Shown here one piece after another: positions 1 through 50,683 of a stretch of DNA of 50,683 nucleotides. The notes beneath the pieces were generated by a model. That model saw only the letters and a list, made by a program, of their open reading frames with translations. It did no database searches and was not told where the DNA came from. Origin of the DNA: a virus (lineage: Duplodnaviria > Caudoviricetes); IMG/VR virus record IMGVR_UViG_3300032132_000010, positions 1 to 50,683 of that record. The stretch is one strand, 5' to 3'. The position numbers and the translations under genes were made by a program. The number at the start of each line of letters is the position of its first letter. Position 1 is the stretch's first letter.

Positions 1-93
1 CGCGGTGTCGCGGTCGTGTTCGTTCGTCTGGTGCAGCACCGGGTCGTGGTGCGCGTGGGTGATCACTGTCTGCTTCGTCGTGGTTTCAGGCAT
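1..93 (-). CDS. 5' fragment of the Acb2/Tad1-like gene (truncated by window start; full copy at 48842-49354)
   Basis: Identical to 49262-49354. Confidence 0.7.
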   Translation of the reverse strand, partial: MPETTTKQTVITHAHHDPVLHQTNEHDRDTA

Positions 94-278
94 CTGCCGT
101 CTCCGTTCCTGGGGTTGCTCGCTGCGTTCCAGGCGCGTAGTCGCAGAGCCACGTGACCACCTGGACGAGCCGTGCGCCGATGCTACCTCGCGCGACACGC
201 CTGGAAGCTCCCTTGATCACGACACGACACGAAGGCACGGTGAGCAGGCGTCGTGCAGCAAAGTACCGAGGAAACGCC

Positions 279-716
279 ATGCCGCGCTTCACGAAGGGAC
301 AGAAAAGGCCTGCGGGATCAGGTCGGAAGAAGGGAACGCCGAACAAGGCGAACGCTGCGTTCAAGGCCGCGCTGGAGAAGGAGACGCGCCGCCGGAAGCT
401 CGACGTGCTGATGCGCGCGCAGTCGGACGAGGAGTTGATCGCGCTGTACGTGCGGGTGTTCGTGCCGCGCGAGAACAAGGTCGAGGTGGACGACAAGCGC
501 AGCCTCTCGGACATCCTGGCCGACTCGATGCGCGGGGAGCGGCCGCCGTCGATGATCGTGTCCGGCTCGCAACCGGACACGTCGGTCACTGTCCCGCCTG
601 TGTCCGCTTCGCAACCGGACAAGCCCGCGACCAACGGCGCGGCGAAGCCCGTGAGTGCGGCCAAGCGCAAGCTCGCGGCCGTGCGCCGGTTGGAGGGCTC
701 CGATGTCACGCCATGA
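279..716 (+). CDS. Probable terminase small subunit-like DNA-binding protein
   Basis: N-terminal GSGRKKGTPNK motif typical of TerS-like proteins; GAGGA before ATG 279; upstream of terL; frame intact in both alleles. Confidence 0.6.
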   Translation: MPRFTKGQKRPAGSGRKKGTPNKANAAFKAALEKETRRRKLDVLMRAQSDEELIALYVRVFVPRENKVEVDDKRSLSDILADSMRGERPPSMIVSGSQPDTSVTVPPVSASQPDKPATNGAAKPVSAAKRKLAAVRRLEGSDVTP

Positions 717-1230
717 GTCGAGCGAGTTCATGCAGCGCCGCAGGGACGCGGTGAAGCGCGCGGCGCGCAACGGTGCAGCGCCGCCGGCGGGCACGGGCAT
801 CGTGCGCGCGGACGCGCAGGGCAACATCGTCCAGGCGGGCAAGCTCGACGCGAACCAAGTCCTCCAGGTCGCGGTGCAGCTGTCGCTCCAGGTCACCAAG
901 ATGCCCGACTTCGCGGAGTGCCGCGTGGAGCAGCTTCGGAGCATCGAGGCTGACGAGAAGGAGAGTGGCAAGCCGCGCGCGTTCGGACAGCAGACCGCGC
1001 TCGACCTGCTGGCGGCTCTCAGCGCCTTCCAGGCGTCCGCGCGCGTGACGGTCCAGGCGAACGTCGAGCAGGGGCAGCGGGCGAAGGAGGCGGCACGTCG
1101 GGCGGCCGCTGGGCTGCCACCTCTCGATGGGCCGGACGACGGCGGCGGCGAGGCCACGACCGGCGCTGGTGACCGGCGGCCGATGGACGGTGGCGACGGC
1201 GGCGGCGGGTCGGCGGGCGGCGGCGGGTGA
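703..1230 (+). CDS. Hypothetical protein with Gly/Asp-rich tail
   Basis: GGAGG before ATG 703; reading frame conserved in the second allele. Confidence 0.7.
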   Translation: MSRHESSEFMQRRRDAVKRAARNGAAPPAGTGIVRADAQGNIVQAGKLDANQVLQVAVQLSLQVTKMPDFAECRVEQLRSIEADEKESGKPRAFGQQTALDLLAALSAFQASARVTVQANVEQGQRAKEAARRAAAGLPPLDGPDDGGGEATTGAGDRRPMDGGDGGGGSAGGGG

Positions 1231-1542
1231 GGTTGGGTGCGCGGGCGCGAAAACGCGCGCAGGCGAGCGGCCCCCCCCCCACCCCCGAGGTCGGCCAGGC
1301 GCGCGCGAAAAGAAAGGGATGGTGGCACCTAGCGAACCCCAGTTTTTTGCGAAATATGGAGATTTTCAGATATGGGCGGTAGAGCGAAGGCGTTGCGCCG
1401 GAGTCGCGTTGGAGTGGCCCGCAGCCGTCGTGAGAGGCTTGCTGCGCGGCGTCGGCGTCGGGAGGCGGTCCGGGAGGCCCGCGGAGGGCTGGAGCCCGTA
1501 GAGCGCCCCTCACGGCCGTCCGGCTGGAATGTCACGGAGGAC

Positions 1543-1671
1543 GTGAAGGAGGTTCCGACGAAGCGCCAGGTCCGGCGGAAGGTGCTCGAGGCGAAGATCC
1601 GCGAGAAGGGTGGTCTGGCTCCGTTGAGCGCGGCGCGGAAGCTGATGGACGCTGCGGACGCGCGTCGGTGA
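1543..1671 (+). CDS. Small basic hypothetical protein
   Basis: GGAGG then GTG; stop overlaps next start (GTGA). Confidence 0.4.
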   Translation: MKEVPTKRQVRRKVLEAKIREKGGLAPLSAARKLMDAADARR

Positions 1672-1973
1672 CCCCTGTGGCAGACGGCTTCACCCATCTG
1701 GTGTGGGCGTGGAAGTGCGCCGGCTGCACGTTCGTGATGGCGCTGGCGTCTCCCAAGACGGACACGGAGTTCGTGCCGATGCTGCCGAACTGTCCGCGTT
1801 GCCGTGCGTTCAGCTGGCTTGGTCCGTTGCAGATGGAGTCGTCGGGGGACGAGGAGGAGCAGACGCGGCGGGCGATCCTGTCGTGGGCGGCGATCGAGGG
1901 AGAGCTGATCTGCCACGCGCACCGTCACGTGAAGATGGACCCGAGCGCGATGGTGGTGCCGGACGGAATGTGA
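1668..1973 (+). CDS. Hypothetical zinc-finger protein
   Basis: CAGC and CPRC pairs; coupled start. Confidence 0.65.
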   Translation: MTPVADGFTHLVWAWKCAGCTFVMALASPKTDTEFVPMLPNCPRCRAFSWLGPLQMESSGDEEEQTRRAILSWAAIEGELICHAHRHVKMDPSAMVVPDGM

Positions 1974-2022
1974 CGGTGGCGGCTTGGGGCGGGGGTTGCG
2001 GGCTGATAGCGTGGCGGTCCTG

Positions 2023-2193
2023 ATGAAGAAGCTGATGATCTGGCTGCGGACCTGGAAGATGCGGCGCGCTCTGCGGCGCGTCTATCTGGCGTGGGTGCGC
2101 GACATCATGGAGGGTCGTCTGCTGCCGGAGGACGCGCACGGCTTCGCGGGGCTTGTGCCGCGGTTCGGTGACCTCACGCTCACGGAGGACTGA
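2023..2193 (+). CDS. Small hypothetical protein
   Basis: ORF with genome-typical codon usage. Confidence 0.5.
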   Translation: MKKLMIWLRTWKMRRALRRVYLAWVRDIMEGRLLPEDAHGFAGLVPRFGDLTLTED

Positions 2194-2386
2194 TGAAGGG
2201 GCTCGGGACACGCGCAGAGCAGGGCACACGGCAGAAGCCGCAGACGCCGCATCGCGTCGGGTGGCGTCTGGACTCGAGCGAGCCTCGGACGGCGAAGGGT
2301 GGGGGCGGCCGGCGCGGTCGGCGCGGATTCCGTGCGGGCTGGAAGCGCGTGATCGGGCGGTCGGCGTGAGCCGCCTCGAGGAGATC

Positions 2387-2488
2387 ATGGACCGTGTGCA
2401 GTACGGGGCGACGATCGTGATCGGAGTCGTCTACTACGCCCTGATCGCGGGGCTCCTGGTGCTGGCGGTGACGGGGGCCACCCGATGA
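2387..2488 (+). CDS. Single-TM microprotein (33 aa)
   Basis: GAGGAG SD; hydrophobic helix; ATGA overlap with next gene. Confidence 0.55.
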   Translation: MDRVQYGATIVIGVVYYALIAGLLVLAVTGATR

Positions 2489-2706
2489 GCAACTGGACGG
2501 CCTGGAATCCGGCGTGGGGCGCGGGCGACTACGCGATCAAGACGCCGGCCGGAGTCGTCCAGGCGGTGAAGGTGGTTCCGCGGCCGAGCCAAGAGGGGGA
2601 TGGGTTCGACTACATGATCCCGGGCGCGCACACCCAATGGGACGTCCTGGGCGGCGACGGCGGCCCCGCCGGCCTGCTGTGGCAGCCGCTCGAGCTCCCC
2701 GTCTGA
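2485..2706 (+). CDS. Hypothetical protein
   Basis: Translationally coupled on both sides. Confidence 0.6.
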   Translation: MSNWTAWNPAWGAGDYAIKTPAGVVQAVKVVPRPSQEGDGFDYMIPGAHTQWDVLGGDGGPAGLLWQPLELPV

Positions 2707-3017
2707 TGGTCGTGCATGACAGCAAGTGCCGCGCGTGTGAGGCTCCGCTGCTGTGGACGGTGACGACGAAGGGCAAGAAGATGCCCGTGGACGCGAAGCC
2801 AACAGAGTTCGGGCCGTTCGTGCTGCTGTACGAGGGGCAGCGGCAGCCGACCGCGAAATACATCGGCGCGGCGGGGGATTCGGGCGGCGAGAAGCGGTAC
2901 GAGAGCCACTGGGCCACGTGCACCGACGCCGAGAAGTTCCGGCGGACGCCGGCGCAGAACGCCAAGGTGGACGCGGCGCGGGCGAAGGACCCCGTGCAGG
3001 ACCGGCTGCCGTTCTAG
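2706..3017 (+). CDS. Conserved-looking phage Zn-binding protein (CxxC...W..T..GK.MPVD...SHxxTC type)
   Basis: CRAC, KGKKMPVD and YESHWATC motifs; TGATG coupling. Confidence 0.7.
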   Translation: MVVHDSKCRACEAPLLWTVTTKGKKMPVDAKPTEFGPFVLLYEGQRQPTAKYIGAAGDSGGEKRYESHWATCTDAEKFRRTPAQNAKVDAARAKDPVQDRLPF

Positions 3018-4550
3018 GTGACTGACCGCCTTCCCTACGACGCGGAGCGCATCAAGGGCTGGCGACACGATCCCGTGTCGTTCGTCACGGACCCGATCAT
3101 CTACGGGGCCACGCCGGACCCGTTCCAGCTCGAGGCGCTGCGCGCGCTGGTCGAGAGCCCGACCGGCGAGCCGCAGATGTGGGGCCAGCACCGGATCGCG
3201 CTGCCCGCCTGCGCCGGCCCGGGGAAGTCGGCCTTCCTGGCGTGGGCCGGCCAGTGGGCCATGGCCGTGTTCGGGGACAACGCGCGGCACCCCAAGGGGG
3301 TGGCCATCTCGATCGACAAGGAGAACCTGCGCGACAACCTGTGGGCGGAAATGTCGATCTGGCGCAACCGCTCGCCGTACCTGACCGAAGCGTTCGACAT
3401 CACCTCGACGCGGTACTTCGCCAAGGAGTTCCCCGACAGCTGGTTCATCTCGGCGCGCGCCTGGCCGAAGCGCGCGGACGACACGGCGATCGGCCGCACC
3501 CTGTCGGGGCTCCACGCTTCGTGGGTGATCGCGCTGTGCGACGAGTCGGCCGAGATGCCGATCAACCTGATGAAGACGGCCGAGCAGATGTTCTCCACGA
3601 TGGAGTACGGCTGCATCGCGCAGAGCGGCAACTGCACCTCGCGGCTCGGGATGCTCTACGCCGCGATCACGGAGTTCGCTGACGAGTGGCGGCGCATCCT
3701 CATCACCGGGGACCCCGAGGACCCGAACCGGAGCCCGCGCGTCGATATCGACTGGGCGCGGAAGTGGATCAAGAAGCTGGGCCGCGAGGACCCGTGGGTC
3801 CAGGCGTTCATCCTCGGGGAGTTCCCCGACGTCGCGCTGTCGACGCTGCTCACCGAGGACGACGTGAAGGAGGCGATGACGCGCCACGTGCGCGACGACG
3901 AGCTCCGCGGTCACCCGAAGATCCTGGGCGTCGACGTGGCGCGCGAGGGGCTGGACAAATGCGCCATGGCCTCGCGGCAGGGACGCGGGTGCCTGGAGAT
4001 CCCGTGGCGGCGCAACCTGGACAGCATCGAGGGGGCCGGCTGGGTGGTCGAGCGGTGGAACCGCTGGAACGCCGACGCCTGCTTCTACGACCACACGGGC
4101 GGCTTCGGCGCGGGCTGGGGCGACCAGATGCGGGTGCTGCACAAGGAGCCGGTCGGGATCGTGTTCAACGGCAAGCCGACCGATATGCGCTACGGCAACA
4201 TCCGCGCCGAGATGTGGTTCAAGATGGCGAAGTGGGTGAAGGACGGCGGCGCGATCCCTCCCGACTGCGAGGAGCTGGTCAAGGAGCTGTCGGTGCCGCG
4301 GTACTACTTCAAGGACGACCGGCTGATGCTGGAGTCCAAGGATCAGATCCGCGTGTCGCTGGGGCGCTCGCCGGACCTGGCGGACGGGCTCGCGCTGACG
4401 TTCGCCTATGATGTGGACGCGCTGGACGGCCCGCTCGAGGACATCGCCAAGCAGGACGAGGCTCTGGCCGAGATGCTGCTACAGAACCGCGGGGCGCGCG
4501 AGCGTGGGATGCAAGCCGAGACAGGGGCCAACCCGTACTACGAGCTGTGA
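3018..4550 (+). CDS. terL: Terminase large subunit
   Basis: Walker A-like AGPGKS, Walker B IALCDES, nuclease motifs GVDVAR and RSPDLAD; precedes portal. Confidence 0.93.
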   Translation: MTDRLPYDAERIKGWRHDPVSFVTDPIIYGATPDPFQLEALRALVESPTGEPQMWGQHRIALPACAGPGKSAFLAWAGQWAMAVFGDNARHPKGVAISIDKENLRDNLWAEMSIWRNRSPYLTEAFDITSTRYFAKEFPDSWFISARAWPKRADDTAIGRTLSGLHASWVIALCDESAEMPINLMKTAEQMFSTMEYGCIAQSGNCTSRLGMLYAAITEFADEWRRILITGDPEDPNRSPRVDIDWARKWIKKLGREDPWVQAFILGEFPDVALSTLLTEDDVKEAMTRHVRDDELRGHPKILGVDVAREGLDKCAMASRQGRGCLEIPWRRNLDSIEGAGWVVERWNRWNADACFYDHTGGFGAGWGDQMRVLHKEPVGIVFNGKPTDMRYGNIRAEMWFKMAKWVKDGGAIPPDCEELVKELSVPRYYFKDDRLMLESKDQIRVSLGRSPDLADGLALTFAYDVDALDGPLEDIAKQDEALAEMLLQNRGARERGMQAETGANPYYEL

Positions 4551-4560
4551 GGATCGAACC

Positions 4561-4836
4561 ATGAAGCTGAAAGTCGAAATCTCCGTAGGTGACGCGCGCA
4601 AGCTGGAGACGCGCGCCATCCAGCTGCTCATCGCCCGCGCGATCCATCCGCATCTGCGCGCGGCGTTCGTCGAGCACGACACGAAGCAGCCGCCCGCGCA
4701 CCGGAAGGAGCAGGAACCCGCGCCGGACGGCGACGTGGTGACCATCAACGTCGAGGTGAAGGACGTGTTCTTCGCGCACATGAGGCCGTCGCTGCGGCCC
4801 GAGGGCGCGGCGAAGCTGCCGACCGACAAGCCGTGA
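4561..4836 (+). CDS. Hypothetical protein
   Basis: GAGGA SD, ATG 4561, GTGA coupling. Confidence 0.65.
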   Translation: MKLKVEISVGDARKLETRAIQLLIARAIHPHLRAAFVEHDTKQPPAHRKEQEPAPDGDVVTINVEVKDVFFAHMRPSLRPEGAAKLPTDKP

Positions 4837-5309
4837 TCGTCCGGCCGGCGACCTACGGCGACTTGAGCGCCCTGCTCCGCCTGTCCAAGCTGATGCACCG
4901 GGAGGCACCGGCCTACCGCGACCAGCTGTTCGACGAGCAGGTCGTCGAGGACAACTGGACCGTCGCGCTCGACATCGGCGCGGTGTTCGTGGCCGTCGAC
5001 GAACACCCCGATCGCCCGATGACGCTCGGCATGGCCGCGGGCACGATCACGTCGCTGATCTTCAACCTGCTCCCCATCGGTGCCGACGTGATCCGATGGG
5101 TGAGGCCGGAGCACCGCGGCGGGCCGGTGCACCTGGCGCTCCTCTCCGCCATCGAGGGCTGGGCGGCGTCGCGCGGCGCGACTCGCTTCCGCATCACCGA
5201 TTCGTGCGGCGTTCACGACAACGAGCGGTCCCTGGACCGCTTCCACGCGGGCCTCGGGTACGAAAGAGTGAGCAGAACCTATGAACGGGTCTTGAAAACG
5301 CCCGCCTGA
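4833..5309 (+). CDS. GNAT-family acetyltransferase-like protein
   Basis: IVRPATxxD N-terminus, WVRPEHRGG acetyl-CoA loop, LGY near C-terminus. Confidence 0.75.
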   Translation: MIVRPATYGDLSALLRLSKLMHREAPAYRDQLFDEQVVEDNWTVALDIGAVFVAVDEHPDRPMTLGMAAGTITSLIFNLLPIGADVIRWVRPEHRGGPVHLALLSAIEGWAASRGATRFRITDSCGVHDNERSLDRFHAGLGYERVSRTYERVLKTPA

Positions 5310-5324
5310 GACAGTTCGTTCTGC
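5291..5324 (+). promoter_or_regulatory. Putative late promoter/operator, copy 1 (CTTGAAAAC-N7-TGAGACAGTTCGTTCTGC)
   Basis: 28/34 identical to 10454-10487; directly upstream of the portal gene cluster. Confidence 0.7.
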
Positions 5325-5351
5325 GGCCGTCCCGGTGGAGACGGCTACGAC

Positions 5352-5603
5352 ATGGGTGGCGGCGGCGGAATCCTTCAGCAAGTCCCCATCGTGGGCGGTC
5401 TGTTCGGTGGCGGCATCCAGCCCAACTTCCCGAAGATCCCCGAGCCGGTCGACGAGGAGGAGGAGGAGCGCCGCAAGCGGCTCCGCGCCGATCGCGCCAA
5501 GCTCAAGGCCGCCGGGGCGCAAGGGTTCAGCGACAGTGTGAGGGCTGGCCCGCTGGGCAAGGTGGCAAGCCCCACTGGGACGACAACGCTGGGCGGTAAG
5601 TAG
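5352..5603 (+). CDS. Small virion-associated protein preceding the portal
   Basis: Position and TTTLGG C-terminus resemble podovirus pre-portal proteins; GGAG SD. Confidence 0.65.
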   Translation: MGGGGGILQQVPIVGGLFGGGIQPNFPKIPEPVDEEEEERRKRLRADRAKLKAAGAQGFSDSVRAGPLGKVASPTGTTTLGGK

Positions 5604-5605
5604 CC

Positions 5606-7399
5606 GTGGCCGGCGCGTCGACCACACAGGGGGTCTTGGACCCGAGCGGCGACATCACCTCGCGCTACGCGCTCGACCACTACTTCAACGAGCTGTGGGC
5701 AACCATGAGCACGTGGAAGGATCTGTGGCGCGAGCTTGCCGACTACATCATGCCGACGCGCTCTCGCTTCCTGATGAGCGATGCCAACAAGGGCAACCGG
5801 CACAACAGCCTGATCCTCGACGGGACCGCGAAGCGGGCACTGAACAACGCGAAAGCTGGACTACTGGCCGGCATGGCGTCCCCGTCGAGGCCATGGTTCA
5901 ACCTGAGCACGGGCGACAAGGACAAGGACCGCAACCCGTCCGTCTCGGAGTGGCTGGAGGACAGCCGCAACCGCGCGATGGGCTACATGGAGGGGGCCAA
6001 CTACTACGGCTCGCTCGGTGAGCAGCTGGTCGACGAGATGGTGTTCGGGACGGGGGCCAAGATCATCCTGGCCGACCCCGGCTCCAAGATGTTCCGCACG
6101 GTGACGTTCCCGATCGGCTCGTACTCGATCGCGCAGAACAGCCACGGCATCGTCGACACGTTCGCGCGCGAGTTCAGTCAGACCGTGCGACAGATCGTGC
6201 AGGAGTACGGCTACGACAACGCGCCGGACTCCGTGCAGAAGGACTGGGACAACCGGAGCTACGAGACGCCCTACGAGGTCCGGTGGATGATCTACCCGAA
6301 CCCCGAGGCGAACGAGCAGCGCGCAGAGGTGGACAGCCGCTACCTGCCCTTCCGCGAGGTGCACTGGATCAGCCAAGGCGGCGACCAACACGCCACCGAC
6401 GTCGACCGCTGGGCGAGCGGCGCGATCGACAGCGCCGGCCAGTCCGGTGTCCTCAAGGTGTCCGGCTTCCATGAGTTCCCCGTCTCGGTCGGCCGCTGGG
6501 ACAAGAACGACGACGACGTGTTCGCAACGAGCTGCCCGGGGATGGACGCGAAGGGCGACATCAAGACGCTCCAGACGCAGGCCCGCGACCTGTGGAACGC
6601 GATCAAAAAGAAGATCAACCCGCCGCTGAAGGCGGGGCCGTCCGTGCGGAACAAGCCGGTGTCGATGATGCCCGGCAAGGTCAACATCCAGAACGAGACG
6701 TCGAACAACGCGGGGCTCGGCTCGCTGCACGAAACGAACCTGGACATCGACCATCTGCGCCAGGCCAAGGCCGAGGTGAGGGACGCCGTGAAGGAACACT
6801 TCATGGAGCCCATCTTCCTCATGCTGATCGGTGACAGCCGCTCGACGCCGCCCACGGCCGAGGAAGTCCGCGCCCGCGCGCGCGAGAAGCTGTCGATCCT
6901 CGGCCCGATCCTGGAGCGCCAGTCGGACGATATCTTCGACAAGGACATCGACCGGATCATGAACATCCTGATCCGCCGCTCGATGCCGTTCTGGGCGCTG
7001 GGCCTCGAGGGCGCGCCGCTGATGCAGCCGCCCGAGGCGATGGGTGAGGTCGCGCTGGAGGTCGAGTACGTCTCCGAGGTCGCGCAGGCGCAGAAGCAGG
7101 TCGGCCTCGCCGGCCTGGAGCAGCACGTTGCGTTCGTCGGCCAGCTGTCCGCGATCGTTCCGCAGACGCTCGACAACATGGACTGGGACGAGGTGGTCAG
7201 GCTCCACGCCGAGATGAGCGGGACGCCCGCGCGCGTCACGCGCCCCTACGACGAAACCGCAGAGCTCCGCGCGGTGCGCGCGCAGCGCGAGGCGGAAGCA
7301 GCGAAGGCGGAACAGGCGGCGGCCGGAGCCGCAGCCGCGAAGGATCTTTCACAGGCCGACATGGGCGGCGACAACGCGCTGACCCGGCTGGCCGCGTAA
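5606..7399 (+). CDS. Portal (head-tail connector) protein
   Basis: WRELADYIMP, SPSRPWF, FGTG, TAEEV...EKL.ILGP.LER motifs of T7 gp8/BPP-1-type connectors. Confidence 0.93.
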   Translation: MAGASTTQGVLDPSGDITSRYALDHYFNELWATMSTWKDLWRELADYIMPTRSRFLMSDANKGNRHNSLILDGTAKRALNNAKAGLLAGMASPSRPWFNLSTGDKDKDRNPSVSEWLEDSRNRAMGYMEGANYYGSLGEQLVDEMVFGTGAKIILADPGSKMFRTVTFPIGSYSIAQNSHGIVDTFAREFSQTVRQIVQEYGYDNAPDSVQKDWDNRSYETPYEVRWMIYPNPEANEQRAEVDSRYLPFREVHWISQGGDQHATDVDRWASGAIDSAGQSGVLKVSGFHEFPVSVGRWDKNDDDVFATSCPGMDAKGDIKTLQTQARDLWNAIKKKINPPLKAGPSVRNKPVSMMPGKVNIQNETSNNAGLGSLHETNLDIDHLRQAKAEVRDAVKEHFMEPIFLMLIGDSRSTPPTAEEVRARAREKLSILGPILERQSDDIFDKDIDRIMNILIRRSMPFWALGLEGAPLMQPPEAMGEVALEVEYVSEVAQAQKQVGLAGLEQHVAFVGQLSAIVPQTLDNMDWDEVVRLHAEMSGTPARVTRPYDETAELRAVRAQREAEAAKAEQAAAGAAAAKDLSQADMGGDNALTRLAA

Positions 7400-7426
7400 C
7401 CAGGAAGCACAAGGAGCAAGGGACAC

Positions 7427-7879
7427 ATGGCAGACATCGAGCCCACCAAAGACAAGGCGACCGCTTACGGCGCGTCCCTGACCACCTCCCACGTCGTTGG
7501 CACGGCGGCGGGCACCATCAACGGCGACTGGATCACGCCGCTGGCCGACATCGTGATCGTCGGCTACTGCGTCGAGTACACCGAGGTCGATGGCACGTCC
7601 CTCGCGGACGCGGACATCACGTTCCAGTGCAAGTACGGCGACGTGGCCACGGTGTTCGACATCTGCGACCAGGCGGGCACCCCGCTGACGTTCACCGAGG
7701 CGACCAGCGGCATCAAGGAGTTCCGCTCCTTCGCTGGCATCACCGCGGGGATGGCGGCGGTCGACCTGCGCGGCATCAGCGCGATTCGCGCGACGGCCGC
7801 GACGACGGGCACGACCCACGCCGCGGGCGACGTGTGCAACGTGACGTTCATCGGTTACGAGCCGACCTGGACGCTCTGA
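7427..7879 (+). CDS. Beta-rich hypothetical virion protein; paralog of 33372 and 33833
   Basis: Shares DIEP, GDWITPL, DGT and AIRATAA with 33833-34297. Confidence 0.8.
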   Translation: MADIEPTKDKATAYGASLTTSHVVGTAAGTINGDWITPLADIVIVGYCVEYTEVDGTSLADADITFQCKYGDVATVFDICDQAGTPLTFTEATSGIKEFRSFAGITAGMAAVDLRGISAIRATAATTGTTHAAGDVCNVTFIGYEPTWTL

Positions 7880-7894
7880 TCGGAGGTCCCCCGG

Positions 7895-8215
7895 ATGGCC
7901 GACGCTCCTGGGCCAGCGGTCAAGGTCGCGCACGGTTCCATCGCCACCGACCCGTCAGCGTTCACGCTGATCGTCGCGCATGGGACCGTGCTCGGCTGGG
8001 GCTTCGTGCACCTGGAGTCGAGCGTCGACGCGAGCTTTGAGGGCAGCTTCGATGGAACGAACATCGACTTCTACTGGTCCGAGGGAGCGCCGCCGCGCGA
8101 GTGGGGGCCGGACGAGATCGGCGCGGGCCGCCACCTCAACTTCTCGATCTACCTGCGCTACCTCAACGGCGAGTCGCCCAGCGCCGGCTTCGTCACAGCG
8201 GACGGGCTGATCTGA
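7895..8215 (+). CDS. Hypothetical protein resembling the C-terminal domain of 8664-9878
   Basis: GGAGG SD; IDF...PREW and PSAGFVT motifs mirrored in the 404-aa protein. Confidence 0.7.
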   Translation: MADAPGPAVKVAHGSIATDPSAFTLIVAHGTVLGWGFVHLESSVDASFEGSFDGTNIDFYWSEGAPPREWGPDEIGAGRHLNFSIYLRYLNGESPSAGFVTADGLI

Positions 8216-8216
8216 C

Positions 8217-8660
8217 ATGAGCAAGACCAACTACCTCGAGGAAGGCTGGCTCGACGCTTGGTACTTCGGCACCTCGCTCGGGAACATCACGCGCAACGCG
8301 GCCTCGCCGGATACCGAATGGTGGGTGACGCTGTTCACGGCCGACCCGACCGAGAGCGGCGTGTTCACCAACGAGGCCGGCTACGACAACTTCCTGCGCG
8401 AGTCGATCGACCGCGGGCCGGCGGCGGGTGACTTCAGCCGCACCGGCAGCATCCTGTCGAACGACAACGCGATCACGTTCAACACAGCGACGACCGACCC
8501 GACGAGCGAAACGGTGACGTACTGGGGCATCGTTGACGCCGAGACGCTGGGCACCGGCAACCTGATGATCTACGGCCAGCTGTCGGGCAGCGGGCTCGTC
8601 GTGTCATGGAACACGACGCCCAGCTTCGACGTCGGAGAGCTGACCTACGACGAGGACTGA
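8217..8660 (+). CDS. Phage fibre/tail-associated protein (NYLE...LFTADP...GNL type)
   Basis: Recognisable motif series NYLE, LFTADP, NxxAITF, WGIVDA, GNL, F..GEL. Confidence 0.7.
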   Translation: MSKTNYLEEGWLDAWYFGTSLGNITRNAASPDTEWWVTLFTADPTESGVFTNEAGYDNFLRESIDRGPAAGDFSRTGSILSNDNAITFNTATTDPTSETVTYWGIVDAETLGTGNLMIYGQLSGSGLVVSWNTTPSFDVGELTYDED

Positions 8661-8663
8661 GCG

Positions 8664-9878
8664 GTGGTCGACCTCCAGACGATCCAGGTCGACGGCACGC
8701 GGCTCCACCAATGGAACGGGGTGAGTGGGTGCCCCGCAGCGCGACCGCACTTCTGCGTCGATGAGGGCCTCGGCAGCCCCGACGACAACAGCACCTACGT
8801 CTACTTCACCGACACGAACCTCTGGCTGGCGCTGTACCTGCCGACGCCGAACGATCCGGGCGGCACGTGGGGCTGGGAGATCCGGCTACGCGGCGGGAAG
8901 TTCGGCAGCGGTGTCGCGTCGTTCTCCGTGGACACGTACCTGGCGCAAGACGCCGTTGGCATCTCGGGGCCGCACAACGTCCTGTTCACCTCCGGCTACG
9001 ACACGACGACCATCTCGCTCGACCCCTCCGACATTGCAGGCGTCACCGACCTGTCCAAGCTGGAAATCTGGATGAAGACCGGGGCCGCGATCATCAGCGG
9101 CGCGCCGCAAGCGCGCCTGACGGCGGTCGAGCTTCGGCTTCCCGAGACGGGGCAGATGCAGGGCAGCGGGTCCGGCGTGGCGGTCTGCACGGGCGCGGTG
9201 CTCACCGCGTCGGGCGCACTCGAGACGGACGGCGCGAGCGGAGCCGCGGATACCGAGAGCCCGAAGGCGGTGCTGGTCGCCGCGGGTGCGATGGAGACGA
9301 TCGGCGCGAGCGGCCAGGCCGACACCGAGAGCCCGAAGGCCGTCCTGGGCGCGGCCGGCCACATGGAGACGACCGGCGCGAGCGGCGCGGCCGACACGGA
9401 GAGCCCCAAGGCCGTGCTCGGCGGGATCGGGAACCTGGAAACGGACGGCGCGCACGGCACCTCGGACACCGAGACGCCGAAGGCCGAGCTCGTCGCCGCG
9501 GGGCACATGACCGGCGCGTGTCACGGGCTGGGCACCGTGATCGGCATCGTGGACTCCGGCGTCGACAAGTGGCAGACCGTCGACCTGGACTTCAGCAACT
9601 TCAACCCGTGGCCGCTGTGGAACCAACTGCTCGTCGATCCGGGGCCGATCCTCTACCTCCGCATCTGGAACGGGACCGACGTCCTGCTCGACGGGCGCGT
9701 CGGCCGGGATGATGACGTCGACTTCTTCGTGCACCACTCCACGGGACTCCCGCGCGAGTGGCGATTGAACGAGGGACGCGCCGATGCTTGGATAGCCCTG
9801 CGGGGCGGCATCGGGATCCGCGGCAGCGGGTCCGGCCCGACCAGTGGACGGATCACCCTCGAGGCGCTGTACCAGTGA
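8664..9878 (+). CDS. Putative fibre-like structural protein with internal 24-aa repeats
   Basis: Four ETxGAxGxxDTExPKAxL repeats between two beta-rich domains. Confidence 0.75.
   Translation: MVDLQTIQVDGTRLHQWNGVSGCPAARPHFCVDEGLGSPDDNSTYVYFTDTNLWLALYLPTPNDPGGTWGWEIRLRGGKFGSGVASFSVDTYLAQDAVGISGPHNVLFTSGYDTTTISLDPSDIAGVTDLSKLEIWMKTGAAIISGAPQARLTAVELRLPETGQMQGSGSGVAVCTGAVLTASGALETDGASGAADTESPKAVLVAAGAMETIGASGQADTESPKAVLGAAGHMETTGASGAADTESPKAVLGGIGNLETDGAHGTSDTETPKAELVAAGHMTGACHGLGTVIGIVDSGVDKWQTVDLDFSNFNPWPLWNQLLVDPGPILYLRIWNGTDVLLDGRVGRDDDVDFFVHHSTGLPREWRLNEGRADAWIALRGGIGIRGSGSGPTSGRITLEALYQ
9222..9509 (+). repeat. Four in-frame tandem 72-bp repeats
   Basis: Units start at 9222, 9294, 9366, 9438. 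Confidence 0.9.
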
Positions 9879-10270
9879 CCGGAGCCGTACCAGACGCGCT
9901 CGACGAGGCACAGCAAGAGCAGCTTGCTGCCGATGACGCATCCCGCGAGGAGCGATCCATCCTCGACTGGAGCGAGGTGCTGGCGCTGGAGTCGGGCGCG
10001 GGGTTGCGAGTGCTGGGGGAAATGCTCGATGCGTGTGGTCATGGCGGACAGATCCCGGTGCACGACGTCTACGGCCCCACGGCCGAGCTGATCGGCCGGC
10101 ACAACGTCGGCGTCGGCTTGTCCGAGACGATCGAGGCGATCGACCCGGCACTCCCGGCGCGGGCGCGCGCCGAGTTCAGGCGGCTGCCTCCGATCCCGAG
10201 TGGCACCGACCACGTTTCGCAGGCAGAAACCGCGGACACCGAGGGCGACGGGCCGCGTGACGGTGGGTAG
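9875..10270 (+). CDS. Bbp19-like head-region protein
   Basis: D...VL....G.RVL..MLD.CG...GR.NVG pattern; position between portal and scaffold. Confidence 0.6.
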   Translation: MTGAVPDALDEAQQEQLAADDASREERSILDWSEVLALESGAGLRVLGEMLDACGHGGQIPVHDVYGPTAELIGRHNVGVGLSETIEAIDPALPARARAEFRRLPPIPSGTDHVSQAETADTEGDGPRDGG

Positions 10271-10472
10271 TCGGCCGCCCCACACGACCAACCAAGCGGG
10301 GGGCTTTCAGCGCCTTCCCGACAGCGTGGACCCGCTCACGCATCGCATCTGGACGCGCATCGGACAGGTGTCCGAGCGGCACCACTGGGAGCGCGCGTGT
10401 CTCCGCGCGGGGTTGGATTCAGGGCTGCTGCTGAGAAAACTTGTGCGAGATCACTTGAAAACCATCAGGTGA
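10257..10472 (+). CDS. Putative ribbon-helix-helix DNA-binding protein (start uncertain)
   Basis: Alternating strand RIWTRI, helix, then G-L-D-S-G-LLLRKLVRDHL. Confidence 0.45.
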   Translation: MTVGSRPPHTTNQAGGFQRLPDSVDPLTHRIWTRIGQVSERHHWERACLRAGLDSGLLLRKLVRDHLKTIR

Positions 10473-10487
10473 GACAGTTCGTTCTGC
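10454..10487 (+). promoter_or_regulatory. Putative late promoter/operator, copy 2
   Basis: 28/34 identical to 5291-5324; directly upstream of scaffold-capsid genes. Confidence 0.7.
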
Positions 10488-10523
10488 CGCCGCAGGGCCG
10501 AGAGGGGTCCTGGGAGACAGACG

Positions 10524-11216
10524 ATGCCGCCCGAGCCGGATGCACTCGCTGGAGTCGAGCCCGCCGCAGCCGCGGCCGCACCTCCGGCAGCGCCCGCCGC
10601 TCCCGCTGATCCCGCCGCCGCGCCAGCCGCACCCGCGCGCGAAGACGCGCTCTCCGGCGTCTCGGTTCCCGCCGCGGACCCGCCGGCCGCGCCGGCCGCG
10701 CCGGCCGCGCCCGAAGGCGGACACGACTACTCCGGCCTCGCGCTGTCCGAGGGCTCCAAGCTCGACGACGCGGCGCTCGCGTCGGTCACCGAGTTCGCCA
10801 CCGAGCAGGGTTTGAGCCCCGACCAGGCCGCCGCGCAGCTGACGCGCGAGGAGGGCTTGGCGAAGGGCCGCGCCGACGCGATGGGCGAGGTCACGGACGG
10901 CTGGCTCGCGGACGCAAAGAAGGACCCCGAGATCGGTGGCTCCGACGCGAAGTTCGCAGAGACGGCGCAGAACGCGCTGTCCACGCTGACCAAGTTCTTC
11001 TCGCCCGACTTCATCGAAGGCATCCGCGAGCTGGGCTGGATCAACCACCCCGACTTCCTGCGTGGCCTGGACAAGATCGCCCGCGCCTCGGCCGAGCCGG
11101 CCGCGGTGCCTGCGGGCAAGCCGACCTTGCACGCCGGCCCGCAGACGAAGCAGCAGGAACGCGAAGCGAAGTACCCGAACAGCGCCGAGATGGACGCACA
11201 CCTCGACCCCGCTTGA
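10524..11216 (+). CDS. Capsid scaffolding/assembly protein
   Basis: Pro/Ala-rich N-terminus, GLSPDQA, W....KDPEIGG, NHP motifs; directly before capsid. Confidence 0.8.
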   Translation: MPPEPDALAGVEPAAAAAAPPAAPAAPADPAAAPAAPAREDALSGVSVPAADPPAAPAAPAAPEGGHDYSGLALSEGSKLDDAALASVTEFATEQGLSPDQAAAQLTREEGLAKGRADAMGEVTDGWLADAKKDPEIGGSDAKFAETAQNALSTLTKFFSPDFIEGIRELGWINHPDFLRGLDKIARASAEPAAVPAGKPTLHAGPQTKQQEREAKYPNSAEMDAHLDPA

Positions 11217-11239
11217 CCTCCCCCGGAAGGGAATGACCC

Positions 11240-12247
11240 ATGGCAAACGACAAGCTCTCGATCGTCGAGCTCACCCGGATGCAGGACGGGGCGACCGGCA
11301 AGTTCTACAAGATGGTCAACAAGCTGCGGCAGGAGAACGCGACCCTCCGCTACGGCTCCTGGCTCCCGACCAATATGCTGATGACGAACGTCACCAGCAT
11401 CATCGTGGGCGAGCCGAACGTCTACACGCGGCGCTTCAACAAGGGCACCGTCTCGAGCAAGGCGACGTTCGACACCATCGTCGACACCACGGCGCTGATC
11501 GAAGCCTACGCCACGACCGACGCGACGATGCTGCGCGTGTTCGGCAACGCGATGGGCATCCGCGACCGCCACAACCGCGCCTACCAGAGCGCGATGGGCA
11601 AGAAGGTCGCGGAGCTCCAGTTCTACGGCAACGAGACGGACGACGAGACGGAGTTCAACGGCCTGTTCACGCGGCCGTCGATGTCCGACATCGGGGACTA
11701 CTGCCTCGACGCGGGCGGCACCGACTCCGACCTCGGCTCCATCTGCGCGGTCACCTTCTCCGAGGACACCTGTCACTGGGCCTACCCGCGCAACACCACG
11801 GCGGGTCTGTTCCACGACGACATGGGCAAGATCCTCATCCAAGAGGCGGCCACGATGGGCGGCGGCAAGATCAGCTGCTTCGTCGATCAGTGGCAGTGGT
11901 TCTGCGGCCTCGTCCTCTGCGACGACCAGTACGCCGGCCGCATCGCCAACATCGACGTCTCGGACATGAAGGCGAACACCGGGGCGCAGGAGAGCACGGA
12001 CTACACGACCTACGTGCTCTACCTCCTGGACGAGCTCATCTCGCGCATCCCGAACCCGCAGGCCGGCCAGACCGTCCTGTTCATGCCGCGCGCCATCAAG
12101 AGCGGCCTGAACCGCATGGCGAAGATCAAGAGCATCCCCAACATCTTCAAGATGGAGGATGCCTTCGGCCGCGTCCTCGACCACTACCAGGGATACCCGA
12201 TGGAGATCGTCGATCAGATGACGATCACCGAGACACAGGTCACCTGA
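11240..12247 (+). CDS. Major capsid protein (BPP-1-like)
   Basis: 335 aa; RRFNKG..SSK, FYGN......EFNGL, RIANID motifs; synteny. Confidence 0.88.
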   Translation: MANDKLSIVELTRMQDGATGKFYKMVNKLRQENATLRYGSWLPTNMLMTNVTSIIVGEPNVYTRRFNKGTVSSKATFDTIVDTTALIEAYATTDATMLRVFGNAMGIRDRHNRAYQSAMGKKVAELQFYGNETDDETEFNGLFTRPSMSDIGDYCLDAGGTDSDLGSICAVTFSEDTCHWAYPRNTTAGLFHDDMGKILIQEAATMGGGKISCFVDQWQWFCGLVLCDDQYAGRIANIDVSDMKANTGAQESTDYTTYVLYLLDELISRIPNPQAGQTVLFMPRAIKSGLNRMAKIKSIPNIFKMEDAFGRVLDHYQGYPMEIVDQMTITETQVT

Positions 12248-12288
12248 TCGGCCCGAACCTCACGCCCCACTGAACGGAAGGACCCGAC

Positions 12289-12747
12289 ATGGGACTCCAG
12301 GACAACGACTACCTCCTCTCCGACGAGCAAGCGGTTGGGGCAACGGCCATCTCGACCGTCGTGCCGGACATGGGTCCGCTCACGGCCGGCAACACGGGCG
12401 TCAACCTCGGCGCGCTGGCCGACCTGTGGATCCGCATCGTCGTGCGCGGGACCGTCGCGTCCGGCGGCGGCTCGGCCACGGTGACCTTCACCGTCGAGAC
12501 GGACGACAACGTAGGGCTTTCGTCGGCCGCCACGGCGCTGACGACCGCCGCGATCGCGCAGGCCACGCTGGTCGACAACTACGTGGTCATGAGCCAGGCG
12601 CTCCCCGACTTCGCGTGGCAGCAGTTCGTCGGCGTCCGCTACACCGTGGCGTCCGGCCCGCTGACCGGGGACAGCGCGTTCAGCGCCTACATCGGGACGC
12701 AGCCGTTCGTCATGAAGCAGCACCCGAACGACCTCGACTTCGAGTAA
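12289..12747 (+). CDS. Capsid cement/decoration protein (Bbp16-like)
   Basis: D..LLSDEQAV..TA.ST..D, VRYTV..GP.T.G motifs; follows capsid. Confidence 0.8.
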   Translation: MGLQDNDYLLSDEQAVGATAISTVVPDMGPLTAGNTGVNLGALADLWIRIVVRGTVASGGGSATVTFTVETDDNVGLSSAATALTTAAIAQATLVDNYVVMSQALPDFAWQQFVGVRYTVASGPLTGDSAFSAYIGTQPFVMKQHPNDLDFE

Positions 12748-12768
12748 CCCCCCAGCCGAAGGGCACCC

Positions 12769-13464
12769 ATGGCGACGAAGAAGAAGACGACCCCGCTGGC
12801 CGCCGACAAGCGGCCGCAGAAGGGGCCGGCCAAGTCGTCCGACGAGGCGCGCGGCACGGAGGAGGCCGAGCGCAAGGCCGCGGCGAAGGCCGAGGCCAAC
12901 GCGCGGCGCACTCCGGTTCCGACCGAGGCCGCCACCACGCCCGAGCAGCCCGAGGACACCGATCCTCGCTCGCTGAAAGAGCAGGCCGCGGACGCCGCGG
13001 AGTACGCCGCGGAGCACGGCGTCAGGATGCGCGTCAACAAGGGGCACATGATCATGCACCCGAAGCATCGGGTGATGGACAAGCAGGGCAACTTCCTGCG
13101 GACGATGCACGGCAAGCACAAGGCCGGCGAGACGCTGGTGTGGCAGGGACCGCTCGGTGGAGCGCCCAAGGCCGCCACGCCGGTCGACGCGGACAACCAC
13201 GTCGACGCGGGCATGGTCGAGGCCATCCGCCTGGCGCGCATCAAGTACGAGGGCAAGAAGCGGGCCGACGCTCGCCTCAAGGCGGCCGGGTTCCAGACCG
13301 CGGCCGAGATCGAAGCCGAGATGGTGGACGACCTCCGCGAGAAGATCCGCAAGGAGGAAGGCCCGCGCATCCGTGCGGAGATGGAGAAGGAGCTCGCGGA
13401 TCAGGTCGAGGCAGAGGAAGCTGAAGTGGACGAGGACATGGAGACGGCCGACCAGGACGGCTGA
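12769..13464 (+). CDS. Hypothetical charged protein
   Basis: Typical codon usage; lies within structural operon. Confidence 0.75.
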   Translation: MATKKKTTPLAADKRPQKGPAKSSDEARGTEEAERKAAAKAEANARRTPVPTEAATTPEQPEDTDPRSLKEQAADAAEYAAEHGVRMRVNKGHMIMHPKHRVMDKQGNFLRTMHGKHKAGETLVWQGPLGGAPKAATPVDADNHVDAGMVEAIRLARIKYEGKKRADARLKAAGFQTAAEIEAEMVDDLREKIRKEEGPRIRAEMEKELADQVEAEEAEVDEDMETADQDG

Positions 13465-13504
13465 CACCCACTCGTCCGGCCGGCGTCAAGGTGTGAGGTA
13501 GCCG

Positions 13505-14152
13505 GTGGCGCTCGACGAAATCTCGATCTGCAACATGGCCCTGACGAACATCCGCGTCAGCAGGCAGCTGGCGACGGGTGACGGCACGATCGCGGGCACC
13601 GCGGACACGTCGACCTACGCCACGATCCTCCAGCTGTGGTACCCGAAGGCGCGGGACCTGCTCGTCTCCATGTACGACTGGGCGTTCTGCCGCGCCTACG
13701 TGGCGCTCGTCGAGGCGTCAGACGGCACGGGCAAGCTGTGGATCAACGAGTGGGACCACAGCTACACCTACCCGGCCAGCTGCGCCAAGGTGCGCCGGTT
13801 CGTGGACGACCTCGGGGAGAAGAACCCGATGCCGTGGAAGTTCGTCGTCCGCAACGACGGCGCGGTCAAGGTGCTCCTGAGCGACGTCGACACGGCCAGC
13901 GCGAACGTGGAATACACGCTCGAGCAGGCGGCGACGGACGTCGACCTGTTCCCGATCGGGTTCGACGTGTGCCTGTCGTACCTGCTGGCCGGCTTCATCC
14001 TCCCGACGCTCTCCAAGGCCACGGGCAAGGAGAAGCACAAGCTCGACCTCTCGGACATGGCGAATCACTGGTTCGGTGAGGCGGTGCGCCAGGACGCGGC
14101 CGAGGAGGTGGCGCGGGACGATCCCGACAGCGACTACCAGACGGATCGGTAG
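13505..14152 (+). CDS. Tail tubular protein A / head-tail adaptor (T7 gp11-like)
   Basis: ISICNMAL, Y...RD.L...YDW.F, Y.YP..C motifs. Confidence 0.85.
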   Translation: MALDEISICNMALTNIRVSRQLATGDGTIAGTADTSTYATILQLWYPKARDLLVSMYDWAFCRAYVALVEASDGTGKLWINEWDHSYTYPASCAKVRRFVDDLGEKNPMPWKFVVRNDGAVKVLLSDVDTASANVEYTLEQAATDVDLFPIGFDVCLSYLLAGFILPTLSKATGKEKHKLDLSDMANHWFGEAVRQDAAEEVARDDPDSDYQTDR

Positions 14153-14154
14153 CG

Positions 14155-17118
14155 ATGGCGAGCTTCTTCCAACGATCGTTGGTCGGCGGGATCGTCTCCA
14201 TGGCGCTGCTCGCGCGCATGGACACCTTCAAGCGCGCGAGCGGAGTGCTGACGGCGCTCAACTGGTTCATCAGCCGGGACGGCACGGCGCGCAACCGCGC
14301 GGGGTTCCAGTACGTCGGCACGGTCAAGACGATCACCGACACGACGGTCATCCGGGGCTTCGACTTCGACGACGACAACACCTACTCGCTCGAGTTCGGT
14401 GACGAGTACGTCCGCATCTACACCGATGGGGAACGGTTGCTGACGGGCACCGTCGCGGTCTGGTCGTCGCAGGGCTACACGGTGGGCGCTCTCGTAAAGA
14501 AGGGAGTCGAGACGTTCTACTGCTGCGCCACGCACGACAGCGGCAAGGACCCGAACGTGGTCGCGCACGACAACGTGTTCTGGTACTTGCTCTCCGGCAC
14601 CGACCCCGACGCGATTCTGGAGCTCCCGAGTCCCTACGCGCACGGCGACGTGCCGAACGTCGAGCAGAGCCAGAGCGCGGACGTGCTCACGCTCACGCAC
14701 GACGGCTACCCGCCCTACGAGCTGATCCGCGTGGGCGCGACCAACTGGACGCTGCTGCCGAAGCGGTTTGCGCCGTCAGCGCCAGGACCGACCGGCATCA
14801 GGAACACGCACAACGAGGGCAACGACCGGAGCGGGTCGGATGAGTCTCCCGTCTACAAGGTCACGGCCATCAACAAGGTGTCCAGCGTCGAATCGTCGCC
14901 CGGTGTCAGCTTGTCCTACGATGGTGCGATTGCCACCGTGGCCGATCAGGGGCTCACGGCGGATATCGTTTTCGCGGACACCGCGCACGGGCTGGAGACG
15001 GGCGACGAGATCATCCCGACCGACGTCTCAACGACCAGCGGCACCGAGTCGAACCAGTGGGCCGTCGAGGCACTGGCGGATCGCCCGTTCTTCATCACGA
15101 AGATCGACGCCGACAGCTTCAGCCTCGACGGGACGGAAGGGCTGTGCACGATCCCGAGCTGGTACGGCGGCGCGAGCTGGCCGGCGCTGACGGTCACCTA
15201 CGGCACGGCCACGCGCCTCGCCATGAGGGACCAAAGCCCGTCGTACCCCGGCACGGTCAACGATGCCTACAAGCTGCCGGACCCATCACAAAGCTGGGAC
15301 ATCGAGCTAACGTGGGATGCGGTTGACGGTGCGGTCGAATACTGGGTCTACCGCGCAACGATCCCGTATCGCCCAGCACACGCGGACCCGGACGCCGCGG
15401 CCGAGATGCCGGCGCTCGCACAGGGCTGGGGGTTCCTGGCCGCGGTCAAGGCTCCCAACACCCACTACGTCGACAACGGCGAGATCGAGCCGGACAAGGA
15501 GCAGCTGCCGCCCGACCACCCGCCGCCCTTCGTTCTGGACAAGTGGCCGGCCTACTCGACCTACCACCAGCAGCGCCAGGCGTATGGCAAGAGCGTCGAC
15601 AAGCCGCGCGGCGTGGACGCCAGCGTCACGGGCGACTACCCCAACTTCACCGAGCGGTTCCCCGTGGACCCGGGCGACAAGGTTTCCTGGGAGGTCGAGG
15701 GGAATGACGTCAGCGAGCTGCGCTGGCTCGCCAGCATGAGGAAGTTCCTGATCGGGACCCGCGGCGGCGTCTACGTGGCGAACGGCGATGGGGACGGGGT
15801 GCTGACGCCGACGTCGATCGGACTCGAGATGCAGACGAGCAGCGGAGCGGGAACCCTGCGCCCGTTGCTGGTTGCAGACACGGTGCTGTTCGTGACGAAG
15901 CTCCAGACCGCGGTGCGCGACCTCCGCTTCACGATCGACAGCGACGGCTACGGCGGGCAGAACCTCACCTCGTTCGCGCCGCACCTGTTCCGCGGCTACA
16001 CCATCGTCGACTGGGCCTACTGCGAGAACCCCGACAGCATCGTGTGGTGTGTGCGCGACGACGGCGCGCTGCTCTCGCTGACCTACGTGCGCGAGCACGA
16101 CATTTGGGCGTGGTGCCTGCACGACACGGGCGCGACGGGCTCGTTCAAGTACGTCTGCTCGATCCCCGAAGGAAACATCGACGTGCTCTACGCCGTCGTG
16201 GAGCGGACGATCAACGGAACGGTCACGCAGTACGTCGAGCGCATGGCTCCGCGCACGGCCGACGAGGACAACCACAACACCTTCAGCGGCAGCAAGTTCC
16301 TCGACAGCTTCCTGACCTACGACGGCACGAACCTGATGAGCGACGGCACGACGGTCGACGCTACGGTGAACATGAACGTCTCGGGGGCGAGCTACGACGA
16401 GGGCGACACGGTGACGCTGGCCGCGACGGTGGGGACGCCGTTCCCGGGCGACAACAGCAACGAGGGCAACGGCTACCGGCTGCTGCTCGCGGACGGGACC
16501 TACGTGGAGATGCAGGTTGACGTCGGTGGGGACACCGAGACGGATGAGCAGGACTGCACCCTGCTGACGGACTGCCCCTCCGGGCTCCAGGCGACGGGCA
16601 CCCTGCTGTGGGTCCGTATGGTCGACGAGATCGACGGCCTGACGCACCTCGAGGACGCGACGGTCGGCGTCTGCGCGGACGGGCACGCGCTTGCGGAGGA
16701 TGTGGTCGCCTCCGGCGAGCTCACGAACACGCTGAAGGACTGGTCGGACGTGACGACGGCACGGCCCTACGGCATCGTGCACGTGGGCCTGCCGATCACG
16801 GCCGACCTCCAGCTGCTCGATATCGACTTCGTGGCCGGCGACGACCCGATCGCTCCCCGCATGAAGCTGGTCAACGGGGCCGTGATCTACGTGCAGAACA
16901 CGCGAGGGATCCAGGCTGGCCTGGACGCGGACGGGTTGCAGGCCATCGACTACTTGGGCGTCGATGGCGAGGACGGTGCCCTCGTCACGGGCAAGCGCGT
17001 GGTGACTTTCGATTCCGACCACACCCTCGGCGGCGGTATCTTGATCCGCCAGAGCGAGCCACTGGCGGCCTCTGTGCTGGCTGTGGTCACGCACTACGAA
17101 GTGGAGGGCAACGAGTAA
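14155..17118 (+). CDS. Tail tubular protein B / nozzle (T7 gp12-like)
   Basis: QxSLxGG.VS, QSADVL...H..YPP..L.R, P.....HQQR, TY.RE..I.AW..HDT motifs. Confidence 0.88.
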   Translation: MASFFQRSLVGGIVSMALLARMDTFKRASGVLTALNWFISRDGTARNRAGFQYVGTVKTITDTTVIRGFDFDDDNTYSLEFGDEYVRIYTDGERLLTGTVAVWSSQGYTVGALVKKGVETFYCCATHDSGKDPNVVAHDNVFWYLLSGTDPDAILELPSPYAHGDVPNVEQSQSADVLTLTHDGYPPYELIRVGATNWTLLPKRFAPSAPGPTGIRNTHNEGNDRSGSDESPVYKVTAINKVSSVESSPGVSLSYDGAIATVADQGLTADIVFADTAHGLETGDEIIPTDVSTTSGTESNQWAVEALADRPFFITKIDADSFSLDGTEGLCTIPSWYGGASWPALTVTYGTATRLAMRDQSPSYPGTVNDAYKLPDPSQSWDIELTWDAVDGAVEYWVYRATIPYRPAHADPDAAAEMPALAQGWGFLAAVKAPNTHYVDNGEIEPDKEQLPPDHPPPFVLDKWPAYSTYHQQRQAYGKSVDKPRGVDASVTGDYPNFTERFPVDPGDKVSWEVEGNDVSELRWLASMRKFLIGTRGGVYVANGDGDGVLTPTSIGLEMQTSSGAGTLRPLLVADTVLFVTKLQTAVRDLRFTIDSDGYGGQNLTSFAPHLFRGYTIVDWAYCENPDSIVWCVRDDGALLSLTYVREHDIWAWCLHDTGATGSFKYVCSIPEGNIDVLYAVVERTINGTVTQYVERMAPRTADEDNHNTFSGSKFLDSFLTYDGTNLMSDGTTVDATVNMNVSGASYDEGDTVTLAATVGTPFPGDNSNEGNGYRLLLADGTYVEMQVDVGGDTETDEQDCTLLTDCPSGLQATGTLLWVRMVDEIDGLTHLEDATVGVCADGHALAEDVVASGELTNTLKDWSDVTTARPYGIVHVGLPITADLQLLDIDFVAGDDPIAPRMKLVNGAVIYVQNTRGIQAGLDADGLQAIDYLGVDGEDGALVTGKRVVTFDSDHTLGGGILIRQSEPLAASVLAVVTHYEVEGNE

Positions 17119-17681
17119 TGGGTGCGGGCGCAGCGGCGGGCGGCGGCGGGGCTCTCCAGGCCATCGCTGCGTTCAACAGCGCGATGCAAGAGAAGGAGAT
17201 GCACAAGTTCAACGCGCGGTTCCAGAAGGGGGGCCGCGAGAACGCCAAACGCCGCGGCCGCCTCGACAAGCAGAGGGTGTCTCTCGGAGAACGCCAGCTG
17301 ACCAGTCGGCAGCGCGTGGGCTTCGCGGATCAGGGCGTGGCCCTCGACAGCGGCAGCGCCCTGACGGTGCAGCAGGACACGGCGCGCATGGCCGAGCTTG
17401 ACCGCATCGAGATCGAGAACAACACGGCGAACGAGGTATGGGGCTTCGACGTCCAGATCGCGGAGTCCAACTTCAAGGCGAAGCAGGCCCGGAAGAAGGC
17501 ATACAACAGCCTGATCCTGGGGGCGGCCAGCGCGGCCAGTGCCTACGGAACCCCCGGCGCGGGCGCGCAGATCGGCGGCGGCGGCGGCAGCATTCCGATG
17601 TTCACCAAAGCCATCCCCTCGGTTGGCAGTAGCCCGTGGGGGCTCGACAACACGGCGTGGTGGAAGAAGACCGCCTCATGA
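17118..17681 (+). CDS. Internal virion (ejection) protein, T7 gp14-like
   Basis: QR...A.QGV.LDSGS motif, Gly/Ala-rich ends; TAATG coupling. Confidence 0.75.
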   Translation: MGAGAAAGGGGALQAIAAFNSAMQEKEMHKFNARFQKGGRENAKRRGRLDKQRVSLGERQLTSRQRVGFADQGVALDSGSALTVQQDTARMAELDRIEIENNTANEVWGFDVQIAESNFKAKQARKKAYNSLILGAASAASAYGTPGAGAQIGGGGGSIPMFTKAIPSVGSSPWGLDNTAWWKKTAS

Positions 17682-19990
17682 GCATCAACGTCCCCACCTA
17701 CGATCGCCTCCAGGTGCAGGCCAGGCCGCTCCCGGCCGCGCGCGTCGACACGCGCGTCGACACGGGCGAGGAGAAGCTGGCGAAGGGGCTCGACGCCATT
17801 CGCGCGAAGGAGCAGGAGCGCCAGGACGACGCCTACATCTCGGACGCGCTCGGCAAGATCAACGCGCAGCACACCGAGTCGCTGTACGGGGAGCGCGGCG
17901 TCACGCGCGCCCGCGGCCACGACCTCAACACGATGGTCGGGCCGGCGCGGCAGCAGTATCACTCCTTCCTGGACGAGACGCTGGACGCAGCGCCGAACGC
18001 GCGCATCAAGGCGCGGCTCACGCCTCATGTGCAGCAGGCCCGTGACCGCTGGCGCGGCGTCGTCGTCCCCCACATCGGGGACGAGCGGCACCGGATGGCC
18101 GTGTCGGCGCTCGACCAGTACCTCATCGACGAGAGCACGGCCGCGATCCACGACGCCGCGGAAGGCAAGGGCGTCCACGTGCGGACCATGCTGCCGGAGT
18201 TCGATGACAACGGCTTCTACATCGACCAGGACCGCCCCGTTCTGAAGGACAAGGACGGGAACCCGATGACGGAGCAGACGGCGACGGTCGAGTCGGATGG
18301 CGAGTACCTGCTGATCCCGCGCATCTGGGACGGCGAGCTGCATGAGGACGCCACCCCCGACGAGCTGATGGCGTCCGTAGCGTCCGGCGAGAACGAGATC
18401 GTGGGGCGCTACTCCTCGGAGAAGGAGGCGAACGCGGCAGCTGGGGCGCGGTCGGCCATGAAGGGCGTCGAGCGCGAGGACGTCTACCTGCGCGGCCTCA
18501 TCACCAGCGAGACGAACCAGAAGGCCCGCATCGACGAGTTCATCCGCTTGCACCCCGACAAGATGAAGGGGCTGACGGACGCCGAGTTCCGCAAGCAGGC
18601 ATACGAGAAGGTCGACTCCCAGCTGTACGGCGGCGCGATCCTCCAGATGATCGCGGAGGGCGACGACCTGATCGCGGAGCTGACGTTCGGGCGCGTGGCC
18701 CGCAAGCTCGACCTCAAGACGCGCGCCACGGTGGCGCGGGCGGTCAACAACGGGTCGAACGTCGGAGACGTCGAGCGGACGGTGCGCGATGCGATGGAGC
18801 GGTTCGCGCCGGACTTCACGATCCACGCGCGCGACGACTTCCGCGAGGAGGGTTTCGTCGGGCCGCTGCCCGCCGACGAGCCGCAGCGCATGACGGCGAG
18901 CGAGTCGCAGGCCGCGGGCATCGCGTGGATTCAGGATGAGGTGTACCCCGATGATCCCGAGAGGGCCGCTGACGCGGTGAGCCGGTTCCGGCAAGAGAAC
19001 GCGATCGCGCGCAGGGACCATGACCAGGCCGCGGCCGACCTGACGGACAACCTGACCACGCGGCTGCGCTCGGGCGAGATCAGCCACGCGCGGGCGAAGC
19101 AGCAGCCCGGCTACCTGACGCTGCTGGACGGCAAGCAGCGCGACTCGATCGAGGCGCAGGACAAGGCCAACCGCGGGGAGCTGGCGCAGGCCGCGCGGGA
19201 CAAGGTGTTCTACGACCTCCAGGCGCTCGCCTTCGCGGTGCCGCAGCCGAATGCAGACGGGGTGATTACGGCCGCGGCCGTCCAGGCGGCGCAGGCCACG
19301 CGCGCGGCGTTCCGCAACTCCGACCTCCGCTACCAAGCCCCGTACCTGTTCAACGGCGACGACGACAGCCGGTGGAAGATGGTGCAGAAGTGGCAGAGCG
19401 ACGCGAACACGGGAATGATGAACGCGCAGCAGGCCATCAGCTTCATGGCGCACGCCTTGTTCCCGAACAGCAGCCGCGACGACGCGCAGCGCGCCGAGGA
19501 GTACCGCTTCCGCGAGGCGGCCGATCAGCGCGCGAACGTGATCCGCGACGACAAGGGGCGCGAGCCCACCGCCGCGGAGATGCGCGAGGAGCTTCAGTTC
19601 TTGCTCGAGGAGCGTGTCGTCTACAAGGATCGCTTCCTCGGGTTCATCGACCGGCTCGCCTTCGACGAGGAGATCCGGCTCGATCAGGTCACGGTCGAGC
19701 ACCTTGGCGACGAGGTGATCCCGCTCGCCATCGGGATCGAGCTTCGCCAGAACCTCATCCGCCGCGGGGTGCTCACCTTCACCGACGAGATGCTCCGCAC
19801 GGAGTTCACCGCATGGCTCTCGCGCGGGAACAGGCTGCCCGGGGCCGAGGAGTGGGCCCCGCCGCCGGCCCCGTCCTTTGACGAGCTGGCAGGGCGCACG
19901 CGCGCAAACAAGTTCATCATGATCCGCGAGCCGCGCTTCCAGCCGTTCAGTGCCACGCAGCCCCCGCTGCCCGAGCCCGATGACCAGTGA
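17678..19990 (+). CDS. Internal virion (ejection) protein
   Basis: Helical 770-aa protein between gp14-like gene and giant gene; ATGA coupling. Confidence 0.65.
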   Translation: MSINVPTYDRLQVQARPLPAARVDTRVDTGEEKLAKGLDAIRAKEQERQDDAYISDALGKINAQHTESLYGERGVTRARGHDLNTMVGPARQQYHSFLDETLDAAPNARIKARLTPHVQQARDRWRGVVVPHIGDERHRMAVSALDQYLIDESTAAIHDAAEGKGVHVRTMLPEFDDNGFYIDQDRPVLKDKDGNPMTEQTATVESDGEYLLIPRIWDGELHEDATPDELMASVASGENEIVGRYSSEKEANAAAGARSAMKGVEREDVYLRGLITSETNQKARIDEFIRLHPDKMKGLTDAEFRKQAYEKVDSQLYGGAILQMIAEGDDLIAELTFGRVARKLDLKTRATVARAVNNGSNVGDVERTVRDAMERFAPDFTIHARDDFREEGFVGPLPADEPQRMTASESQAAGIAWIQDEVYPDDPERAADAVSRFRQENAIARRDHDQAAADLTDNLTTRLRSGEISHARAKQQPGYLTLLDGKQRDSIEAQDKANRGELAQAARDKVFYDLQALAFAVPQPNADGVITAAAVQAAQATRAAFRNSDLRYQAPYLFNGDDDSRWKMVQKWQSDANTGMMNAQQAISFMAHALFPNSSRDDAQRAEEYRFREAADQRANVIRDDKGREPTAAEMREELQFLLEERVVYKDRFLGFIDRLAFDEEIRLDQVTVEHLGDEVIPLAIGIELRQNLIRRGVLTFTDEMLRTEFTAWLSRGNRLPGAEEWAPPPAPSFDELAGRTRANKFIMIREPRFQPFSATQPPLPEPDDQ

Positions 19991-22900
19991 CGATCAACGT
20001 CCCAGCGTCAACGGGCGGCGACGGCGACGAGCAGCCCCAGCCCCAGCAGCAGCCCCAGCAGCAACAGGCACCACCGCGCCCGTCTGAGTCCCTGTCGAGG
20101 GACTTGCTCCGTCACGACGGGCCGCTCGCGCGCTTCGGGGAGAACGTGGCCCCCCCGCCCAGCTTCCGGGGGCCGGTCGACAACCTGATGGCGCACTACC
20201 GCGAGCGCGAGGCCGCGATGCAGCGGGCCGCGATGGTCGCCGCGAACAACGACCCCGACGAGTACGCCAAGGGGCTCACCATCGGCAAGCTGCTGGGGAT
20301 GCCCTCCTCAGAGGCGGGCCACAGCGCCGCGAAGTACGGCTCGCCGCTGTTCTTCCACCAGCTCGAGCACGACCTCCGGGCGATGGATCACAACCGGCCG
20401 CAGCTGGCCGCATGGCTGCGGAACGTCGACAACGCCGCGGTGTCCAGCGACGACCTGGACACGCTGGAGAAGCTGCACGACTCCATCGTGTTCGCGGGCA
20501 AGGAGCGGTCCTGGTTCGGTGAGATGTGGGAGGCCGGCGAGAACGGCCTCGTCGGCGTCCAGGCCAGCTACTACCACCTGGCGGGCCTCAAGGGGATGAT
20601 CGACCTCCAGGCCGCGGCCGAGGGTGCCGCCGACGCCAACCGGCGCATCCGCGAGTCCCGCGAGGGGCAGAGCATCGGCGTCCAGCGGTACTTCCAGCGG
20701 GTCGGGCGCGCCAAGGGTGCCCTCGACACCCTCATGGTGGCCTTCTCGGACCCGTCGAACCTCGGGATCATGATGGCGGACAGCCTCGGGTTCTCGGCCC
20801 CGTCGCTGGTTATGGCGGCGGCCGTTGGCAAGGCGGGCGCGGTTGGCGGGACCGCGCTCGGGACGGCGACGGGGCTCGCTCCGGTGGCCGCGGGGTTCGC
20901 GGTCGCTGGCGGTCTGGCGGGGGCGGCCGTTGGCGCGATGGCCGGCGGGACCTTCGTCGAGATGGGCGCGTGGATCAACCAGACCATCGAGGAGACGATC
21001 GACCCGACCACCGGCAAGGCATACGACATCACGGACGCCGACAGCCTGTTCCGGGCCTACTCCAACACGGCGCTGATGGAGCGGGCGCAGGCCGAAGGGC
21101 TCCGCAAGGGGCTCACGATCGGGGCCGTCGACGCCGCCTCGATCTTCCTCGGTGGGCGCTTCCTGCGGGCCGCTGCGGGCAAGGGGCGGCTGGCGAAGGT
21201 CGCCGCCTACGGCAAGGAGGGCGTCACTCAGGGCGCGATGGAGGGCGCTGGGGAGGGCTCCAGCCTGCTCGCCGTGGCCGGCGGCGATGTCCTCAACTGG
21301 ACCGAGGACGACTGGGCGGAATGGCGCAAGCAGATGGCGATCGAGAGCGCGGTGAGCCTCGGCCCCGAGGCGGGCCATGTCCTCATCGGCTACCTCGCCA
21401 GGAAGCCCCTGGACGCCCGCGAGCGCAAGATGGAGCGCGTCGGCAAGGCGCTTCAGGCCGAGCAGAACCTCGGGGCGCTGCTGGCCGCGGGCGAAGCCTA
21501 CGCCGACTCCAAGACGGCGGGCCGCAACGACGGCGACGAGGCCGGCGAGCTTGTGGACACCATCGCCAGCGGGGCCGGCGTGTCGATCCTGCGCTGGGAC
21601 AAGGTGACGTGGGACGAGTTCTTCACCTCGCGCGGCCTCTCTCCCGGCGAGGCGCTGGCCGAGATCGTCCCCGGCGAGGGTCCCGGCTCCGGCATTCGGA
21701 TGTACCACGACGCGCACGCGAACGGCGAGATCCGCGTGTCGCTGCGGGATCTGCTCAAGGCGAAGGCGAGCACCGAGGAGTACGCGCCGCTGGTCGCCTT
21801 GGCCCGTTCGCGGCATGACCTCCCCTCGCCGGTCGAGGCCGAGGAGGTCCTGGCCGAGCACGAACACGAGAACCAGGAGGTCGTGCGCCGGTTCCAGGAG
21901 GAGCGGACGCTCAACCAGGAGGCCGAGGACATCCGCGACAAGCTGGCCGCGGCCGAGGAGAATGAGGGCGAGGGCGGCCCGTCGCCGGAGGAGATGGTGA
22001 AGCTGCGCGGGCGGCGCGCGGAGATCGAGGCGCGGCTCCAAGAGCTCGCCAAGGGGCGCGAGACGGTGCGGCAGGAGAGCCAGGTCGTGTTCGACAAGGC
22101 GCTCGAGGAGCTGACGGCGGTGCGCGGTGCCGACCGGGACATCGGTGATCCGCGGGTCCTGGCGACGATGCACACGGCCATCGTGCAGACGAAGGCGGCG
22201 GCGGCCGGCGTCCCCGTGGCCGAGATGGCGAAGCGGGTGGATGTGTCGTTCGTGGCCGAGCAGGCACCGGCCGCTGGGGACCGGCCCGTGGCCCCGGTTC
22301 GTCCGGTAACTGAACCGGACGGCGAAGCGGACGCCGTAACCCCTGACGCAGCAACGGCTCCCGGTAGCGGACAGGAAGCGGACACCGAAGCGGACGCCGA
22401 CCGGACGCTCCCCGAGGCCGGCGACGAGATCGAGGTGTTCGACGCCCTCGGGAAGCCTCGCCGTGGCACCGTGCTGGCGGCCAAGGAGAGCGCGGATTCC
22501 GGCCGCCTCGTTCGCGTTCGATTCGATGACGGCACGGAGGCAATGGCCGCGGATCACGCCGACTTCGCTGGGGCGCGGACGCCAACCGGCGAGACGTACT
22601 CCCTCGGCGGCGGCCATCAGCCCGGACTGTCTACCCCGTCCTCCGTGACGGGCGTCCCGCAGGGGACGCTCATCCGTGACCTGACGGACGACCAACTGCG
22701 CTCCGTCAGCAAGGCGCTGAGCGATCACGCGGCGGCCAGCAGCGGCAAGACCTCCGTCGCCGCCACACGCGAGCTGCGCGCCGTGTCCGCAGAGGCGCAG
22801 CGCCGCAAGAGCGAGGCCGCCCCCGCCGAGACGGACGACGGCCGCGTCTCCTACGACGTCGAGGCCGATCGCCTGGAGCCGACCGGCGACATCGCGGCCT

Positions 22901-25900
22901 CCTACTCCGGGGACACGCTCGCCAAGGGCAAGGTGAACAAACCGTTCACCGAGGACGGCAGCCTGTGGCTGGCGACGGAGGTCACCGAGAACAAGGACGG
23001 GCAGACGGTGGCGAAGGCGTACCAGCTGACGCCCGCGAACGAGTGGACCGGCGAGACGGTCACCTACGACGAGGCGATCGAGCGCGGTGCCGACGCCGCC
23101 GTGGGCCTGTTCCACGGGGTCCAGGTCAAGGCAAAGACGATCCCTGGAGGGGATGACGCCTACGTGATGACGGGGCCGCCGGCGGACTTCGCGCCGGAGG
23201 CTGCCGCCCCAGCTGCCCCTGGACAGTCCACGGACAGTCCCGCGGCCCCGGCCGGCGAGACGCGCCGCCCGCACTACTCCGTCAGCCCCCAGCAGCTCGA
23301 GGAGGAGGCGCGAGCCGCAGCGGGCGGCACCCTGCACCTGGAGCCGCTGGAGGCGTTCCCGCACCCGCACCTCGCCGGGCTCGCCAGCGTCCTCGCGTCG
23401 ATGGGCGACGAGGCCCCCGTCGTGACCTACGACCGCGGAGTTCTGAATCCGACCGTGGCAGATGACGATCGGTTCCGCGAGAAGTTCGACCTGATCGAGC
23501 GGTTCGTAGGAGAGGGGGCCGACGCGGCCATCCCCGCGATCGAGGACGAGCCCGAGGTGGAGGTGGTGCCGGACGACGAGTTCGAGGCCGAGGACCCGCC
23601 GAAGAACGCCAAGCCGCTGGCCGATGAGCCCACCGAGGGGGGCAACCCCGTCAAGGAGTTCCTGGAGGGCTTGGTCGACAAGGCGAACGAGGTGCTGGGG
23701 CCGCCGCCCAGTCAGGAGGAGGGGGCGACACCGACCGCGCCCCCAGCCGCGCCGGCCCCCGACGCCACGCTGCCGGATGACCAGGCCGCCGAGAGCCCCG
23801 AGATCGCGGAGAAGGTGAAGCGGACGGTCGAGCTTGCCGACCGCCTCGACGCCCGTCTGGTGATTGGGCACAAGGATGGCGCGTTCACCCCCCCCGCCCC
23901 GATGACGTGGCAGGAGCTCCAGCGCGAGGCCGCGACCTACTTCGGCGGGACGCAGGCCGAGGGCGCGTTCACCTCCCAAGACCTCGCCAACGCCACGGAG
24001 TTCTGGCTGAACCGGCGCATCGCCCGCTACCCGAACCCCGAGGCGCTGCGGTTTGAGGACTGGGTTGCGCTCGTCCGCAGCTGGAGCGAGCTGATCCCCA
24101 CGCAGACGCGGCGCACCGACGACAAGGTGAAGTTCCAGCAGTTCAGCACCCCGTCCGAGTACGCGGCCGTGATCGCGTGGGTTGCCAACGTGACGGCCGA
24201 GGACGTCGCGCTCGAGCCGTCCGCGGGCACGGGCAACATCGCGGCCCACGCCAAGGTCCGAGGCGCGGCGGTGGTCGCCAACGAGATCGACCCGATGCGC
24301 GCGGCGCTGCTGCGCGCGTTGGAGATCCCGGTGATCTACAACGAGAACGCCGAGCAGATCAGCAACATCCTCCCCGACATCAACCCGACCGTCGTGGTCA
24401 TGAACCCGCCGTTCAGCTCCTCGGGAACGCGGAACAAGAAGGACACGATGATCGGCTCGCAGCACATCGACCAAGCCCTCAAGATGCTGCGCCCCGGTGG
24501 CCGACTTGTGGCGATCGTGGGCGGCGGGCAGGCCCGGAAGGGCACAGGGCGCACAGGGATGGCGTTTGAGGCGTCCAGCTTCCGCGGATGGTGGAAGCGG
24601 ACCATGGACACCTACACCGTCCGCGCTAACGTAGGGGTGGCCGGCAAGGTCTACAGCCGCCTCGGGACCAGCTTCCCGACCCGCGTCCTGGTGATCGACA
24701 AGACCGGCCCGACAGCCAACCCGGAAAGCGCGCTCGACGTCGACGTCGAAACGCTGGGCGAGCTGATCACCGCTCTGGAGGACGTGAGAGATGCCCGCCC
24801 CGAAGTGGATCGAGAGAGTGGACGCCCAAGCGTTGAAGCACCTGGAGACGCTGGGAGTGAGTCCGGCGGGCGAGCCCCCGACGCTGGTGCTCCTGTCGCT
24901 CGGCCTGGAAGCGGCGGCGGGGGAGTTCAACAGCCCGGCGTACGAACCGATACTGGAGACGGAGATCGCGGACCTGCGCCTGCTGGCGGCGACGGACCCG
25001 CAAGCGGCGATGGAGCAGCTGGGGGACCCGCAGATGCCGCTGGATCACCTGGAGCCGCTGGAGGCGGGCAAGCAACTGGTGGAGCAACTGCACAGCCGGC
25101 TGGGGGAGACGCAGGAGGACTACCCGCCAGCGACGACGCTGCCGGTGCAGCACCCTCCGGCGTAGAGGACACCGCGGCCGAGGAGTCGCCCCAGGACGAA
25201 GCCCTCATCGAGAAGGGCGCGGAGTTCATCGCGGAGGCCGACGACGAGGCGGGCGTGTTCGACACCTACGCTCCGGCCATCGCCGTCAAGGGCGCGAGCC
25301 CTCACCCATCGCCGCTGGTCGAGAGCGCGGCCATGGCGTCGGTCAGCTTCCCCGAGATCAAGCACGACCTCCGGTTGTCGAAGGAAGCCATCGCGGGCGC
25401 GTCGAACGCGCAGCTGGAGACGGCCGCGCTCGCGGGGCAGGCGTTTGAAGTCATCCTCCCCAACGGCAAGCGCCAAGGCTTCTTCGCGGGTGACGGCACG
25501 GGCGTCGGCAAGACGCGCGAGATCATCGCCATCCTGATGGACAACATGAACCACGGGCGCAAGCGCCACGTGTGGGTATCGGCCAGCAAGGACCTGTACG
25601 ACGACGCGGTGAGGGAGTGGGGCTCGATGGGCGGCGACCCGGCGCTGCTCATGAACATGAAGAAGGTCAAGGCCAACACGGGGAAGATCCCCAACCAGGA
25701 CGGCGTGGTGTTCGTCAACTACGACACCCTGAAGGTTGGGGCGCAGTACCTACCGGACGGCGAGGCCATCACGGACGAAGGCAAGGTGTCCCGCCTCGAC
25801 CAGATCCGCGAGTGGCTAGGCACGGAGTCCGAGGAGGCCGCCGCAGAGTTCGACGGCGTGATCGTGTTCGACGAGTCGCACAAGATGGGCTCGGCCATCG

Positions 25901-28900
25901 CGCAGAAGAAGGGCGGGAAGGGGCCATCGGCCACGGCGCTATCCGGCCTTTACGCTCAAGACACGCACCCGCTCGGCCGCCTCGTCTACGCATCCGCGAC
26001 GGGCGCAACCGAGGTGCACAACCTCGCCTACGCCGAGCGCCTTGGACTGTGGGGCGAGGGGACGGCGTTCGGCAACGTGCTCGAGTTCGTGGCGAAGATC
26101 GGCAAGGGCGGGCTCGCCACCATGGAGCAGATCGCGCGCGAGCTGAAGCAGCGCGGGCTCTACACAGCGCGCGCCATCTCCATGAAGGGCGTCAAGTACG
26201 AGCGCCTGGAGCACAACCTCACCGACGAGCAGACGACCATCTACAACCGCGTGGCCGAGGCGTGGCAGATCGTCCACAAGAACATGGTCGCGGCGACACA
26301 GATTACCGAGGGCGGCAAGGAGGCGAACAAGCGATGGAAGGGCCAATACTGGGGGCTCAACCAACGGTTCTTCGACCAGATCATGACGTCGATGGCGATG
26401 CCTTCGACGCTCAAGCAGATGCACGCCGACATCGACGCCGGGCATTCGGTTGTGATCCAGCTGATCAACCACTACGGCGAACGCTTGGAGCGGCTGGAGG
26501 CTGAGCGAAAGCGCCAGGTCGCGGCTGGGGAGATTGATGAGGAGGCGTCGTTCGACTACGACCTCTCGCCCAAGGGTGACCTCATCGAGATGGTGAAGAA
26601 GGCGTTTCCTGTGCAGCAGTACGAGGAGGTGGTCGGGCCGGACGGCAAGCCGTTCAAGCGGCCCGTGACCGACAGCGAGGGCAAGCCCGTACTGAACCAG
26701 GAAGCCGTGCGGATGCGCGACGAGCTGCTGCTCGACCTGGATGAGCTTCGCATCCCGCTCGGGCCGGTCGACATGATCTATCAGGAGTTCGGCTCGGAGC
26801 GGGTGGGCGAGATCACCGGGCGCAAGCAGCGCGTCGAGTTCGTGGACGGCCGGCAGGTTGTGGTCAAGCGCAAGGAGAAGGCCGAGAACAAGGCGGCGGC
26901 CGACGACTTCATGGGCGACCGCATCCCCATCCTGATCTTCACCAAGAAGGGCGGGACGGGGCGCAGCTACCACGCCGACCTCGGCGCGAAGAACCAGCGG
27001 CTCCGCAGGCACTACGTCGTGCAGTCGGGCTGGATCGCCAACGACACGATCCAGGGGCTCGGCCGGACGCACCGGACCAACCAAGCGCAGCCGCCCGAAT
27101 ACATCCTCGTCCAGACGGACCTCCCCGGTCACAAGCGGTTCGTGTCGTCCATCGCGCGGCGCATCGAGCAGCTGGGCGCGTTGACCAAGGGCCAGCGAGA
27201 CGCGGGTGCGTCCCTGTTCACCGAAGCGGACAACCTCGAGGGCGCATACGGCAACCCCGCGGTGCGCCAGTTCATCAACAACATCGTCAACGGCAGGGTG
27301 GACGGCATCGAGGCCGAGGACTTGGTGGAGGAGCTGGGGATTACGGGCATCCTCACCGAAGCGGGCAACGTGGTGGACGCTAAGGTGCCCGAGGTCCCGA
27401 AGTTCCTGAACCGCATCCTGTCCACGACGACGGACAGGCAGACGGCGTGGTTTGAGGGCTTCAACAACCTGATGGTCGCCATGATCGCGGACGCGACCCA
27501 AAACGGAACGCTCGACACGGGGATGCAGACGCTCCGCGCGAAGTCGGTCAAGGTGAACAGCGTGACCGAGGTCCGCAAGGACGACGAGACGAAGGCCAAG
27601 ACGGAGCTCCTGTCGGTCACGACGACGAACGACAAGCCGCGTGTGCCGTGGGAGCAGGCGCAGAAGCGTTACCCCGCGGATTCGTTCTGGGTGAACAACA
27701 AGAGCGGCTTCGTCTGGTCGGCCGGCCCGAAGCGGAACCGCACCACGTCGGGCGGCAACGTCGAGGTGGTGCGCTCCATGTACGGACCAGGCGGGCGCGG
27801 GTCCGACGTCATGGACTACCAGCTGTCGGGGCACGGGAACAACTGGACGAACGTCACCGACGAGGCGCAGCTGGAGCGGATGTGGACCGAGCGGTACGAC
27901 AAGACGCCCGCCACCGAGGAGACGGACGTGCACCTCCTGACGGGGATGCTGCTCCCGATATGGGACAGGCTGCCGGACAAGGGCAAGGTCTACCGGATCA
28001 CGATGCCGGGCGGGACGCGCGTGATCGGGCGCGAGATCCCCGAGCGGGACCTGAGCTACACGCTGGAGAGGCTGGGCGTGGGCCGGCCGAAGCTGGAGAT
28101 GGAGCCCGCGGAGCTGGGCCGCCGCATCCTCGCGGGGGACCGCGCGGTGCTGTCGAACAACTGGGTGATCCAGGCCGTGACGGCGGCGAAGGAGACGCGC
28201 ATCGAGGTGGCCGGCCCGACGTTCGCCAACATGGACGCGCTCCAAAAGGCGGGCGTGTTCATCGAGACGCACGGCGGGAAGCGGCGATACTTCGTGCCGA
28301 CTGGCCCGCGCATGGCCGAGGCGTTGGAGGCGGTGCTGCTGGGGCGGGACATCATGCAAGTCGGCAAGCCGCGGACGATGCACCAGTCGGTGCTCGCTGG
28401 CGAGTCGCCGTTCCCGAAGCGCGAGAAGCCGACGCGGATGGGCCAGGAGGAAGCGCAGGCCGCTCCCGTGGAGGACGACAAGGAGTATCCGCAGGTTCGC
28501 GGCGGCATCGTGGACGGCCTCGAGGTGGGCGAGGACATCCCCAACGCCAGTTCCATCAGCGCCTCGCTGGGCGAGGACTACGAGGAGGTCGGCGTCCGCG
28601 AGATCCCGATGTCCGACTTCAGCTTCGACCCACAGCAGCTCTACTACGGCAGCCACCAGTTCCGCCGCGCCGAGGCGTTGGCCGAGGAGATCCGCGAGTC
28701 AGGCCGCATCGACCCGCTGATCGTCGTGCAGGACGGACACGCCGATGGGCCGTACCTGCTGGAAGGCCAGCACCGTGCGGGAGCCCTGCACATCCTTGGC
28801 AAGACCAGCTTCCCCGCGCTCGTCGTGCGCGACCTTGACCGCGAGACGATCACGCGCCAGCAGGGCCGCGGCGGCACGGGCGGCCCGCGCGGCGCGACGA

Positions 28901-31900
28901 CCTACTTCGCCACGCCCGACGAGCACGGACGGCGCGCGTTCACCGTCGCGTTCTACGAGAACGCCAACCGCTCGACCTTCTTTCACGAGATGGGGCACGT
29001 GTGGCTCGAGGCCATGGGGGACCTGGCCGAAGATCCCGAGTTCGGTGACGCCTTCAAGGACGACTGGACGTTCATCCTGTCCTTCCTCAACGTCACCAGT
29101 CGCGCCGAGATCGGTGAGCCCGAGCATGAGAAGTTCGCGGACGCCTTCATGTTCTTCGTGCTGGAGGGCAAGAGCCCGTCCGCGCGCCTGCGTCCGGCGT
29201 TCGCCTCGGCCGAGCGGTGGCTGATCCGCCTGTTCCGCAACCTCGACGACAAGGACATCGACCTCAACGACGACATGAGGGGGATCGCCGCGCGGCTGCT
29301 GGCGACCGACGACGAGATCGCGGCGGCCGAGTACGAGCTTGGCGGCACGGGGCTCTCCGACGAGATCCTGGCGGGCATGGACGAGGCCGATCGCGCCACG
29401 TACCTGAAGCACGTGGCCGCGGCCGGCGACATCGCGCGCGCGGAGCTGGGCGCACAGGTGCTCCACAACGAGGCCCGCGCGGCGGCGCGCGAGGAGAAGA
29501 TGGAGGAGTTCCGGGCGAAGGCCGCGAAGCGCGTGGACGAGCTCCCCGAGTCGGTGGTGCTCTCGGCCATGGCTCACGGCACGATGCCGGACGGCTCGCC
29601 GCTGCCCGAGGGGCTGTCGACCATGAAGCTGGACAAGGCTTCAGTGGTCGAGGCTCTGACCGTCATCAGCGCCGAGACAGGGCAGCCCTACGTGCGCTCC
29701 CCGAAGGTGGTCGAGCGCCTGGAGGACGCGGGGGTCCTGACGAACCAAGGCGGGGTCCCGGTGGAGCAGGCCGCCGAGGAGTGGGGCTTCGGCAGCGGCG
29801 ACGAGATGGCCCGTCGTATGTCGATCGCCCTGGACAAGCCGAGCCTCGTCGAAACGATGGCCCAGCAGGAGCTTGGCAACGAGTTCCCCGAGCTGCTGGG
29901 GACCCGTCAGATCCGCACCCTGCGCCGCAAGGCGGTCGCCAACGAGGAACGGGTGAAGCAGCTCGAGGACGAGCACAGGGAGCTACAGCGCCACAGGCGG
30001 GCCGCTGTGGACCGCATCCCCAGTCAGGCAGAGATCAAGGCGTCCGTGCTGGCCTTCCTCCGGCCGCTGCCCATCTCGGCGCTCCAGCCGCAGGCGTTCC
30101 TCTCGGCCGCTGGGCGCGAGGGCAACAAGTCTGCCGCCAGGTGGCGCGTCGGGGACTGGGATGGCGCGGCCGAGGCCAAGCGGCTGGAGCGGTGGAACCT
30201 GCTCGCGTTCATCGAGTCGACCAAGATGCTGACGCACGTCGAGCGGCAGAGCCGCTGGCTCAGTAAGGCCGCCGACGAGAAGGGCGAGATCGCCAAGACG
30301 CTGAACAAGGCCGGCCACACCTACTTCCCGCAGGTGATGGCGCTCCTCGAGCGGTTCAGCTTTGTGCGGCGCTCGGGTCCTGGGCTGGATCGGCTGAAGT
30401 CTCTGCGCGATTGGGTGGAGGGGCAGCGGAAGCAGGCGCGCGAGGTCGGTGACTTCCGCGAGATGGACATCCCCGAGAAGCTGCTCGACGAGGCGTTCCG
30501 CAAAAACTACCGGGACATGACGGTCGAGGAGCTGGCGGACCTCTACGACGCGGTGGCGTCGATCCACCACGTTGCCAAGAACAAGGTGCGGATGCTGAAG
30601 GCGAAGCAGAAGCGGACGCTCCTGGACATCGTGAAGCAGATCGTCCCGACAGTGAAGGCGAGCAAGAAGGCGATCGTGCGCGGGATCGGCGCGCGCAACA
30701 AGCGCGAGCGGGCGATGGATCTGATGGACGACGTGTGGGCCGGCGGCGTGAAGGCGGGCTTCTACGCGCGCGCGATGGACGGTGACGTGGACGGCGGGCC
30801 GATGGCATCGCACGTGGTCGCGCGGCTCAACAAGGCGGTGGACGTCGGGGCCGAGCGACTGATCGAGGTGCACCGCGCGCTGGTCGGGCTCTACAAGGCG
30901 AGCTTCAGCAAGGAGTACCAGCGCAAGATCAACCGGCGCGAGGTGATCGCAGGGCTGAACCTCTCGCGCGAAGATGTGATGTCGATCGCGGGGCACTTCG
31001 GTAACCCGCAGGGCCGCCAACGGTTGCTGATGGGGCTGTCGAAGGAGCAGCTGGCCGCGGTGCTTCAGACGATGACCGCCGCGGAGTGGCAGTTCGTTCA
31101 GGGACGCTGGGACCTCTTTGAGTCGTTCTGGGCAGAGATCGAGGAGCAACACGCGCGCCTGACCGGCGTCCGGCCGCGCGCCGTCGAACACCTCCCCTTC
31201 ACGATGACCTCCTCGGACGGGATCGAGGTCGAGCTCTCGGGCGGGTATATGCCGCTGATGTATTCGGACACGCGCCCGAACGCCACGGAGCTGGACGAGT
31301 GGGCGAGCGAGACGTACCGAGGCTCGGCGCTGTTCAAGATGATGCGGCTCGGCTTCACCAAGACGCGCAAGGAGCACGTGGACCGGGCGCTGCGCCTGGA
31401 CCGCGGTGTCGTGACACAACACCTCGCGGACGTGGTTCACGCGCTGTCGGTGCGCGAGGCCGTGCTCGACGTGCGGCGCATCCTTGGCAACAAGGACGTG
31501 CACAAGATCATCGAGAAGCACTACGGCCCTGCGGCGATCCGCAAGCTGAACCACTGGGTGACCGACGTCGCGGCGGGCAGCGCGGGCAGCCGCGAGGGGT
31601 TGGAGAAGGTGCTCGCGTACCTGCGCTACGGCACGGTGATCGCGCGCCTCGGGTTCCGCCTCGTCTCGGCCCTGAAACAGTGGTACGGGCTGCGCGCAAC
31701 CGTCGTCCGCATCGGTGACACGCCGGCCGAGGGCGCGCACTGGATCGGCGTGGGCGTCAAGCGGTGGCTGTTCCACCACAAGGGGTCGGCCGTCGACACG
31801 CCCGCGTGGGTGATGAGCGTCAGTTCCTTCATGAAGGGGCGACTGAACGGATCGTTCCAGCGCGAGCTGAACGAGATGCGCCAGGAGGTGCAGCGCGAGT

Positions 31901-32676
31901 TCATGAACGCCGCGAACGAGTACGCCTTCTGGATGCTGGCGCGGATGCAGTTCGGTGCCGACCTGATTACGTGGCTCGCGCAGTACGAAAAGACGATGAG
32001 CGAGATGGGCGCGGGCGTCGACCTCAAGGAGTGGGAGGCCGAGGCGATCCAGCGGGCGGACCAGGCGGTGAAGGACACGCAGGGCGGCGGCCAGTCGGTC
32101 GACCTGTCGTGGTGGGAGCGTGGCAACCCATTGCTCCGTGTGCTCACCACGTTCTTCACCGACGCCGGGATCAAGTTCAACCTCACGCGGCTGTCCGCGC
32201 AGCGCCGTAGCTTCAAGGGTGGGACGCCCTACGAGAACGGCATCGAGTACGCGCGTTTCCTCGCGGACCTGTCGATCCTCTACTTCACGACGCCCGCCGT
32301 CGTGGCGCTGGCCGCCATGGCTGGGCTCGGGGATGACGACGATCCCGACGAGATCATGGAGCGGTTCATCCGCATGGGCTTCGGGGAGATGGCCGACATG
32401 GTGCCGATCTTGCGCGAGGCGTCGGGGCCGATTCAGGGCTACCCGTACCGCGGGCCGGCGGGCTTGGGTGCGGTGCAGACCGGCATCGCCATGTCGCAGC
32501 AGATCGGACAGGGCAAGCTGGACAAGGGGTTGTGGAAGAACAGCGCGTTGTTCGCGGGCAACCTGTTCCACTGGCCGACCGGGGCGCTCGTCGAGGGTGC
32601 CGAGGCGTTTGAGCAGATGCTCCGCGGCGATGCGCCGAGCGCGCTGCTGGGCTTCCGCGACTACAACAAGAGGTAA
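19987..32676 (+). CDS. Giant polyvalent ejection protein (4,229 aa): N6-adenine MTase + Strawberry-notch-type SF2 helicase + ParB-like + HExxH modules (DarB-like)
   Basis: LEPSAGTG (nt ~24211), NPPF (~24403), GDGTGVGK (~25489), DESH (~25870), SATG, QGLGRTHR, LLEGQHR (~28760), HEMGH (~28984); last gene of ejection cluster. Confidence 0.88.
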   Translation: MTINVPASTGGDGDEQPQPQQQPQQQQAPPRPSESLSRDLLRHDGPLARFGENVAPPPSFRGPVDNLMAHYREREAAMQRAAMVAANNDPDEYAKGLTIGKLLGMPSSEAGHSAAKYGSPLFFHQLEHDLRAMDHNRPQLAAWLRNVDNAAVSSDDLDTLEKLHDSIVFAGKERSWFGEMWEAGENGLVGVQASYYHLAGLKGMIDLQAAAEGAADANRRIRESREGQSIGVQRYFQRVGRAKGALDTLMVAFSDPSNLGIMMADSLGFSAPSLVMAAAVGKAGAVGGTALGTATGLAPVAAGFAVAGGLAGAAVGAMAGGTFVEMGAWINQTIEETIDPTTGKAYDITDADSLFRAYSNTALMERAQAEGLRKGLTIGAVDAASIFLGGRFLRAAAGKGRLAKVAAYGKEGVTQGAMEGAGEGSSLLAVAGGDVLNWTEDDWAEWRKQMAIESAVSLGPEAGHVLIGYLARKPLDARERKMERVGKALQAEQNLGALLAAGEAYADSKTAGRNDGDEAGELVDTIASGAGVSILRWDKVTWDEFFTSRGLSPGEALAEIVPGEGPGSGIRMYHDAHANGEIRVSLRDLLKAKASTEEYAPLVALARSRHDLPSPVEAEEVLAEHEHENQEVVRRFQEERTLNQEAEDIRDKLAAAEENEGEGGPSPEEMVKLRGRRAEIEARLQELAKGRETVRQESQVVFDKALEELTAVRGADRDIGDPRVLATMHTAIVQTKAAAAGVPVAEMAKRVDVSFVAEQAPAAGDRPVAPVRPVTEPDGEADAVTPDAATAPGSGQEADTEADADRTLPEAGDEIEVFDALGKPRRGTVLAAKESADSGRLVRVRFDDGTEAMAADHADFAGARTPTGETYSLGGGHQPGLSTPSSVTGVPQGTLIRDLTDDQLRSVSKALSDHAAASSGKTSVAATRELRAVSAEAQRRKSEAAPAETDDGRVSYDVEADRLEPTGDIAASYSGDTLAKGKVNKPFTEDGSLWLATEVTENKDGQTVAKAYQLTPANEWTGETVTYDEAIERGADAAVGLFHGVQVKAKTIPGGDDAYVMTGPPADFAPEAAAPAAPGQSTDSPAAPAGETRRPHYSVSPQQLEEEARAAAGGTLHLEPLEAFPHPHLAGLASVLASMGDEAPVVTYDRGVLNPTVADDDRFREKFDLIERFVGEGADAAIPAIEDEPEVEVVPDDEFEAEDPPKNAKPLADEPTEGGNPVKEFLEGLVDKANEVLGPPPSQEEGATPTAPPAAPAPDATLPDDQAAESPEIAEKVKRTVELADRLDARLVIGHKDGAFTPPAPMTWQELQREAATYFGGTQAEGAFTSQDLANATEFWLNRRIARYPNPEALRFEDWVALVRSWSELIPTQTRRTDDKVKFQQFSTPSEYAAVIAWVANVTAEDVALEPSAGTGNIAAHAKVRGAAVVANEIDPMRAALLRALEIPVIYNENAEQISNILPDINPTVVVMNPPFSSSGTRNKKDTMIGSQHIDQALKMLRPGGRLVAIVGGGQARKGTGRTGMAFEASSFRGWWKRTMDTYTVRANVGVAGKVYSRLGTSFPTRVLVIDKTGPTANPESALDVDVETLGELITALEDVRDARPEVDRESGRPSVEAPGDAGSESGGRAPDAGAPVARPGSGGGGVQQPGVRTDTGDGDRGPAPAGGDGPASGDGAAGGPADAAGSPGAAGGGQATGGATAQPAGGDAGGLPASDDAAGAAPSGVEDTAAEESPQDEALIEKGAEFIAEADDEAGVFDTYAPAIAVKGASPHPSPLVESAAMASVSFPEIKHDLRLSKEAIAGASNAQLETAALAGQAFEVILPNGKRQGFFAGDGTGVGKTREIIAILMDNMNHGRKRHVWVSASKDLYDDAVREWGSMGGDPALLMNMKKVKANTGKIPNQDGVVFVNYDTLKVGAQYLPDGEAITDEGKVSRLDQIREWLGTESEEAAAEFDGVIVFDESHKMGSAIAQKKGGKGPSATALSGLYAQDTHPLGRLVYASATGATEVHNLAYAERLGLWGEGTAFGNVLEFVAKIGKGGLATMEQIARELKQRGLYTARAISMKGVKYERLEHNLTDEQTTIYNRVAEAWQIVHKNMVAATQITEGGKEANKRWKGQYWGLNQRFFDQIMTSMAMPSTLKQMHADIDAGHSVVIQLINHYGERLERLEAERKRQVAAGEIDEEASFDYDLSPKGDLIEMVKKAFPVQQYEEVVGPDGKPFKRPVTDSEGKPVLNQEAVRMRDELLLDLDELRIPLGPVDMIYQEFGSERVGEITGRKQRVEFVDGRQVVVKRKEKAENKAAADDFMGDRIPILIFTKKGGTGRSYHADLGAKNQRLRRHYVVQSGWIANDTIQGLGRTHRTNQAQPPEYILVQTDLPGHKRFVSSIARRIEQLGALTKGQRDAGASLFTEADNLEGAYGNPAVRQFINNIVNGRVDGIEAEDLVEELGITGILTEAGNVVDAKVPEVPKFLNRILSTTTDRQTAWFEGFNNLMVAMIADATQNGTLDTGMQTLRAKSVKVNSVTEVRKDDETKAKTELLSVTTTNDKPRVPWEQAQKRYPADSFWVNNKSGFVWSAGPKRNRTTSGGNVEVVRSMYGPGGRGSDVMDYQLSGHGNNWTNVTDEAQLERMWTERYDKTPATEETDVHLLTGMLLPIWDRLPDKGKVYRITMPGGTRVIGREIPERDLSYTLERLGVGRPKLEMEPAELGRRILAGDRAVLSNNWVIQAVTAAKETRIEVAGPTFANMDALQKAGVFIETHGGKRRYFVPTGPRMAEALEAVLLGRDIMQVGKPRTMHQSVLAGESPFPKREKPTRMGQEEAQAAPVEDDKEYPQVRGGIVDGLEVGEDIPNASSISASLGEDYEEVGVREIPMSDFSFDPQQLYYGSHQFRRAEALAEEIRESGRIDPLIVVQDGHADGPYLLEGQHRAGALHILGKTSFPALVVRDLDRETITRQQGRGGTGGPRGATTYFATPDEHGRRAFTVAFYENANRSTFFHEMGHVWLEAMGDLAEDPEFGDAFKDDWTFILSFLNVTSRAEIGEPEHEKFADAFMFFVLEGKSPSARLRPAFASAERWLIRLFRNLDDKDIDLNDDMRGIAARLLATDDEIAAAEYELGGTGLSDEILAGMDEADRATYLKHVAAAGDIARAELGAQVLHNEARAAAREEKMEEFRAKAAKRVDELPESVVLSAMAHGTMPDGSPLPEGLSTMKLDKASVVEALTVISAETGQPYVRSPKVVERLEDAGVLTNQGGVPVEQAAEEWGFGSGDEMARRMSIALDKPSLVETMAQQELGNEFPELLGTRQIRTLRRKAVANEERVKQLEDEHRELQRHRRAAVDRIPSQAEIKASVLAFLRPLPISALQPQAFLSAAGREGNKSAARWRVGDWDGAAEAKRLERWNLLAFIESTKMLTHVERQSRWLSKAADEKGEIAKTLNKAGHTYFPQVMALLERFSFVRRSGPGLDRLKSLRDWVEGQRKQAREVGDFREMDIPEKLLDEAFRKNYRDMTVEELADLYDAVASIHHVAKNKVRMLKAKQKRTLLDIVKQIVPTVKASKKAIVRGIGARNKRERAMDLMDDVWAGGVKAGFYARAMDGDVDGGPMASHVVARLNKAVDVGAERLIEVHRALVGLYKASFSKEYQRKINRREVIAGLNLSREDVMSIAGHFGNPQGRQRLLMGLSKEQLAAVLQTMTAAEWQFVQGRWDLFESFWAEIEEQHARLTGVRPRAVEHLPFTMTSSDGIEVELSGGYMPLMYSDTRPNATELDEWASETYRGSALFKMMRLGFTKTRKEHVDRALRLDRGVVTQHLADVVHALSVREAVLDVRRILGNKDVHKIIEKHYGPAAIRKLNHWVTDVAAGSAGSREGLEKVLAYLRYGTVIARLGFRLVSALKQWYGLRATVVRIGDTPAEGAHWIGVGVKRWLFHHKGSAVDTPAWVMSVSSFMKGRLNGSFQRELNEMRQEVQREFMNAANEYAFWMLARMQFGADLITWLAQYEKTMSEMGAGVDLKEWEAEAIQRADQAVKDTQGGGQSVDLSWWERGNPLLRVLTTFFTDAGIKFNLTRLSAQRRSFKGGTPYENGIEYARFLADLSILYFTTPAVVALAAMAGLGDDDDPDEIMERFIRMGFGEMADMVPILREASGPIQGYPYRGPAGLGAVQTGIAMSQQIGQGKLDKGLWKNSALFAGNLFHWPTGALVEGAEAFEQMLRGDAPSALLGFRDYNKR
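24791..25165 (+). CDS. Overprinted 124-aa acidic protein in the +1 frame of the giant gene
   Basis: GGAGG at 24777-24781 before ATG; codons in this frame are CTG/GAG/GCG-dominated while the host frame becomes A/T-ending and low complexity. Confidence 0.72.
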   Translation: MPAPKWIERVDAQALKHLETLGVSPAGEPPTLVLLSLGLEAAAGEFNSPAYEPILETEIADLRLLAATDPQAAMEQLGDPQMPLDHLEPLEAGKQLVEQLHSRLGETQEDYPPATTLPVQHPPA

Positions 32677-32679
32677 CCG

Positions 32680-33069
32680 ATGGCGAAGCGAATCAGGGAT
32701 CTCACGCCCGAGGTGCTGCGCCGAGCATTGGTGCCGCTCGGGCCGCTTCCGCAGCGGACGTCGGAGGAGTTCACGGCGTCCGGCGACGGCCTCGTCATGG
32801 ATCTCGGCCTCAATGCTTGCAGGGACTGGTCGGTGTGCGTGGTGGAGAACGGGACCGTAACCTCATGGGATGTGCGCTTTGAGTACAGCCTCGACGCGGT
32901 TAACTGGACTGAGATATCCGACCTGACGCACACACGCGCGATCACCGGAGACGGCGTGGTCAAGGGCACCACCCCGGCCTACCCCGCGACTCACTTCCGC
33001 CCGCGCGTAGACGAGTTAACGCTCGGCGGGGGCACCAACATCACCGTCTACATCTTGGGGATGCCATGA
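32680..33069 (+). CDS. Beta-rich hypothetical virion protein
   Basis: GAGG SD; EYSLDAVNW motif common in small phage beta-sandwich proteins. Confidence 0.7.
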   Translation: MAKRIRDLTPEVLRRALVPLGPLPQRTSEEFTASGDGLVMDLGLNACRDWSVCVVENGTVTSWDVRFEYSLDAVNWTEISDLTHTRAITGDGVVKGTTPAYPATHFRPRVDELTLGGGTNITVYILGMP

Positions 33070-33371
33070 CCGATCCGAAACCCGCGCCGACGCAGGCACC
33101 CTGCACCGTCTGTGGGCAGATGTTCCCGCTGGACGACATCACGATGGTCACGGATCTTGCCCAGGATGAGATCGCGGGCCTCGGCCCCGGCGATGTCGCG
33201 GGCTTCTGCCCGAACGACCTCGCGTGGCGGAAGGTGAACCTGCTCACGAAGCTGCTGGCTGCCAAGCTGCTAGCCGAGCAGTACGCGCCGATCTGGGCTG
33301 CCGATCAGGCGGCGCAGGACACCAAGGACAAGGCCGAGTGGGACGCCAAGCAGGCGGCGAAGGGTGTGTGA
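33066..33371 (+). CDS. Hypothetical protein with CxxC
   Basis: CTVC...FCPND; ATGA coupling. Confidence 0.7.
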   Translation: MTDPKPAPTQAPCTVCGQMFPLDDITMVTDLAQDEIAGLGPGDVAGFCPNDLAWRKVNLLTKLLAAKLLAEQYAPIWAADQAAQDTKDKAEWDAKQAAKGV

Positions 33372-33836
33372 ATGGCCGTCACCGACATCGAGCCGGTCTA
33401 CTCCAACAGCGGGTGGCACGCTGTTCTTGTTGACCTGGAGGGGACGGCCTGCACGGGGAGTCACAGCGGGCAGGTGCTTGACCTGGACACGCTTGGGCTG
33501 GTGCCGATGGCTCTCGCCTACCACTACCACCAAGACGGAACGCTCACGAACAGTTCCACAACCGCCACCGGGAAGATCGCAGGGGACGCGCAGACCTACT
33601 GGATGGATTACATTACGGGTGGCCTGCAAAAGCTCAACTTCACATGCAACACCCCCGACGTTGCGGCCATCGTTCCGTTTCAGCGGTACGACGATGCCAA
33701 ATCTGTGTGGCACGGGATGACGAGCATCAGCGCAGGCATGGGCCTCACGGGGACGGGCGGCGCGGGGAGCTACGTCAAGCTGACGATGCTGGGGAGGTTT
33801 GCTGAAGACCTTAGGACGGCGGTGCAGCGGCGATGA
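33372..33836 (+). CDS. Beta-rich protein, paralog 2
   Basis: Shares GTACTGS, DGTLT, PFQ, GTGGAGS and AVQRR with the next gene. Confidence 0.8.
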   Translation: MAVTDIEPVYSNSGWHAVLVDLEGTACTGSHSGQVLDLDTLGLVPMALAYHYHQDGTLTNSSTTATGKIAGDAQTYWMDYITGGLQKLNFTCNTPDVAAIVPFQRYDDAKSVWHGMTSISAGMGLTGTGGAGSYVKLTMLGRFAEDLRTAVQRR

Positions 33837-34297
33837 CTGACGTAGAACCCACCCTCGTCAACACCGGCTTCCACGGGGTCACGCTGGACGTGACGGGGAC
33901 GGCCTGCACCGGGTCTGTCTCTGGCGACTGGATCACGCCGCTCTCCGCGCAGGGGCTTGTGCCGTTGCTGGTGGCGCTGCGCTACGTCGAGGACGGCACG
34001 CTCACCGATGCAACGCTGACGCTTGAGGTGCTGCTCAACGAAGACGATGCCACGGTCTACGAGGTGAGCTACTACGACTCGTCCTTCAACCCGATTGCCC
34101 CGCTGGCGGCGACCAGCAACCAGCGCGGTGTGATGCCCTTCCAGTACCGGGACTACTCAAAAGCCGAGCTGTATGATGTTCTCGCCATTCGCGCTACGGC
34201 TGCGTTCAGCGGCACGGGCGGGGCGGGCAGCATCTTGCACGCGACCATCCTTGGGATGCAGCTTCCCGAGTTCCGACAGGCGGTTCAGCGACGATGA
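33833..34297 (+). CDS. Beta-rich protein, paralog 3
   Basis: Same length (154 aa) and motifs as preceding gene; GDWITPL shared with 7427. Confidence 0.8.
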   Translation: MTDVEPTLVNTGFHGVTLDVTGTACTGSVSGDWITPLSAQGLVPLLVALRYVEDGTLTDATLTLEVLLNEDDATVYEVSYYDSSFNPIAPLAATSNQRGVMPFQYRDYSKAELYDVLAIRATAAFSGTGGAGSILHATILGMQLPEFRQAVQRR

Positions 34298-34407
34298 TAG
34301 GCGCGTGGATTGAGTTCGTTGGCCGAATGATGATCGGCGCGGCGATCCTGTGGGAACTGGGGAAACTGGGACACCTGATAAGGGGAGCGTGGAAGCGATG
34401 GATGTGA
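34294..34407 (+). CDS. 37-aa amphipathic/hydrophobic peptide
   Basis: ATGA-coupled; MIGAWIEFVGRMMIGAAILWELGKLGHLIRGAWKRWM fills the gap. Confidence 0.4.
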   Translation: MIGAWIEFVGRMMIGAAILWELGKLGHLIRGAWKRWM

Positions 34408-34682
34408 CGACGCCGTTCACGAGTACCGACCTGACCGCGACGGGCCTGTTATTGCTGGCCGCACTGTGGGGGTTGAATATGTATCTGACGCATCGGAAGA
34501 ATGGCAACGGGAAGCCGTGCCCGTACCACCACGAGATCAAGGAAGTCCACCGGAAGCTGGACGCGATGGCGTACGCCCACTCCCAGGAAGGTGAACACCA
34601 CAAGTCGCTGGAGCGGTGCGAGCGGAGGATCGGCGCTCTCATGCGGGCCAGCAACGTCCCCGATCCCGATGGCAAGTTCTGA
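34398..34682 (+). CDS. Single-TM protein, holin-like position
   Basis: N-terminal TM helix followed by KNGNG and charged helix. Confidence 0.55.
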   Translation: MDVTTPFTSTDLTATGLLLLAALWGLNMYLTHRKNGNGKPCPYHHEIKEVHRKLDAMAYAHSQEGEHHKSLERCERRIGALMRASNVPDPDGKF

Positions 34683-34801
34683 TGACGAGCTCGCTGGCGG
34701 GGCGAAGGGTGCAGCCGCCAGCGAATGAGCCGCCGCGCCCGTGGCTGCCCGAGATCATCCTCGCGGTGGTGATCCTGCTCATCTTGTGGGCGGCCGGTTG
34801 A
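34682..34801 (+). CDS. Small membrane peptide
   Basis: TGATG coupling; C-terminal IILAVVILLILW. Confidence 0.45.
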   Translation: MTSSLAGRRVQPPANEPPRPWLPEIILAVVILLILWAAG

Positions 34802-34866
34802 AGGTGCGCCGGCCCGGTGCGATGCTCGGGCCATCGTTCGGCACACCCCCATAGGAGATCGAGGCC

Positions 34867-35325
34867 ATGCGTCACGCCCTGCTGCTCTGCCTGCTCGCCC
34901 TGTCCCTGTCCGCCTGCACAAGTTCCGGCGGCGGGATGTCCCCCGAGATGCGAAACACGCTGCTGATCGGGCTCGCGATCGACGACTACAACGAGACGGG
35001 AGATGCGACGGGGCTCACGGCCGCGCTGGGCGAGGTGCTGGACGTTCCGGGCGGTTCGATGCTCGCGGAGCTGACGCAGGTCTACGTGGACTACACGCTG
35101 AACGGTGACCAGGAAGGCGCGAGGGCTGCGGCGCTGGCGGTGCTCGGCTTCGATAGCGTCCTGGTTGCGGATGGCGTCGAGCCGGACCCGCTGATCCTCC
35201 AGGTCGCCAAGCGGTTCCTGCGCGACAGCCCTGAGCTTGACGCGGACTTGGTGGCGCGGCTGCTGACGGCGAGGATGGGCCTTGCGGCGCTGGAACCCGC
35301 CGCGCCGGCTACCGGGGCCGGTTAG
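34867..35325 (+). CDS. Predicted lipoprotein
   Basis: AGGAG SD; signal peptide ending in lipobox LSAC. Confidence 0.75.
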   Translation: MRHALLLCLLALSLSACTSSGGGMSPEMRNTLLIGLAIDDYNETGDATGLTAALGEVLDVPGGSMLAELTQVYVDYTLNGDQEGARAAALAVLGFDSVLVADGVEPDPLILQVAKRFLRDSPELDADLVARLLTARMGLAALEPAAPATGAG

Positions 35326-35330
35326 GGCCG

Positions 35331-35377
35331 CTGGCGGCCCCCTTGTGGGCAAGGCGGGGGGGCCGCCGGTTTGTTTC
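35331..35377 (+). terminator. Intrinsic terminator ending the late operon
   Basis: GGCGGCCCCC (35333-35342) pairs GGGGGCCGCC (35358-35367), followed by a T-rich tail. Confidence 0.7.
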
Positions 35378-35405
35378 ATCGTGCCCGCCGCGCGGGACCG
35401 CGCGG

Positions 35406-35414
35406 TGCTAGAGT
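35406..35414 (+). promoter_or_regulatory. Extended -10 element (TGcTAGAGT)
   Basis: TGn-TAnnnT directly after the terminator and about 7 nt before the structured RNA. Confidence 0.5.
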
Positions 35415-35420
35415 GCTGGG

Positions 35421-35578
35421 CATGAGGACCGAGGAAAACGGTGGGCCTCATCTGGCCCACGATCCCCAAGCTGAAACGACGGCGACGTTCGCACGACGGT
35501 CGCCGCCGCCAGGTCCCTCGCGCGGTGTTGAGTGCCTCCTCGGTCCTCTCCCGCGCTTGGGGCCGTTTTCCTATTCGG
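35421..35578 (+). ncRNA. Candidate multi-branch antisense RNA / structured leader
   Basis: Stems 35432-41/35563-72, 35441-47/35454-60, 35464-71/35555-62, 35480-86/35499-505; segment 35533-35550 is complementary to several phage RBSs. Confidence 0.65.
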
Positions 35579-35661
35579 CTCGCGCGCGAGAGTTTGGGCG
35601 GTCGCTAACGCACCGGCCGCCCCCTACCCTTCTTCCCTTTCTGTTCTCTCGCGCGTGAGCC
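35577..35661 (+). promoter_or_regulatory. Second structured leader domain
   Basis: 16-bp stem 35577-92/35646-61 enclosing a 9-bp hairpin 35596-604/35614-22 and a pyrimidine tract. Confidence 0.55.
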
Positions 35662-35678
35662 ACTACCAGGAGACAGCC

Positions 35679-35975
35679 ATGAGTCCGCTCTATGAGTACC
35701 TGCGTCTGCTCGTCATCGGCGTCGTCATCGGTTTCCCGGTCGGCATCGGCATCGGCAAGGCCATCGACGGCGAGGAGGGCAGCGTCGAGGCGCGACGGCT
35801 TGAAGAACTGATCGTCGAGGCGACCAAGCCGCCCGGCCACATGCTGCTGGTTCCGACTGACAGCTGGCACCCGCCGATGCTGTACGCGCCGCCGCTGCCG
35901 GCGTGGTCGGTTGGCACCGTCCAGTTCCACGGTGACGCCATCCGCAACGGGTTCCAAGCGGACGAGATGAAGTGA
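35679..35975 (+). CDS. Membrane protein, first gene of the recombination/replication operon
   Basis: AGGAG SD; N-terminal TM helix. Confidence 0.65.
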   Translation: MSPLYEYLRLLVIGVVIGFPVGIGIGKAIDGEEGSVEARRLEELIVEATKPPGHMLLVPTDSWHPPMLYAPPLPAWSVGTVQFHGDAIRNGFQADEMK

Positions 35976-36073
35976 GCGCCCAGGACAGGACAACGTGGGC
36001 GATCAAGGGCTTCTGTGTCGGCGTCCTGGTGGGCGTCGGCGCGACACTCGCCGCGCTCTCGTTCATCCTGTGA
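35972..36073 (+). CDS. 33-aa TM microprotein
   Basis: GTGA-coupled at both ends; MSAQDRTTWAIKGFCVGVLVGVGATLAALSFIL. Confidence 0.55.
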   Translation: MSAQDRTTWAIKGFCVGVLVGVGATLAALSFIL

Positions 36074-37005
36074 GCGACTTCCGCGACCGCATCGTCACGT
36101 TCGACAGCAAGGAGGAGTGGCTGGCGTTCAAGCGCACGACGATCAGCGCGACGGACGTGATCGCCATCGTGGGGCTGCCCTACTTCGGGCGCACGGCCAT
36201 GTCGGTATTCATGGACAAGGTGGACCCCGACTACGGGGACGAGAGCAGCGCGGCGATGAGCCGCGGCACGGCGATGGAGCCCTTCCTTGTCAGCGCCTAC
36301 GCAGAACGGACGGGCGTCGAGCTTCTGGACGTGCCGCGCTGGTGGTGCGTCACGCACCCAACGCTGCCGTGGCTGTCGTGCTCGCCCGATCAGGCGTGGG
36401 CCGACTACCGGCGCAACGTGGAGGCCAAGACGAGCCGGACCCGTCGCGGCTGGCAGGACCCACGCGAGGCACCGGACGGGGTGCCCGAGGCGTACATCGT
36501 CCAGTGCGCGATCCAGACCGCTTGCTGCGAGACAGAGGGCGCGGACCTTGTGGCTGCCGTGGGCTCGCTGGACGACTTCCGCATCTACGACGGGCTGCAC
36601 CGGAACGCGCGGCTCGAGAAGGCGCTGATCGCGCGCGCGACGGAGTTCTACGAGAACCATCTCAAGCCCGAGGTGTTCCCCGAGTGGGACGGGAGCGAGG
36701 GAGCCGACCGGCTGCTGCGCTCGCTGTTCCCGCACAACACGACGACGGACCAGCTGCGCGAGGTGGACGACGAGGAGCGCGCGGTGGTCGACTACTTCTA
36801 CCTGGACGCGCAGGCCCGCATGAGGGCAGAGCACAGCGAGTCCATATGGGCCCAGCGGGTGCAGTCGATCATCGGGGACAGCCCCGGCATCTGCGGTCCC
36901 GGCTTCAAGATCACATGGAAGATTCAGGGTTCTGGCCGGGTGTTCCGGCCGACCTTCTACGAGGACTTCACCCCCACGACCGAGGAGACGGACGAACATG
37001 AGTGA
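36070..37005 (+). CDS. YqaJ/lambda-exonuclease family recombination nuclease
   Basis: EEWL..R..ISATD, G..MEP, SPD, VEAKT, P..Y..Q motifs. Confidence 0.88.
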   Translation: MSDFRDRIVTFDSKEEWLAFKRTTISATDVIAIVGLPYFGRTAMSVFMDKVDPDYGDESSAAMSRGTAMEPFLVSAYAERTGVELLDVPRWWCVTHPTLPWLSCSPDQAWADYRRNVEAKTSRTRRGWQDPREAPDGVPEAYIVQCAIQTACCETEGADLVAAVGSLDDFRIYDGLHRNARLEKALIARATEFYENHLKPEVFPEWDGSEGADRLLRSLFPHNTTTDQLREVDDEERAVVDYFYLDAQARMRAEHSESIWAQRVQSIIGDSPGICGPGFKITWKIQGSGRVFRPTFYEDFTPTTEETDEHE

Positions 37006-37678
37006 GCTTGACGACGTGCACGATGCCATCGCCATTGACGAGGTGCAGGCCGACGCGACCGCGTTGGTCACAGAGGCACAGGCGATCGTGATCGAGACGG
37101 ACGACCAGGCGCAGGAGGCCGGCGAGTTCCTGCGGACGCGCGTGAAGGCCGTGCTGAAGGAGGTGGAGGCCACCTTCAAGCCGATGCAGCAGGCCGCCGA
37201 CAAGACCAAGCGCGAGATCATGGATCAGCGCCACAAGATCGAGCGGCCGCTGAAGGAAGCGGAGCGCGTTCTCAAGGCGTCCATCTCCGAGTACGTGATG
37301 GAGCAGCGCCGCATCGCGGAGGAGGAGCAGCGCAGGGCCGAGGCCGCGGAACGCGCGCGCGCCGAGGAGGAGCGGCTGCGCGAGGCCGAGCGGCTGGAGA
37401 AGGAGGGGCACGACGACGAGGCCGAGGCGGTGATCGAAACCCCCGCCGTGGCCGAAGCCCCCCCGCCCGTGAAAGCCCCGGTCAAGGTCAAGGGTGTCGG
37501 CGTCAAGGAGGTGTGGGCGTTCCGGTTCACGAACCCCAAGGAGGTGAAGCCGGACTACCTCGTCCCGCACGAGAAGCTGATCGCCGCCACGGTGAAGAAC
37601 CTCGGCAAGCCGGCCGAGAAGATGGTCGGCGGCATCGAGGTGTACCGGACCACGCAGACAAGCTCGCGCGCGCAGTAA
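36998..37678 (+). CDS. Coiled-coil protein of the recombination module
   Basis: Long E/R/A helix with C-terminal W.F.....VK.DYL..EK.I...GIEVY domain. Confidence 0.8.
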   Translation: MSELDDVHDAIAIDEVQADATALVTEAQAIVIETDDQAQEAGEFLRTRVKAVLKEVEATFKPMQQAADKTKREIMDQRHKIERPLKEAERVLKASISEYVMEQRRIAEEEQRRAEAAERARAEEERLREAERLEKEGHDDEAEAVIETPAVAEAPPPVKAPVKVKGVGVKEVWAFRFTNPKEVKPDYLVPHEKLIAATVKNLGKPAEKMVGGIEVYRTTQTSSRAQ

Positions 37679-37707
37679 CGGCGCACCCCCACGAAAGGAG
37701 GCCACCC

Positions 37708-38883
37708 GTGGCCCAGGACAAGAAGAAGCAGGACCCCGGCAACGTCGCGGTCGCCAACCCGTTCGGCATCTCGGCGCGCGCCGAGGAAGAAACGGCGATG
37801 GCGCACACCGACAGCCAGCGCGCGATCGCGGAGGTGCAGGCGGCGATGATCCTCGCGCGCAGCAACCGCCGCAACCAGAAGGACGCCATGGATCGGGTGC
37901 TGGACGCTTGCACTCGAGTCAGCCTTGCGGAGAAGGCCACCTACGACTACTCGCGTGGTGGCACGGCGATCACAGGCCCGTCGATCCGACTGGCCGAGGT
38001 GATGGCCGCCAACTGGGGCAATATGCAGTACGGCGTCCGCGAGGTGTCGCAGGCGCACGGCGAGAGCGTGGTGCAGGCGTATGCGTGGGACCTGGAGACG
38101 AACACCAAGAGCGAGCGCACGTTCACGGTGAAGCATCTGCGCTCGGCGCGTGGCGGCACCACGAAGCTGACGGACCCGCGCGACGTGTACGAGAACAACG
38201 CCAACCAAGGCGCGCGCCGGCTGCGCTCCTGTCTCCTGGCGGTCATGCCCGGGGACGTCGCGGAAGCGGCCGTGGCCCAGTGCGAGCTGACGCTGAAGTC
38301 GAAGGTGGACTGCTCGCCCGACGCCATCAAGCGGATGGTCGAGGCGTTCGGGAAGCACGGCGTCACCAAGGCGCAGATCGAGGCTCGTCTCCAGCGGCGC
38401 GTGGAGTCGATCACGCCCGCGCAGCTGGTTCAGCTGGGCAAGATCCACACCTCGCTGGGCGACTCCATGAGCGTGGTCGGGGACTGGTTCAAGGCGGCCG
38501 AGCCGGAGGGCTCGCGCACCGACAACCTCGCGGACCAGCTCGAGGACGAGGTGCCGCCCGCCCAGCCCTTCCCGGCCGAGGACGACGCCCCGCCGCCCGA
38601 GCCGCCGGAGGACGAGCCCCCGCCCGTGGCCGCCGAGGAGATCCCGCTCAGGGATCTCGCGCCCGAGCCGGAGCCCGAGCCGCCCACGGAGCTTCCCCCG
38701 GAGGAGGACGACGGCCTTCCCACGCCGGAGCAGGAGGAGGCGTTCACGATGGGGCGCGCGGCGGCCGACGCCGGCGACACCATCAAGCTGAACCCCTACA
38801 ACGACATGGGGCAGAAGACCGAATACCTCGCGTGGCGCGCGGGCTGGAAGGCGTTCCACCAGGAGGTGCTGGACGCGGAGTAA
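37708..38883 (+). CDS. Putative ssDNA-annealing recombinase-like protein with acidic linker and Rmf-like C-terminal module
   Basis: AAGGAGG SD; EVQAA, Y.Y.RGG..I.GPSIRLAE...WGN, AWDLETN motifs; next to exonuclease. Confidence 0.6.
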   Translation: MAQDKKKQDPGNVAVANPFGISARAEEETAMAHTDSQRAIAEVQAAMILARSNRRNQKDAMDRVLDACTRVSLAEKATYDYSRGGTAITGPSIRLAEVMAANWGNMQYGVREVSQAHGESVVQAYAWDLETNTKSERTFTVKHLRSARGGTTKLTDPRDVYENNANQGARRLRSCLLAVMPGDVAEAAVAQCELTLKSKVDCSPDAIKRMVEAFGKHGVTKAQIEARLQRRVESITPAQLVQLGKIHTSLGDSMSVVGDWFKAAEPEGSRTDNLADQLEDEVPPAQPFPAEDDAPPPEPPEDEPPPVAAEEIPLRDLAPEPEPEPPTELPPEEDDGLPTPEQEEAFTMGRAAADAGDTIKLNPYNDMGQKTEYLAWRAGWKAFHQEVLDAE

Positions 38884-38889
38884 GGGCCA

Positions 38890-38925
38890 CCGGGCCGGAG
38901 GGGTGATGGCGGCCCTCCGGCCCGG
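38890..38925 (+). other. Perfect 13-bp hairpin without U-tract before the initiator RBS
   Basis: CCGGGCCGGAGGG (38890-38902) / CCCTCCGGCCCGG (38913-38925). Confidence 0.7.
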
Positions 38926-38945
38926 GCGGATCGAGGAGAGCGGCA

Positions 38946-39731
38946 ATGGCTGGCGACTGGATCAAGCTGCGGTGTGATCTGAAGGACGATCCCGCGGTCA
39001 TCAAGATGGCGGGGGACCTGGCGGTCCCTGTCGAGCACGTCTGCGGGTGCCTCGGGGTGCTGTGGTCGTGGTTCAACGAGCAGACCGTGGACGGTCACGC
39101 TCCGAGCGGGACAGGTTCGTGGCTGGACGGGTTTGTGCACCTCCCGGGGTTCACCAAGGCGATGGTGGAGGCGGGTTGGCTGGAGGCCGACAACGGCGGA
39201 CTGACCGTGCCCAAGTGGGGCGAGCACAACAGCGACAGTGCCAAGAAACGGGCGCTAGACACCCGTAGACGGGCACGTAGCCGCGCCAAGCCCCGTCCGG
39301 CCCGTGTCCGCAAAGTGTCCGGCAAGCAAGCGGACGAAAACGGGACACCCAACGACAGAGGTAGAGAGAGAGAGAGAGGGGAAACCGGCGGGCCCTCCGG
39401 GCCCAGCCCGCCGGTTTCCTCCCCGCGCGTGACGGCTGATCCAGCCTTGGGGATCCCTGAGACGTCGGCCACGCCGCCGCCGAGCTCGCCGGGGGCTCGC
39501 GGCGACGTGGCCTCGCCGTGCCCGTCCTGCGGCGACACAGAGGGGCAGGCGACGGTGGAGATGCGCGTACTCGAGACGTGCGAGAAGCATCAGACGAAGC
39601 TGAAGGTCGAGAACGCGACCCAGTGCGCGGACTGCGGGAACACGTACCACCTCCGCGAGTGGGAGCGGCGCGCCGGCTGCTCCCAGTGCGCGATGGCGAG
39701 CGCGATCGAGAAAGGAACCGACGATGACTGA
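38946..39731 (+). CDS. Phage replication initiator (wHTH N-terminus, Zn-finger C-terminus)
   Basis: MAGDWIK...L.DDP.V, LWSW, GF..AM...GWL, W..HN..SAKKRA motifs. Confidence 0.75.
   Translation: MAGDWIKLRCDLKDDPAVIKMAGDLAVPVEHVCGCLGVLWSWFNEQTVDGHAPSGTGSWLDGFVHLPGFTKAMVEAGWLEADNGGLTVPKWGEHNSDSAKKRALDTRRRARSRAKPRPARVRKVSGKQADENGTPNDRGRERERGETGGPSGPSPPVSSPRVTADPALGIPETSATPPPSSPGARGDVASPCPSCGDTEGQATVEMRVLETCEKHQTKLKVENATQCADCGNTYHLREWERRAGCSQCAMASAIEKGTDDD
39255..39425. promoter_or_regulatory. Putative replication origin within the initiator gene
   Basis: Clustered GTCCG/CGGAC-like repeats, an (AG)n run at 39363-39378 and a 14-bp inverted repeat 39380-93/39406-19. Confidence 0.5.
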
Positions 39732-40083
39732 CACCCCGACCCCCGACGTGTGCGTGGGCGACGACGTGAAACTGCTCGACCGATTGGATGAGGCTAGGCG
39801 GATGAACACCCGCCTGCGCGCCGAGGTCGAGTCGTACAAGGCGCAGGTGGGATCGCTGAAGTCCGAGCGCGACGAACTGAACCGTCTGCTGGGTACGGAG
39901 GTGGACCGGCACATCGAGACCCGCGCGGAGATCGTGCGGCTGCTCGACCTGCTGCGGGAGGTGTGCGACGGGCAGGAGATCCAGTTTGAGGGCGTGCCGC
40001 ACTACCTCATGAGCATCGAGGCCGGTGACGCCATCGCCGCCGAGATCAAGTCCGCCGACGCCGCGAGCGGGGGAGGTGGGTGA
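39724..40083 (+). CDS. Hypothetical coiled-coil protein
   Basis: AAGGA SD; heptad pattern. Confidence 0.7.
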   Translation: MTDTPTPDVCVGDDVKLLDRLDEARRMNTRLRAEVESYKAQVGSLKSERDELNRLLGTEVDRHIETRAEIVRLLDLLREVCDGQEIQFEGVPHYLMSIEAGDAIAAEIKSADAASGGGG

Positions 40084-40199
40084 TGGACCCGTGGCGGCGC
40101 GTTGACCCGGAGGACTTCATCACGTGGTGGCTCATCGGGATGTTTCTGCTCGTTCCCGTTGCGATCCTCGCCTTCACTTACAGGATGGTGAGAGGATGA
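40083..40199 (+). CDS. 38-aa TM microprotein
   Basis: GGAGG SD; coupled at both ends; hydrophobic helix. Confidence 0.6.
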   Translation: MDPWRRVDPEDFITWWLIGMFLLVPVAILAFTYRMVRG

Positions 40200-40411
40200 C
40201 TGACCCGATGATGAGCAAGATCCATTGTCCAACGTGCGGCAAGAGGGTGTCCGTGATCGGCCTCGACCAACATCATCAGGCGGAACACGGGTGCAAGTGC
40301 GTGAGCATCCACGCCGCCTGCCCGGAGTGCGGTTCCTACTTCCTGCCGGAAGGTGTGTACCACCACTACAACCGCGTCCACGCAAAGGCCGCCACCGGGG
40401 GAGGTGGGTGA
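40196..40411 (+). CDS. Small zinc-finger protein
   Basis: CPTC...H...H and CPEC...H...H. Confidence 0.7.
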   Translation: MTDPMMSKIHCPTCGKRVSVIGLDQHHQAEHGCKCVSIHAACPECGSYFLPEGVYHHYNRVHAKAATGGGG

Positions 40412-40668
40412 TGGTCTGGCCACCGTGGATGTGTCGCGTGTTCGGGCACACACTGTCCTACCGGCACATCAACCCCGACTCCACGATGATCGCGTGTCTG
40501 CGGTGTGGTGCCGAGCGCGACGGTGGCGACTTCTGCCCGTCGTTTGTTCCGTGGTCCGCGTGGGACATCGAGGATCCTGCCATTGATGAATGCGACGTGT
40601 GTGGTTGCCCGCGAAAGGCGCACCCCGTTCGCACGCCACGAGACGCCGAGGAGAACTGCCCCCAATGA
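40411..40668 (+). CDS. Small Cys/His-rich protein (C.xFGH type)
   Basis: CRVFGH, CLRC, CDVCGC. Confidence 0.65.
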   Translation: MVWPPWMCRVFGHTLSYRHINPDSTMIACLRCGAERDGGDFCPSFVPWSAWDIEDPAIDECDVCGCPRKAHPVRTPRDAEENCPQ

Positions 40669-40961
40669 CTGACCCGATGATGAGCAAGGAGCAGGCGGGC
40701 GAGGCGCTGGCGCGGGCGGATAGCTACGGAGACATGGGGTGGCAGGACGCCGCCGCCGAGGCTCACAACGATATGGTGGTAGAGGTCGCCCTCGACACCG
40801 ACCTCCCGCTGGCGGTCGCGTCGTACACGCGGGCGATGGCGTTGCTGGAGCGGGCGGAAAACGAACTCAAGTGCGACTGCCGCAAGTACCCGCACCACTG
40901 CCTGCTCTCCGAGATCGCGCCCGTTACGATGGCCTACCACGGCGACGGCGAATCGACATGA
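40665..40961 (+). CDS. Hypothetical protein
   Basis: GAGGAG SD; ATGA coupling. Confidence 0.65.
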   Translation: MTDPMMSKEQAGEALARADSYGDMGWQDAAAEAHNDMVVEVALDTDLPLAVASYTRAMALLERAENELKCDCRKYPHHCLLSEIAPVTMAYHGDGEST

Positions 40962-41152
40962 ACGGCGAACTCCAAACCGTCCAAGTCGATGAGCAGGCGG
41001 GCCGCCTCGGCCATCGCGCCAACTGGACCGTCCGCGTCGGGCCGGTAGTGGGCGGCTCGCCCTACTTCACCTTCTACGGCAAGCGCGACATGCTGATCGA
41101 CCTGATCGCACGGCTGTTGCTTGACCAGAACGGCTGCGACGAACCGACATGA
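40958..41152 (+). CDS. Hypothetical protein
   Basis: ATGA coupling at both ends. Confidence 0.55.
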   Translation: MNGELQTVQVDEQAGRLGHRANWTVRVGPVVGGSPYFTFYGKRDMLIDLIARLLLDQNGCDEPT

Positions 41153-41292
41153 ACGGCTGGGAGTACGTCCTTCCGGCGGCGGCGATCTACGGGCTGCTCC
41201 TCCTCCGGCGATGGTGGCTGGGCCGCTACCGGCGCGCAGCTGACCGGCTGCGCGACAGCCCTCCCGGCATCTGGCCCTACGGAGGTCCCTGA
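41149..41292 (+). CDS. 47-aa hydrophobic/basic microprotein
   Basis: Coupled at both ends; N-terminal hydrophobic stretch. Confidence 0.5.
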   Translation: MNGWEYVLPAAAIYGLLLLRRWWLGRYRRAADRLRDSPPGIWPYGGP

Positions 41293-41618
41293 TGGGACAA
41301 GCGAGGCTCGGCTACTACCCCGACGACGACCGCCACAAGCTGCGCCGGAACCAGGACCCCGCGACCAGCAAGCAGGGCGCGACCGACGCCGCGCGCCGGC
41401 TGGGCGAGATGCAGGAGCGGACGCTCCTCGCGGTGCGCGCGTATCCCGGCCGGACGTGCGCGGAGCTGGAGGACCTGGCGGGCGTCATGGGGCGCACGTT
41501 CGGCCGCCGCCTCGGGGAGCTGGAGAAGGCTGGCCGCGTGGAGCGCCGCCGCGCGCGCCCCTGTTCGATCACGAAGCGCCGCGCTGCAACGTGGCGAATC
41601 CCAACCCCGGAGGCATGA
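41292..41618 (+). CDS. Winged-helix DNA-binding protein
   Basis: R..DP.TS..A, G.T..EL, RRL.ELE..G.V, C..T.R....W pattern. Confidence 0.7.
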   Translation: MGQARLGYYPDDDRHKLRRNQDPATSKQGATDAARRLGEMQERTLLAVRAYPGRTCAELEDLAGVMGRTFGRRLGELEKAGRVERRRARPCSITKRRAATWRIPTPEA

Positions 41619-41620
41619 CC

Positions 41621-42013
41621 ATGTGGCCCTTCCCGAAACGCACGACCGCGCTGTTCGAGCTATCGGACCTCCACCTGATCCGGCGAGCGCGCCGCGCGGC
41701 CCTGTTCCTGGCGAGCGCGCGCTACACGATGGTCAAGCCCGACGTGACGCCGGTCGTCCGCGAAGCGATCCGCGAGCTCGCGGGGCGGCTCGAGCGACGG
41801 CATGAGGCGAGCGCGACCATGGATCTGCTGAACGAGCTGCGAAGCCCCATCGGTACGTCGGTTGAGATCGCCTGCGGTGGCGAAGGCGCGCTAGGGCTGG
41901 AGCGGATATGGGTAGACGGGTTCACCTACACGGGCGCGACACTGGCCGAGGCGCTGGCGAGCGCGATCGAGGCGCGGCGCGTGGCGCTGGCTCAGAAGGA
42001 CGAGCGCGCATGA
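41621..42013 (+). CDS. Hypothetical protein
   Basis: GGAGG SD; MWPF start. Confidence 0.65.
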   Translation: MWPFPKRTTALFELSDLHLIRRARRAALFLASARYTMVKPDVTPVVREAIRELAGRLERRHEASATMDLLNELRSPIGTSVEIACGGEGALGLERIWVDGFTYTGATLAEALASAIEARRVALAQKDERA

Positions 42014-42174
42014 CCAAAGACCCTGCCTCCTGGGAGCGCCGCGGCTACAAGAAGCAACCGACGCGCGCGGAGCTGGAAGCCGAGATCCGCGACCTCAAGG
42101 CGAGGCTGAAACTCGCGGAGGGCCAGGTCCGCAGCCTGCGCGGGCGGGCGAAGCGAAGGGACGAGCGCGCGTGA
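42010..42174 (+). CDS. Small coiled-coil protein
   Basis: PTRAELEAEI..LK.RL; coupled at both ends. Confidence 0.6.
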   Translation: MTKDPASWERRGYKKQPTRAELEAEIRDLKARLKLAEGQVRSLRGRAKRRDERA

Positions 42175-42479
42175 AGGACGAGCGCGTGACCTCTCCGGGC
42201 GAGCGCGGAGCTCCGGGCGAGCGCGGAACCTCCCTCGAGGCCCGCCGGCCCAAAGGCGAGCGCGGAACCTCTCGCGGGAATCTTCCGCCAGGCGGGGCGG
42301 TCCGATCCGACGACCACCCAGTTTCCGGCCTCGACAGGGGGGCGACCTCGATCGCGGTCGGGCTCGCGGTCGCGCTGTGGGTGATCGACCGGCGCGTCCC
42401 CGCGCTGGTGATCGCGGTCGCCTGGACGTTGCTCTGGTGGCGCGACTGCGGCCGCCGATGGAGGGGCTGTCATGGGTGA
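42171..42479 (+). CDS. Hypothetical membrane protein with GERG repeats
   Basis: Two hydrophobic segments; short tandem repeats at the 5' end. Confidence 0.45.
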   Translation: MKDERVTSPGERGAPGERGTSLEARRPKGERGTSRGNLPPGGAVRSDDHPVSGLDRGATSIAVGLAVALWVIDRRVPALVIAVAWTLLWWRDCGRRWRGCHG

Positions 42480-42930
42480 GGTCTTGCTCGATGTCCGACT
42501 GCCAGGAGAGCCGCGCGGGAAGGGCGCGGGCCGCGCCGTCCGGCGTGGCGCACACATGGGGATAGCCACCGACGCCAAGACGCGCCAGTGGATGAGCGAA
42601 GCGGTGGACCGGCTGGAGGAAGCCTGGAGCTACGGCCCGCTCGACAGAGGTGTCGGTGTTCACATCGACTGCATCAAGGCGAGGCCGAAGCGACTGCTAC
42701 GCAAGAAGGACCCCGACGAACGAATGTGGTGCGACGGCAAGCCCGACGCGGACAACGTAAGCAAGATCGTATGCGACTCGCTCACCGACGCGGGCGTGTT
42801 GCGCGACGACGCCAAGGTCGCGCTGCTTGTTGTTCGCACCCTCTACGCCGCGCGCGACGAGGGGCCGTGTACGCAGATCCGAGTGTTCGATGTTCCCCCA
42901 TTCCCCACAAGCCAAGGAGACGCACACTGA
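42472..42930 (+). CDS. rusA: RusA-family Holliday junction resolvase
   Basis: PGEP.GK, KPDADN..K...D.L, DD..V motifs. Confidence 0.88.
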   Translation: MGEVLLDVRLPGEPRGKGAGRAVRRGAHMGIATDAKTRQWMSEAVDRLEEAWSYGPLDRGVGVHIDCIKARPKRLLRKKDPDERMWCDGKPDADNVSKIVCDSLTDAGVLRDDAKVALLVVRTLYAARDEGPCTQIRVFDVPPFPTSQGDAH

Positions 42931-43394
42931 TGTTGCCACGTGACCACTACAAGAAGCTGACGCCGCTCACGCCGACCGAGATCATGTCGGGCTTGGGCAA
43001 GCTGCAAGCGAAGGCCGACGCCGAACACGACAAGGCCGACGCGGCCGCCGTGAAGAAGAAGGGACACGCCGACCTCGCGGCCTCGCACGTCGAGGACATC
43101 GCTGCGGTGGTGCGCGCGCGCCGCGCGAAGCGCGACATCTACTTGCTGAAGGACGGCACCGTCACGGCCGAGGTGCCGAACCCGCAGCGCACGTTGGTCG
43201 AGTGCGCGAAGGACGTGCTGCAGCGCAGGGAGGAGGAAGCCGCCGACGCGAAGGAGAAGAAGGACGCGCGCCCGACACCGAAGGCGACAGCGCGCACGGG
43301 CTCCGACGCCATCGGCAAGCCGCGCAAGGCCGCCGCCAGGAAGGGCAAGGCGAAGGGCAAGGGCAAGCCCCCGCCGCCGCCCAAGGCGGCGTAG
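42930..43394 (+). CDS. Hypothetical protein with Lys-rich tail
   Basis: AAGGAG SD; TGATG coupling; followed by terminator. Confidence 0.7.
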   Translation: MLPRDHYKKLTPLTPTEIMSGLGKLQAKADAEHDKADAAAVKKKGHADLAASHVEDIAAVVRARRAKRDIYLLKDGTVTAEVPNPQRTLVECAKDVLQRREEEAADAKEKKDARPTPKATARTGSDAIGKPRKAAARKGKAKGKGKPPPPPKAA

Positions 43395-43414
43395 CTCCAG
43401 GCAATCTTTCGGGC

Positions 43415-43463
43415 GCGGCCCCGGATTGGCGATTCTCGCCGGTTCGGGGCCGCCTTTCTTTTC
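43415..43463 (+). terminator. Intrinsic terminator
   Basis: 18-bp stem (three G-U pairs) 43415-32/43436-53 followed by CTTTCTTTTC. Confidence 0.8.
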
Positions 43464-43557
43464 AGATCGTGGGTCCAGGGATGCCGATGAGAGGTACGTT
43501 ATTGGAGTCGTGATGCGAACCACGACCACGCACTCACCAACAGAGAGGACCGAGGAC

Positions 43558-44364
43558 ATGACAACCACACCAAGCGGCACCCCGTTCAAGAGCGGCAACA
43601 TCACCGCGTACCTGGACGCCATCGAACGGATCGAGGTGTACGACGGGACGCTGAAGATCGGTGACGCGATCAGGAGTGACGGCGCGATGATCCCGCCGAC
43701 ACGCGACGACCGCTCGACGCTGTGGGACACCTACGCAATCGAGCAGGCGCAGACCGTTCAGCAAGTGAACGACGGCGCGGCAACGTGGGAGATCACCGAC
43801 GCGCTGCTCGACCTGGACGAGCAGATCAACGCGCACCTGGACCTGGAAGATCGCGTCACCGACCACGAACAGGATCACTCCGACGCGGGCGGTCGGTTGT
43901 GCAAGGACGAGAACGACGACGGCACGTGCGCCGTCTGTGGCGTGGGCCTGGACAAGTGCGAGACGTGCGACGGGCTCGGCTACCATTTCGGCGGCTGTCC
44001 CGACAGTGACGCGACCGACGACGCGGGCTCTGTGATCGAACCGCACCACGCGCTCGACCAGATCGCGGCGCTGTACCAGGAGGACATGAGCGGCGCGGAC
44101 TTCATCCAGGACGTCTGCTCCATCCTGCTGGCGTCGGGCTTTGAGTACCAAGGCTGCGAGGTAGTGCGGTTCGTCGAGAGCGCGGACCCGGAGTGGGACG
44201 TGAGCCTGTGGAACGCGACCACGTTGGCCGAGAAGGTCGAGCGGGTGCGCGCCGACTCCTCGACGCTGGCCGGAGTGCTGGCGAAGAAGCAGTCGGGCGA
44301 TGCGGACCCGGAGACTGGCTGGAAGGTCGTCAAGGTGGTGCGCGTGGAAGGGGGTGCCTCTTGA
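43558..44364 (+). CDS. Acidic hypothetical protein with Zn-finger; first gene of the early accessory operon
   Basis: CAVC, CETC...H..GC; RBS is a 14-nt complement of the candidate sRNA. Confidence 0.75.
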   Translation: MTTTPSGTPFKSGNITAYLDAIERIEVYDGTLKIGDAIRSDGAMIPPTRDDRSTLWDTYAIEQAQTVQQVNDGAATWEITDALLDLDEQINAHLDLEDRVTDHEQDHSDAGGRLCKDENDDGTCAVCGVGLDKCETCDGLGYHFGGCPDSDATDDAGSVIEPHHALDQIAALYQEDMSGADFIQDVCSILLASGFEYQGCEVVRFVESADPEWDVSLWNATTLAEKVERVRADSSTLAGVLAKKQSGDADPETGWKVVKVVRVEGGAS

Positions 44365-45878
44365 ACGGCCTCCTGGTTGACCTGTTCGCGGGCGGCGGCG
44401 GCGCGTCGGTCGGCATCGAAGCCGCCACGCGCAGCACCGTCGACATCGCGCTGAACCACTCCCCCATCGCGCTGGCCGTCCACCGGCTGAACCATCCGAC
44501 GACACGGCACGTCCAGGCGAACGTGTTTGAGGTGGACCCGCACGAAGCGGTGGGCGACGAGCCCGTGCAGCTGCTCTGGGCCTCGCCGGACTGCACCCAC
44601 TTCAGCATCGCCAAGGGTGACGTGCCGCGCTCGCGCGGCATCCGCTCCCTCGCTTGGGTGGTGGTCGAGTGGGCCGAGAAGGTGCGGCCCAACATCATCT
44701 GCGTCGAGAACGTCCGCGAGTTTGAGTCGTGGGGTCCGCTGTGCGAGCGGGGCCGCCCGATCAAGAACCTCGCGGGCACCGAGTTCGCCGCGTGGGTGGA
44801 AGCCCTGGAGACGGCCGGGTACGTGGTCGAGTGGCAAGTCCTGGACGCCGCGCAGTACGGCGCACCGACGCGCCGCAAGCGGTTGTTCATCGTCGCGCGC
44901 CGTGACGGTCTGCCGATCCAGTGGCCGTTGCCGACGCACGGTGCCGCGCCGGGTCTGCTGCCGGAGGTTCCGGCGCACACGATCATCGACTGGTCGCTGC
45001 CGTGCCCGTCCATCTTTGAACGGGACAAGCCGCTCGCGGACAAGACGCAGCGGCGCATCGCGGAAGGCATCAAGCGGTACGTGATCGAGAGCGCGAAGCC
45101 GTACATCGTGAACCTGTCGCACGGTGGTCGCGTCGAGGACCTGGACAGTCCGATGCGGACGATCACGGCGGGGCCGAAGGGTGGCGACCGCGCGCTCGTC
45201 GCGCCGACGTTCGCAGTCACCGGGAACAGCGAGCGGTCGGGACAGGCACCACGCGCCAACGATCCGCGCGCACCGTTCCGCACGGTGACCGCGACGGGCT
45301 CGCAAGGTGCAGTCGTCGCGGCATGGCTCGCCAAGCACTACGGCGGCGTGGTCGGTCACGACTTGCACCGGCCCATCGGCACGGTGACAGGAACGGATCA
45401 CCACTCCATCGCAGCGGCAACGCTGGTCGGCTTCCGCGGCACGTCGGACAGTCACAAGGGAACGCTCGACATCCGCGAGCCGCTGCCAACGATCACGGCA
45501 GGCGGGAACCACGTGGCCGAGGTGCGCGCGTTCCTGACGGCATACTACTCGTCGGGCAGCGTCGGCCAGTCGTTGCACAAGCCGCTCCGCACCGTCACGG
45601 CCAAGGCACGGCTCGGCATCGTCACCGTGCGAGGCACCGACTACCAGATCATCGACATCGGTATGCGGATGCTTGAGCCGCACGAACTACTGGCCGCGCA
45701 GTTCGGCAAGTTCGCCGCGCGGTACGACCTGGAAGCACAGAAGGCGGTGGGCGGCAAGCTGCGCCCGCTGAGCAAGGCAGACAAGGTGCGACTCATCGGG
45801 AACAGTGTGTGCCCCGAAGTCGCGGAAGCATTGGTGGCCGCGCAGTACGCGGCTCAGACCGAGGAGGCAGCAGCATGA
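44361..45878 (+). CDS. C5-cytosine DNA methyltransferase
   Basis: DLFAGGGG, WASPDC, ENV, YGAPTRRKR, GNSV motifs; TTG start overlapping upstream stop. Confidence 0.93.
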   Translation: MNGLLVDLFAGGGGASVGIEAATRSTVDIALNHSPIALAVHRLNHPTTRHVQANVFEVDPHEAVGDEPVQLLWASPDCTHFSIAKGDVPRSRGIRSLAWVVVEWAEKVRPNIICVENVREFESWGPLCERGRPIKNLAGTEFAAWVEALETAGYVVEWQVLDAAQYGAPTRRKRLFIVARRDGLPIQWPLPTHGAAPGLLPEVPAHTIIDWSLPCPSIFERDKPLADKTQRRIAEGIKRYVIESAKPYIVNLSHGGRVEDLDSPMRTITAGPKGGDRALVAPTFAVTGNSERSGQAPRANDPRAPFRTVTATGSQGAVVAAWLAKHYGGVVGHDLHRPIGTVTGTDHHSIAAATLVGFRGTSDSHKGTLDIREPLPTITAGGNHVAEVRAFLTAYYSSGSVGQSLHKPLRTVTAKARLGIVTVRGTDYQIIDIGMRMLEPHELLAAQFGKFAARYDLEAQKAVGGKLRPLSKADKVRLIGNSVCPEVAEALVAAQYAAQTEEAAA

Positions 45879-46291
45879 GTGACATGAACGAAGTGTTCGG
45901 AGAACCGATCAGCGTCTACACCTCTGACCAAGCGGTCGAGGATGGCGTGTTGGTCGAGGCGTGGCCGGAGCGGTGGCCGAAGCTGCTGCTCACGCGGTCG
46001 CTGTACGAGGCGCTGCGCGAGGTCGGTTACGAGCGAGTGCCCGACGCGCGCGCCGAGGACCTGGAAGTCCTCGCGTTCAACCAAGTGGCGACACCGTTCG
46101 TCATGGACGTGTTGATGATCCTCAAGGCGCGGTTCGACAAGAACCCCGGCGAGGAGAAGGAGGAGTCGCGTTGGTTCCTGGGCGGCGGCGAGACGAAGGG
46201 ACCGATGGAAGGCAACGCAACGGGCAAGGAAGTGTGGGTGGCGAGGAACGACGTCGGCGGCATCACCATCATGTTTCCGGAGGACGACTGA
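45875..46291 (+). CDS. DUF6573-like protein
   Basis: FG..IS.YT..QAVEDGVLV N-terminus and ITIMFPED C-terminus. Confidence 0.7.
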   Translation: MSDMNEVFGEPISVYTSDQAVEDGVLVEAWPERWPKLLLTRSLYEALREVGYERVPDARAEDLEVLAFNQVATPFVMDVLMILKARFDKNPGEEKEESRWFLGGGETKGPMEGNATGKEVWVARNDVGGITIMFPEDD

Positions 46292-46638
46292 TGGTGAACG
46301 CGAACGAGATGACACTGTTCCCCGTGGGCGTGGACGCGGGACTGCTCCCGACGTTCGACGAGGCGCGCGTGGTCGTGCGCTTCGCGGGCCGAGTGCCCGT
46401 GCTGCGCGACGACTGGCAGCGCGTCACGTTGCACGACAAGCGCGAGGCGTGGGTGCGGAGTGCGGACTGCGGCGGCGGGTGTCGGTGCGCGGGGGAGATC
46501 GCCTTCACCGTGCGGTGCGAGGTGCGCTTGCCCTACGCCTCGGACCCGTGCCCGAACGTGGCGAGTGCGGTTGCTCCTGGTTACGGGGAGCCGTGCTGCG
46601 ACGAGTGCCTGGACGTGCTGATGGAGGCAACGCGATGA
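46291..46638 (+). CDS. Cys-rich hypothetical protein
   Basis: CGGGCRC, CCDEC; coupled start. Confidence 0.65.
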   Translation: MVNANEMTLFPVGVDAGLLPTFDEARVVVRFAGRVPVLRDDWQRVTLHDKREAWVRSADCGGGCRCAGEIAFTVRCEVRLPYASDPCPNVASAVAPGYGEPCCDECLDVLMEATR

Positions 46639-46841
46639 CGCACGACCTGACAGCGGCAGAGCTTCGCGCGATCAATGACTACCGCACGGCGGCGCGCAAG
46701 CTGTCGTCGGCGTTCAAGCGCAACGGGTTTCCGAACAGGGCGGACAAGATGATCGACGAGATCAACGACGTCGGCTCGGTGTTCGGTCAGATCACGGGCA
46801 CGTACCCACGGCACGTCGAGTACCTGGAGGTGACATCGTGA
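46635..46841 (+). CDS. Hypothetical protein
   Basis: GGAGG SD; ATGA coupling. Confidence 0.65.
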   Translation: MTHDLTAAELRAINDYRTAARKLSSAFKRNGFPNRADKMIDEINDVGSVFGQITGTYPRHVEYLEVTS

Positions 46842-46942
46842 AGGCGACCGGACTGTGGAGTGACGCGCTCGACCTGTGCGCGGATCACCTTGGCAACATC
46901 CTGTTTCTGGCGGTCGCGTTCGCGGCCGTCCTGTTCCTGTAG
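46838..46942 (+). CDS. 34-aa TM microprotein
   Basis: GGAGGTGA SD; GTGA coupling; ILFLAVAFAAVLFL. Confidence 0.55.
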   Translation: MKATGLWSDALDLCADHLGNILFLAVAFAAVLFL

Positions 46943-46956
46943 ACCGAGGAGGCAAC

Positions 46957-47205
46957 ATGACCACGCAAGAGAAGGACGTTGTGCAAGGAACCCTGGAGGA
47001 CGCGGAGCAGGAGCTACGCGCGATGCGGCAGCACCACGCGGAGCTTCGCGCGGGCCTGGAGGTACAGCGCGCAGACCGCGACTTCCTGGTGCGCGAGGTG
47101 TCGCTTGCCGAGGAGCGGTGCCAGTCGGCCGAGTCCGAGGTGCGCGGCCTGGAGAGGACGTGCCGCGACATCGCGCTGCGCGATGCGAAGGGAGGTGCAG
47201 CTTGA
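46957..47205 (+). CDS. Coiled-coil hypothetical protein
   Basis: GAGGAGG SD. Confidence 0.7.
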   Translation: MTTQEKDVVQGTLEDAEQELRAMRQHHAELRAGLEVQRADRDFLVREVSLAEERCQSAESEVRGLERTCRDIALRDAKGGAA

Positions 47206-47546
47206 GCAAGAGCTACATCCGCAAGCTGGGCGTGAACCGTGGCAAGCCGCGCCTCTGGCTCCAGGGTGCCGTCCTGGTGGACGCGGGCTTCGCCCCCGGT
47301 GATCGGTACGCGCTCCTCTGCCGGGGCGTGGCGATGCGCCTGAGGAGGCTGCGTCCAGGCGAGGACCCGCACGGTGCGGAACACGCCAAGCCGCGCAAGG
47401 TGTCCGGCAAGGGACCGCTGCCCATCGTGGATATCAGCGGTGCGGTGATCCCCGAGACGTTCGGGGCCGACGCCGTGGAGGTCTGCTGCGTCCCGTCGCG
47501 CGGTGTCGTCGTCGTCTCTGTCGAGTCGCCCGGGGGTGCGTCATGA
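47202..47546 (+). CDS. SymE/AbrB-like swapped-hairpin protein
   Basis: RG.PRLWLQG..L..AGF.PG..Y and RKVSGK..PIVDI; GGAGG SD, TTG start. Confidence 0.55.
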   Translation: MSKSYIRKLGVNRGKPRLWLQGAVLVDAGFAPGDRYALLCRGVAMRLRRLRPGEDPHGAEHAKPRKVSGKGPLPIVDISGAVIPETFGADAVEVCCVPSRGVVVVSVESPGGAS

Positions 47547-47806
47547 CAACGACCACGTGCGAGACGTGCGAGGGTGATCAGGTGGCCGAGGTCACGTGCC
47601 CTCGGTGCAACGGGACCGGCGAGGCATACGACAGCATGACGCCGGTCGGGATCTGCCGGCGCTGCAACGGCGCGGGCGTTGTCGAAGGTGACTGCGAGAC
47701 GTGCGGCGGCAGCGGCACCGTGTACGCCTGCGACGGTTGCGGCAGGCCGGAGGAGGAGTGCAGTCGGAACCCGTGCGACGGCGTGTTGGAGGACCGCGCA
47801 TCATGA
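47543..47806 (+). CDS. DnaJ-type zinc-finger protein
   Basis: Repeated CxxCxGxG. Confidence 0.75.
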   Translation: MTTTTCETCEGDQVAEVTCPRCNGTGEAYDSMTPVGICRRCNGAGVVEGDCETCGGSGTVYACDGCGRPEEECSRNPCDGVLEDRAS

Positions 47807-48105
47807 CCACGCGAGCGAAGGTCAGGAAGCGGCGCACGTTCCACGTGCCCAGCACGAACATTGTGCTGGTGCGCTGCATCGGTGGGTGGTCGGGACAGAT
47901 CGACGATGCGCGCCTCGCGTTCCGCAAGGGGACGCGGGGCCACTACCGTTGGGTCTGCGTTCGGCAGGGCGTGGGGGACGTTGCGCGTGGCGTGTCGCTC
48001 ACCGCGTTGGTGTGGGCTGTCGCATCGCACAGCGACCGCTACTCGTTCGACGTGCCCTCGTTCGAGGCGTGGGCGAACCCGTGGTGTTTGAAGGGGGAAG
48101 CATGA
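47803..48105 (+). CDS. Hypothetical protein
   Basis: GGAGG SD; ATGA coupling. Confidence 0.6.
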   Translation: MTTRAKVRKRRTFHVPSTNIVLVRCIGGWSGQIDDARLAFRKGTRGHYRWVCVRQGVGDVARGVSLTALVWAVASHSDRYSFDVPSFEAWANPWCLKGEA

Positions 48106-48428
48106 GCGTCCAGGTAGAAACCAAGGTCCACCAGGCCCCCCCGCGCACGTGTTCGCAAGCGGGGTGCGACCGTCCGGCGAAGATGTCCGACGCAGCTGTG
48201 CGCGCGTCCGACTACAGGTGCGTCGAGTGTCGCGCCGCCATGCTGCGCCGCAGTCGTGAGCGTGGACCGTGGCGCGAACACCTCGCGCGCATCGACGTGC
48301 CGGACCTGTGCTTCGACTGCTGCAACAAGCGTGTCGTCGTCACGTCCTCGATCACGGTCGAGGGACAGTCGGTGAGCGTCGGCTACTGCCTCGCCTGCTG
48401 GAAGCGCGAGCAGCGTCAGGCTGGGTGA
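48102..48428 (+). CDS. Zinc-finger protein
   Basis: C...GC, CVEC, CFDC, CLAC. Confidence 0.65.
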   Translation: MSVQVETKVHQAPPRTCSQAGCDRPAKMSDAAVRASDYRCVECRAAMLRRSRERGPWREHLARIDVPDLCFDCCNKRVVVTSSITVEGQSVSVGYCLACWKREQRQAG

Positions 48429-48643
48429 GCCAGCCTCCGGGGTCGCCCGCCAACGCGGCGGGCGGCCCTCCCACGCAGCGCGCGTCTCGCGCTCGCGTCT
48501 CCCCCCTGTGCCACGCGCTCCAGGTGCGCGACTGTCCTGTCGCGTCTCGCGCGCCGCCTCTCCTGGCGCGTCTCAGCGCACCTCAGCCGGACGAAGGACA
48601 GGAGCGTGAGAAGGCCACTCAGAGCGATGAGGGTGCCGATCAT
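48416..48643 (-). CDS. Small TM plus Arg-rich hypothetical protein
   Basis: MIGTLIALSGLLTLLSFV N-terminus; weak RBS. Confidence 0.35.
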   Translation of the reverse strand: MIGTLIALSGLLTLLSFVRLRCAETRQERRRARRDRTVAHLERVAQGGDASARRALRGRAARRVGGRPRRLAHPA

Positions 48644-48841
48644 GGGTTTGCTCGCAGCTTGAAGCCAAAACGGGCCTCTCAGTTCGCCGCTGACGCGATT
48701 GCAGGCAGGGCCTCGACCCACGACACCTATGGATTCAGCGGCTCTCAGAGGGGATTGCCCTCTCCTGGTCGGCCGCCAGGACGCGCGACTTGAGCCCCAG
48801 CTTGGCGACGAGCTACGCCTCAAGCTGGGGCTCGCGCTGCG

Positions 48842-49354
48842 TCAGTCGTCCTCACCCTCGACCGTGAAGCCGTGCGTCGGGCAGTCGCGGTTGACCAGCG
48901 CCGATCCAGGTGTGCAGGCGCACGGCTGGTCGTTGGTCACTCCGTCCGGCGGCTCCACGCGCCGCGCGTTCGCCAGCCCGTAGCTCTGCTCCGCGTTCCC
49001 CGCAGCCATCGTCCCCGCGATGCACTCATGCGTCCGGCGAGCATCGCGCGCCGTCATCGCCTCCATCGCCTGCTCGACAGCAAGCAGCGCCGTCGCGTTC
49101 TCCGCACAAGCGAGGTACGTCTCCTGAAGGAACGACAGACGCGAGTGCAGACACGCCAGCACGTCGAGAGGTCGTGCGCCGTCGAACGTCTCTCCCGCTC
49201 CGTCGTGCCACCCGATGATGATGCCGCGCCCTCGCGCGCGGCCCCCGCGCGGTTCACCGCTCGCGGTGTCGCGGTCGTGTTCGTTCGTCTGGTGCAGCAC
49301 CGGGTCGTGGTGCGCGTGGGTGATCACTGTCTGCTTCGTCGTGGTTTCAGGCAT
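48842..49354 (-). CDS. Acb2/Tad1-like helical-hairpin protein with C-terminal CxC...CPxHG
   Basis: I.W.DG...DG...DVL...RL.FLQ...AC.ENA.AL..VEQA....AR..RR...I.GT pattern; GGAG SD. Confidence 0.55.
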   Translation of the reverse strand: MPETTTKQTVITHAHHDPVLHQTNEHDRDTASGEPRGGRARGRGIIIGWHDGAGETFDGARPLDVLACLHSRLSFLQETYLACAENATALLAVEQAMEAMTARDARRTHECIAGTMAAGNAEQSYGLANARRVEPPDGVTNDQPCACTPGSALVNRDCPTHGFTVEGEDD

Positions 49355-49539
49355 CTGCCGTCTCCGTTCCTGGGGTTGCTCGCTGCGATCCAGGCGCGTA
49401 GTCGCAGAGCCACGTGACCACCTGGACGAGCCGTGCGTCGATGCTACCTCGCGCGACACGCCTGGAACCTCCCTTGATCACGACACGACACGAAGGCACG
49501 GTGAGCAGGCGTCGTGCAGCAAAGTACCGAGGAAACGCC

Positions 49540-49977
49540 ATGCCGCGCTTCACGAAGGGCCAGAAAAGGCCTACTGGGTCAGGTCGGAAGAAGGGAACGC
49601 CGAACAAGGCGAACGCTGCGTTCAAGGCTGCGCTGGAGAAGGAGACGCGCCGCCGGAAGCTCGACACGCTGATGCGGTCGCAGACGGACGAGGAACTGAT
49701 CGCGCTGTACGTGCGGGTGTTCGTGCCGCGCGAGAACAAGGTCGAGGTGGACGACAAGCGGAGCATCTCGGACATCCTGGCCGACTCGATGCGCGGGGAG
49801 ACGCCGCCGTCGATGCACGTGTCCGGCTCGCAACCGGACACGCCTGTCACTGTCCCGCCTGTGTCCGCTTCGCAACCGGACAAGCCCGCGACCAACGGCG
49901 CGGCGAAGCCCGTGAGTGCTGCCAAGCGCAAGCTCGCGGCCGTGCGCCGGTTGGAGGGCTCCGATGTCACGCCATGA
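49540..49977 (+). CDS. Second allele of the TerS-like gene
   Basis: Same length and frame as 279-716. Confidence 0.6.
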   Translation: MPRFTKGQKRPTGSGRKKGTPNKANAAFKAALEKETRRRKLDTLMRSQTDEELIALYVRVFVPRENKVEVDDKRSISDILADSMRGETPPSMHVSGSQPDTPVTVPPVSASQPDKPATNGAAKPVSAAKRKLAAVRRLEGSDVTP

Positions 49978-50488
49978 GTCGAGCGAGTTCATGCAGCGCC
50001 GTGCAGACGCGGTGAAGCGCGCGGCGCGCAACGGTGCAGCGCCGCCGGCGGGCACGGGCATCGTGCGCGCGGACGCGCAGGGCAACATCGTCCAGGCGGG
50101 CAAGCTCGACGCGAACCAAGTGTTGCAGGTCGCGGTGCAGCTGTCGCTCCAGGTGACCAAGATGCCCGACTTCGCGGAGTGCCGCGTGGAGCAGCTTCGG
50201 AGCATCGAGGCGGACGAGGAGGAGAGTGGCAAGCCGCGCGCGTTCGGACAGCAGACCTCGCTCGACCTGCTGGCGGCTCTCAGCGCCTTCCAGGCGTCCG
50301 CGCGCGTGACGGTCCAGGCGAACGTCGAGCAGGGGCGGCGGGCGAAGGAGGCGGCACGTCGGGCGGCCGCTGGGCTGCCACCTCTCGATGAGCCGGTGGC
50401 CGGTGGCGAGGCAGGCGGCGAGGGCTCGGACGGCGGCGGCTCGGAGGCTGGCGGCGGCGGCGGCGAGGCGACGGGCTCGGTCGGGTGA
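49964..50488 (+). CDS. Second allele of hypothetical 703-1230 with a different Gly-rich tail
   Basis: Near-identical until the C-terminal low-complexity region. Confidence 0.7.
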   Translation: MSRHESSEFMQRRADAVKRAARNGAAPPAGTGIVRADAQGNIVQAGKLDANQVLQVAVQLSLQVTKMPDFAECRVEQLRSIEADEEESGKPRAFGQQTSLDLLAALSAFQASARVTVQANVEQGRRAKEAARRAAAGLPPLDEPVAGGEAGGEGSDGGGSEAGGGGGEATGSVG

Positions 50489-50683
50489 GCGGAGGTGCGC
50501 GCGAGCGAAAAAGCGGCCACAGGCGATCGGCCCCCCCCCACCCCCGAGGCCAGGCGGGCGCGCGCGAAAAGAAAGGGATGGTGGCACCTAGCGAACCCCA
50601 GTTTTTTGCGAAATATGGAGATTTTCAGATATGGGCGGTAGAGCGAAGGCGTTGCGCCGGAGTCGCGTTGGAGTGGCCCGCAG

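Follow-up and report, generated by a model that had tools for sequence, protein, structure and literature searches.

A probable gene overprinted on the spacer between the methylase and helicase domains of a giant DarB-like phage protein

Can the low-complexity spacer between two enzymatic domains of a giant phage protein also carry, in a second reading frame, a gene of its own, and if so, what might the product of that gene do? The question is raised by a complete 50.7-kb contig of an uncultured marine phage, analysed at its full length of 50,683 nucleotides (the window). Head and tail genes (terminase, portal/adaptor, protease, major head, tail) lie 5′ of a 12.7-kb gene whose product has Pfam matches to LPD22 (PF18834), AAA_34, Helicase_C_4 and ResIII, and PHROG matches to methyltransferase, ParB-like and phrog_9880 (Table 1). 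The Pfam E-values for the helicase were 5.5e-93 (PF13872) and 1.8e-72 (PF13871), and the NPPF(S) motif of the methylase domain was invariant in two homologue alignments. With an LPD domain, an adenine methylase N-terminal to an SF2 helicase, and a position among the structural genes of a complete phage contig, the giant protein belongs with the large polyvalent proteins that have a DNA methylase-helicase dyad, the archetype being P1 DarB (Iyer et al. 2017, PMC5512222). Going by the accessible text of that article, what the present protein shares with the P1 DarB dyad is giant size, association with virions or transfer, an LPD domain, and fusion of an adenine methylase to an ATPase of the SF2/SWI2-SNF2 type; however, the ATPase here is of the Strawberry-notch type, whereas the P1-type helicase is of another kind, and P1-like records gave no match past the methylase.

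Table 1. Positions of the giant gene, its relevant domains and the features of the dual-coding spacer in the window
Feature	Position	Strand	Remarks
Giant gene, large polyvalent protein, 4229 aa	19987..32676	+	Host frame (frame 0); from ORF list and translation
N6-adenine-type DNA methyltransferase domain, aa 1374-1523	24106..24555	+	phrog_9133, phrog_6263 (DNA methyltransferase); weak Pfam MTS match
Antisense ORF, 128 aa	24767..25153	-	Codon boundaries same as nested gene; judged a by-product, not a gene
GGAGG Shine-Dalgarno	24777..24781	+	9 nt 5′ of nested ATG; from giant-frame L-E-D codons CTG GAG GAC
TGA, +1-frame stop	24785..24787	+	Two codons before nested ATG
Frame-0 spacer, giant protein aa 1601-1726, 126 codons, dual-coding	24787..25164	+	Gly/Ala/Pro-rich, no predicted structure
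Nested +1-frame gene (probable), 124 codons + TAG	24791..25165	+	Frame +1 relative to giant ORF; acidic five-helix protein P0001 (predicted)
Strawberry-notch-type SF2 helicase/ATPase	25300..27528	+	AAA_34 aa 1772-2088; Helicase_C_4 aa 2261-2514

The preliminary description of this DNA had noted a 124-codon +1-frame ORF, with its own GGAGG and ATG, in the linker between the methyltransferase and helicase domains, and had reported that over this interval the giant frame switches codon usage and encodes G/A/P-rich low complexity while the nested frame keeps the genome's normal usage and encodes an acidic, Leu-rich, helical protein. These observations were borne out by the coordinates, the translations and frame-specific GC3. 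Giant-frame GC3 over 24757-25116 was 0.45, as against 0.76-0.99 in intervals clear of the spacer; in the +1 frame the same DNA has GC of 0.74/0.45/0.88 at codon positions 1/2/3, as is normal for coding sequence in this genome, and the GC3 of the nested ORF itself is 0.90. The switch is unique within the giant gene, which elsewhere shows just a mild dip at 22237-22596. By itself, an open +1 frame in the window is only marginally unusual, the frame being stop-free in 4.6% of giant-frame codon shuffles (P about 0.05). The codon-usage switch together with the comparison with related loci is strong evidence for a nested gene. The sequencing runs containing the stretch comprise one DNA run, possibly from the source sample, with no RNA run among those listed.

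The best explanation, to which we assign a probability of roughly 85%, is that the ORF is a genuine gene, overprinted in the +1 frame on the spacer that separates two domains of a virion-borne, DarB-like giant protein, and that both frames are read. Ribosomes on the giant gene would read through the spacer, whose product is a Gly-rich, unstructured tether holding methylase and helicase together in one chain, and other ribosomes would initiate at the internal GGAGG-N9-ATG to make the 124-aa acidic five-helix protein. The arrangement is probably ancient and common to the whole long-spacer clade of methylase/Sno-helicase pairs, a clade with members in phages, on conjugative plasmids and in the genomes of bacteria from several phyla. 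What comparison of sequences establishes is a gene with its start signals, apparent purifying selection on the +1 frame, a product predicted to fold, and strict linkage to the enzyme pair. The preliminary description had proposed a real gene that standard callers would miss. The first part is supported by +1 openness, conserved Shine-Dalgarno and ATG, +1-frame substitutions, a recognisable family and a confident fold; the second is evident from a profile search of called proteins, which found 8 matches among 5.8 billion, against at least 1317 giant homologues among the matches listed.

The nested product has a net charge of -14 and a pI of 4.34, is Leu-rich and is predicted to be helical. Its family is similar in character: members are soluble and about 121 aa long, with a median pI of 4.78 and 53/59 values below 5.5. 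The AF2 model of the +1 reading has a pLDDT of 86.6 and a pTM of 0.77, with helices at residues 9-21, 30-41, 51-68, 70-77 and 89-107, whereas the frame-0 reading of the same DNA, modelled from an alignment of 37 of the same loci, gave 63.8 and 0.16 and no secondary structure. Searched as a single sequence against 1.84 billion representatives, P0001 had as relatives three proteins of ~120 aa with 31-37% identity (E 4e-6 to 6e-4) and one 99% copy (P0122, P0124-P0126). A further hit, the 1243-aa repeat protein P0123, was rejected as spurious, having no matched stretch. An HMM built from viral members matched 17/20 of the +1 peptides of genome loci, with E-values down to 3.5e-28, and locus L002 (E 3.6e-7), and had no match to the +2 and frame-0 translations of the genome loci. 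The family diverges enough that an alignment was required for matches in viral contigs, where a single-sequence scan found nothing; likewise, tblastn of P0001 against phage and plasmid collections gave no match, divergence within the family exceeding what tblastn with one sequence can bridge. Besides the 3/20 genome +1 peptides missed by the HMM, 14/59 unique viral +1 ORFs were open yet had a match neither to the family HMM nor, with BLAST, to the core family, which points either to very fast protein divergence or to more than one protein at the site. No match above curated cut-offs was obtained in curated families (Pfam, NCBIfam, PHROGs, PADLOC, PDB sequences; PHROGs with the window's protein only), and scans of 47 members gave scattered single-member matches only. 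Fold searches with the AF2 model brought up nothing outstanding in the PDB with Foldseek (best E 0.76), a best Z of 5.1 with VIA-align against 48,161 chains, which is below the usual level for helical bundles, a best E of 0.70 in BFVD, and no usable match in the ESM Atlas.

As to function, we tentatively propose that the small protein serves the producing cell as a dedicated partner for the methylase-helicase pair, perhaps an acidic chaperone or inhibitor resembling VirE1. Such a partner would shield a DNA-binding surface up to the packaging or export of the giant protein, and nesting would ensure that it is inherited and co-transcribed with the methylase-helicase module. VirE1 assists the exported DNA-binding protein VirE2 as a small acidic chaperone, and the chaperones of type III secretion are comparable; these chaperones are small, acidic, helix-rich, encoded with the translocated (DNA-acting) protein, and made only in the donor cell. 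VirE1 serves here as a working analogy: no sequence or fold similarity to the nested protein was found, binding is conjectural in the present case, and VirE1 is a separate upstream gene whereas the nested gene is overprinted. A bolder form of the idea, possible but more doubtful, is that the dyad 'linker' is primarily a hidden gene. Its product would be an immunity-like acidic partner that acts only in the producing or donor cell, masks DNA-acting surfaces or keeps the giant injected protein export-competent, and remains in that cell at transfer; an open giant frame would serve merely to hold the enzymes on one chain. The roles of inhibitor, DNA mimic and chaperone suggested for the product are guesses, and the family-profile and fold searches found no likeness to any of the three; the data that bear on its role are acidity, helical fold and strict linkage to the enzyme pair. 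Prediction of a complex between the nested protein, the methylase domain and the N-lobe of the helicase gave no answer (score 0.02, mark 0.32) and has no bearing either way.

It is also conceivable, if unlikely, that the same gene has a different job: its product could be an independent counter-defence effector, an Ocr- or ArdA-like DNA mimic directed against restriction enzymes rather than a partner of the enzyme pair, or a third subunit that is packaged and injected alongside the giant protein. Ocr (T7 gp0.3, about 117 aa) and ArdA are DNA mimics that are expressed early. Strong negative charge, helicity, an antirestriction context and, for Ocr, size are shared with the nested protein, whose family is strongly acidic, helical and about 120 aa long, and its host gene falls in the DarB-like antirestriction class (PMC5512222). 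Of the hallmarks of a DNA mimic, a B-DNA-like fold, usually dimeric, with a patterned acidic surface, the acidity is present; however, neither Ocr, ArdA nor any other DNA-mimic structure appears among the Foldseek or VIA-align matches listed. Position also speaks against an effector, in that the gene lies inside a late structural gene and no promoter-like site was found in 24000-25600 (which has one terminator-like site, on the minus strand, at chance rate), so it is ill-placed for the early expression that mimics need. Finally, strict confinement to one module argues for a module-specific role.

Other readings dispense with a free protein altogether, and here the start signals are informative. 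The junction motif LEG(V/I)R(N/D)xR of the giant protein also encodes the ribosome site and the ATG of the nested frame. At the Asn/Asp residue of the motif [VIA][RK][ND][DEAGV]R, AAT or GAT, which creates the +1 ATG, is used in 72/72 unique loci that carry the motif, against the codon bias (in the window, 12/159 Asn/Asp codons end in T). A 4-mer Shine-Dalgarno core is present at -18..-4 of the nested ATG in 52/59 unique viral loci, compared with 642/4549 (14%) of other ATGs in the same loci. Family conservation starts directly at the nested ATG. These features indicate that the nested frame has translation start signals of its own. The conserved ATG and the onset of family conservation there also weigh against programmed +1 ribosomal frameshifting from the giant frame, which would yield a truncated methylase with a helical tail and no free 124-aa protein, and which we regard as highly improbable. 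Shifting into +1 can be stimulated by an SD-like element within a coding region, as in prfB. On the other hand, the TGA in the window comes two codons before the ATG, and therefore the +1 frame is not enterable from upstream; a +1 stop also lies ≤3 codons upstream of the nested ATG in 22/59 unique loci. Furthermore, there is no frame-0 stop and no obvious shift site, and an Rfam scan of 24500-25400 gave one chance-level match and no known frameshift RNA element.

A still less probable alternative is that the +1 ORF is a passive by-product with no useful product, since a hydrophobic-poor, G/A/P-rich spacer seldom makes +1 stops. A low-complexity spacer, median 122 aa, was present in 119/119 giant homologues examined. 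In favour of a by-product, shuffling frame-0 codons locus by locus leaves the +1 frame open in a median of 8.7% of trials and in up to 95% at some loci. The comparison set comprises 86 unique loci, all related, whose spacers measure 78-140 codons and have a GC of 0.34-0.70; the inner spacer was scored for stops. Stops in the +1 frame of homologous linkers, which had been set beforehand as evidence against a gene, are not the pattern seen: 84/86 loci are open, against 18.0/86 expected from the shuffles, although the loci are related by descent, so that counts are not independent events. In the six-frame control, the stop-free counts were 86/86 for frame 0, 1/86 for +2, and 18, 29 and 12 of 86 for the antisense frames. 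Composition does not account for this pattern, as 22/23 low-GC loci (GC <0.5) are open in +1, and two overlapping frames thus appear to be kept open beyond composition, as expected of a same-strand overprinted gene. The antisense ORF of Table 1 was rejected as a gene; its frame is stop-free in just 29/86 long-spacer loci and in 0/23 with GC <0.5.

The +1 frame is open across ≥85% of the spacer in 74/74 viral loci with 78-140-codon spacers, and for 115-171 codons in 20/20 genome loci with long spacers (from Methylococcales, Burkholderiales, Clostridia, Opitutaceae, Desulfobacteraceae and others). The nested ORF falls within the first ~120 spacer codons in four long-spacer loci and is absent from three short-spacer loci. 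When a tree was built from the methylase and the helicase together, a single branch with support of 100 separated the 88 carriers from the 49 non-carriers; the tree is unrooted, and gain versus loss of the nested gene is therefore undecidable from it.

Substitutions point the same way as composition, in that codon usage in the window and changes in related loci both track the nested frame. Counted over 7 close pairs, spacer differences at the first, second and third positions of +1-frame codons numbered 148/135/241, which makes the third position of giant-frame codons the one that varies least; in the flanking domains, the frame-0 counts were 138/89/332 and 147/109/375. These position counts and the +1-only HMM matches suggest purifying selection on the nested frame. 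A by-product would not be expected to concentrate its substitutions at +1 third positions, to retain its ATG and an enriched Shine-Dalgarno sequence, or to give HMM-detectable, confidently folded peptides where the frame-0 reading does not. An assembly artefact or a compensated double frameshift, in which the true giant protein reads +1 here and was displaced by two indels, would fit the stretch's codon usage but is scarcely credible, because stops close the +1 frame at both ends of the stretch, the frame-0 junction residues VRDARPEVDR align with homologues (e.g., P0003), the same two-frame arrangement recurs in related loci, the +1 peptide is in frame in 0/119 giant homologues (best BLASTP E 0.42), and a 99% identical 124-aa ORF lies on an independent contig.

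Overprinting of this kind has precedents: phage lambda has Rz1 inside Rz, and Bacillus subtilis has comS inside srfAB. In both, as here, a small gene is wholly embedded on the same strand, out of frame, with its own ribosome site; comS, too, resides in a giant multi-domain host gene and encodes an unrelated small protein. Unlike these, the present gene lies in a spacer between two domains, and the host-frame product of this spacer resembles no more than a tether; the product of the nested gene is about 120 aa, predicted to be folded, and conserved across phages, plasmids and several bacterial phyla. A sequence or fold relation of Rz1 or ComS to the nested protein is not expected. The words 'overlapping', 'linker' and 'low-complexity' are absent from the accessible text on methylase-helicase dyads (PMC5512222), so a second frame is not described there, and full-text searches of the main texts of openly available articles found no description of the nested gene.

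If both frames are read, the length-conserved, sequence-poor methylase-helicase spacer of DarB-like antirestriction modules would be a dual-coding region, and functional or structural study, recoding or engineering of such phages and plasmids could unwittingly change a second protein, one of a family almost wholly hidden from current annotation. Should the immunity-like partner reading also hold, no accessory or immunity component of the producer cell would have been described for polyvalent proteins before this one, whose overprinting leaves its family essentially invisible in current protein databases. The locus would also offer a natural model of long-term dual coding, with about 120 codons open in two frames at GC contents from 34% to 70% and a conserved host-protein peptide motif that doubles as the guest's Shine-Dalgarno sequence and start codon. 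Dual coding can be tested with mutations that are silent in one frame. Relatives of the host gene, counted whatever their spacer length, number 321 among viral contigs and 565 in genomes, and occur on 667 plasmid records. An unannotated plasmid copy of the nested gene (locus L085; ATG at 2174, stop-to-stop 2162-2515) belongs to the conjugative plasmid NC_016108.1 of the culturable Methylotuvimicrobium alcaliphilum 20Z; this copy, reached via the host gene alone, was matched by the family HMM with an E-value of 9e-12.

The record is rated a 100% complete virus genome (50,683 bp, GC ~68%), and the sole sequencing run that contains the stretch carries the label 'marine metagenome'. Terminase, portal/adaptor, protease, and major head and tail genes precede a giant ORF, whose product is, in the terms of Iyer et al. 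2017 (PMC5512222), a 'large polyvalent protein' with a methylase-helicase dyad, the class of which P1 DarB is the archetype. The GTG start of the giant gene (window 19987-19990) overlaps the last 4 bases of a preceding 784-codon ORF (17636-19990) that is without a PHROG match; the overlap suggests translational coupling inside a structural operon.

Features of the giant gene and nested ORF (window coordinates unless stated), and related loci (L-numbers) with unrecognised +1 ORFs
Feature	Location	Strand	Remarks
Giant gene	19987-32676	+	4229 codons; downstream of head/tail genes
LPD22 domain	giant protein		domain match
DNA methyltransferase	giant protein, aa ~1374-1523		
Strawberry-notch-type SF2 ATPase	giant protein, AAA_34 aa 1772-2088; Helicase_C_4 aa 2261-2514		
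ParB-like segment	giant protein		
Long phrog_9880 tail	giant protein		
Nested +1 ORF	24791-25165	+	124 codons, TAG stop
GGAGG	24777-24781	+	9 nt 5' of nested ATG
+1-frame TGA	24785-24787	+	shuts +1 frame two codons 5' of nested ATG
Unrecognised +1 ORFs, viral	L030, L031, L033, L035, L038, L051, L053, L054, L055, L062, L065, L067, L068, L078		placement as in other loci
Unrecognised +1 ORFs, genome	L093, L097, L111		placement as in other loci

The preliminary description had placed a 124-codon +1-frame ORF with its own GGAGG and ATG in the spacer between methylase and helicase, and this ORF is present as claimed. When the frame-specific GC3 proposed there was computed as a sliding profile along the entire giant gene, the single clear anomaly lay over the nested ORF. 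At 24757-25116, giant-frame GC3 was 0.45, versus 0.76-0.99 in spacer-free windows, and GC at positions 1/2/3 of +1-frame codons was 0.74/0.45/0.88, the genome's normal coding signature; the change of frame in this signature matches the ORF's borders. Also as described, the giant-frame product of the stretch is G/A/P-rich and of low complexity, and the nested product is acidic (net charge -14, pI 4.34) and Leu-rich. A much weaker giant-frame dip at 22237-22596 (GC3 0.76; +1 frame 0.81) falls where the giant protein is rich in Ala, Pro, and Asp; it holds no +1 ORF of ≥80 codons and is probably mere low-complexity composition.

A search with giant-protein residues 1350-2100 found at least 1317 relatives. 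Among the matches listed, all 119 homologues examined have a low-complexity methylase/helicase spacer (median 122 aa, listed range 95-282), and the window's spacer opens with VRDARPEVDR, which can be aligned to its closest homologue. In none of these 119 does the +1 peptide occur as part of the giant frame (BLASTP E no better than 0.42), so that a compensated double frameshift and an assembly error are both ruled out as explanations.

DNA of relatives was drawn from viral contigs and one-genome-per-species contigs. In 81 viral loci (GC 0.34-0.70), both flanks could be identified. Spacers of 78-140 codons occur in 74 of these, and in every one the +1 frame is open over ≥85% of the spacer, with borders near the spacer's; three viral loci with 36-44-codon spacers have nothing comparable. 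Of the spacers in 71 analysable genome loci, 20 measure 99-137 codons and have a +1 frame open for 115-171 codons; the hosts of these loci are Methylococcales, Burkholderiales, Syntrophobacteraceae, Clostridia/Eubacteriales, Opitutaceae, Xanthobacteraceae, Desulfobacteraceae, and Chromatiaceae. No nested ORF was found in the 50 short-spacer genome loci (mainly sphingomonads and rhizobia) or in L108. A nested copy also lies on a conjugative plasmid of Methylotuvimicrobium alcaliphilum 20Z, where no CDS is annotated at the site; an Agrobacterium plasmid with a ~62-codon spacer has none.

Could the open frame be due to chance? In the window alone, the +1 frame was stop-free in 4.6% of frame-0 codon shuffles; taken by itself, its openness is only marginally unusual. 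Each frame of the inner spacer was therefore scored for stops in 86 unique long-spacer loci, 23 of them with GC below 0.5. Frame 0 was stop-free in 86/86 (23/23 at GC below 0.5), the +1 frame in 84/86 (22/23), the +2 frame in 1/86 (0/23), and the three antisense frames in 18, 29, and 12 of 86 (3, 0, and 6 of 23). Homologous linkers, in which +1 stops had been expected to speak against a gene, are thus nearly all free of them. Shuffling frame-0 codons per spacer predicts 18.0/86 loci open in +1 versus the 84/86 observed, the loci being related and the trials not independent, and a mean of 1.61 +1 stops per spacer versus 0.02. The hydrophobic-poor composition of the spacer does reduce the +1 stop rate; judged from these sequences, the excess of openness nonetheless holds across widely differing base compositions and host phyla, despite the kinship of the loci. 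A 128-codon antisense ORF (window 24767-25153, minus strand) mirrors the nested gene codon for codon; its frame is open in 29/86 relatives and 0/23 with GC below 0.5, so that it was rejected as a gene and attributed to high GC and the nested gene's codon usage.

Where the methylase domain ends, the giant frame has a conserved motif, typically L-E-G-(V/I)-R-(N/D)-x-R. Its DNA, ..TG GAG GGn nTn AGA AAT Gnn, supplies a GGAGG, then a purine-rich spacer, then an ATG that lies in the +1 frame. The Asn/Asp codon that creates this ATG is AAT (53) or GAT (19) in 72/72 unique motif-bearing loci; T-ending codons account for 12/159 Asn/Asp codons in the window, and the mean T fraction at such codons is 0.24 across 21 loci with GC ≥0.6. 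A 4-mer SD core lies 4-18 nt 5' of the nested ATG in 52/59 unique loci versus 14% of other ATGs, and a +1 stop lies ≤3 codons 5' of it in 22/59. The conserved ATG, SD, and upstream stops argue for independent initiation rather than frameshifting as the way into the nested frame. LLEG(V/I)R(N/D)xR is also the best conserved methylase/spacer junction peptide (at 24763-24793 in the window, and at the corresponding junction in L005-L104), its Arg being encoded in the window by the rare codon AGA; part of this 'protein' conservation may really be that of a translation start.

Seven pairs of moderate divergence gave 148/135/241 spacer differences at +1 positions 1/2/3, making the giant-frame third position the least variable; the flanks of the same pairs showed the normal giant-frame pattern (methylase 138/89/332, helicase 147/109/375). 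A single-sequence search of 1.84 billion representatives with the window's +1 peptide gave one copy at 99% identity and three other proteins, 122-126 aa long (31-37% identity), which share N-terminal M-P-x-P-x-W/N..Q-A-L and C-terminal ..L-H..L....N/D-Y-P-P motifs. The copy and two of these relatives were called on 986-2158-bp contigs with the giant gene truncated, the remaining relative on an 11,277-bp contig. A family HMM (alignment A3) trained on the window's peptide, those of 43 viral members, and the three 122-126-aa relatives matched 17/20 +1 peptides of independent genome loci (E 9e-4 to 3.5e-28) and none of the +2 or frame-0 translations; further matches were the copy on the plasmid (E 9e-12) and, at low GC, locus L002 (E 3.6e-7). 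The +1 ORFs of 14/59 unique viral loci (by family HMM and BLAST to the core family) and 3/20 genome loci are open yet unrecognised, and divergent +1 ORFs form small clusters (L053/L050/L078/L068; L031/L065). Unrecognised ORFs reflect either very fast divergence or different proteins at the same overprinted site. Among 5.8 billion predicted proteins, the profile picked up only 8 family members, indicating that gene callers nearly always miss the nested gene. The original claim of a real gene at 24777-25165, overlooked by standard callers, is supported by a frame open in 84/86 loci, an HMM-detectable family, and this scarcity of called members.

Family members are acidic (median pI 4.78, 53/59 below pI 5.5) and ~121 aa long, with 15% Leu and aromatic residues in normal amounts; the giant-frame spacer is 20% Gly and virtually without W, F, Y, M, and C. 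From the family alignment, AlphaFold2 gave a confident five-helix model (pLDDT 86.6, pTM 0.77; helices at 9-21, 30-41, 51-68, 70-77, and 89-107), in keeping with the helical product first proposed. When this DNA was instead read in the giant frame, for 37 of the loci used, the model had pLDDT 63.8, pTM 0.16, and no secondary structure. Scans of Pfam, NCBIfam, and PADLOC with 47 members, and of PHROGs with the window's member, yielded no match, nor did PDB sequences, Foldseek PDB and BFVD, VIA-align, or ESM Atlas yield a family or structure match.

By these sequence criteria, the nested stretch appears to be a dual-coding region. The giant frame would give a flexible tether holding both enzymes on one polypeptide, and the +1 frame a folded small protein started at its own ribosome site. 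As no family, structure, or defence-system model matched, the function of this protein rests on inference. The nested gene is confined to one module among otherwise freely shuffled polyvalent proteins, it shares a transcript with a late giant protein bound for the virion or for transfer, and its product is small, acidic, and helical. We favor, with a probability of about one in three, a dedicated producer-cell partner (chaperone or inhibitor) of the DNA-acting dyad, by analogy with VirE1, which acts for VirE2; nesting would make such a partner travel with the methylase-helicase module. The main functional rival, a free-standing DNA-mimic antirestriction protein or co-injected subunit, seems unlikely. 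Like Rz1 in Rz and comS in srfAB, the gene is nested out of frame, an arrangement already known. What is new is its place in the spacer between two domains of a giant injected protein, its undescribed family, and its conservation across phages, plasmids, and several phyla. No description of it was found in the main texts of the openly available literature, and the text of PMC5512222 has no sign of it.

An unrooted FastTree tree was built from 137 rows covering the methylase and the helicase N-lobe but not the spacer. One branch with support 100 split 88 carriers of the nested gene from 49 non-carriers, as a single gain or a single loss would do, the tree giving no direction. The short-spacer sister group without the nested gene (L073, L076, L077, L086, and L105-L166; spacers 20-69 codons), with methylase and Sno-helicase, is found mostly in alphaproteobacteria, on plasmids and in genomes (sphingomonads, rhizobia, Agrobacterium pAt). 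Four viral loci have spacers of 227-371 codons (L058 2170-3282, L060 2170-2898, L063 2167-2847, and L071 2167-3255), in which a +1 ORF of 112-130 codons occupies the first part (first ~120 codons). The in-frame segment that follows is not of low complexity, has a shared end motif resembling ...EW(I/V)(R/K)YAL..L....NW(I/V)..FY, and may be an added giant-protein domain inserted 3' of the dual-coding stretch.

Follow-up and report, generated by a model that had tools for sequence, protein, structure and literature searches.

A putative phage early-operon leader with a predicted hairpin complementary to the ribosome-binding sites of several early genes: a candidate antisense RNA

C4-type RNAs are processed by RNase P from a longer transcript, act in immunity, whether of temperate phages or of plasmid prophages, and carry a further copy of the target upstream, named a1/b1 in phage P1 and seqA in P4. 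To our knowledge, the phage antisense RNAs that block ribosome-binding sites (c4, CI, CA and sar) act on one or two nearby sites each. Translational control of many early genes is exerted in T4 by RegA, an early protein that reduces translation of many early mRNAs at their ribosome-binding regions, where its sites are AU-rich and loosely defined. In cluster A mycobacteriophages the immunity repressor binds DNA sites called stoperators, which lack a Shine-Dalgarno (SD) sequence. According to the available text of PMC5320573, c4 is a three-hairpin RNA of about 77 nt that sits in the operon leader and has two specificity loops (a′ and b′), which pair with the downstream ribosome-binding site (RBS) in its own operon.

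A further point of comparison is the start-associated sequence (SAS) of cluster K mycobacteriophages. As given in the available text of Pope et al. 2011 (PMC3203893), SAS is a 13-bp asymmetric motif that includes AGGAG and lies 3–7 nt before the mostly ATG start codons of non-structural genes only; its reader was left as ‘either RNA or protein’, and K1 phages have a single copy on the opposite strand. Papers from 2024 and 2025 still call the role of SAS unknown in the text available (PMC11373665 for one). Among the papers searched, we found none linking SAS to antisense RNA, and the single text mentioning both uses ‘antisense’ otherwise.

The stretch of DNA analysed here, referred to as the window, is a complete IMG/VR virus record of 50,683 bases (IMGVR_UViG_3300032132_000010), rated 100% complete and with a G+C content of 68%; it probably comes from a marine metagenome. 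A codon-model gene call yielded 66 genes, all on the + strand save 48842–49354, and the tail proteins share ~28–30% identity with those of podophages of Pseudomonas, Vibrio and Pelagibacter. Among the 34 of the 66 called proteins that were scanned, we saw no integrase or repressor family and recognised no RNA-binding regulator. The preliminary description of this DNA, in which the locus was read as an RNA-only switch in a genome with no recognisable protein repressor, agrees on the latter point with the 34 proteins scanned; as to the parallel it drew with immunity RNAs, an immunity role is not indicated, no integrase having been seen among these proteins either. The sole usable relative is a 4.3-kb metagenome contig (L030), whose YqaJ exonuclease is 78% identical and whose DNA is 84–88% identical overall. 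The features of the leader, its candidate target sites and the surrounding gene blocks are collected in Table 1.

Table 1. Positions of leader elements, target-type sites and gene blocks in the window
Feature	Position	Strand	Remarks
Structural block	terminase (3018) to ~35325	+	Closes at terminator-like hairpin 35330–35370
Intrinsic-terminator-like hairpin, 17 pairs, then TTGTTTC	35330–35370	+	End of structural/late block; identical in L030
Non-structural genes	past 35370		98-aa protein with hydrophobic segment, YqaJ exonuclease, phrog_10477 protein, phrog_3657 protein
Non-structural genes, continued			Replication initiator, RusA, then strong terminator 43415–43453, C5 methylase, many small genes without known function
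Extended −10-like promoter element TGCTAGAGT	35406–35414	+	Implied transcript start ~35421–35422
Sense copy of RBS label, 12 nt, GAGGACCGAGGA	35424–35435	+	5′ end of leader; complement of 35537–35548
Closing stem, 10 bp, AGGAAAACGG with CCGTTTTCCT	35432–35441 with 35563–35572	+	3′ strand replaced in L030
Hairpin P1, GUGGGCC/GGCCCAC, 7 bp	35441–35460	+	
Hairpin P2, CGGCGAC/GUCGCCG, 7 bp	35480–35505	+	
Hairpin P3, carrier of the anti-RBS 18-mer	35513–35563	+	Also predicted in L030
Anti-RBS 18-mer TGCCTCCTCGGTCCTCTC	35533–35550	+	
Second leader domain	35577–35661	+	16-bp helix (35577–35592 with 35646–35661) around 9-bp hairpin (35596–35622)
Pyrimidine tract, 29/32 bases	35621–35652	+	35623–35645 predicted unpaired
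AGGAGA Shine-Dalgarno sequence and ATG (35679)	35668–35681	+	First gene of operon: 98-aa protein, hydrophobic segment
Target-type site GACCGAGGAG, 10 nt	36978–36987	+	10 nt before ATG 36998 (226-aa protein, phrog_10477); identical in L030
Target-type site GGATCGAGGAG	38928–38938	+	7 nt before ATG 38946 (replication initiator); one C-to-T, giving a G-U pair
Target-type site GAGAGGACCGAGGA, 14 nt	43543–43556	+	1 nt before ATG 43558; past terminator 43415–43453 and an AT-rich −10-like patch
Target-type site GACCGAGGAGGCA, 13 nt	45857–45869	+	5 nt before ATG 45875
Target-type site GACCGAGGAGGCA, 13 nt	46942–46954	+	2 nt before ATG 46957
Weaker site ACCGAGGA	49526–49533	+	Before ATG 49540; duplicate 265–272 before ATG 279
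Partial sites, 8 nt	40646–40653 and 47789–47796	+	
10-nt matches inside 4229-aa gene	21299 and 25829	+	

Codon statistics place 35371–35678 among non-coding DNA, in line with the earlier description of the stretch: the per-codon scores of its two open reading frames are −0.40 and −0.20, whereas all 66 called genes score above 0.04. On these scores we rejected as genes both the 78-aa frame from ATG 35422, which might have been leaderless (−0.40; GC3 0.65), and the 55-aa frame from GTG 35441 (−0.20), which is without homologue in a search among proteins of 30–97 aa. Both frames are also open in the relative, where the 144-nt insertion is divisible by 3, an observation that is not significant in DNA of 68% GC. 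A search of the whole window against Rfam at gathering scores gave no match, and at E up to 10 the interval 35300–35700 gave four matches to unrelated families, C4 not among them, so that this check, which the preliminary description had recommended, assigned the element to no family. ARAGORN found no tRNA or tmRNA and no tRNA-like features. Readings of the region as a retron, an origin or an intron were dropped: no reverse transcriptase lies nearby, and the likely iteron-like GA repeat at 39357 is inside the initiator gene.

In what we take as the best explanation of these data, ~35421–35678 (258 nt) would be the untranslated leader of the DNA-metabolism (early) operon. Transcription would probably begin from an extended −10 promoter immediately past the late terminator, and with a start at ~35421–35422 the RNA would carry the sense copy of the RBS label at its 5′ terminus. 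The arrangement of terminator and extended −10 reported earlier is borne out as to the hairpin and the TGCTAGAGT element, but a simple sigma-70 scan of 34800–50683 returned no promoter; the element went unflagged because a −35 element is absent.

Candidate targets were listed as maximal + strand matches of at least 8 nt to the complement of the 18-mer. There are 45 such matches, seven of which reach at least 10 nt: four before ATGs, the leader's own copy and two inside the 4229-aa gene. All three non-self matches of at least 12 nt end 1–5 nt before an ATG. Every sequence quoted in the preliminary description was found in place, including the exact complements directly before four ATGs and the site with one G-U pair before the replication initiator. 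Together these sites define a private extension of the SD sequence, (G/T)A(C/T)CGAGGAG, which marks five early genes strongly and another three or four in weaker form. With at most one mismatch, the label precedes 5/39 non-structural and 0/27 structural genes. The start codon is ATG in all five labelled genes, as against 40/66 genome-wide, at gaps of 1, 2, 5, 7 and 10 nt. The label occurs in one orientation, on the + strand, with one exact inverted copy, at 35537. The targets, once called a ‘dispersed’ regulon, are better described as confined, all lying on the same strand, downstream of the leader, in the non-structural region. The genes behind the labelled sites are mutually unrelated.

The uniqueness of the anti-RBS stretch was assessed against an in-genome null, in which 50,666 18-nt segments of the + strand were compared with gene regions −26 to −1 for exact complements of at least 12 nt. 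No RBS region is matched by 50,597 of these segments and a single gene by 61; only the segments at 35527–35534 complement at least two genes at this length (three: 43558, 45875 and 46957). Fifty-six of the 61 single-gene segments represent eight other scattered loci, and the remaining five (35535–35539) adjoin the element. The preliminary description had named a lack of enrichment over SD-matched background as grounds for abandoning the model, and no such lack was seen. GACC stands ahead of GAGGA at 4/14 RBS sites but at 2/131 sites elsewhere (Fisher p = 7.6e-4), one of the latter two being the leader's own copy; the shorter ACC extension precedes GAGGA at 6/131 sites elsewhere and at 6/14 RBS sites, two of those six being the duplicated terminal copy. 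Judged from the usual 16S rRNA 3′ end, the ACC/GACC extension would lie beyond the reach of ribosomal pairing. The pattern is real and goes beyond what the SD core alone explains.

Duplex energies add little to this picture. Across 63 gene starts, the four best RNAduplex energies (−36.2 to −30.5 kcal/mol) belong to proposed targets and the site at 36978 ranks 11; genome-wide, gene starts make up only 3 of the top 14 segments, and Glu-rich coding segments score equally. An energy ranking of the kind once put forward as a check thus fails to separate the targets from coding sites and is neutral on the model, neither for nor against. The signal is in the contiguous exact matches and their positions.

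We tentatively favour, at somewhat short of an even chance, a reading of these sequences in which the early-operon leader RNA carries an anti-RBS hairpin matched to a private label that a subset of early genes shares, the availability of the hairpin being tuned by a decoy copy at the 5′ end. The UCCUC loop would touch the GAGGA core of a labelled RBS, and the contact would then extend to 10–14 bp, shutting out the 30S subunit. If pairing of this kind took place in vivo, the putative leader transcript would make the labelled subset less well translated, acting either in trans once a fragment has been processed out or from inside the long transcript. The 5′ sense copy would serve as an internal decoy that rivals the closing stem and sets the availability of the anti-RBS hairpin. 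The candidate RNA would be co-transcribed with its targets, and the regulatory logic is therefore less obvious than that of a late-made repressor. This proposal is drawn from sequence, in one genome and one identical relative.

In design, the element resembles the C4 class (P1/P7 c4, P4 CI and N15 CA): it would be a leader-embedded RNA regulator with a loop complementary to downstream RBSs, and its 13–14 nt complements end 1–5 nt before three ATGs in the same direction. With its self-copy upstream, a hairpin that bears the antisense sequence and RBS targets downstream, the organisation of the locus recalls phage P1 c4 in particular. The element is, however, not a member of the C4 family. It gives no match to the Rfam C4 model when E is relaxed to 10, has a single anti-motif in ~150 nt with three predicted hairpins and a closing stem, and shows neither tRNA-like features by ARAGORN nor any temperate sign among the 34 proteins scanned. 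Its five to nine candidate targets are spread across ~12 kb, in contrast to the one or two local targets of the C4 type. The proposed action is also like that of T4 RegA, in that an early product would occupy the RBSs of many early genes; unlike RegA, the proposed reader would be an RNA with a defined complement of 10–14 nt and not a protein. Stoperators, too, are short asymmetric sites that recur many times near gene boundaries and follow the direction of transcription, whereas in this phage the RBS itself forms the motif and the scan of 34 proteins turned up no repressor.

Folding predictions give the leader two alternative structures. From 35421, the minimum free energy (MFE) structure (−77.8 kcal/mol) comprises a closing stem of 9–10 bp and hairpins P1, P2 and P3, with the 18-mer largely self-paired; P3 is built of an outer GUCCC/GGGGC helix, GCGCGG/CCGCGC, inner helices GAG/CUC and GCC/GGU and the apical loop UCCUC. 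The sense copy overlaps the closing stem by 4 nt, so that the two pairings are mutually exclusive, in line with the competition pointed out previously. The alternative fold, in which the 5′ sense copy pairs with the anti-motif, lies 7.2 kcal/mol above the MFE in the window; it is itself the MFE in the relative over the same length (first 158 nt, −77.0 kcal/mol), and in the window once upstream bases join (35406–35578, −81.0 kcal/mol). With the competing folds 4.6–7.2 kcal/mol apart, and with a preferred conformer that depends on the phage and on how long a stretch is folded, the leader is predicted to be close to bistable.

The multi-branch fold of the preliminary description stands as a set of perfect stems in the sequence (10, 7, 8 and 7 bp, plus the 6-bp GCGCGG/CCGCGC), but the fold z-score is a modest −2.70, with 2/200 shuffles folding equally well, and the closing stem is lost in the relative. 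The 18-mer is not ‘exposed’ as had been stated: on average its bases have an unpaired probability of 0.24 in the window leader and 0.34 in the relative, and its free bases in the MFE structure are a few bulges and the 5-nt UCCUC loop, which alone is clearly free. The earlier reading as an RNA switch is thus partly supported, in that the element is structured, non-coding and the sole multi-gene anti-RBS stretch of the genome, and it is weakened on the side of fold and energetics.

The element is identical in the related contig over 162 nt (35404 to 35565), with five substitutions in the 16 nt ahead (35388–35403). Because it falls in a high-identity block (~98% locally; four differences in 188 nt upstream), this identity says little about constraint. 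An insertion of 144 nt beside P3 replaces the 3′ strand of the closing stem, and P3 is predicted in both phages despite the adjoining insertion. In the second leader domain, substitutions at 35656 and 35658 keep the helix (G-U to G-C and U-A to U-G). The leader's pyrimidine tract is the most pyrimidine-rich 32-mer of the genome, the runner-up having 25 pyrimidines. The element and the target at 36978 are both identical in this sole relative, which therefore offers no loop–target variation.

Searches for further relatives covered several collections. A phage collection searched by DNA gave no relative. In IMG/VR, YqaJ found 25–27% identity at most, paired 12-mers gave no match, the 391-aa protein and the replication initiator found only 32–45% identity (23 and 51 loci) and the proteins at 43558, 34867 and 35679 gave no match. 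Among species-representative genomes, a YqaJ alignment gave no match and the 18-mer gave 17 matches, which is at chance level, with matching flanks or a sense copy in 0/17. The sequencing runs listed as containing the region included no RNA run, and two DNA runs compared with it showed junctions between contigs but no single-letter variants. An unsupervised inverted-repeat screen of 81 sequences was dropped, as it was swamped by GC-rich low-complexity repeats.

The two predicted folds and the features around them also suit a leader that acts only in cis, as a bistable structure in which the anti-motif serves to pair with the leader's own 5′ copy. We consider this explanation unlikely, though it is the rival with the most in its favour. 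The resulting helix might serve as an RNase III-type duplex, shield the 5′ end or act as a gate on some other leader function, be it the loading of Rho at the pyrimidine tract or the translation of either the first gene or the 55-aa GTG-35441 frame; the RBS likeness would then simply reflect that the 5′ copy is an RBS too, of the type preferred by the phage. A 12-bp sense:anti helix is possible and belongs to the MFE structure for the two lengths given above, the overlap with the closing stem makes the two states exclusive, the sense copy ends 5 nt before GTG 35441 in a frame open in both phages, and the extreme pyrimidine tract and the second, covariation-compatible helix are further features that would act in cis. 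However, the 55-aa frame scores below every called gene and has no homologue, and the anti 18-mer matches trans sites over 13–14 nt as against 12 nt for its own copy, so that its extra flanks would be superfluous in cis. These flanks fit trans sites where the 5′ copy does not (GA at 43543; GGCA at 45857 and 46942), a coincidence that we roughly estimate at about 1e-2 to 1e-3. A cis-acting leader also leaves unexplained why the label extends past the SD sequence at unrelated genes.

Cluster K mycobacteriophages offer a parallel to the anti-RBS hairpin. In Anaya, 16 SAS lie on the + strand and one inverted copy lies in the 385-nt gap between gp96 and gp97, where it forms the 10-nt loop of a predicted GCGCGG/CCGCGC hairpin (fold z-score −4.69). 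The hairpin region is conserved in 182 cluster K records, and an alignment of 13 cluster K leaders has a consensus fold of 29 pairs, with compensatory changes at six. TTTAGACT is a further conserved sequence in this cluster. Adephagia has its inverted SAS between genes 92 and 93, the gap in which, in the available text of PMC11373665, late transcription ‘appears to initiate’. Loops were compared in 14 phages, namely Adephagia and 13 others: the loop is a near-perfect anti-SAS in 6/14 and has two mismatches in a seventh, whereas five phages have a degenerate, CU-rich loop and in two it is different or deleted. Unicorn has 17 consensus SAS but lacks the inverted copy, and its loop finds no 8-mer complement within the 35 kb read. 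The loop thus varies between subclusters while SAS does not, and the parallel, which we regard as suggestive, fails its own loop–target covariation test.

The label of this phage shares with SAS its asymmetry, the SD sequence inside it, conservation past 16S rRNA pairing, a position a few nt before ATG, a single orientation, restriction to non-structural genes and at most one inverted copy; in both, that copy sits in a predicted hairpin closed by GCGCGG/CGCGC, the stem sequence of P3. It differs in sequence, the SAS consensus GGGATAGGAGCCC having no match in the window at up to two mismatches, in number and uniformity, with five strong and less uniform copies against 11–19 SAS copies, and in host and phage type. 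The inverted copy lies in what we take to be an early-operon leader, as against near a reported late transcription start. The likeness is a resemblance of pattern only.

This resemblance also feeds a reading in which the label, as an SAS-type mark, is read by a phage or host protein or by a ribosome feature, with the inverted copy incidental or a decoy. The SAS traits listed in PMC3203893 as available (SD inside, near ATG, one orientation, non-structural genes only) are those of the label, and the available text of that paper and of PMC11373665 leaves the reader open between protein and RNA; loop complementarity, moreover, is not kept in several cluster K subclusters. We nevertheless judge such a reader quite improbable here. 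The scan of 34 proteins brought up no recognisable RNA-binding regulator, and the inverted copy sits in a non-coding hairpin and joins the flanks of different sites, which would be odd if it were incidental.

Another possibility, to which we give a small chance, is that the motif has no function, having spread by recombination at gene boundaries with one copy inverted by chance. The region is mosaic: a minority variant in what is likely the source sample (depth 42 vs ~400) skips 46954–47186, the skip beginning exactly at the 3′ end of the site 46942–46954, and another contig diverges at 35409. Three points speak against such spread: the sites precede unrelated genes, the only inverted copy falls within a predicted hairpin, and the SD-matched enrichment stands. 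Least probable of all are DNA operator sites of an unrecognised repressor, asymmetric and stoperator-like, one of them overlapping the early transcript start, for although the sense copy would occupy ~+2 to +13 of the putative promoter with the inverted copy ~100 bp downstream, and although the copies are oriented with transcription (stoperators are named as a contrasting case in the available text of PMC3203893), the motif includes the SD sequence and keeps a tight spacing to start codons, two sites lie within the coding end of the upstream gene and no helix-turn-helix repressor scored above its family threshold, the best being HTH_20 (E = 0.0036, below the cut-off) in the gene at 41292–41615.

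Returning to the anti-RBS leader, its generalization would be that phages bear a private SD-extension ‘address label’ on a subset of early genes, read by the hairpin loop of one structured leader RNA that retunes their translation, and that the same logic applies to SAS of cluster K; we regard this wider claim as doubtful. If true, the leader would be an RNA counterpart of T4 RegA and a compact post-transcriptional timing device that can be searched for in other genomes, and it would supply the first testable mechanism for cluster K SAS, unexplained since 2011. The inverted SAS in its hairpin loop would then offer a concrete experiment in a laboratory host.

Cluster K mycobacteriophages, represented by Anaya and Adephagia, share a conserved intergenic leader whose ordered elements, taken from the cluster K leader alignment (A4), are listed in the table. 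In K1 phages, the pyrimidine loop of the third hairpin is the single inverted start-associated sequence (SAS), and a reported late transcription start falls in the same gap as this inverted-SAS hairpin (PMC11373665). L030, a 4.3-kb metagenome contig and the only relative found, contains a 144-nt insertion directly 3' of P3, the hairpin carrying the anti-RBS sequence. This insertion is predicted to be highly structured and includes TTCTCCTCG, the complement of which resembles the RBS of gene 40665. In the window, a near-inverted motif, TCCTCGATC, lies at 48345, inside an ORF that encodes several zinc-finger-like CxxC pairs and was recovered only in part by the gene caller; being therefore coding, it was left out as a second anti-motif.

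In the likely source sample, minority contigs lack gene-sized pieces of the window or carry other sequence in their place, and one of the joints begins exactly at the 3' end of an RBS label, the extended Shine-Dalgarno motif preceding a subset of non-structural genes. Another contig from this sample diverges at 35409, within the putative -10 element before the leader.

Features of the window and of related leaders (window coordinates unless stated)
Feature	Coordinates	Description
Cluster K leader	Anaya (L083) 34767-34925; Adephagia (L096) 2079-2237	Conserved, intergenic
Cluster K leader, first		Motif ATTGrC..TTTAGACT
Cluster K leader, after motif		Small hairpin, then long GGCCCCGG hairpin
Cluster K leader, third hairpin		GCGCGG/CGCGC stem, pyrimidine loop
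L030 insertion	L030 2709-2852	3' of P3
4229-aa ORF	19987-32676	Quarter of genome
phrog_3657 gene	37708-38880	Adjoins YqaJ exonuclease gene
Purine run	39357-39388	(GA)n repeat, 29/32 purines
Minority-contig joint	40087-40660	Gene-sized piece skipped or replaced
Minority-contig joint	46954-47186	Skipped (joints 46953, 47187); depth 42 vs ~400
CxxC ORF	48103-48428	
phrog_2428 gene	within 48842-49539	Minus strand, 170 aa
Paralogous end genes	279-716 / 49540-49977	
Paralogous end genes	703-1230 / 49964-50488	

The phrog_2428 gene is the only minus-strand gene in the window, and its product has no Pfam match. It faces gene 49540, which carries a weaker RBS label (TACCGAGGAAAC), across a 185-nt gap, and the pair forms a switch-like divergent arrangement.

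The C-terminal end of the phrog_3657 protein (residues ~343-382), preceded by an acidic, proline-rich linker, resembles the Pfam family RMF (ribosome modulation factor), with E = 0.0044 and a score of 17.5 bits that lies under the cut-off of 27.9 bits. The purine run inside the replication-initiator gene may represent origin iterons; positions 39350-39387 were left out as a repeat when reads were placed on the window.

The very long ORF presumably encodes a tail or host-interaction protein. At the record ends, positions 1-1422 and 49262-50683 align ungapped with 85.5% identity (1216/1422 positions) and harbour paralogous gene pairs. One possible reading is that the ends are terminal repeats that have diverged; another is a circular genome whose closure joined two strain variants, which would make the true genome size ~49.3 kb.
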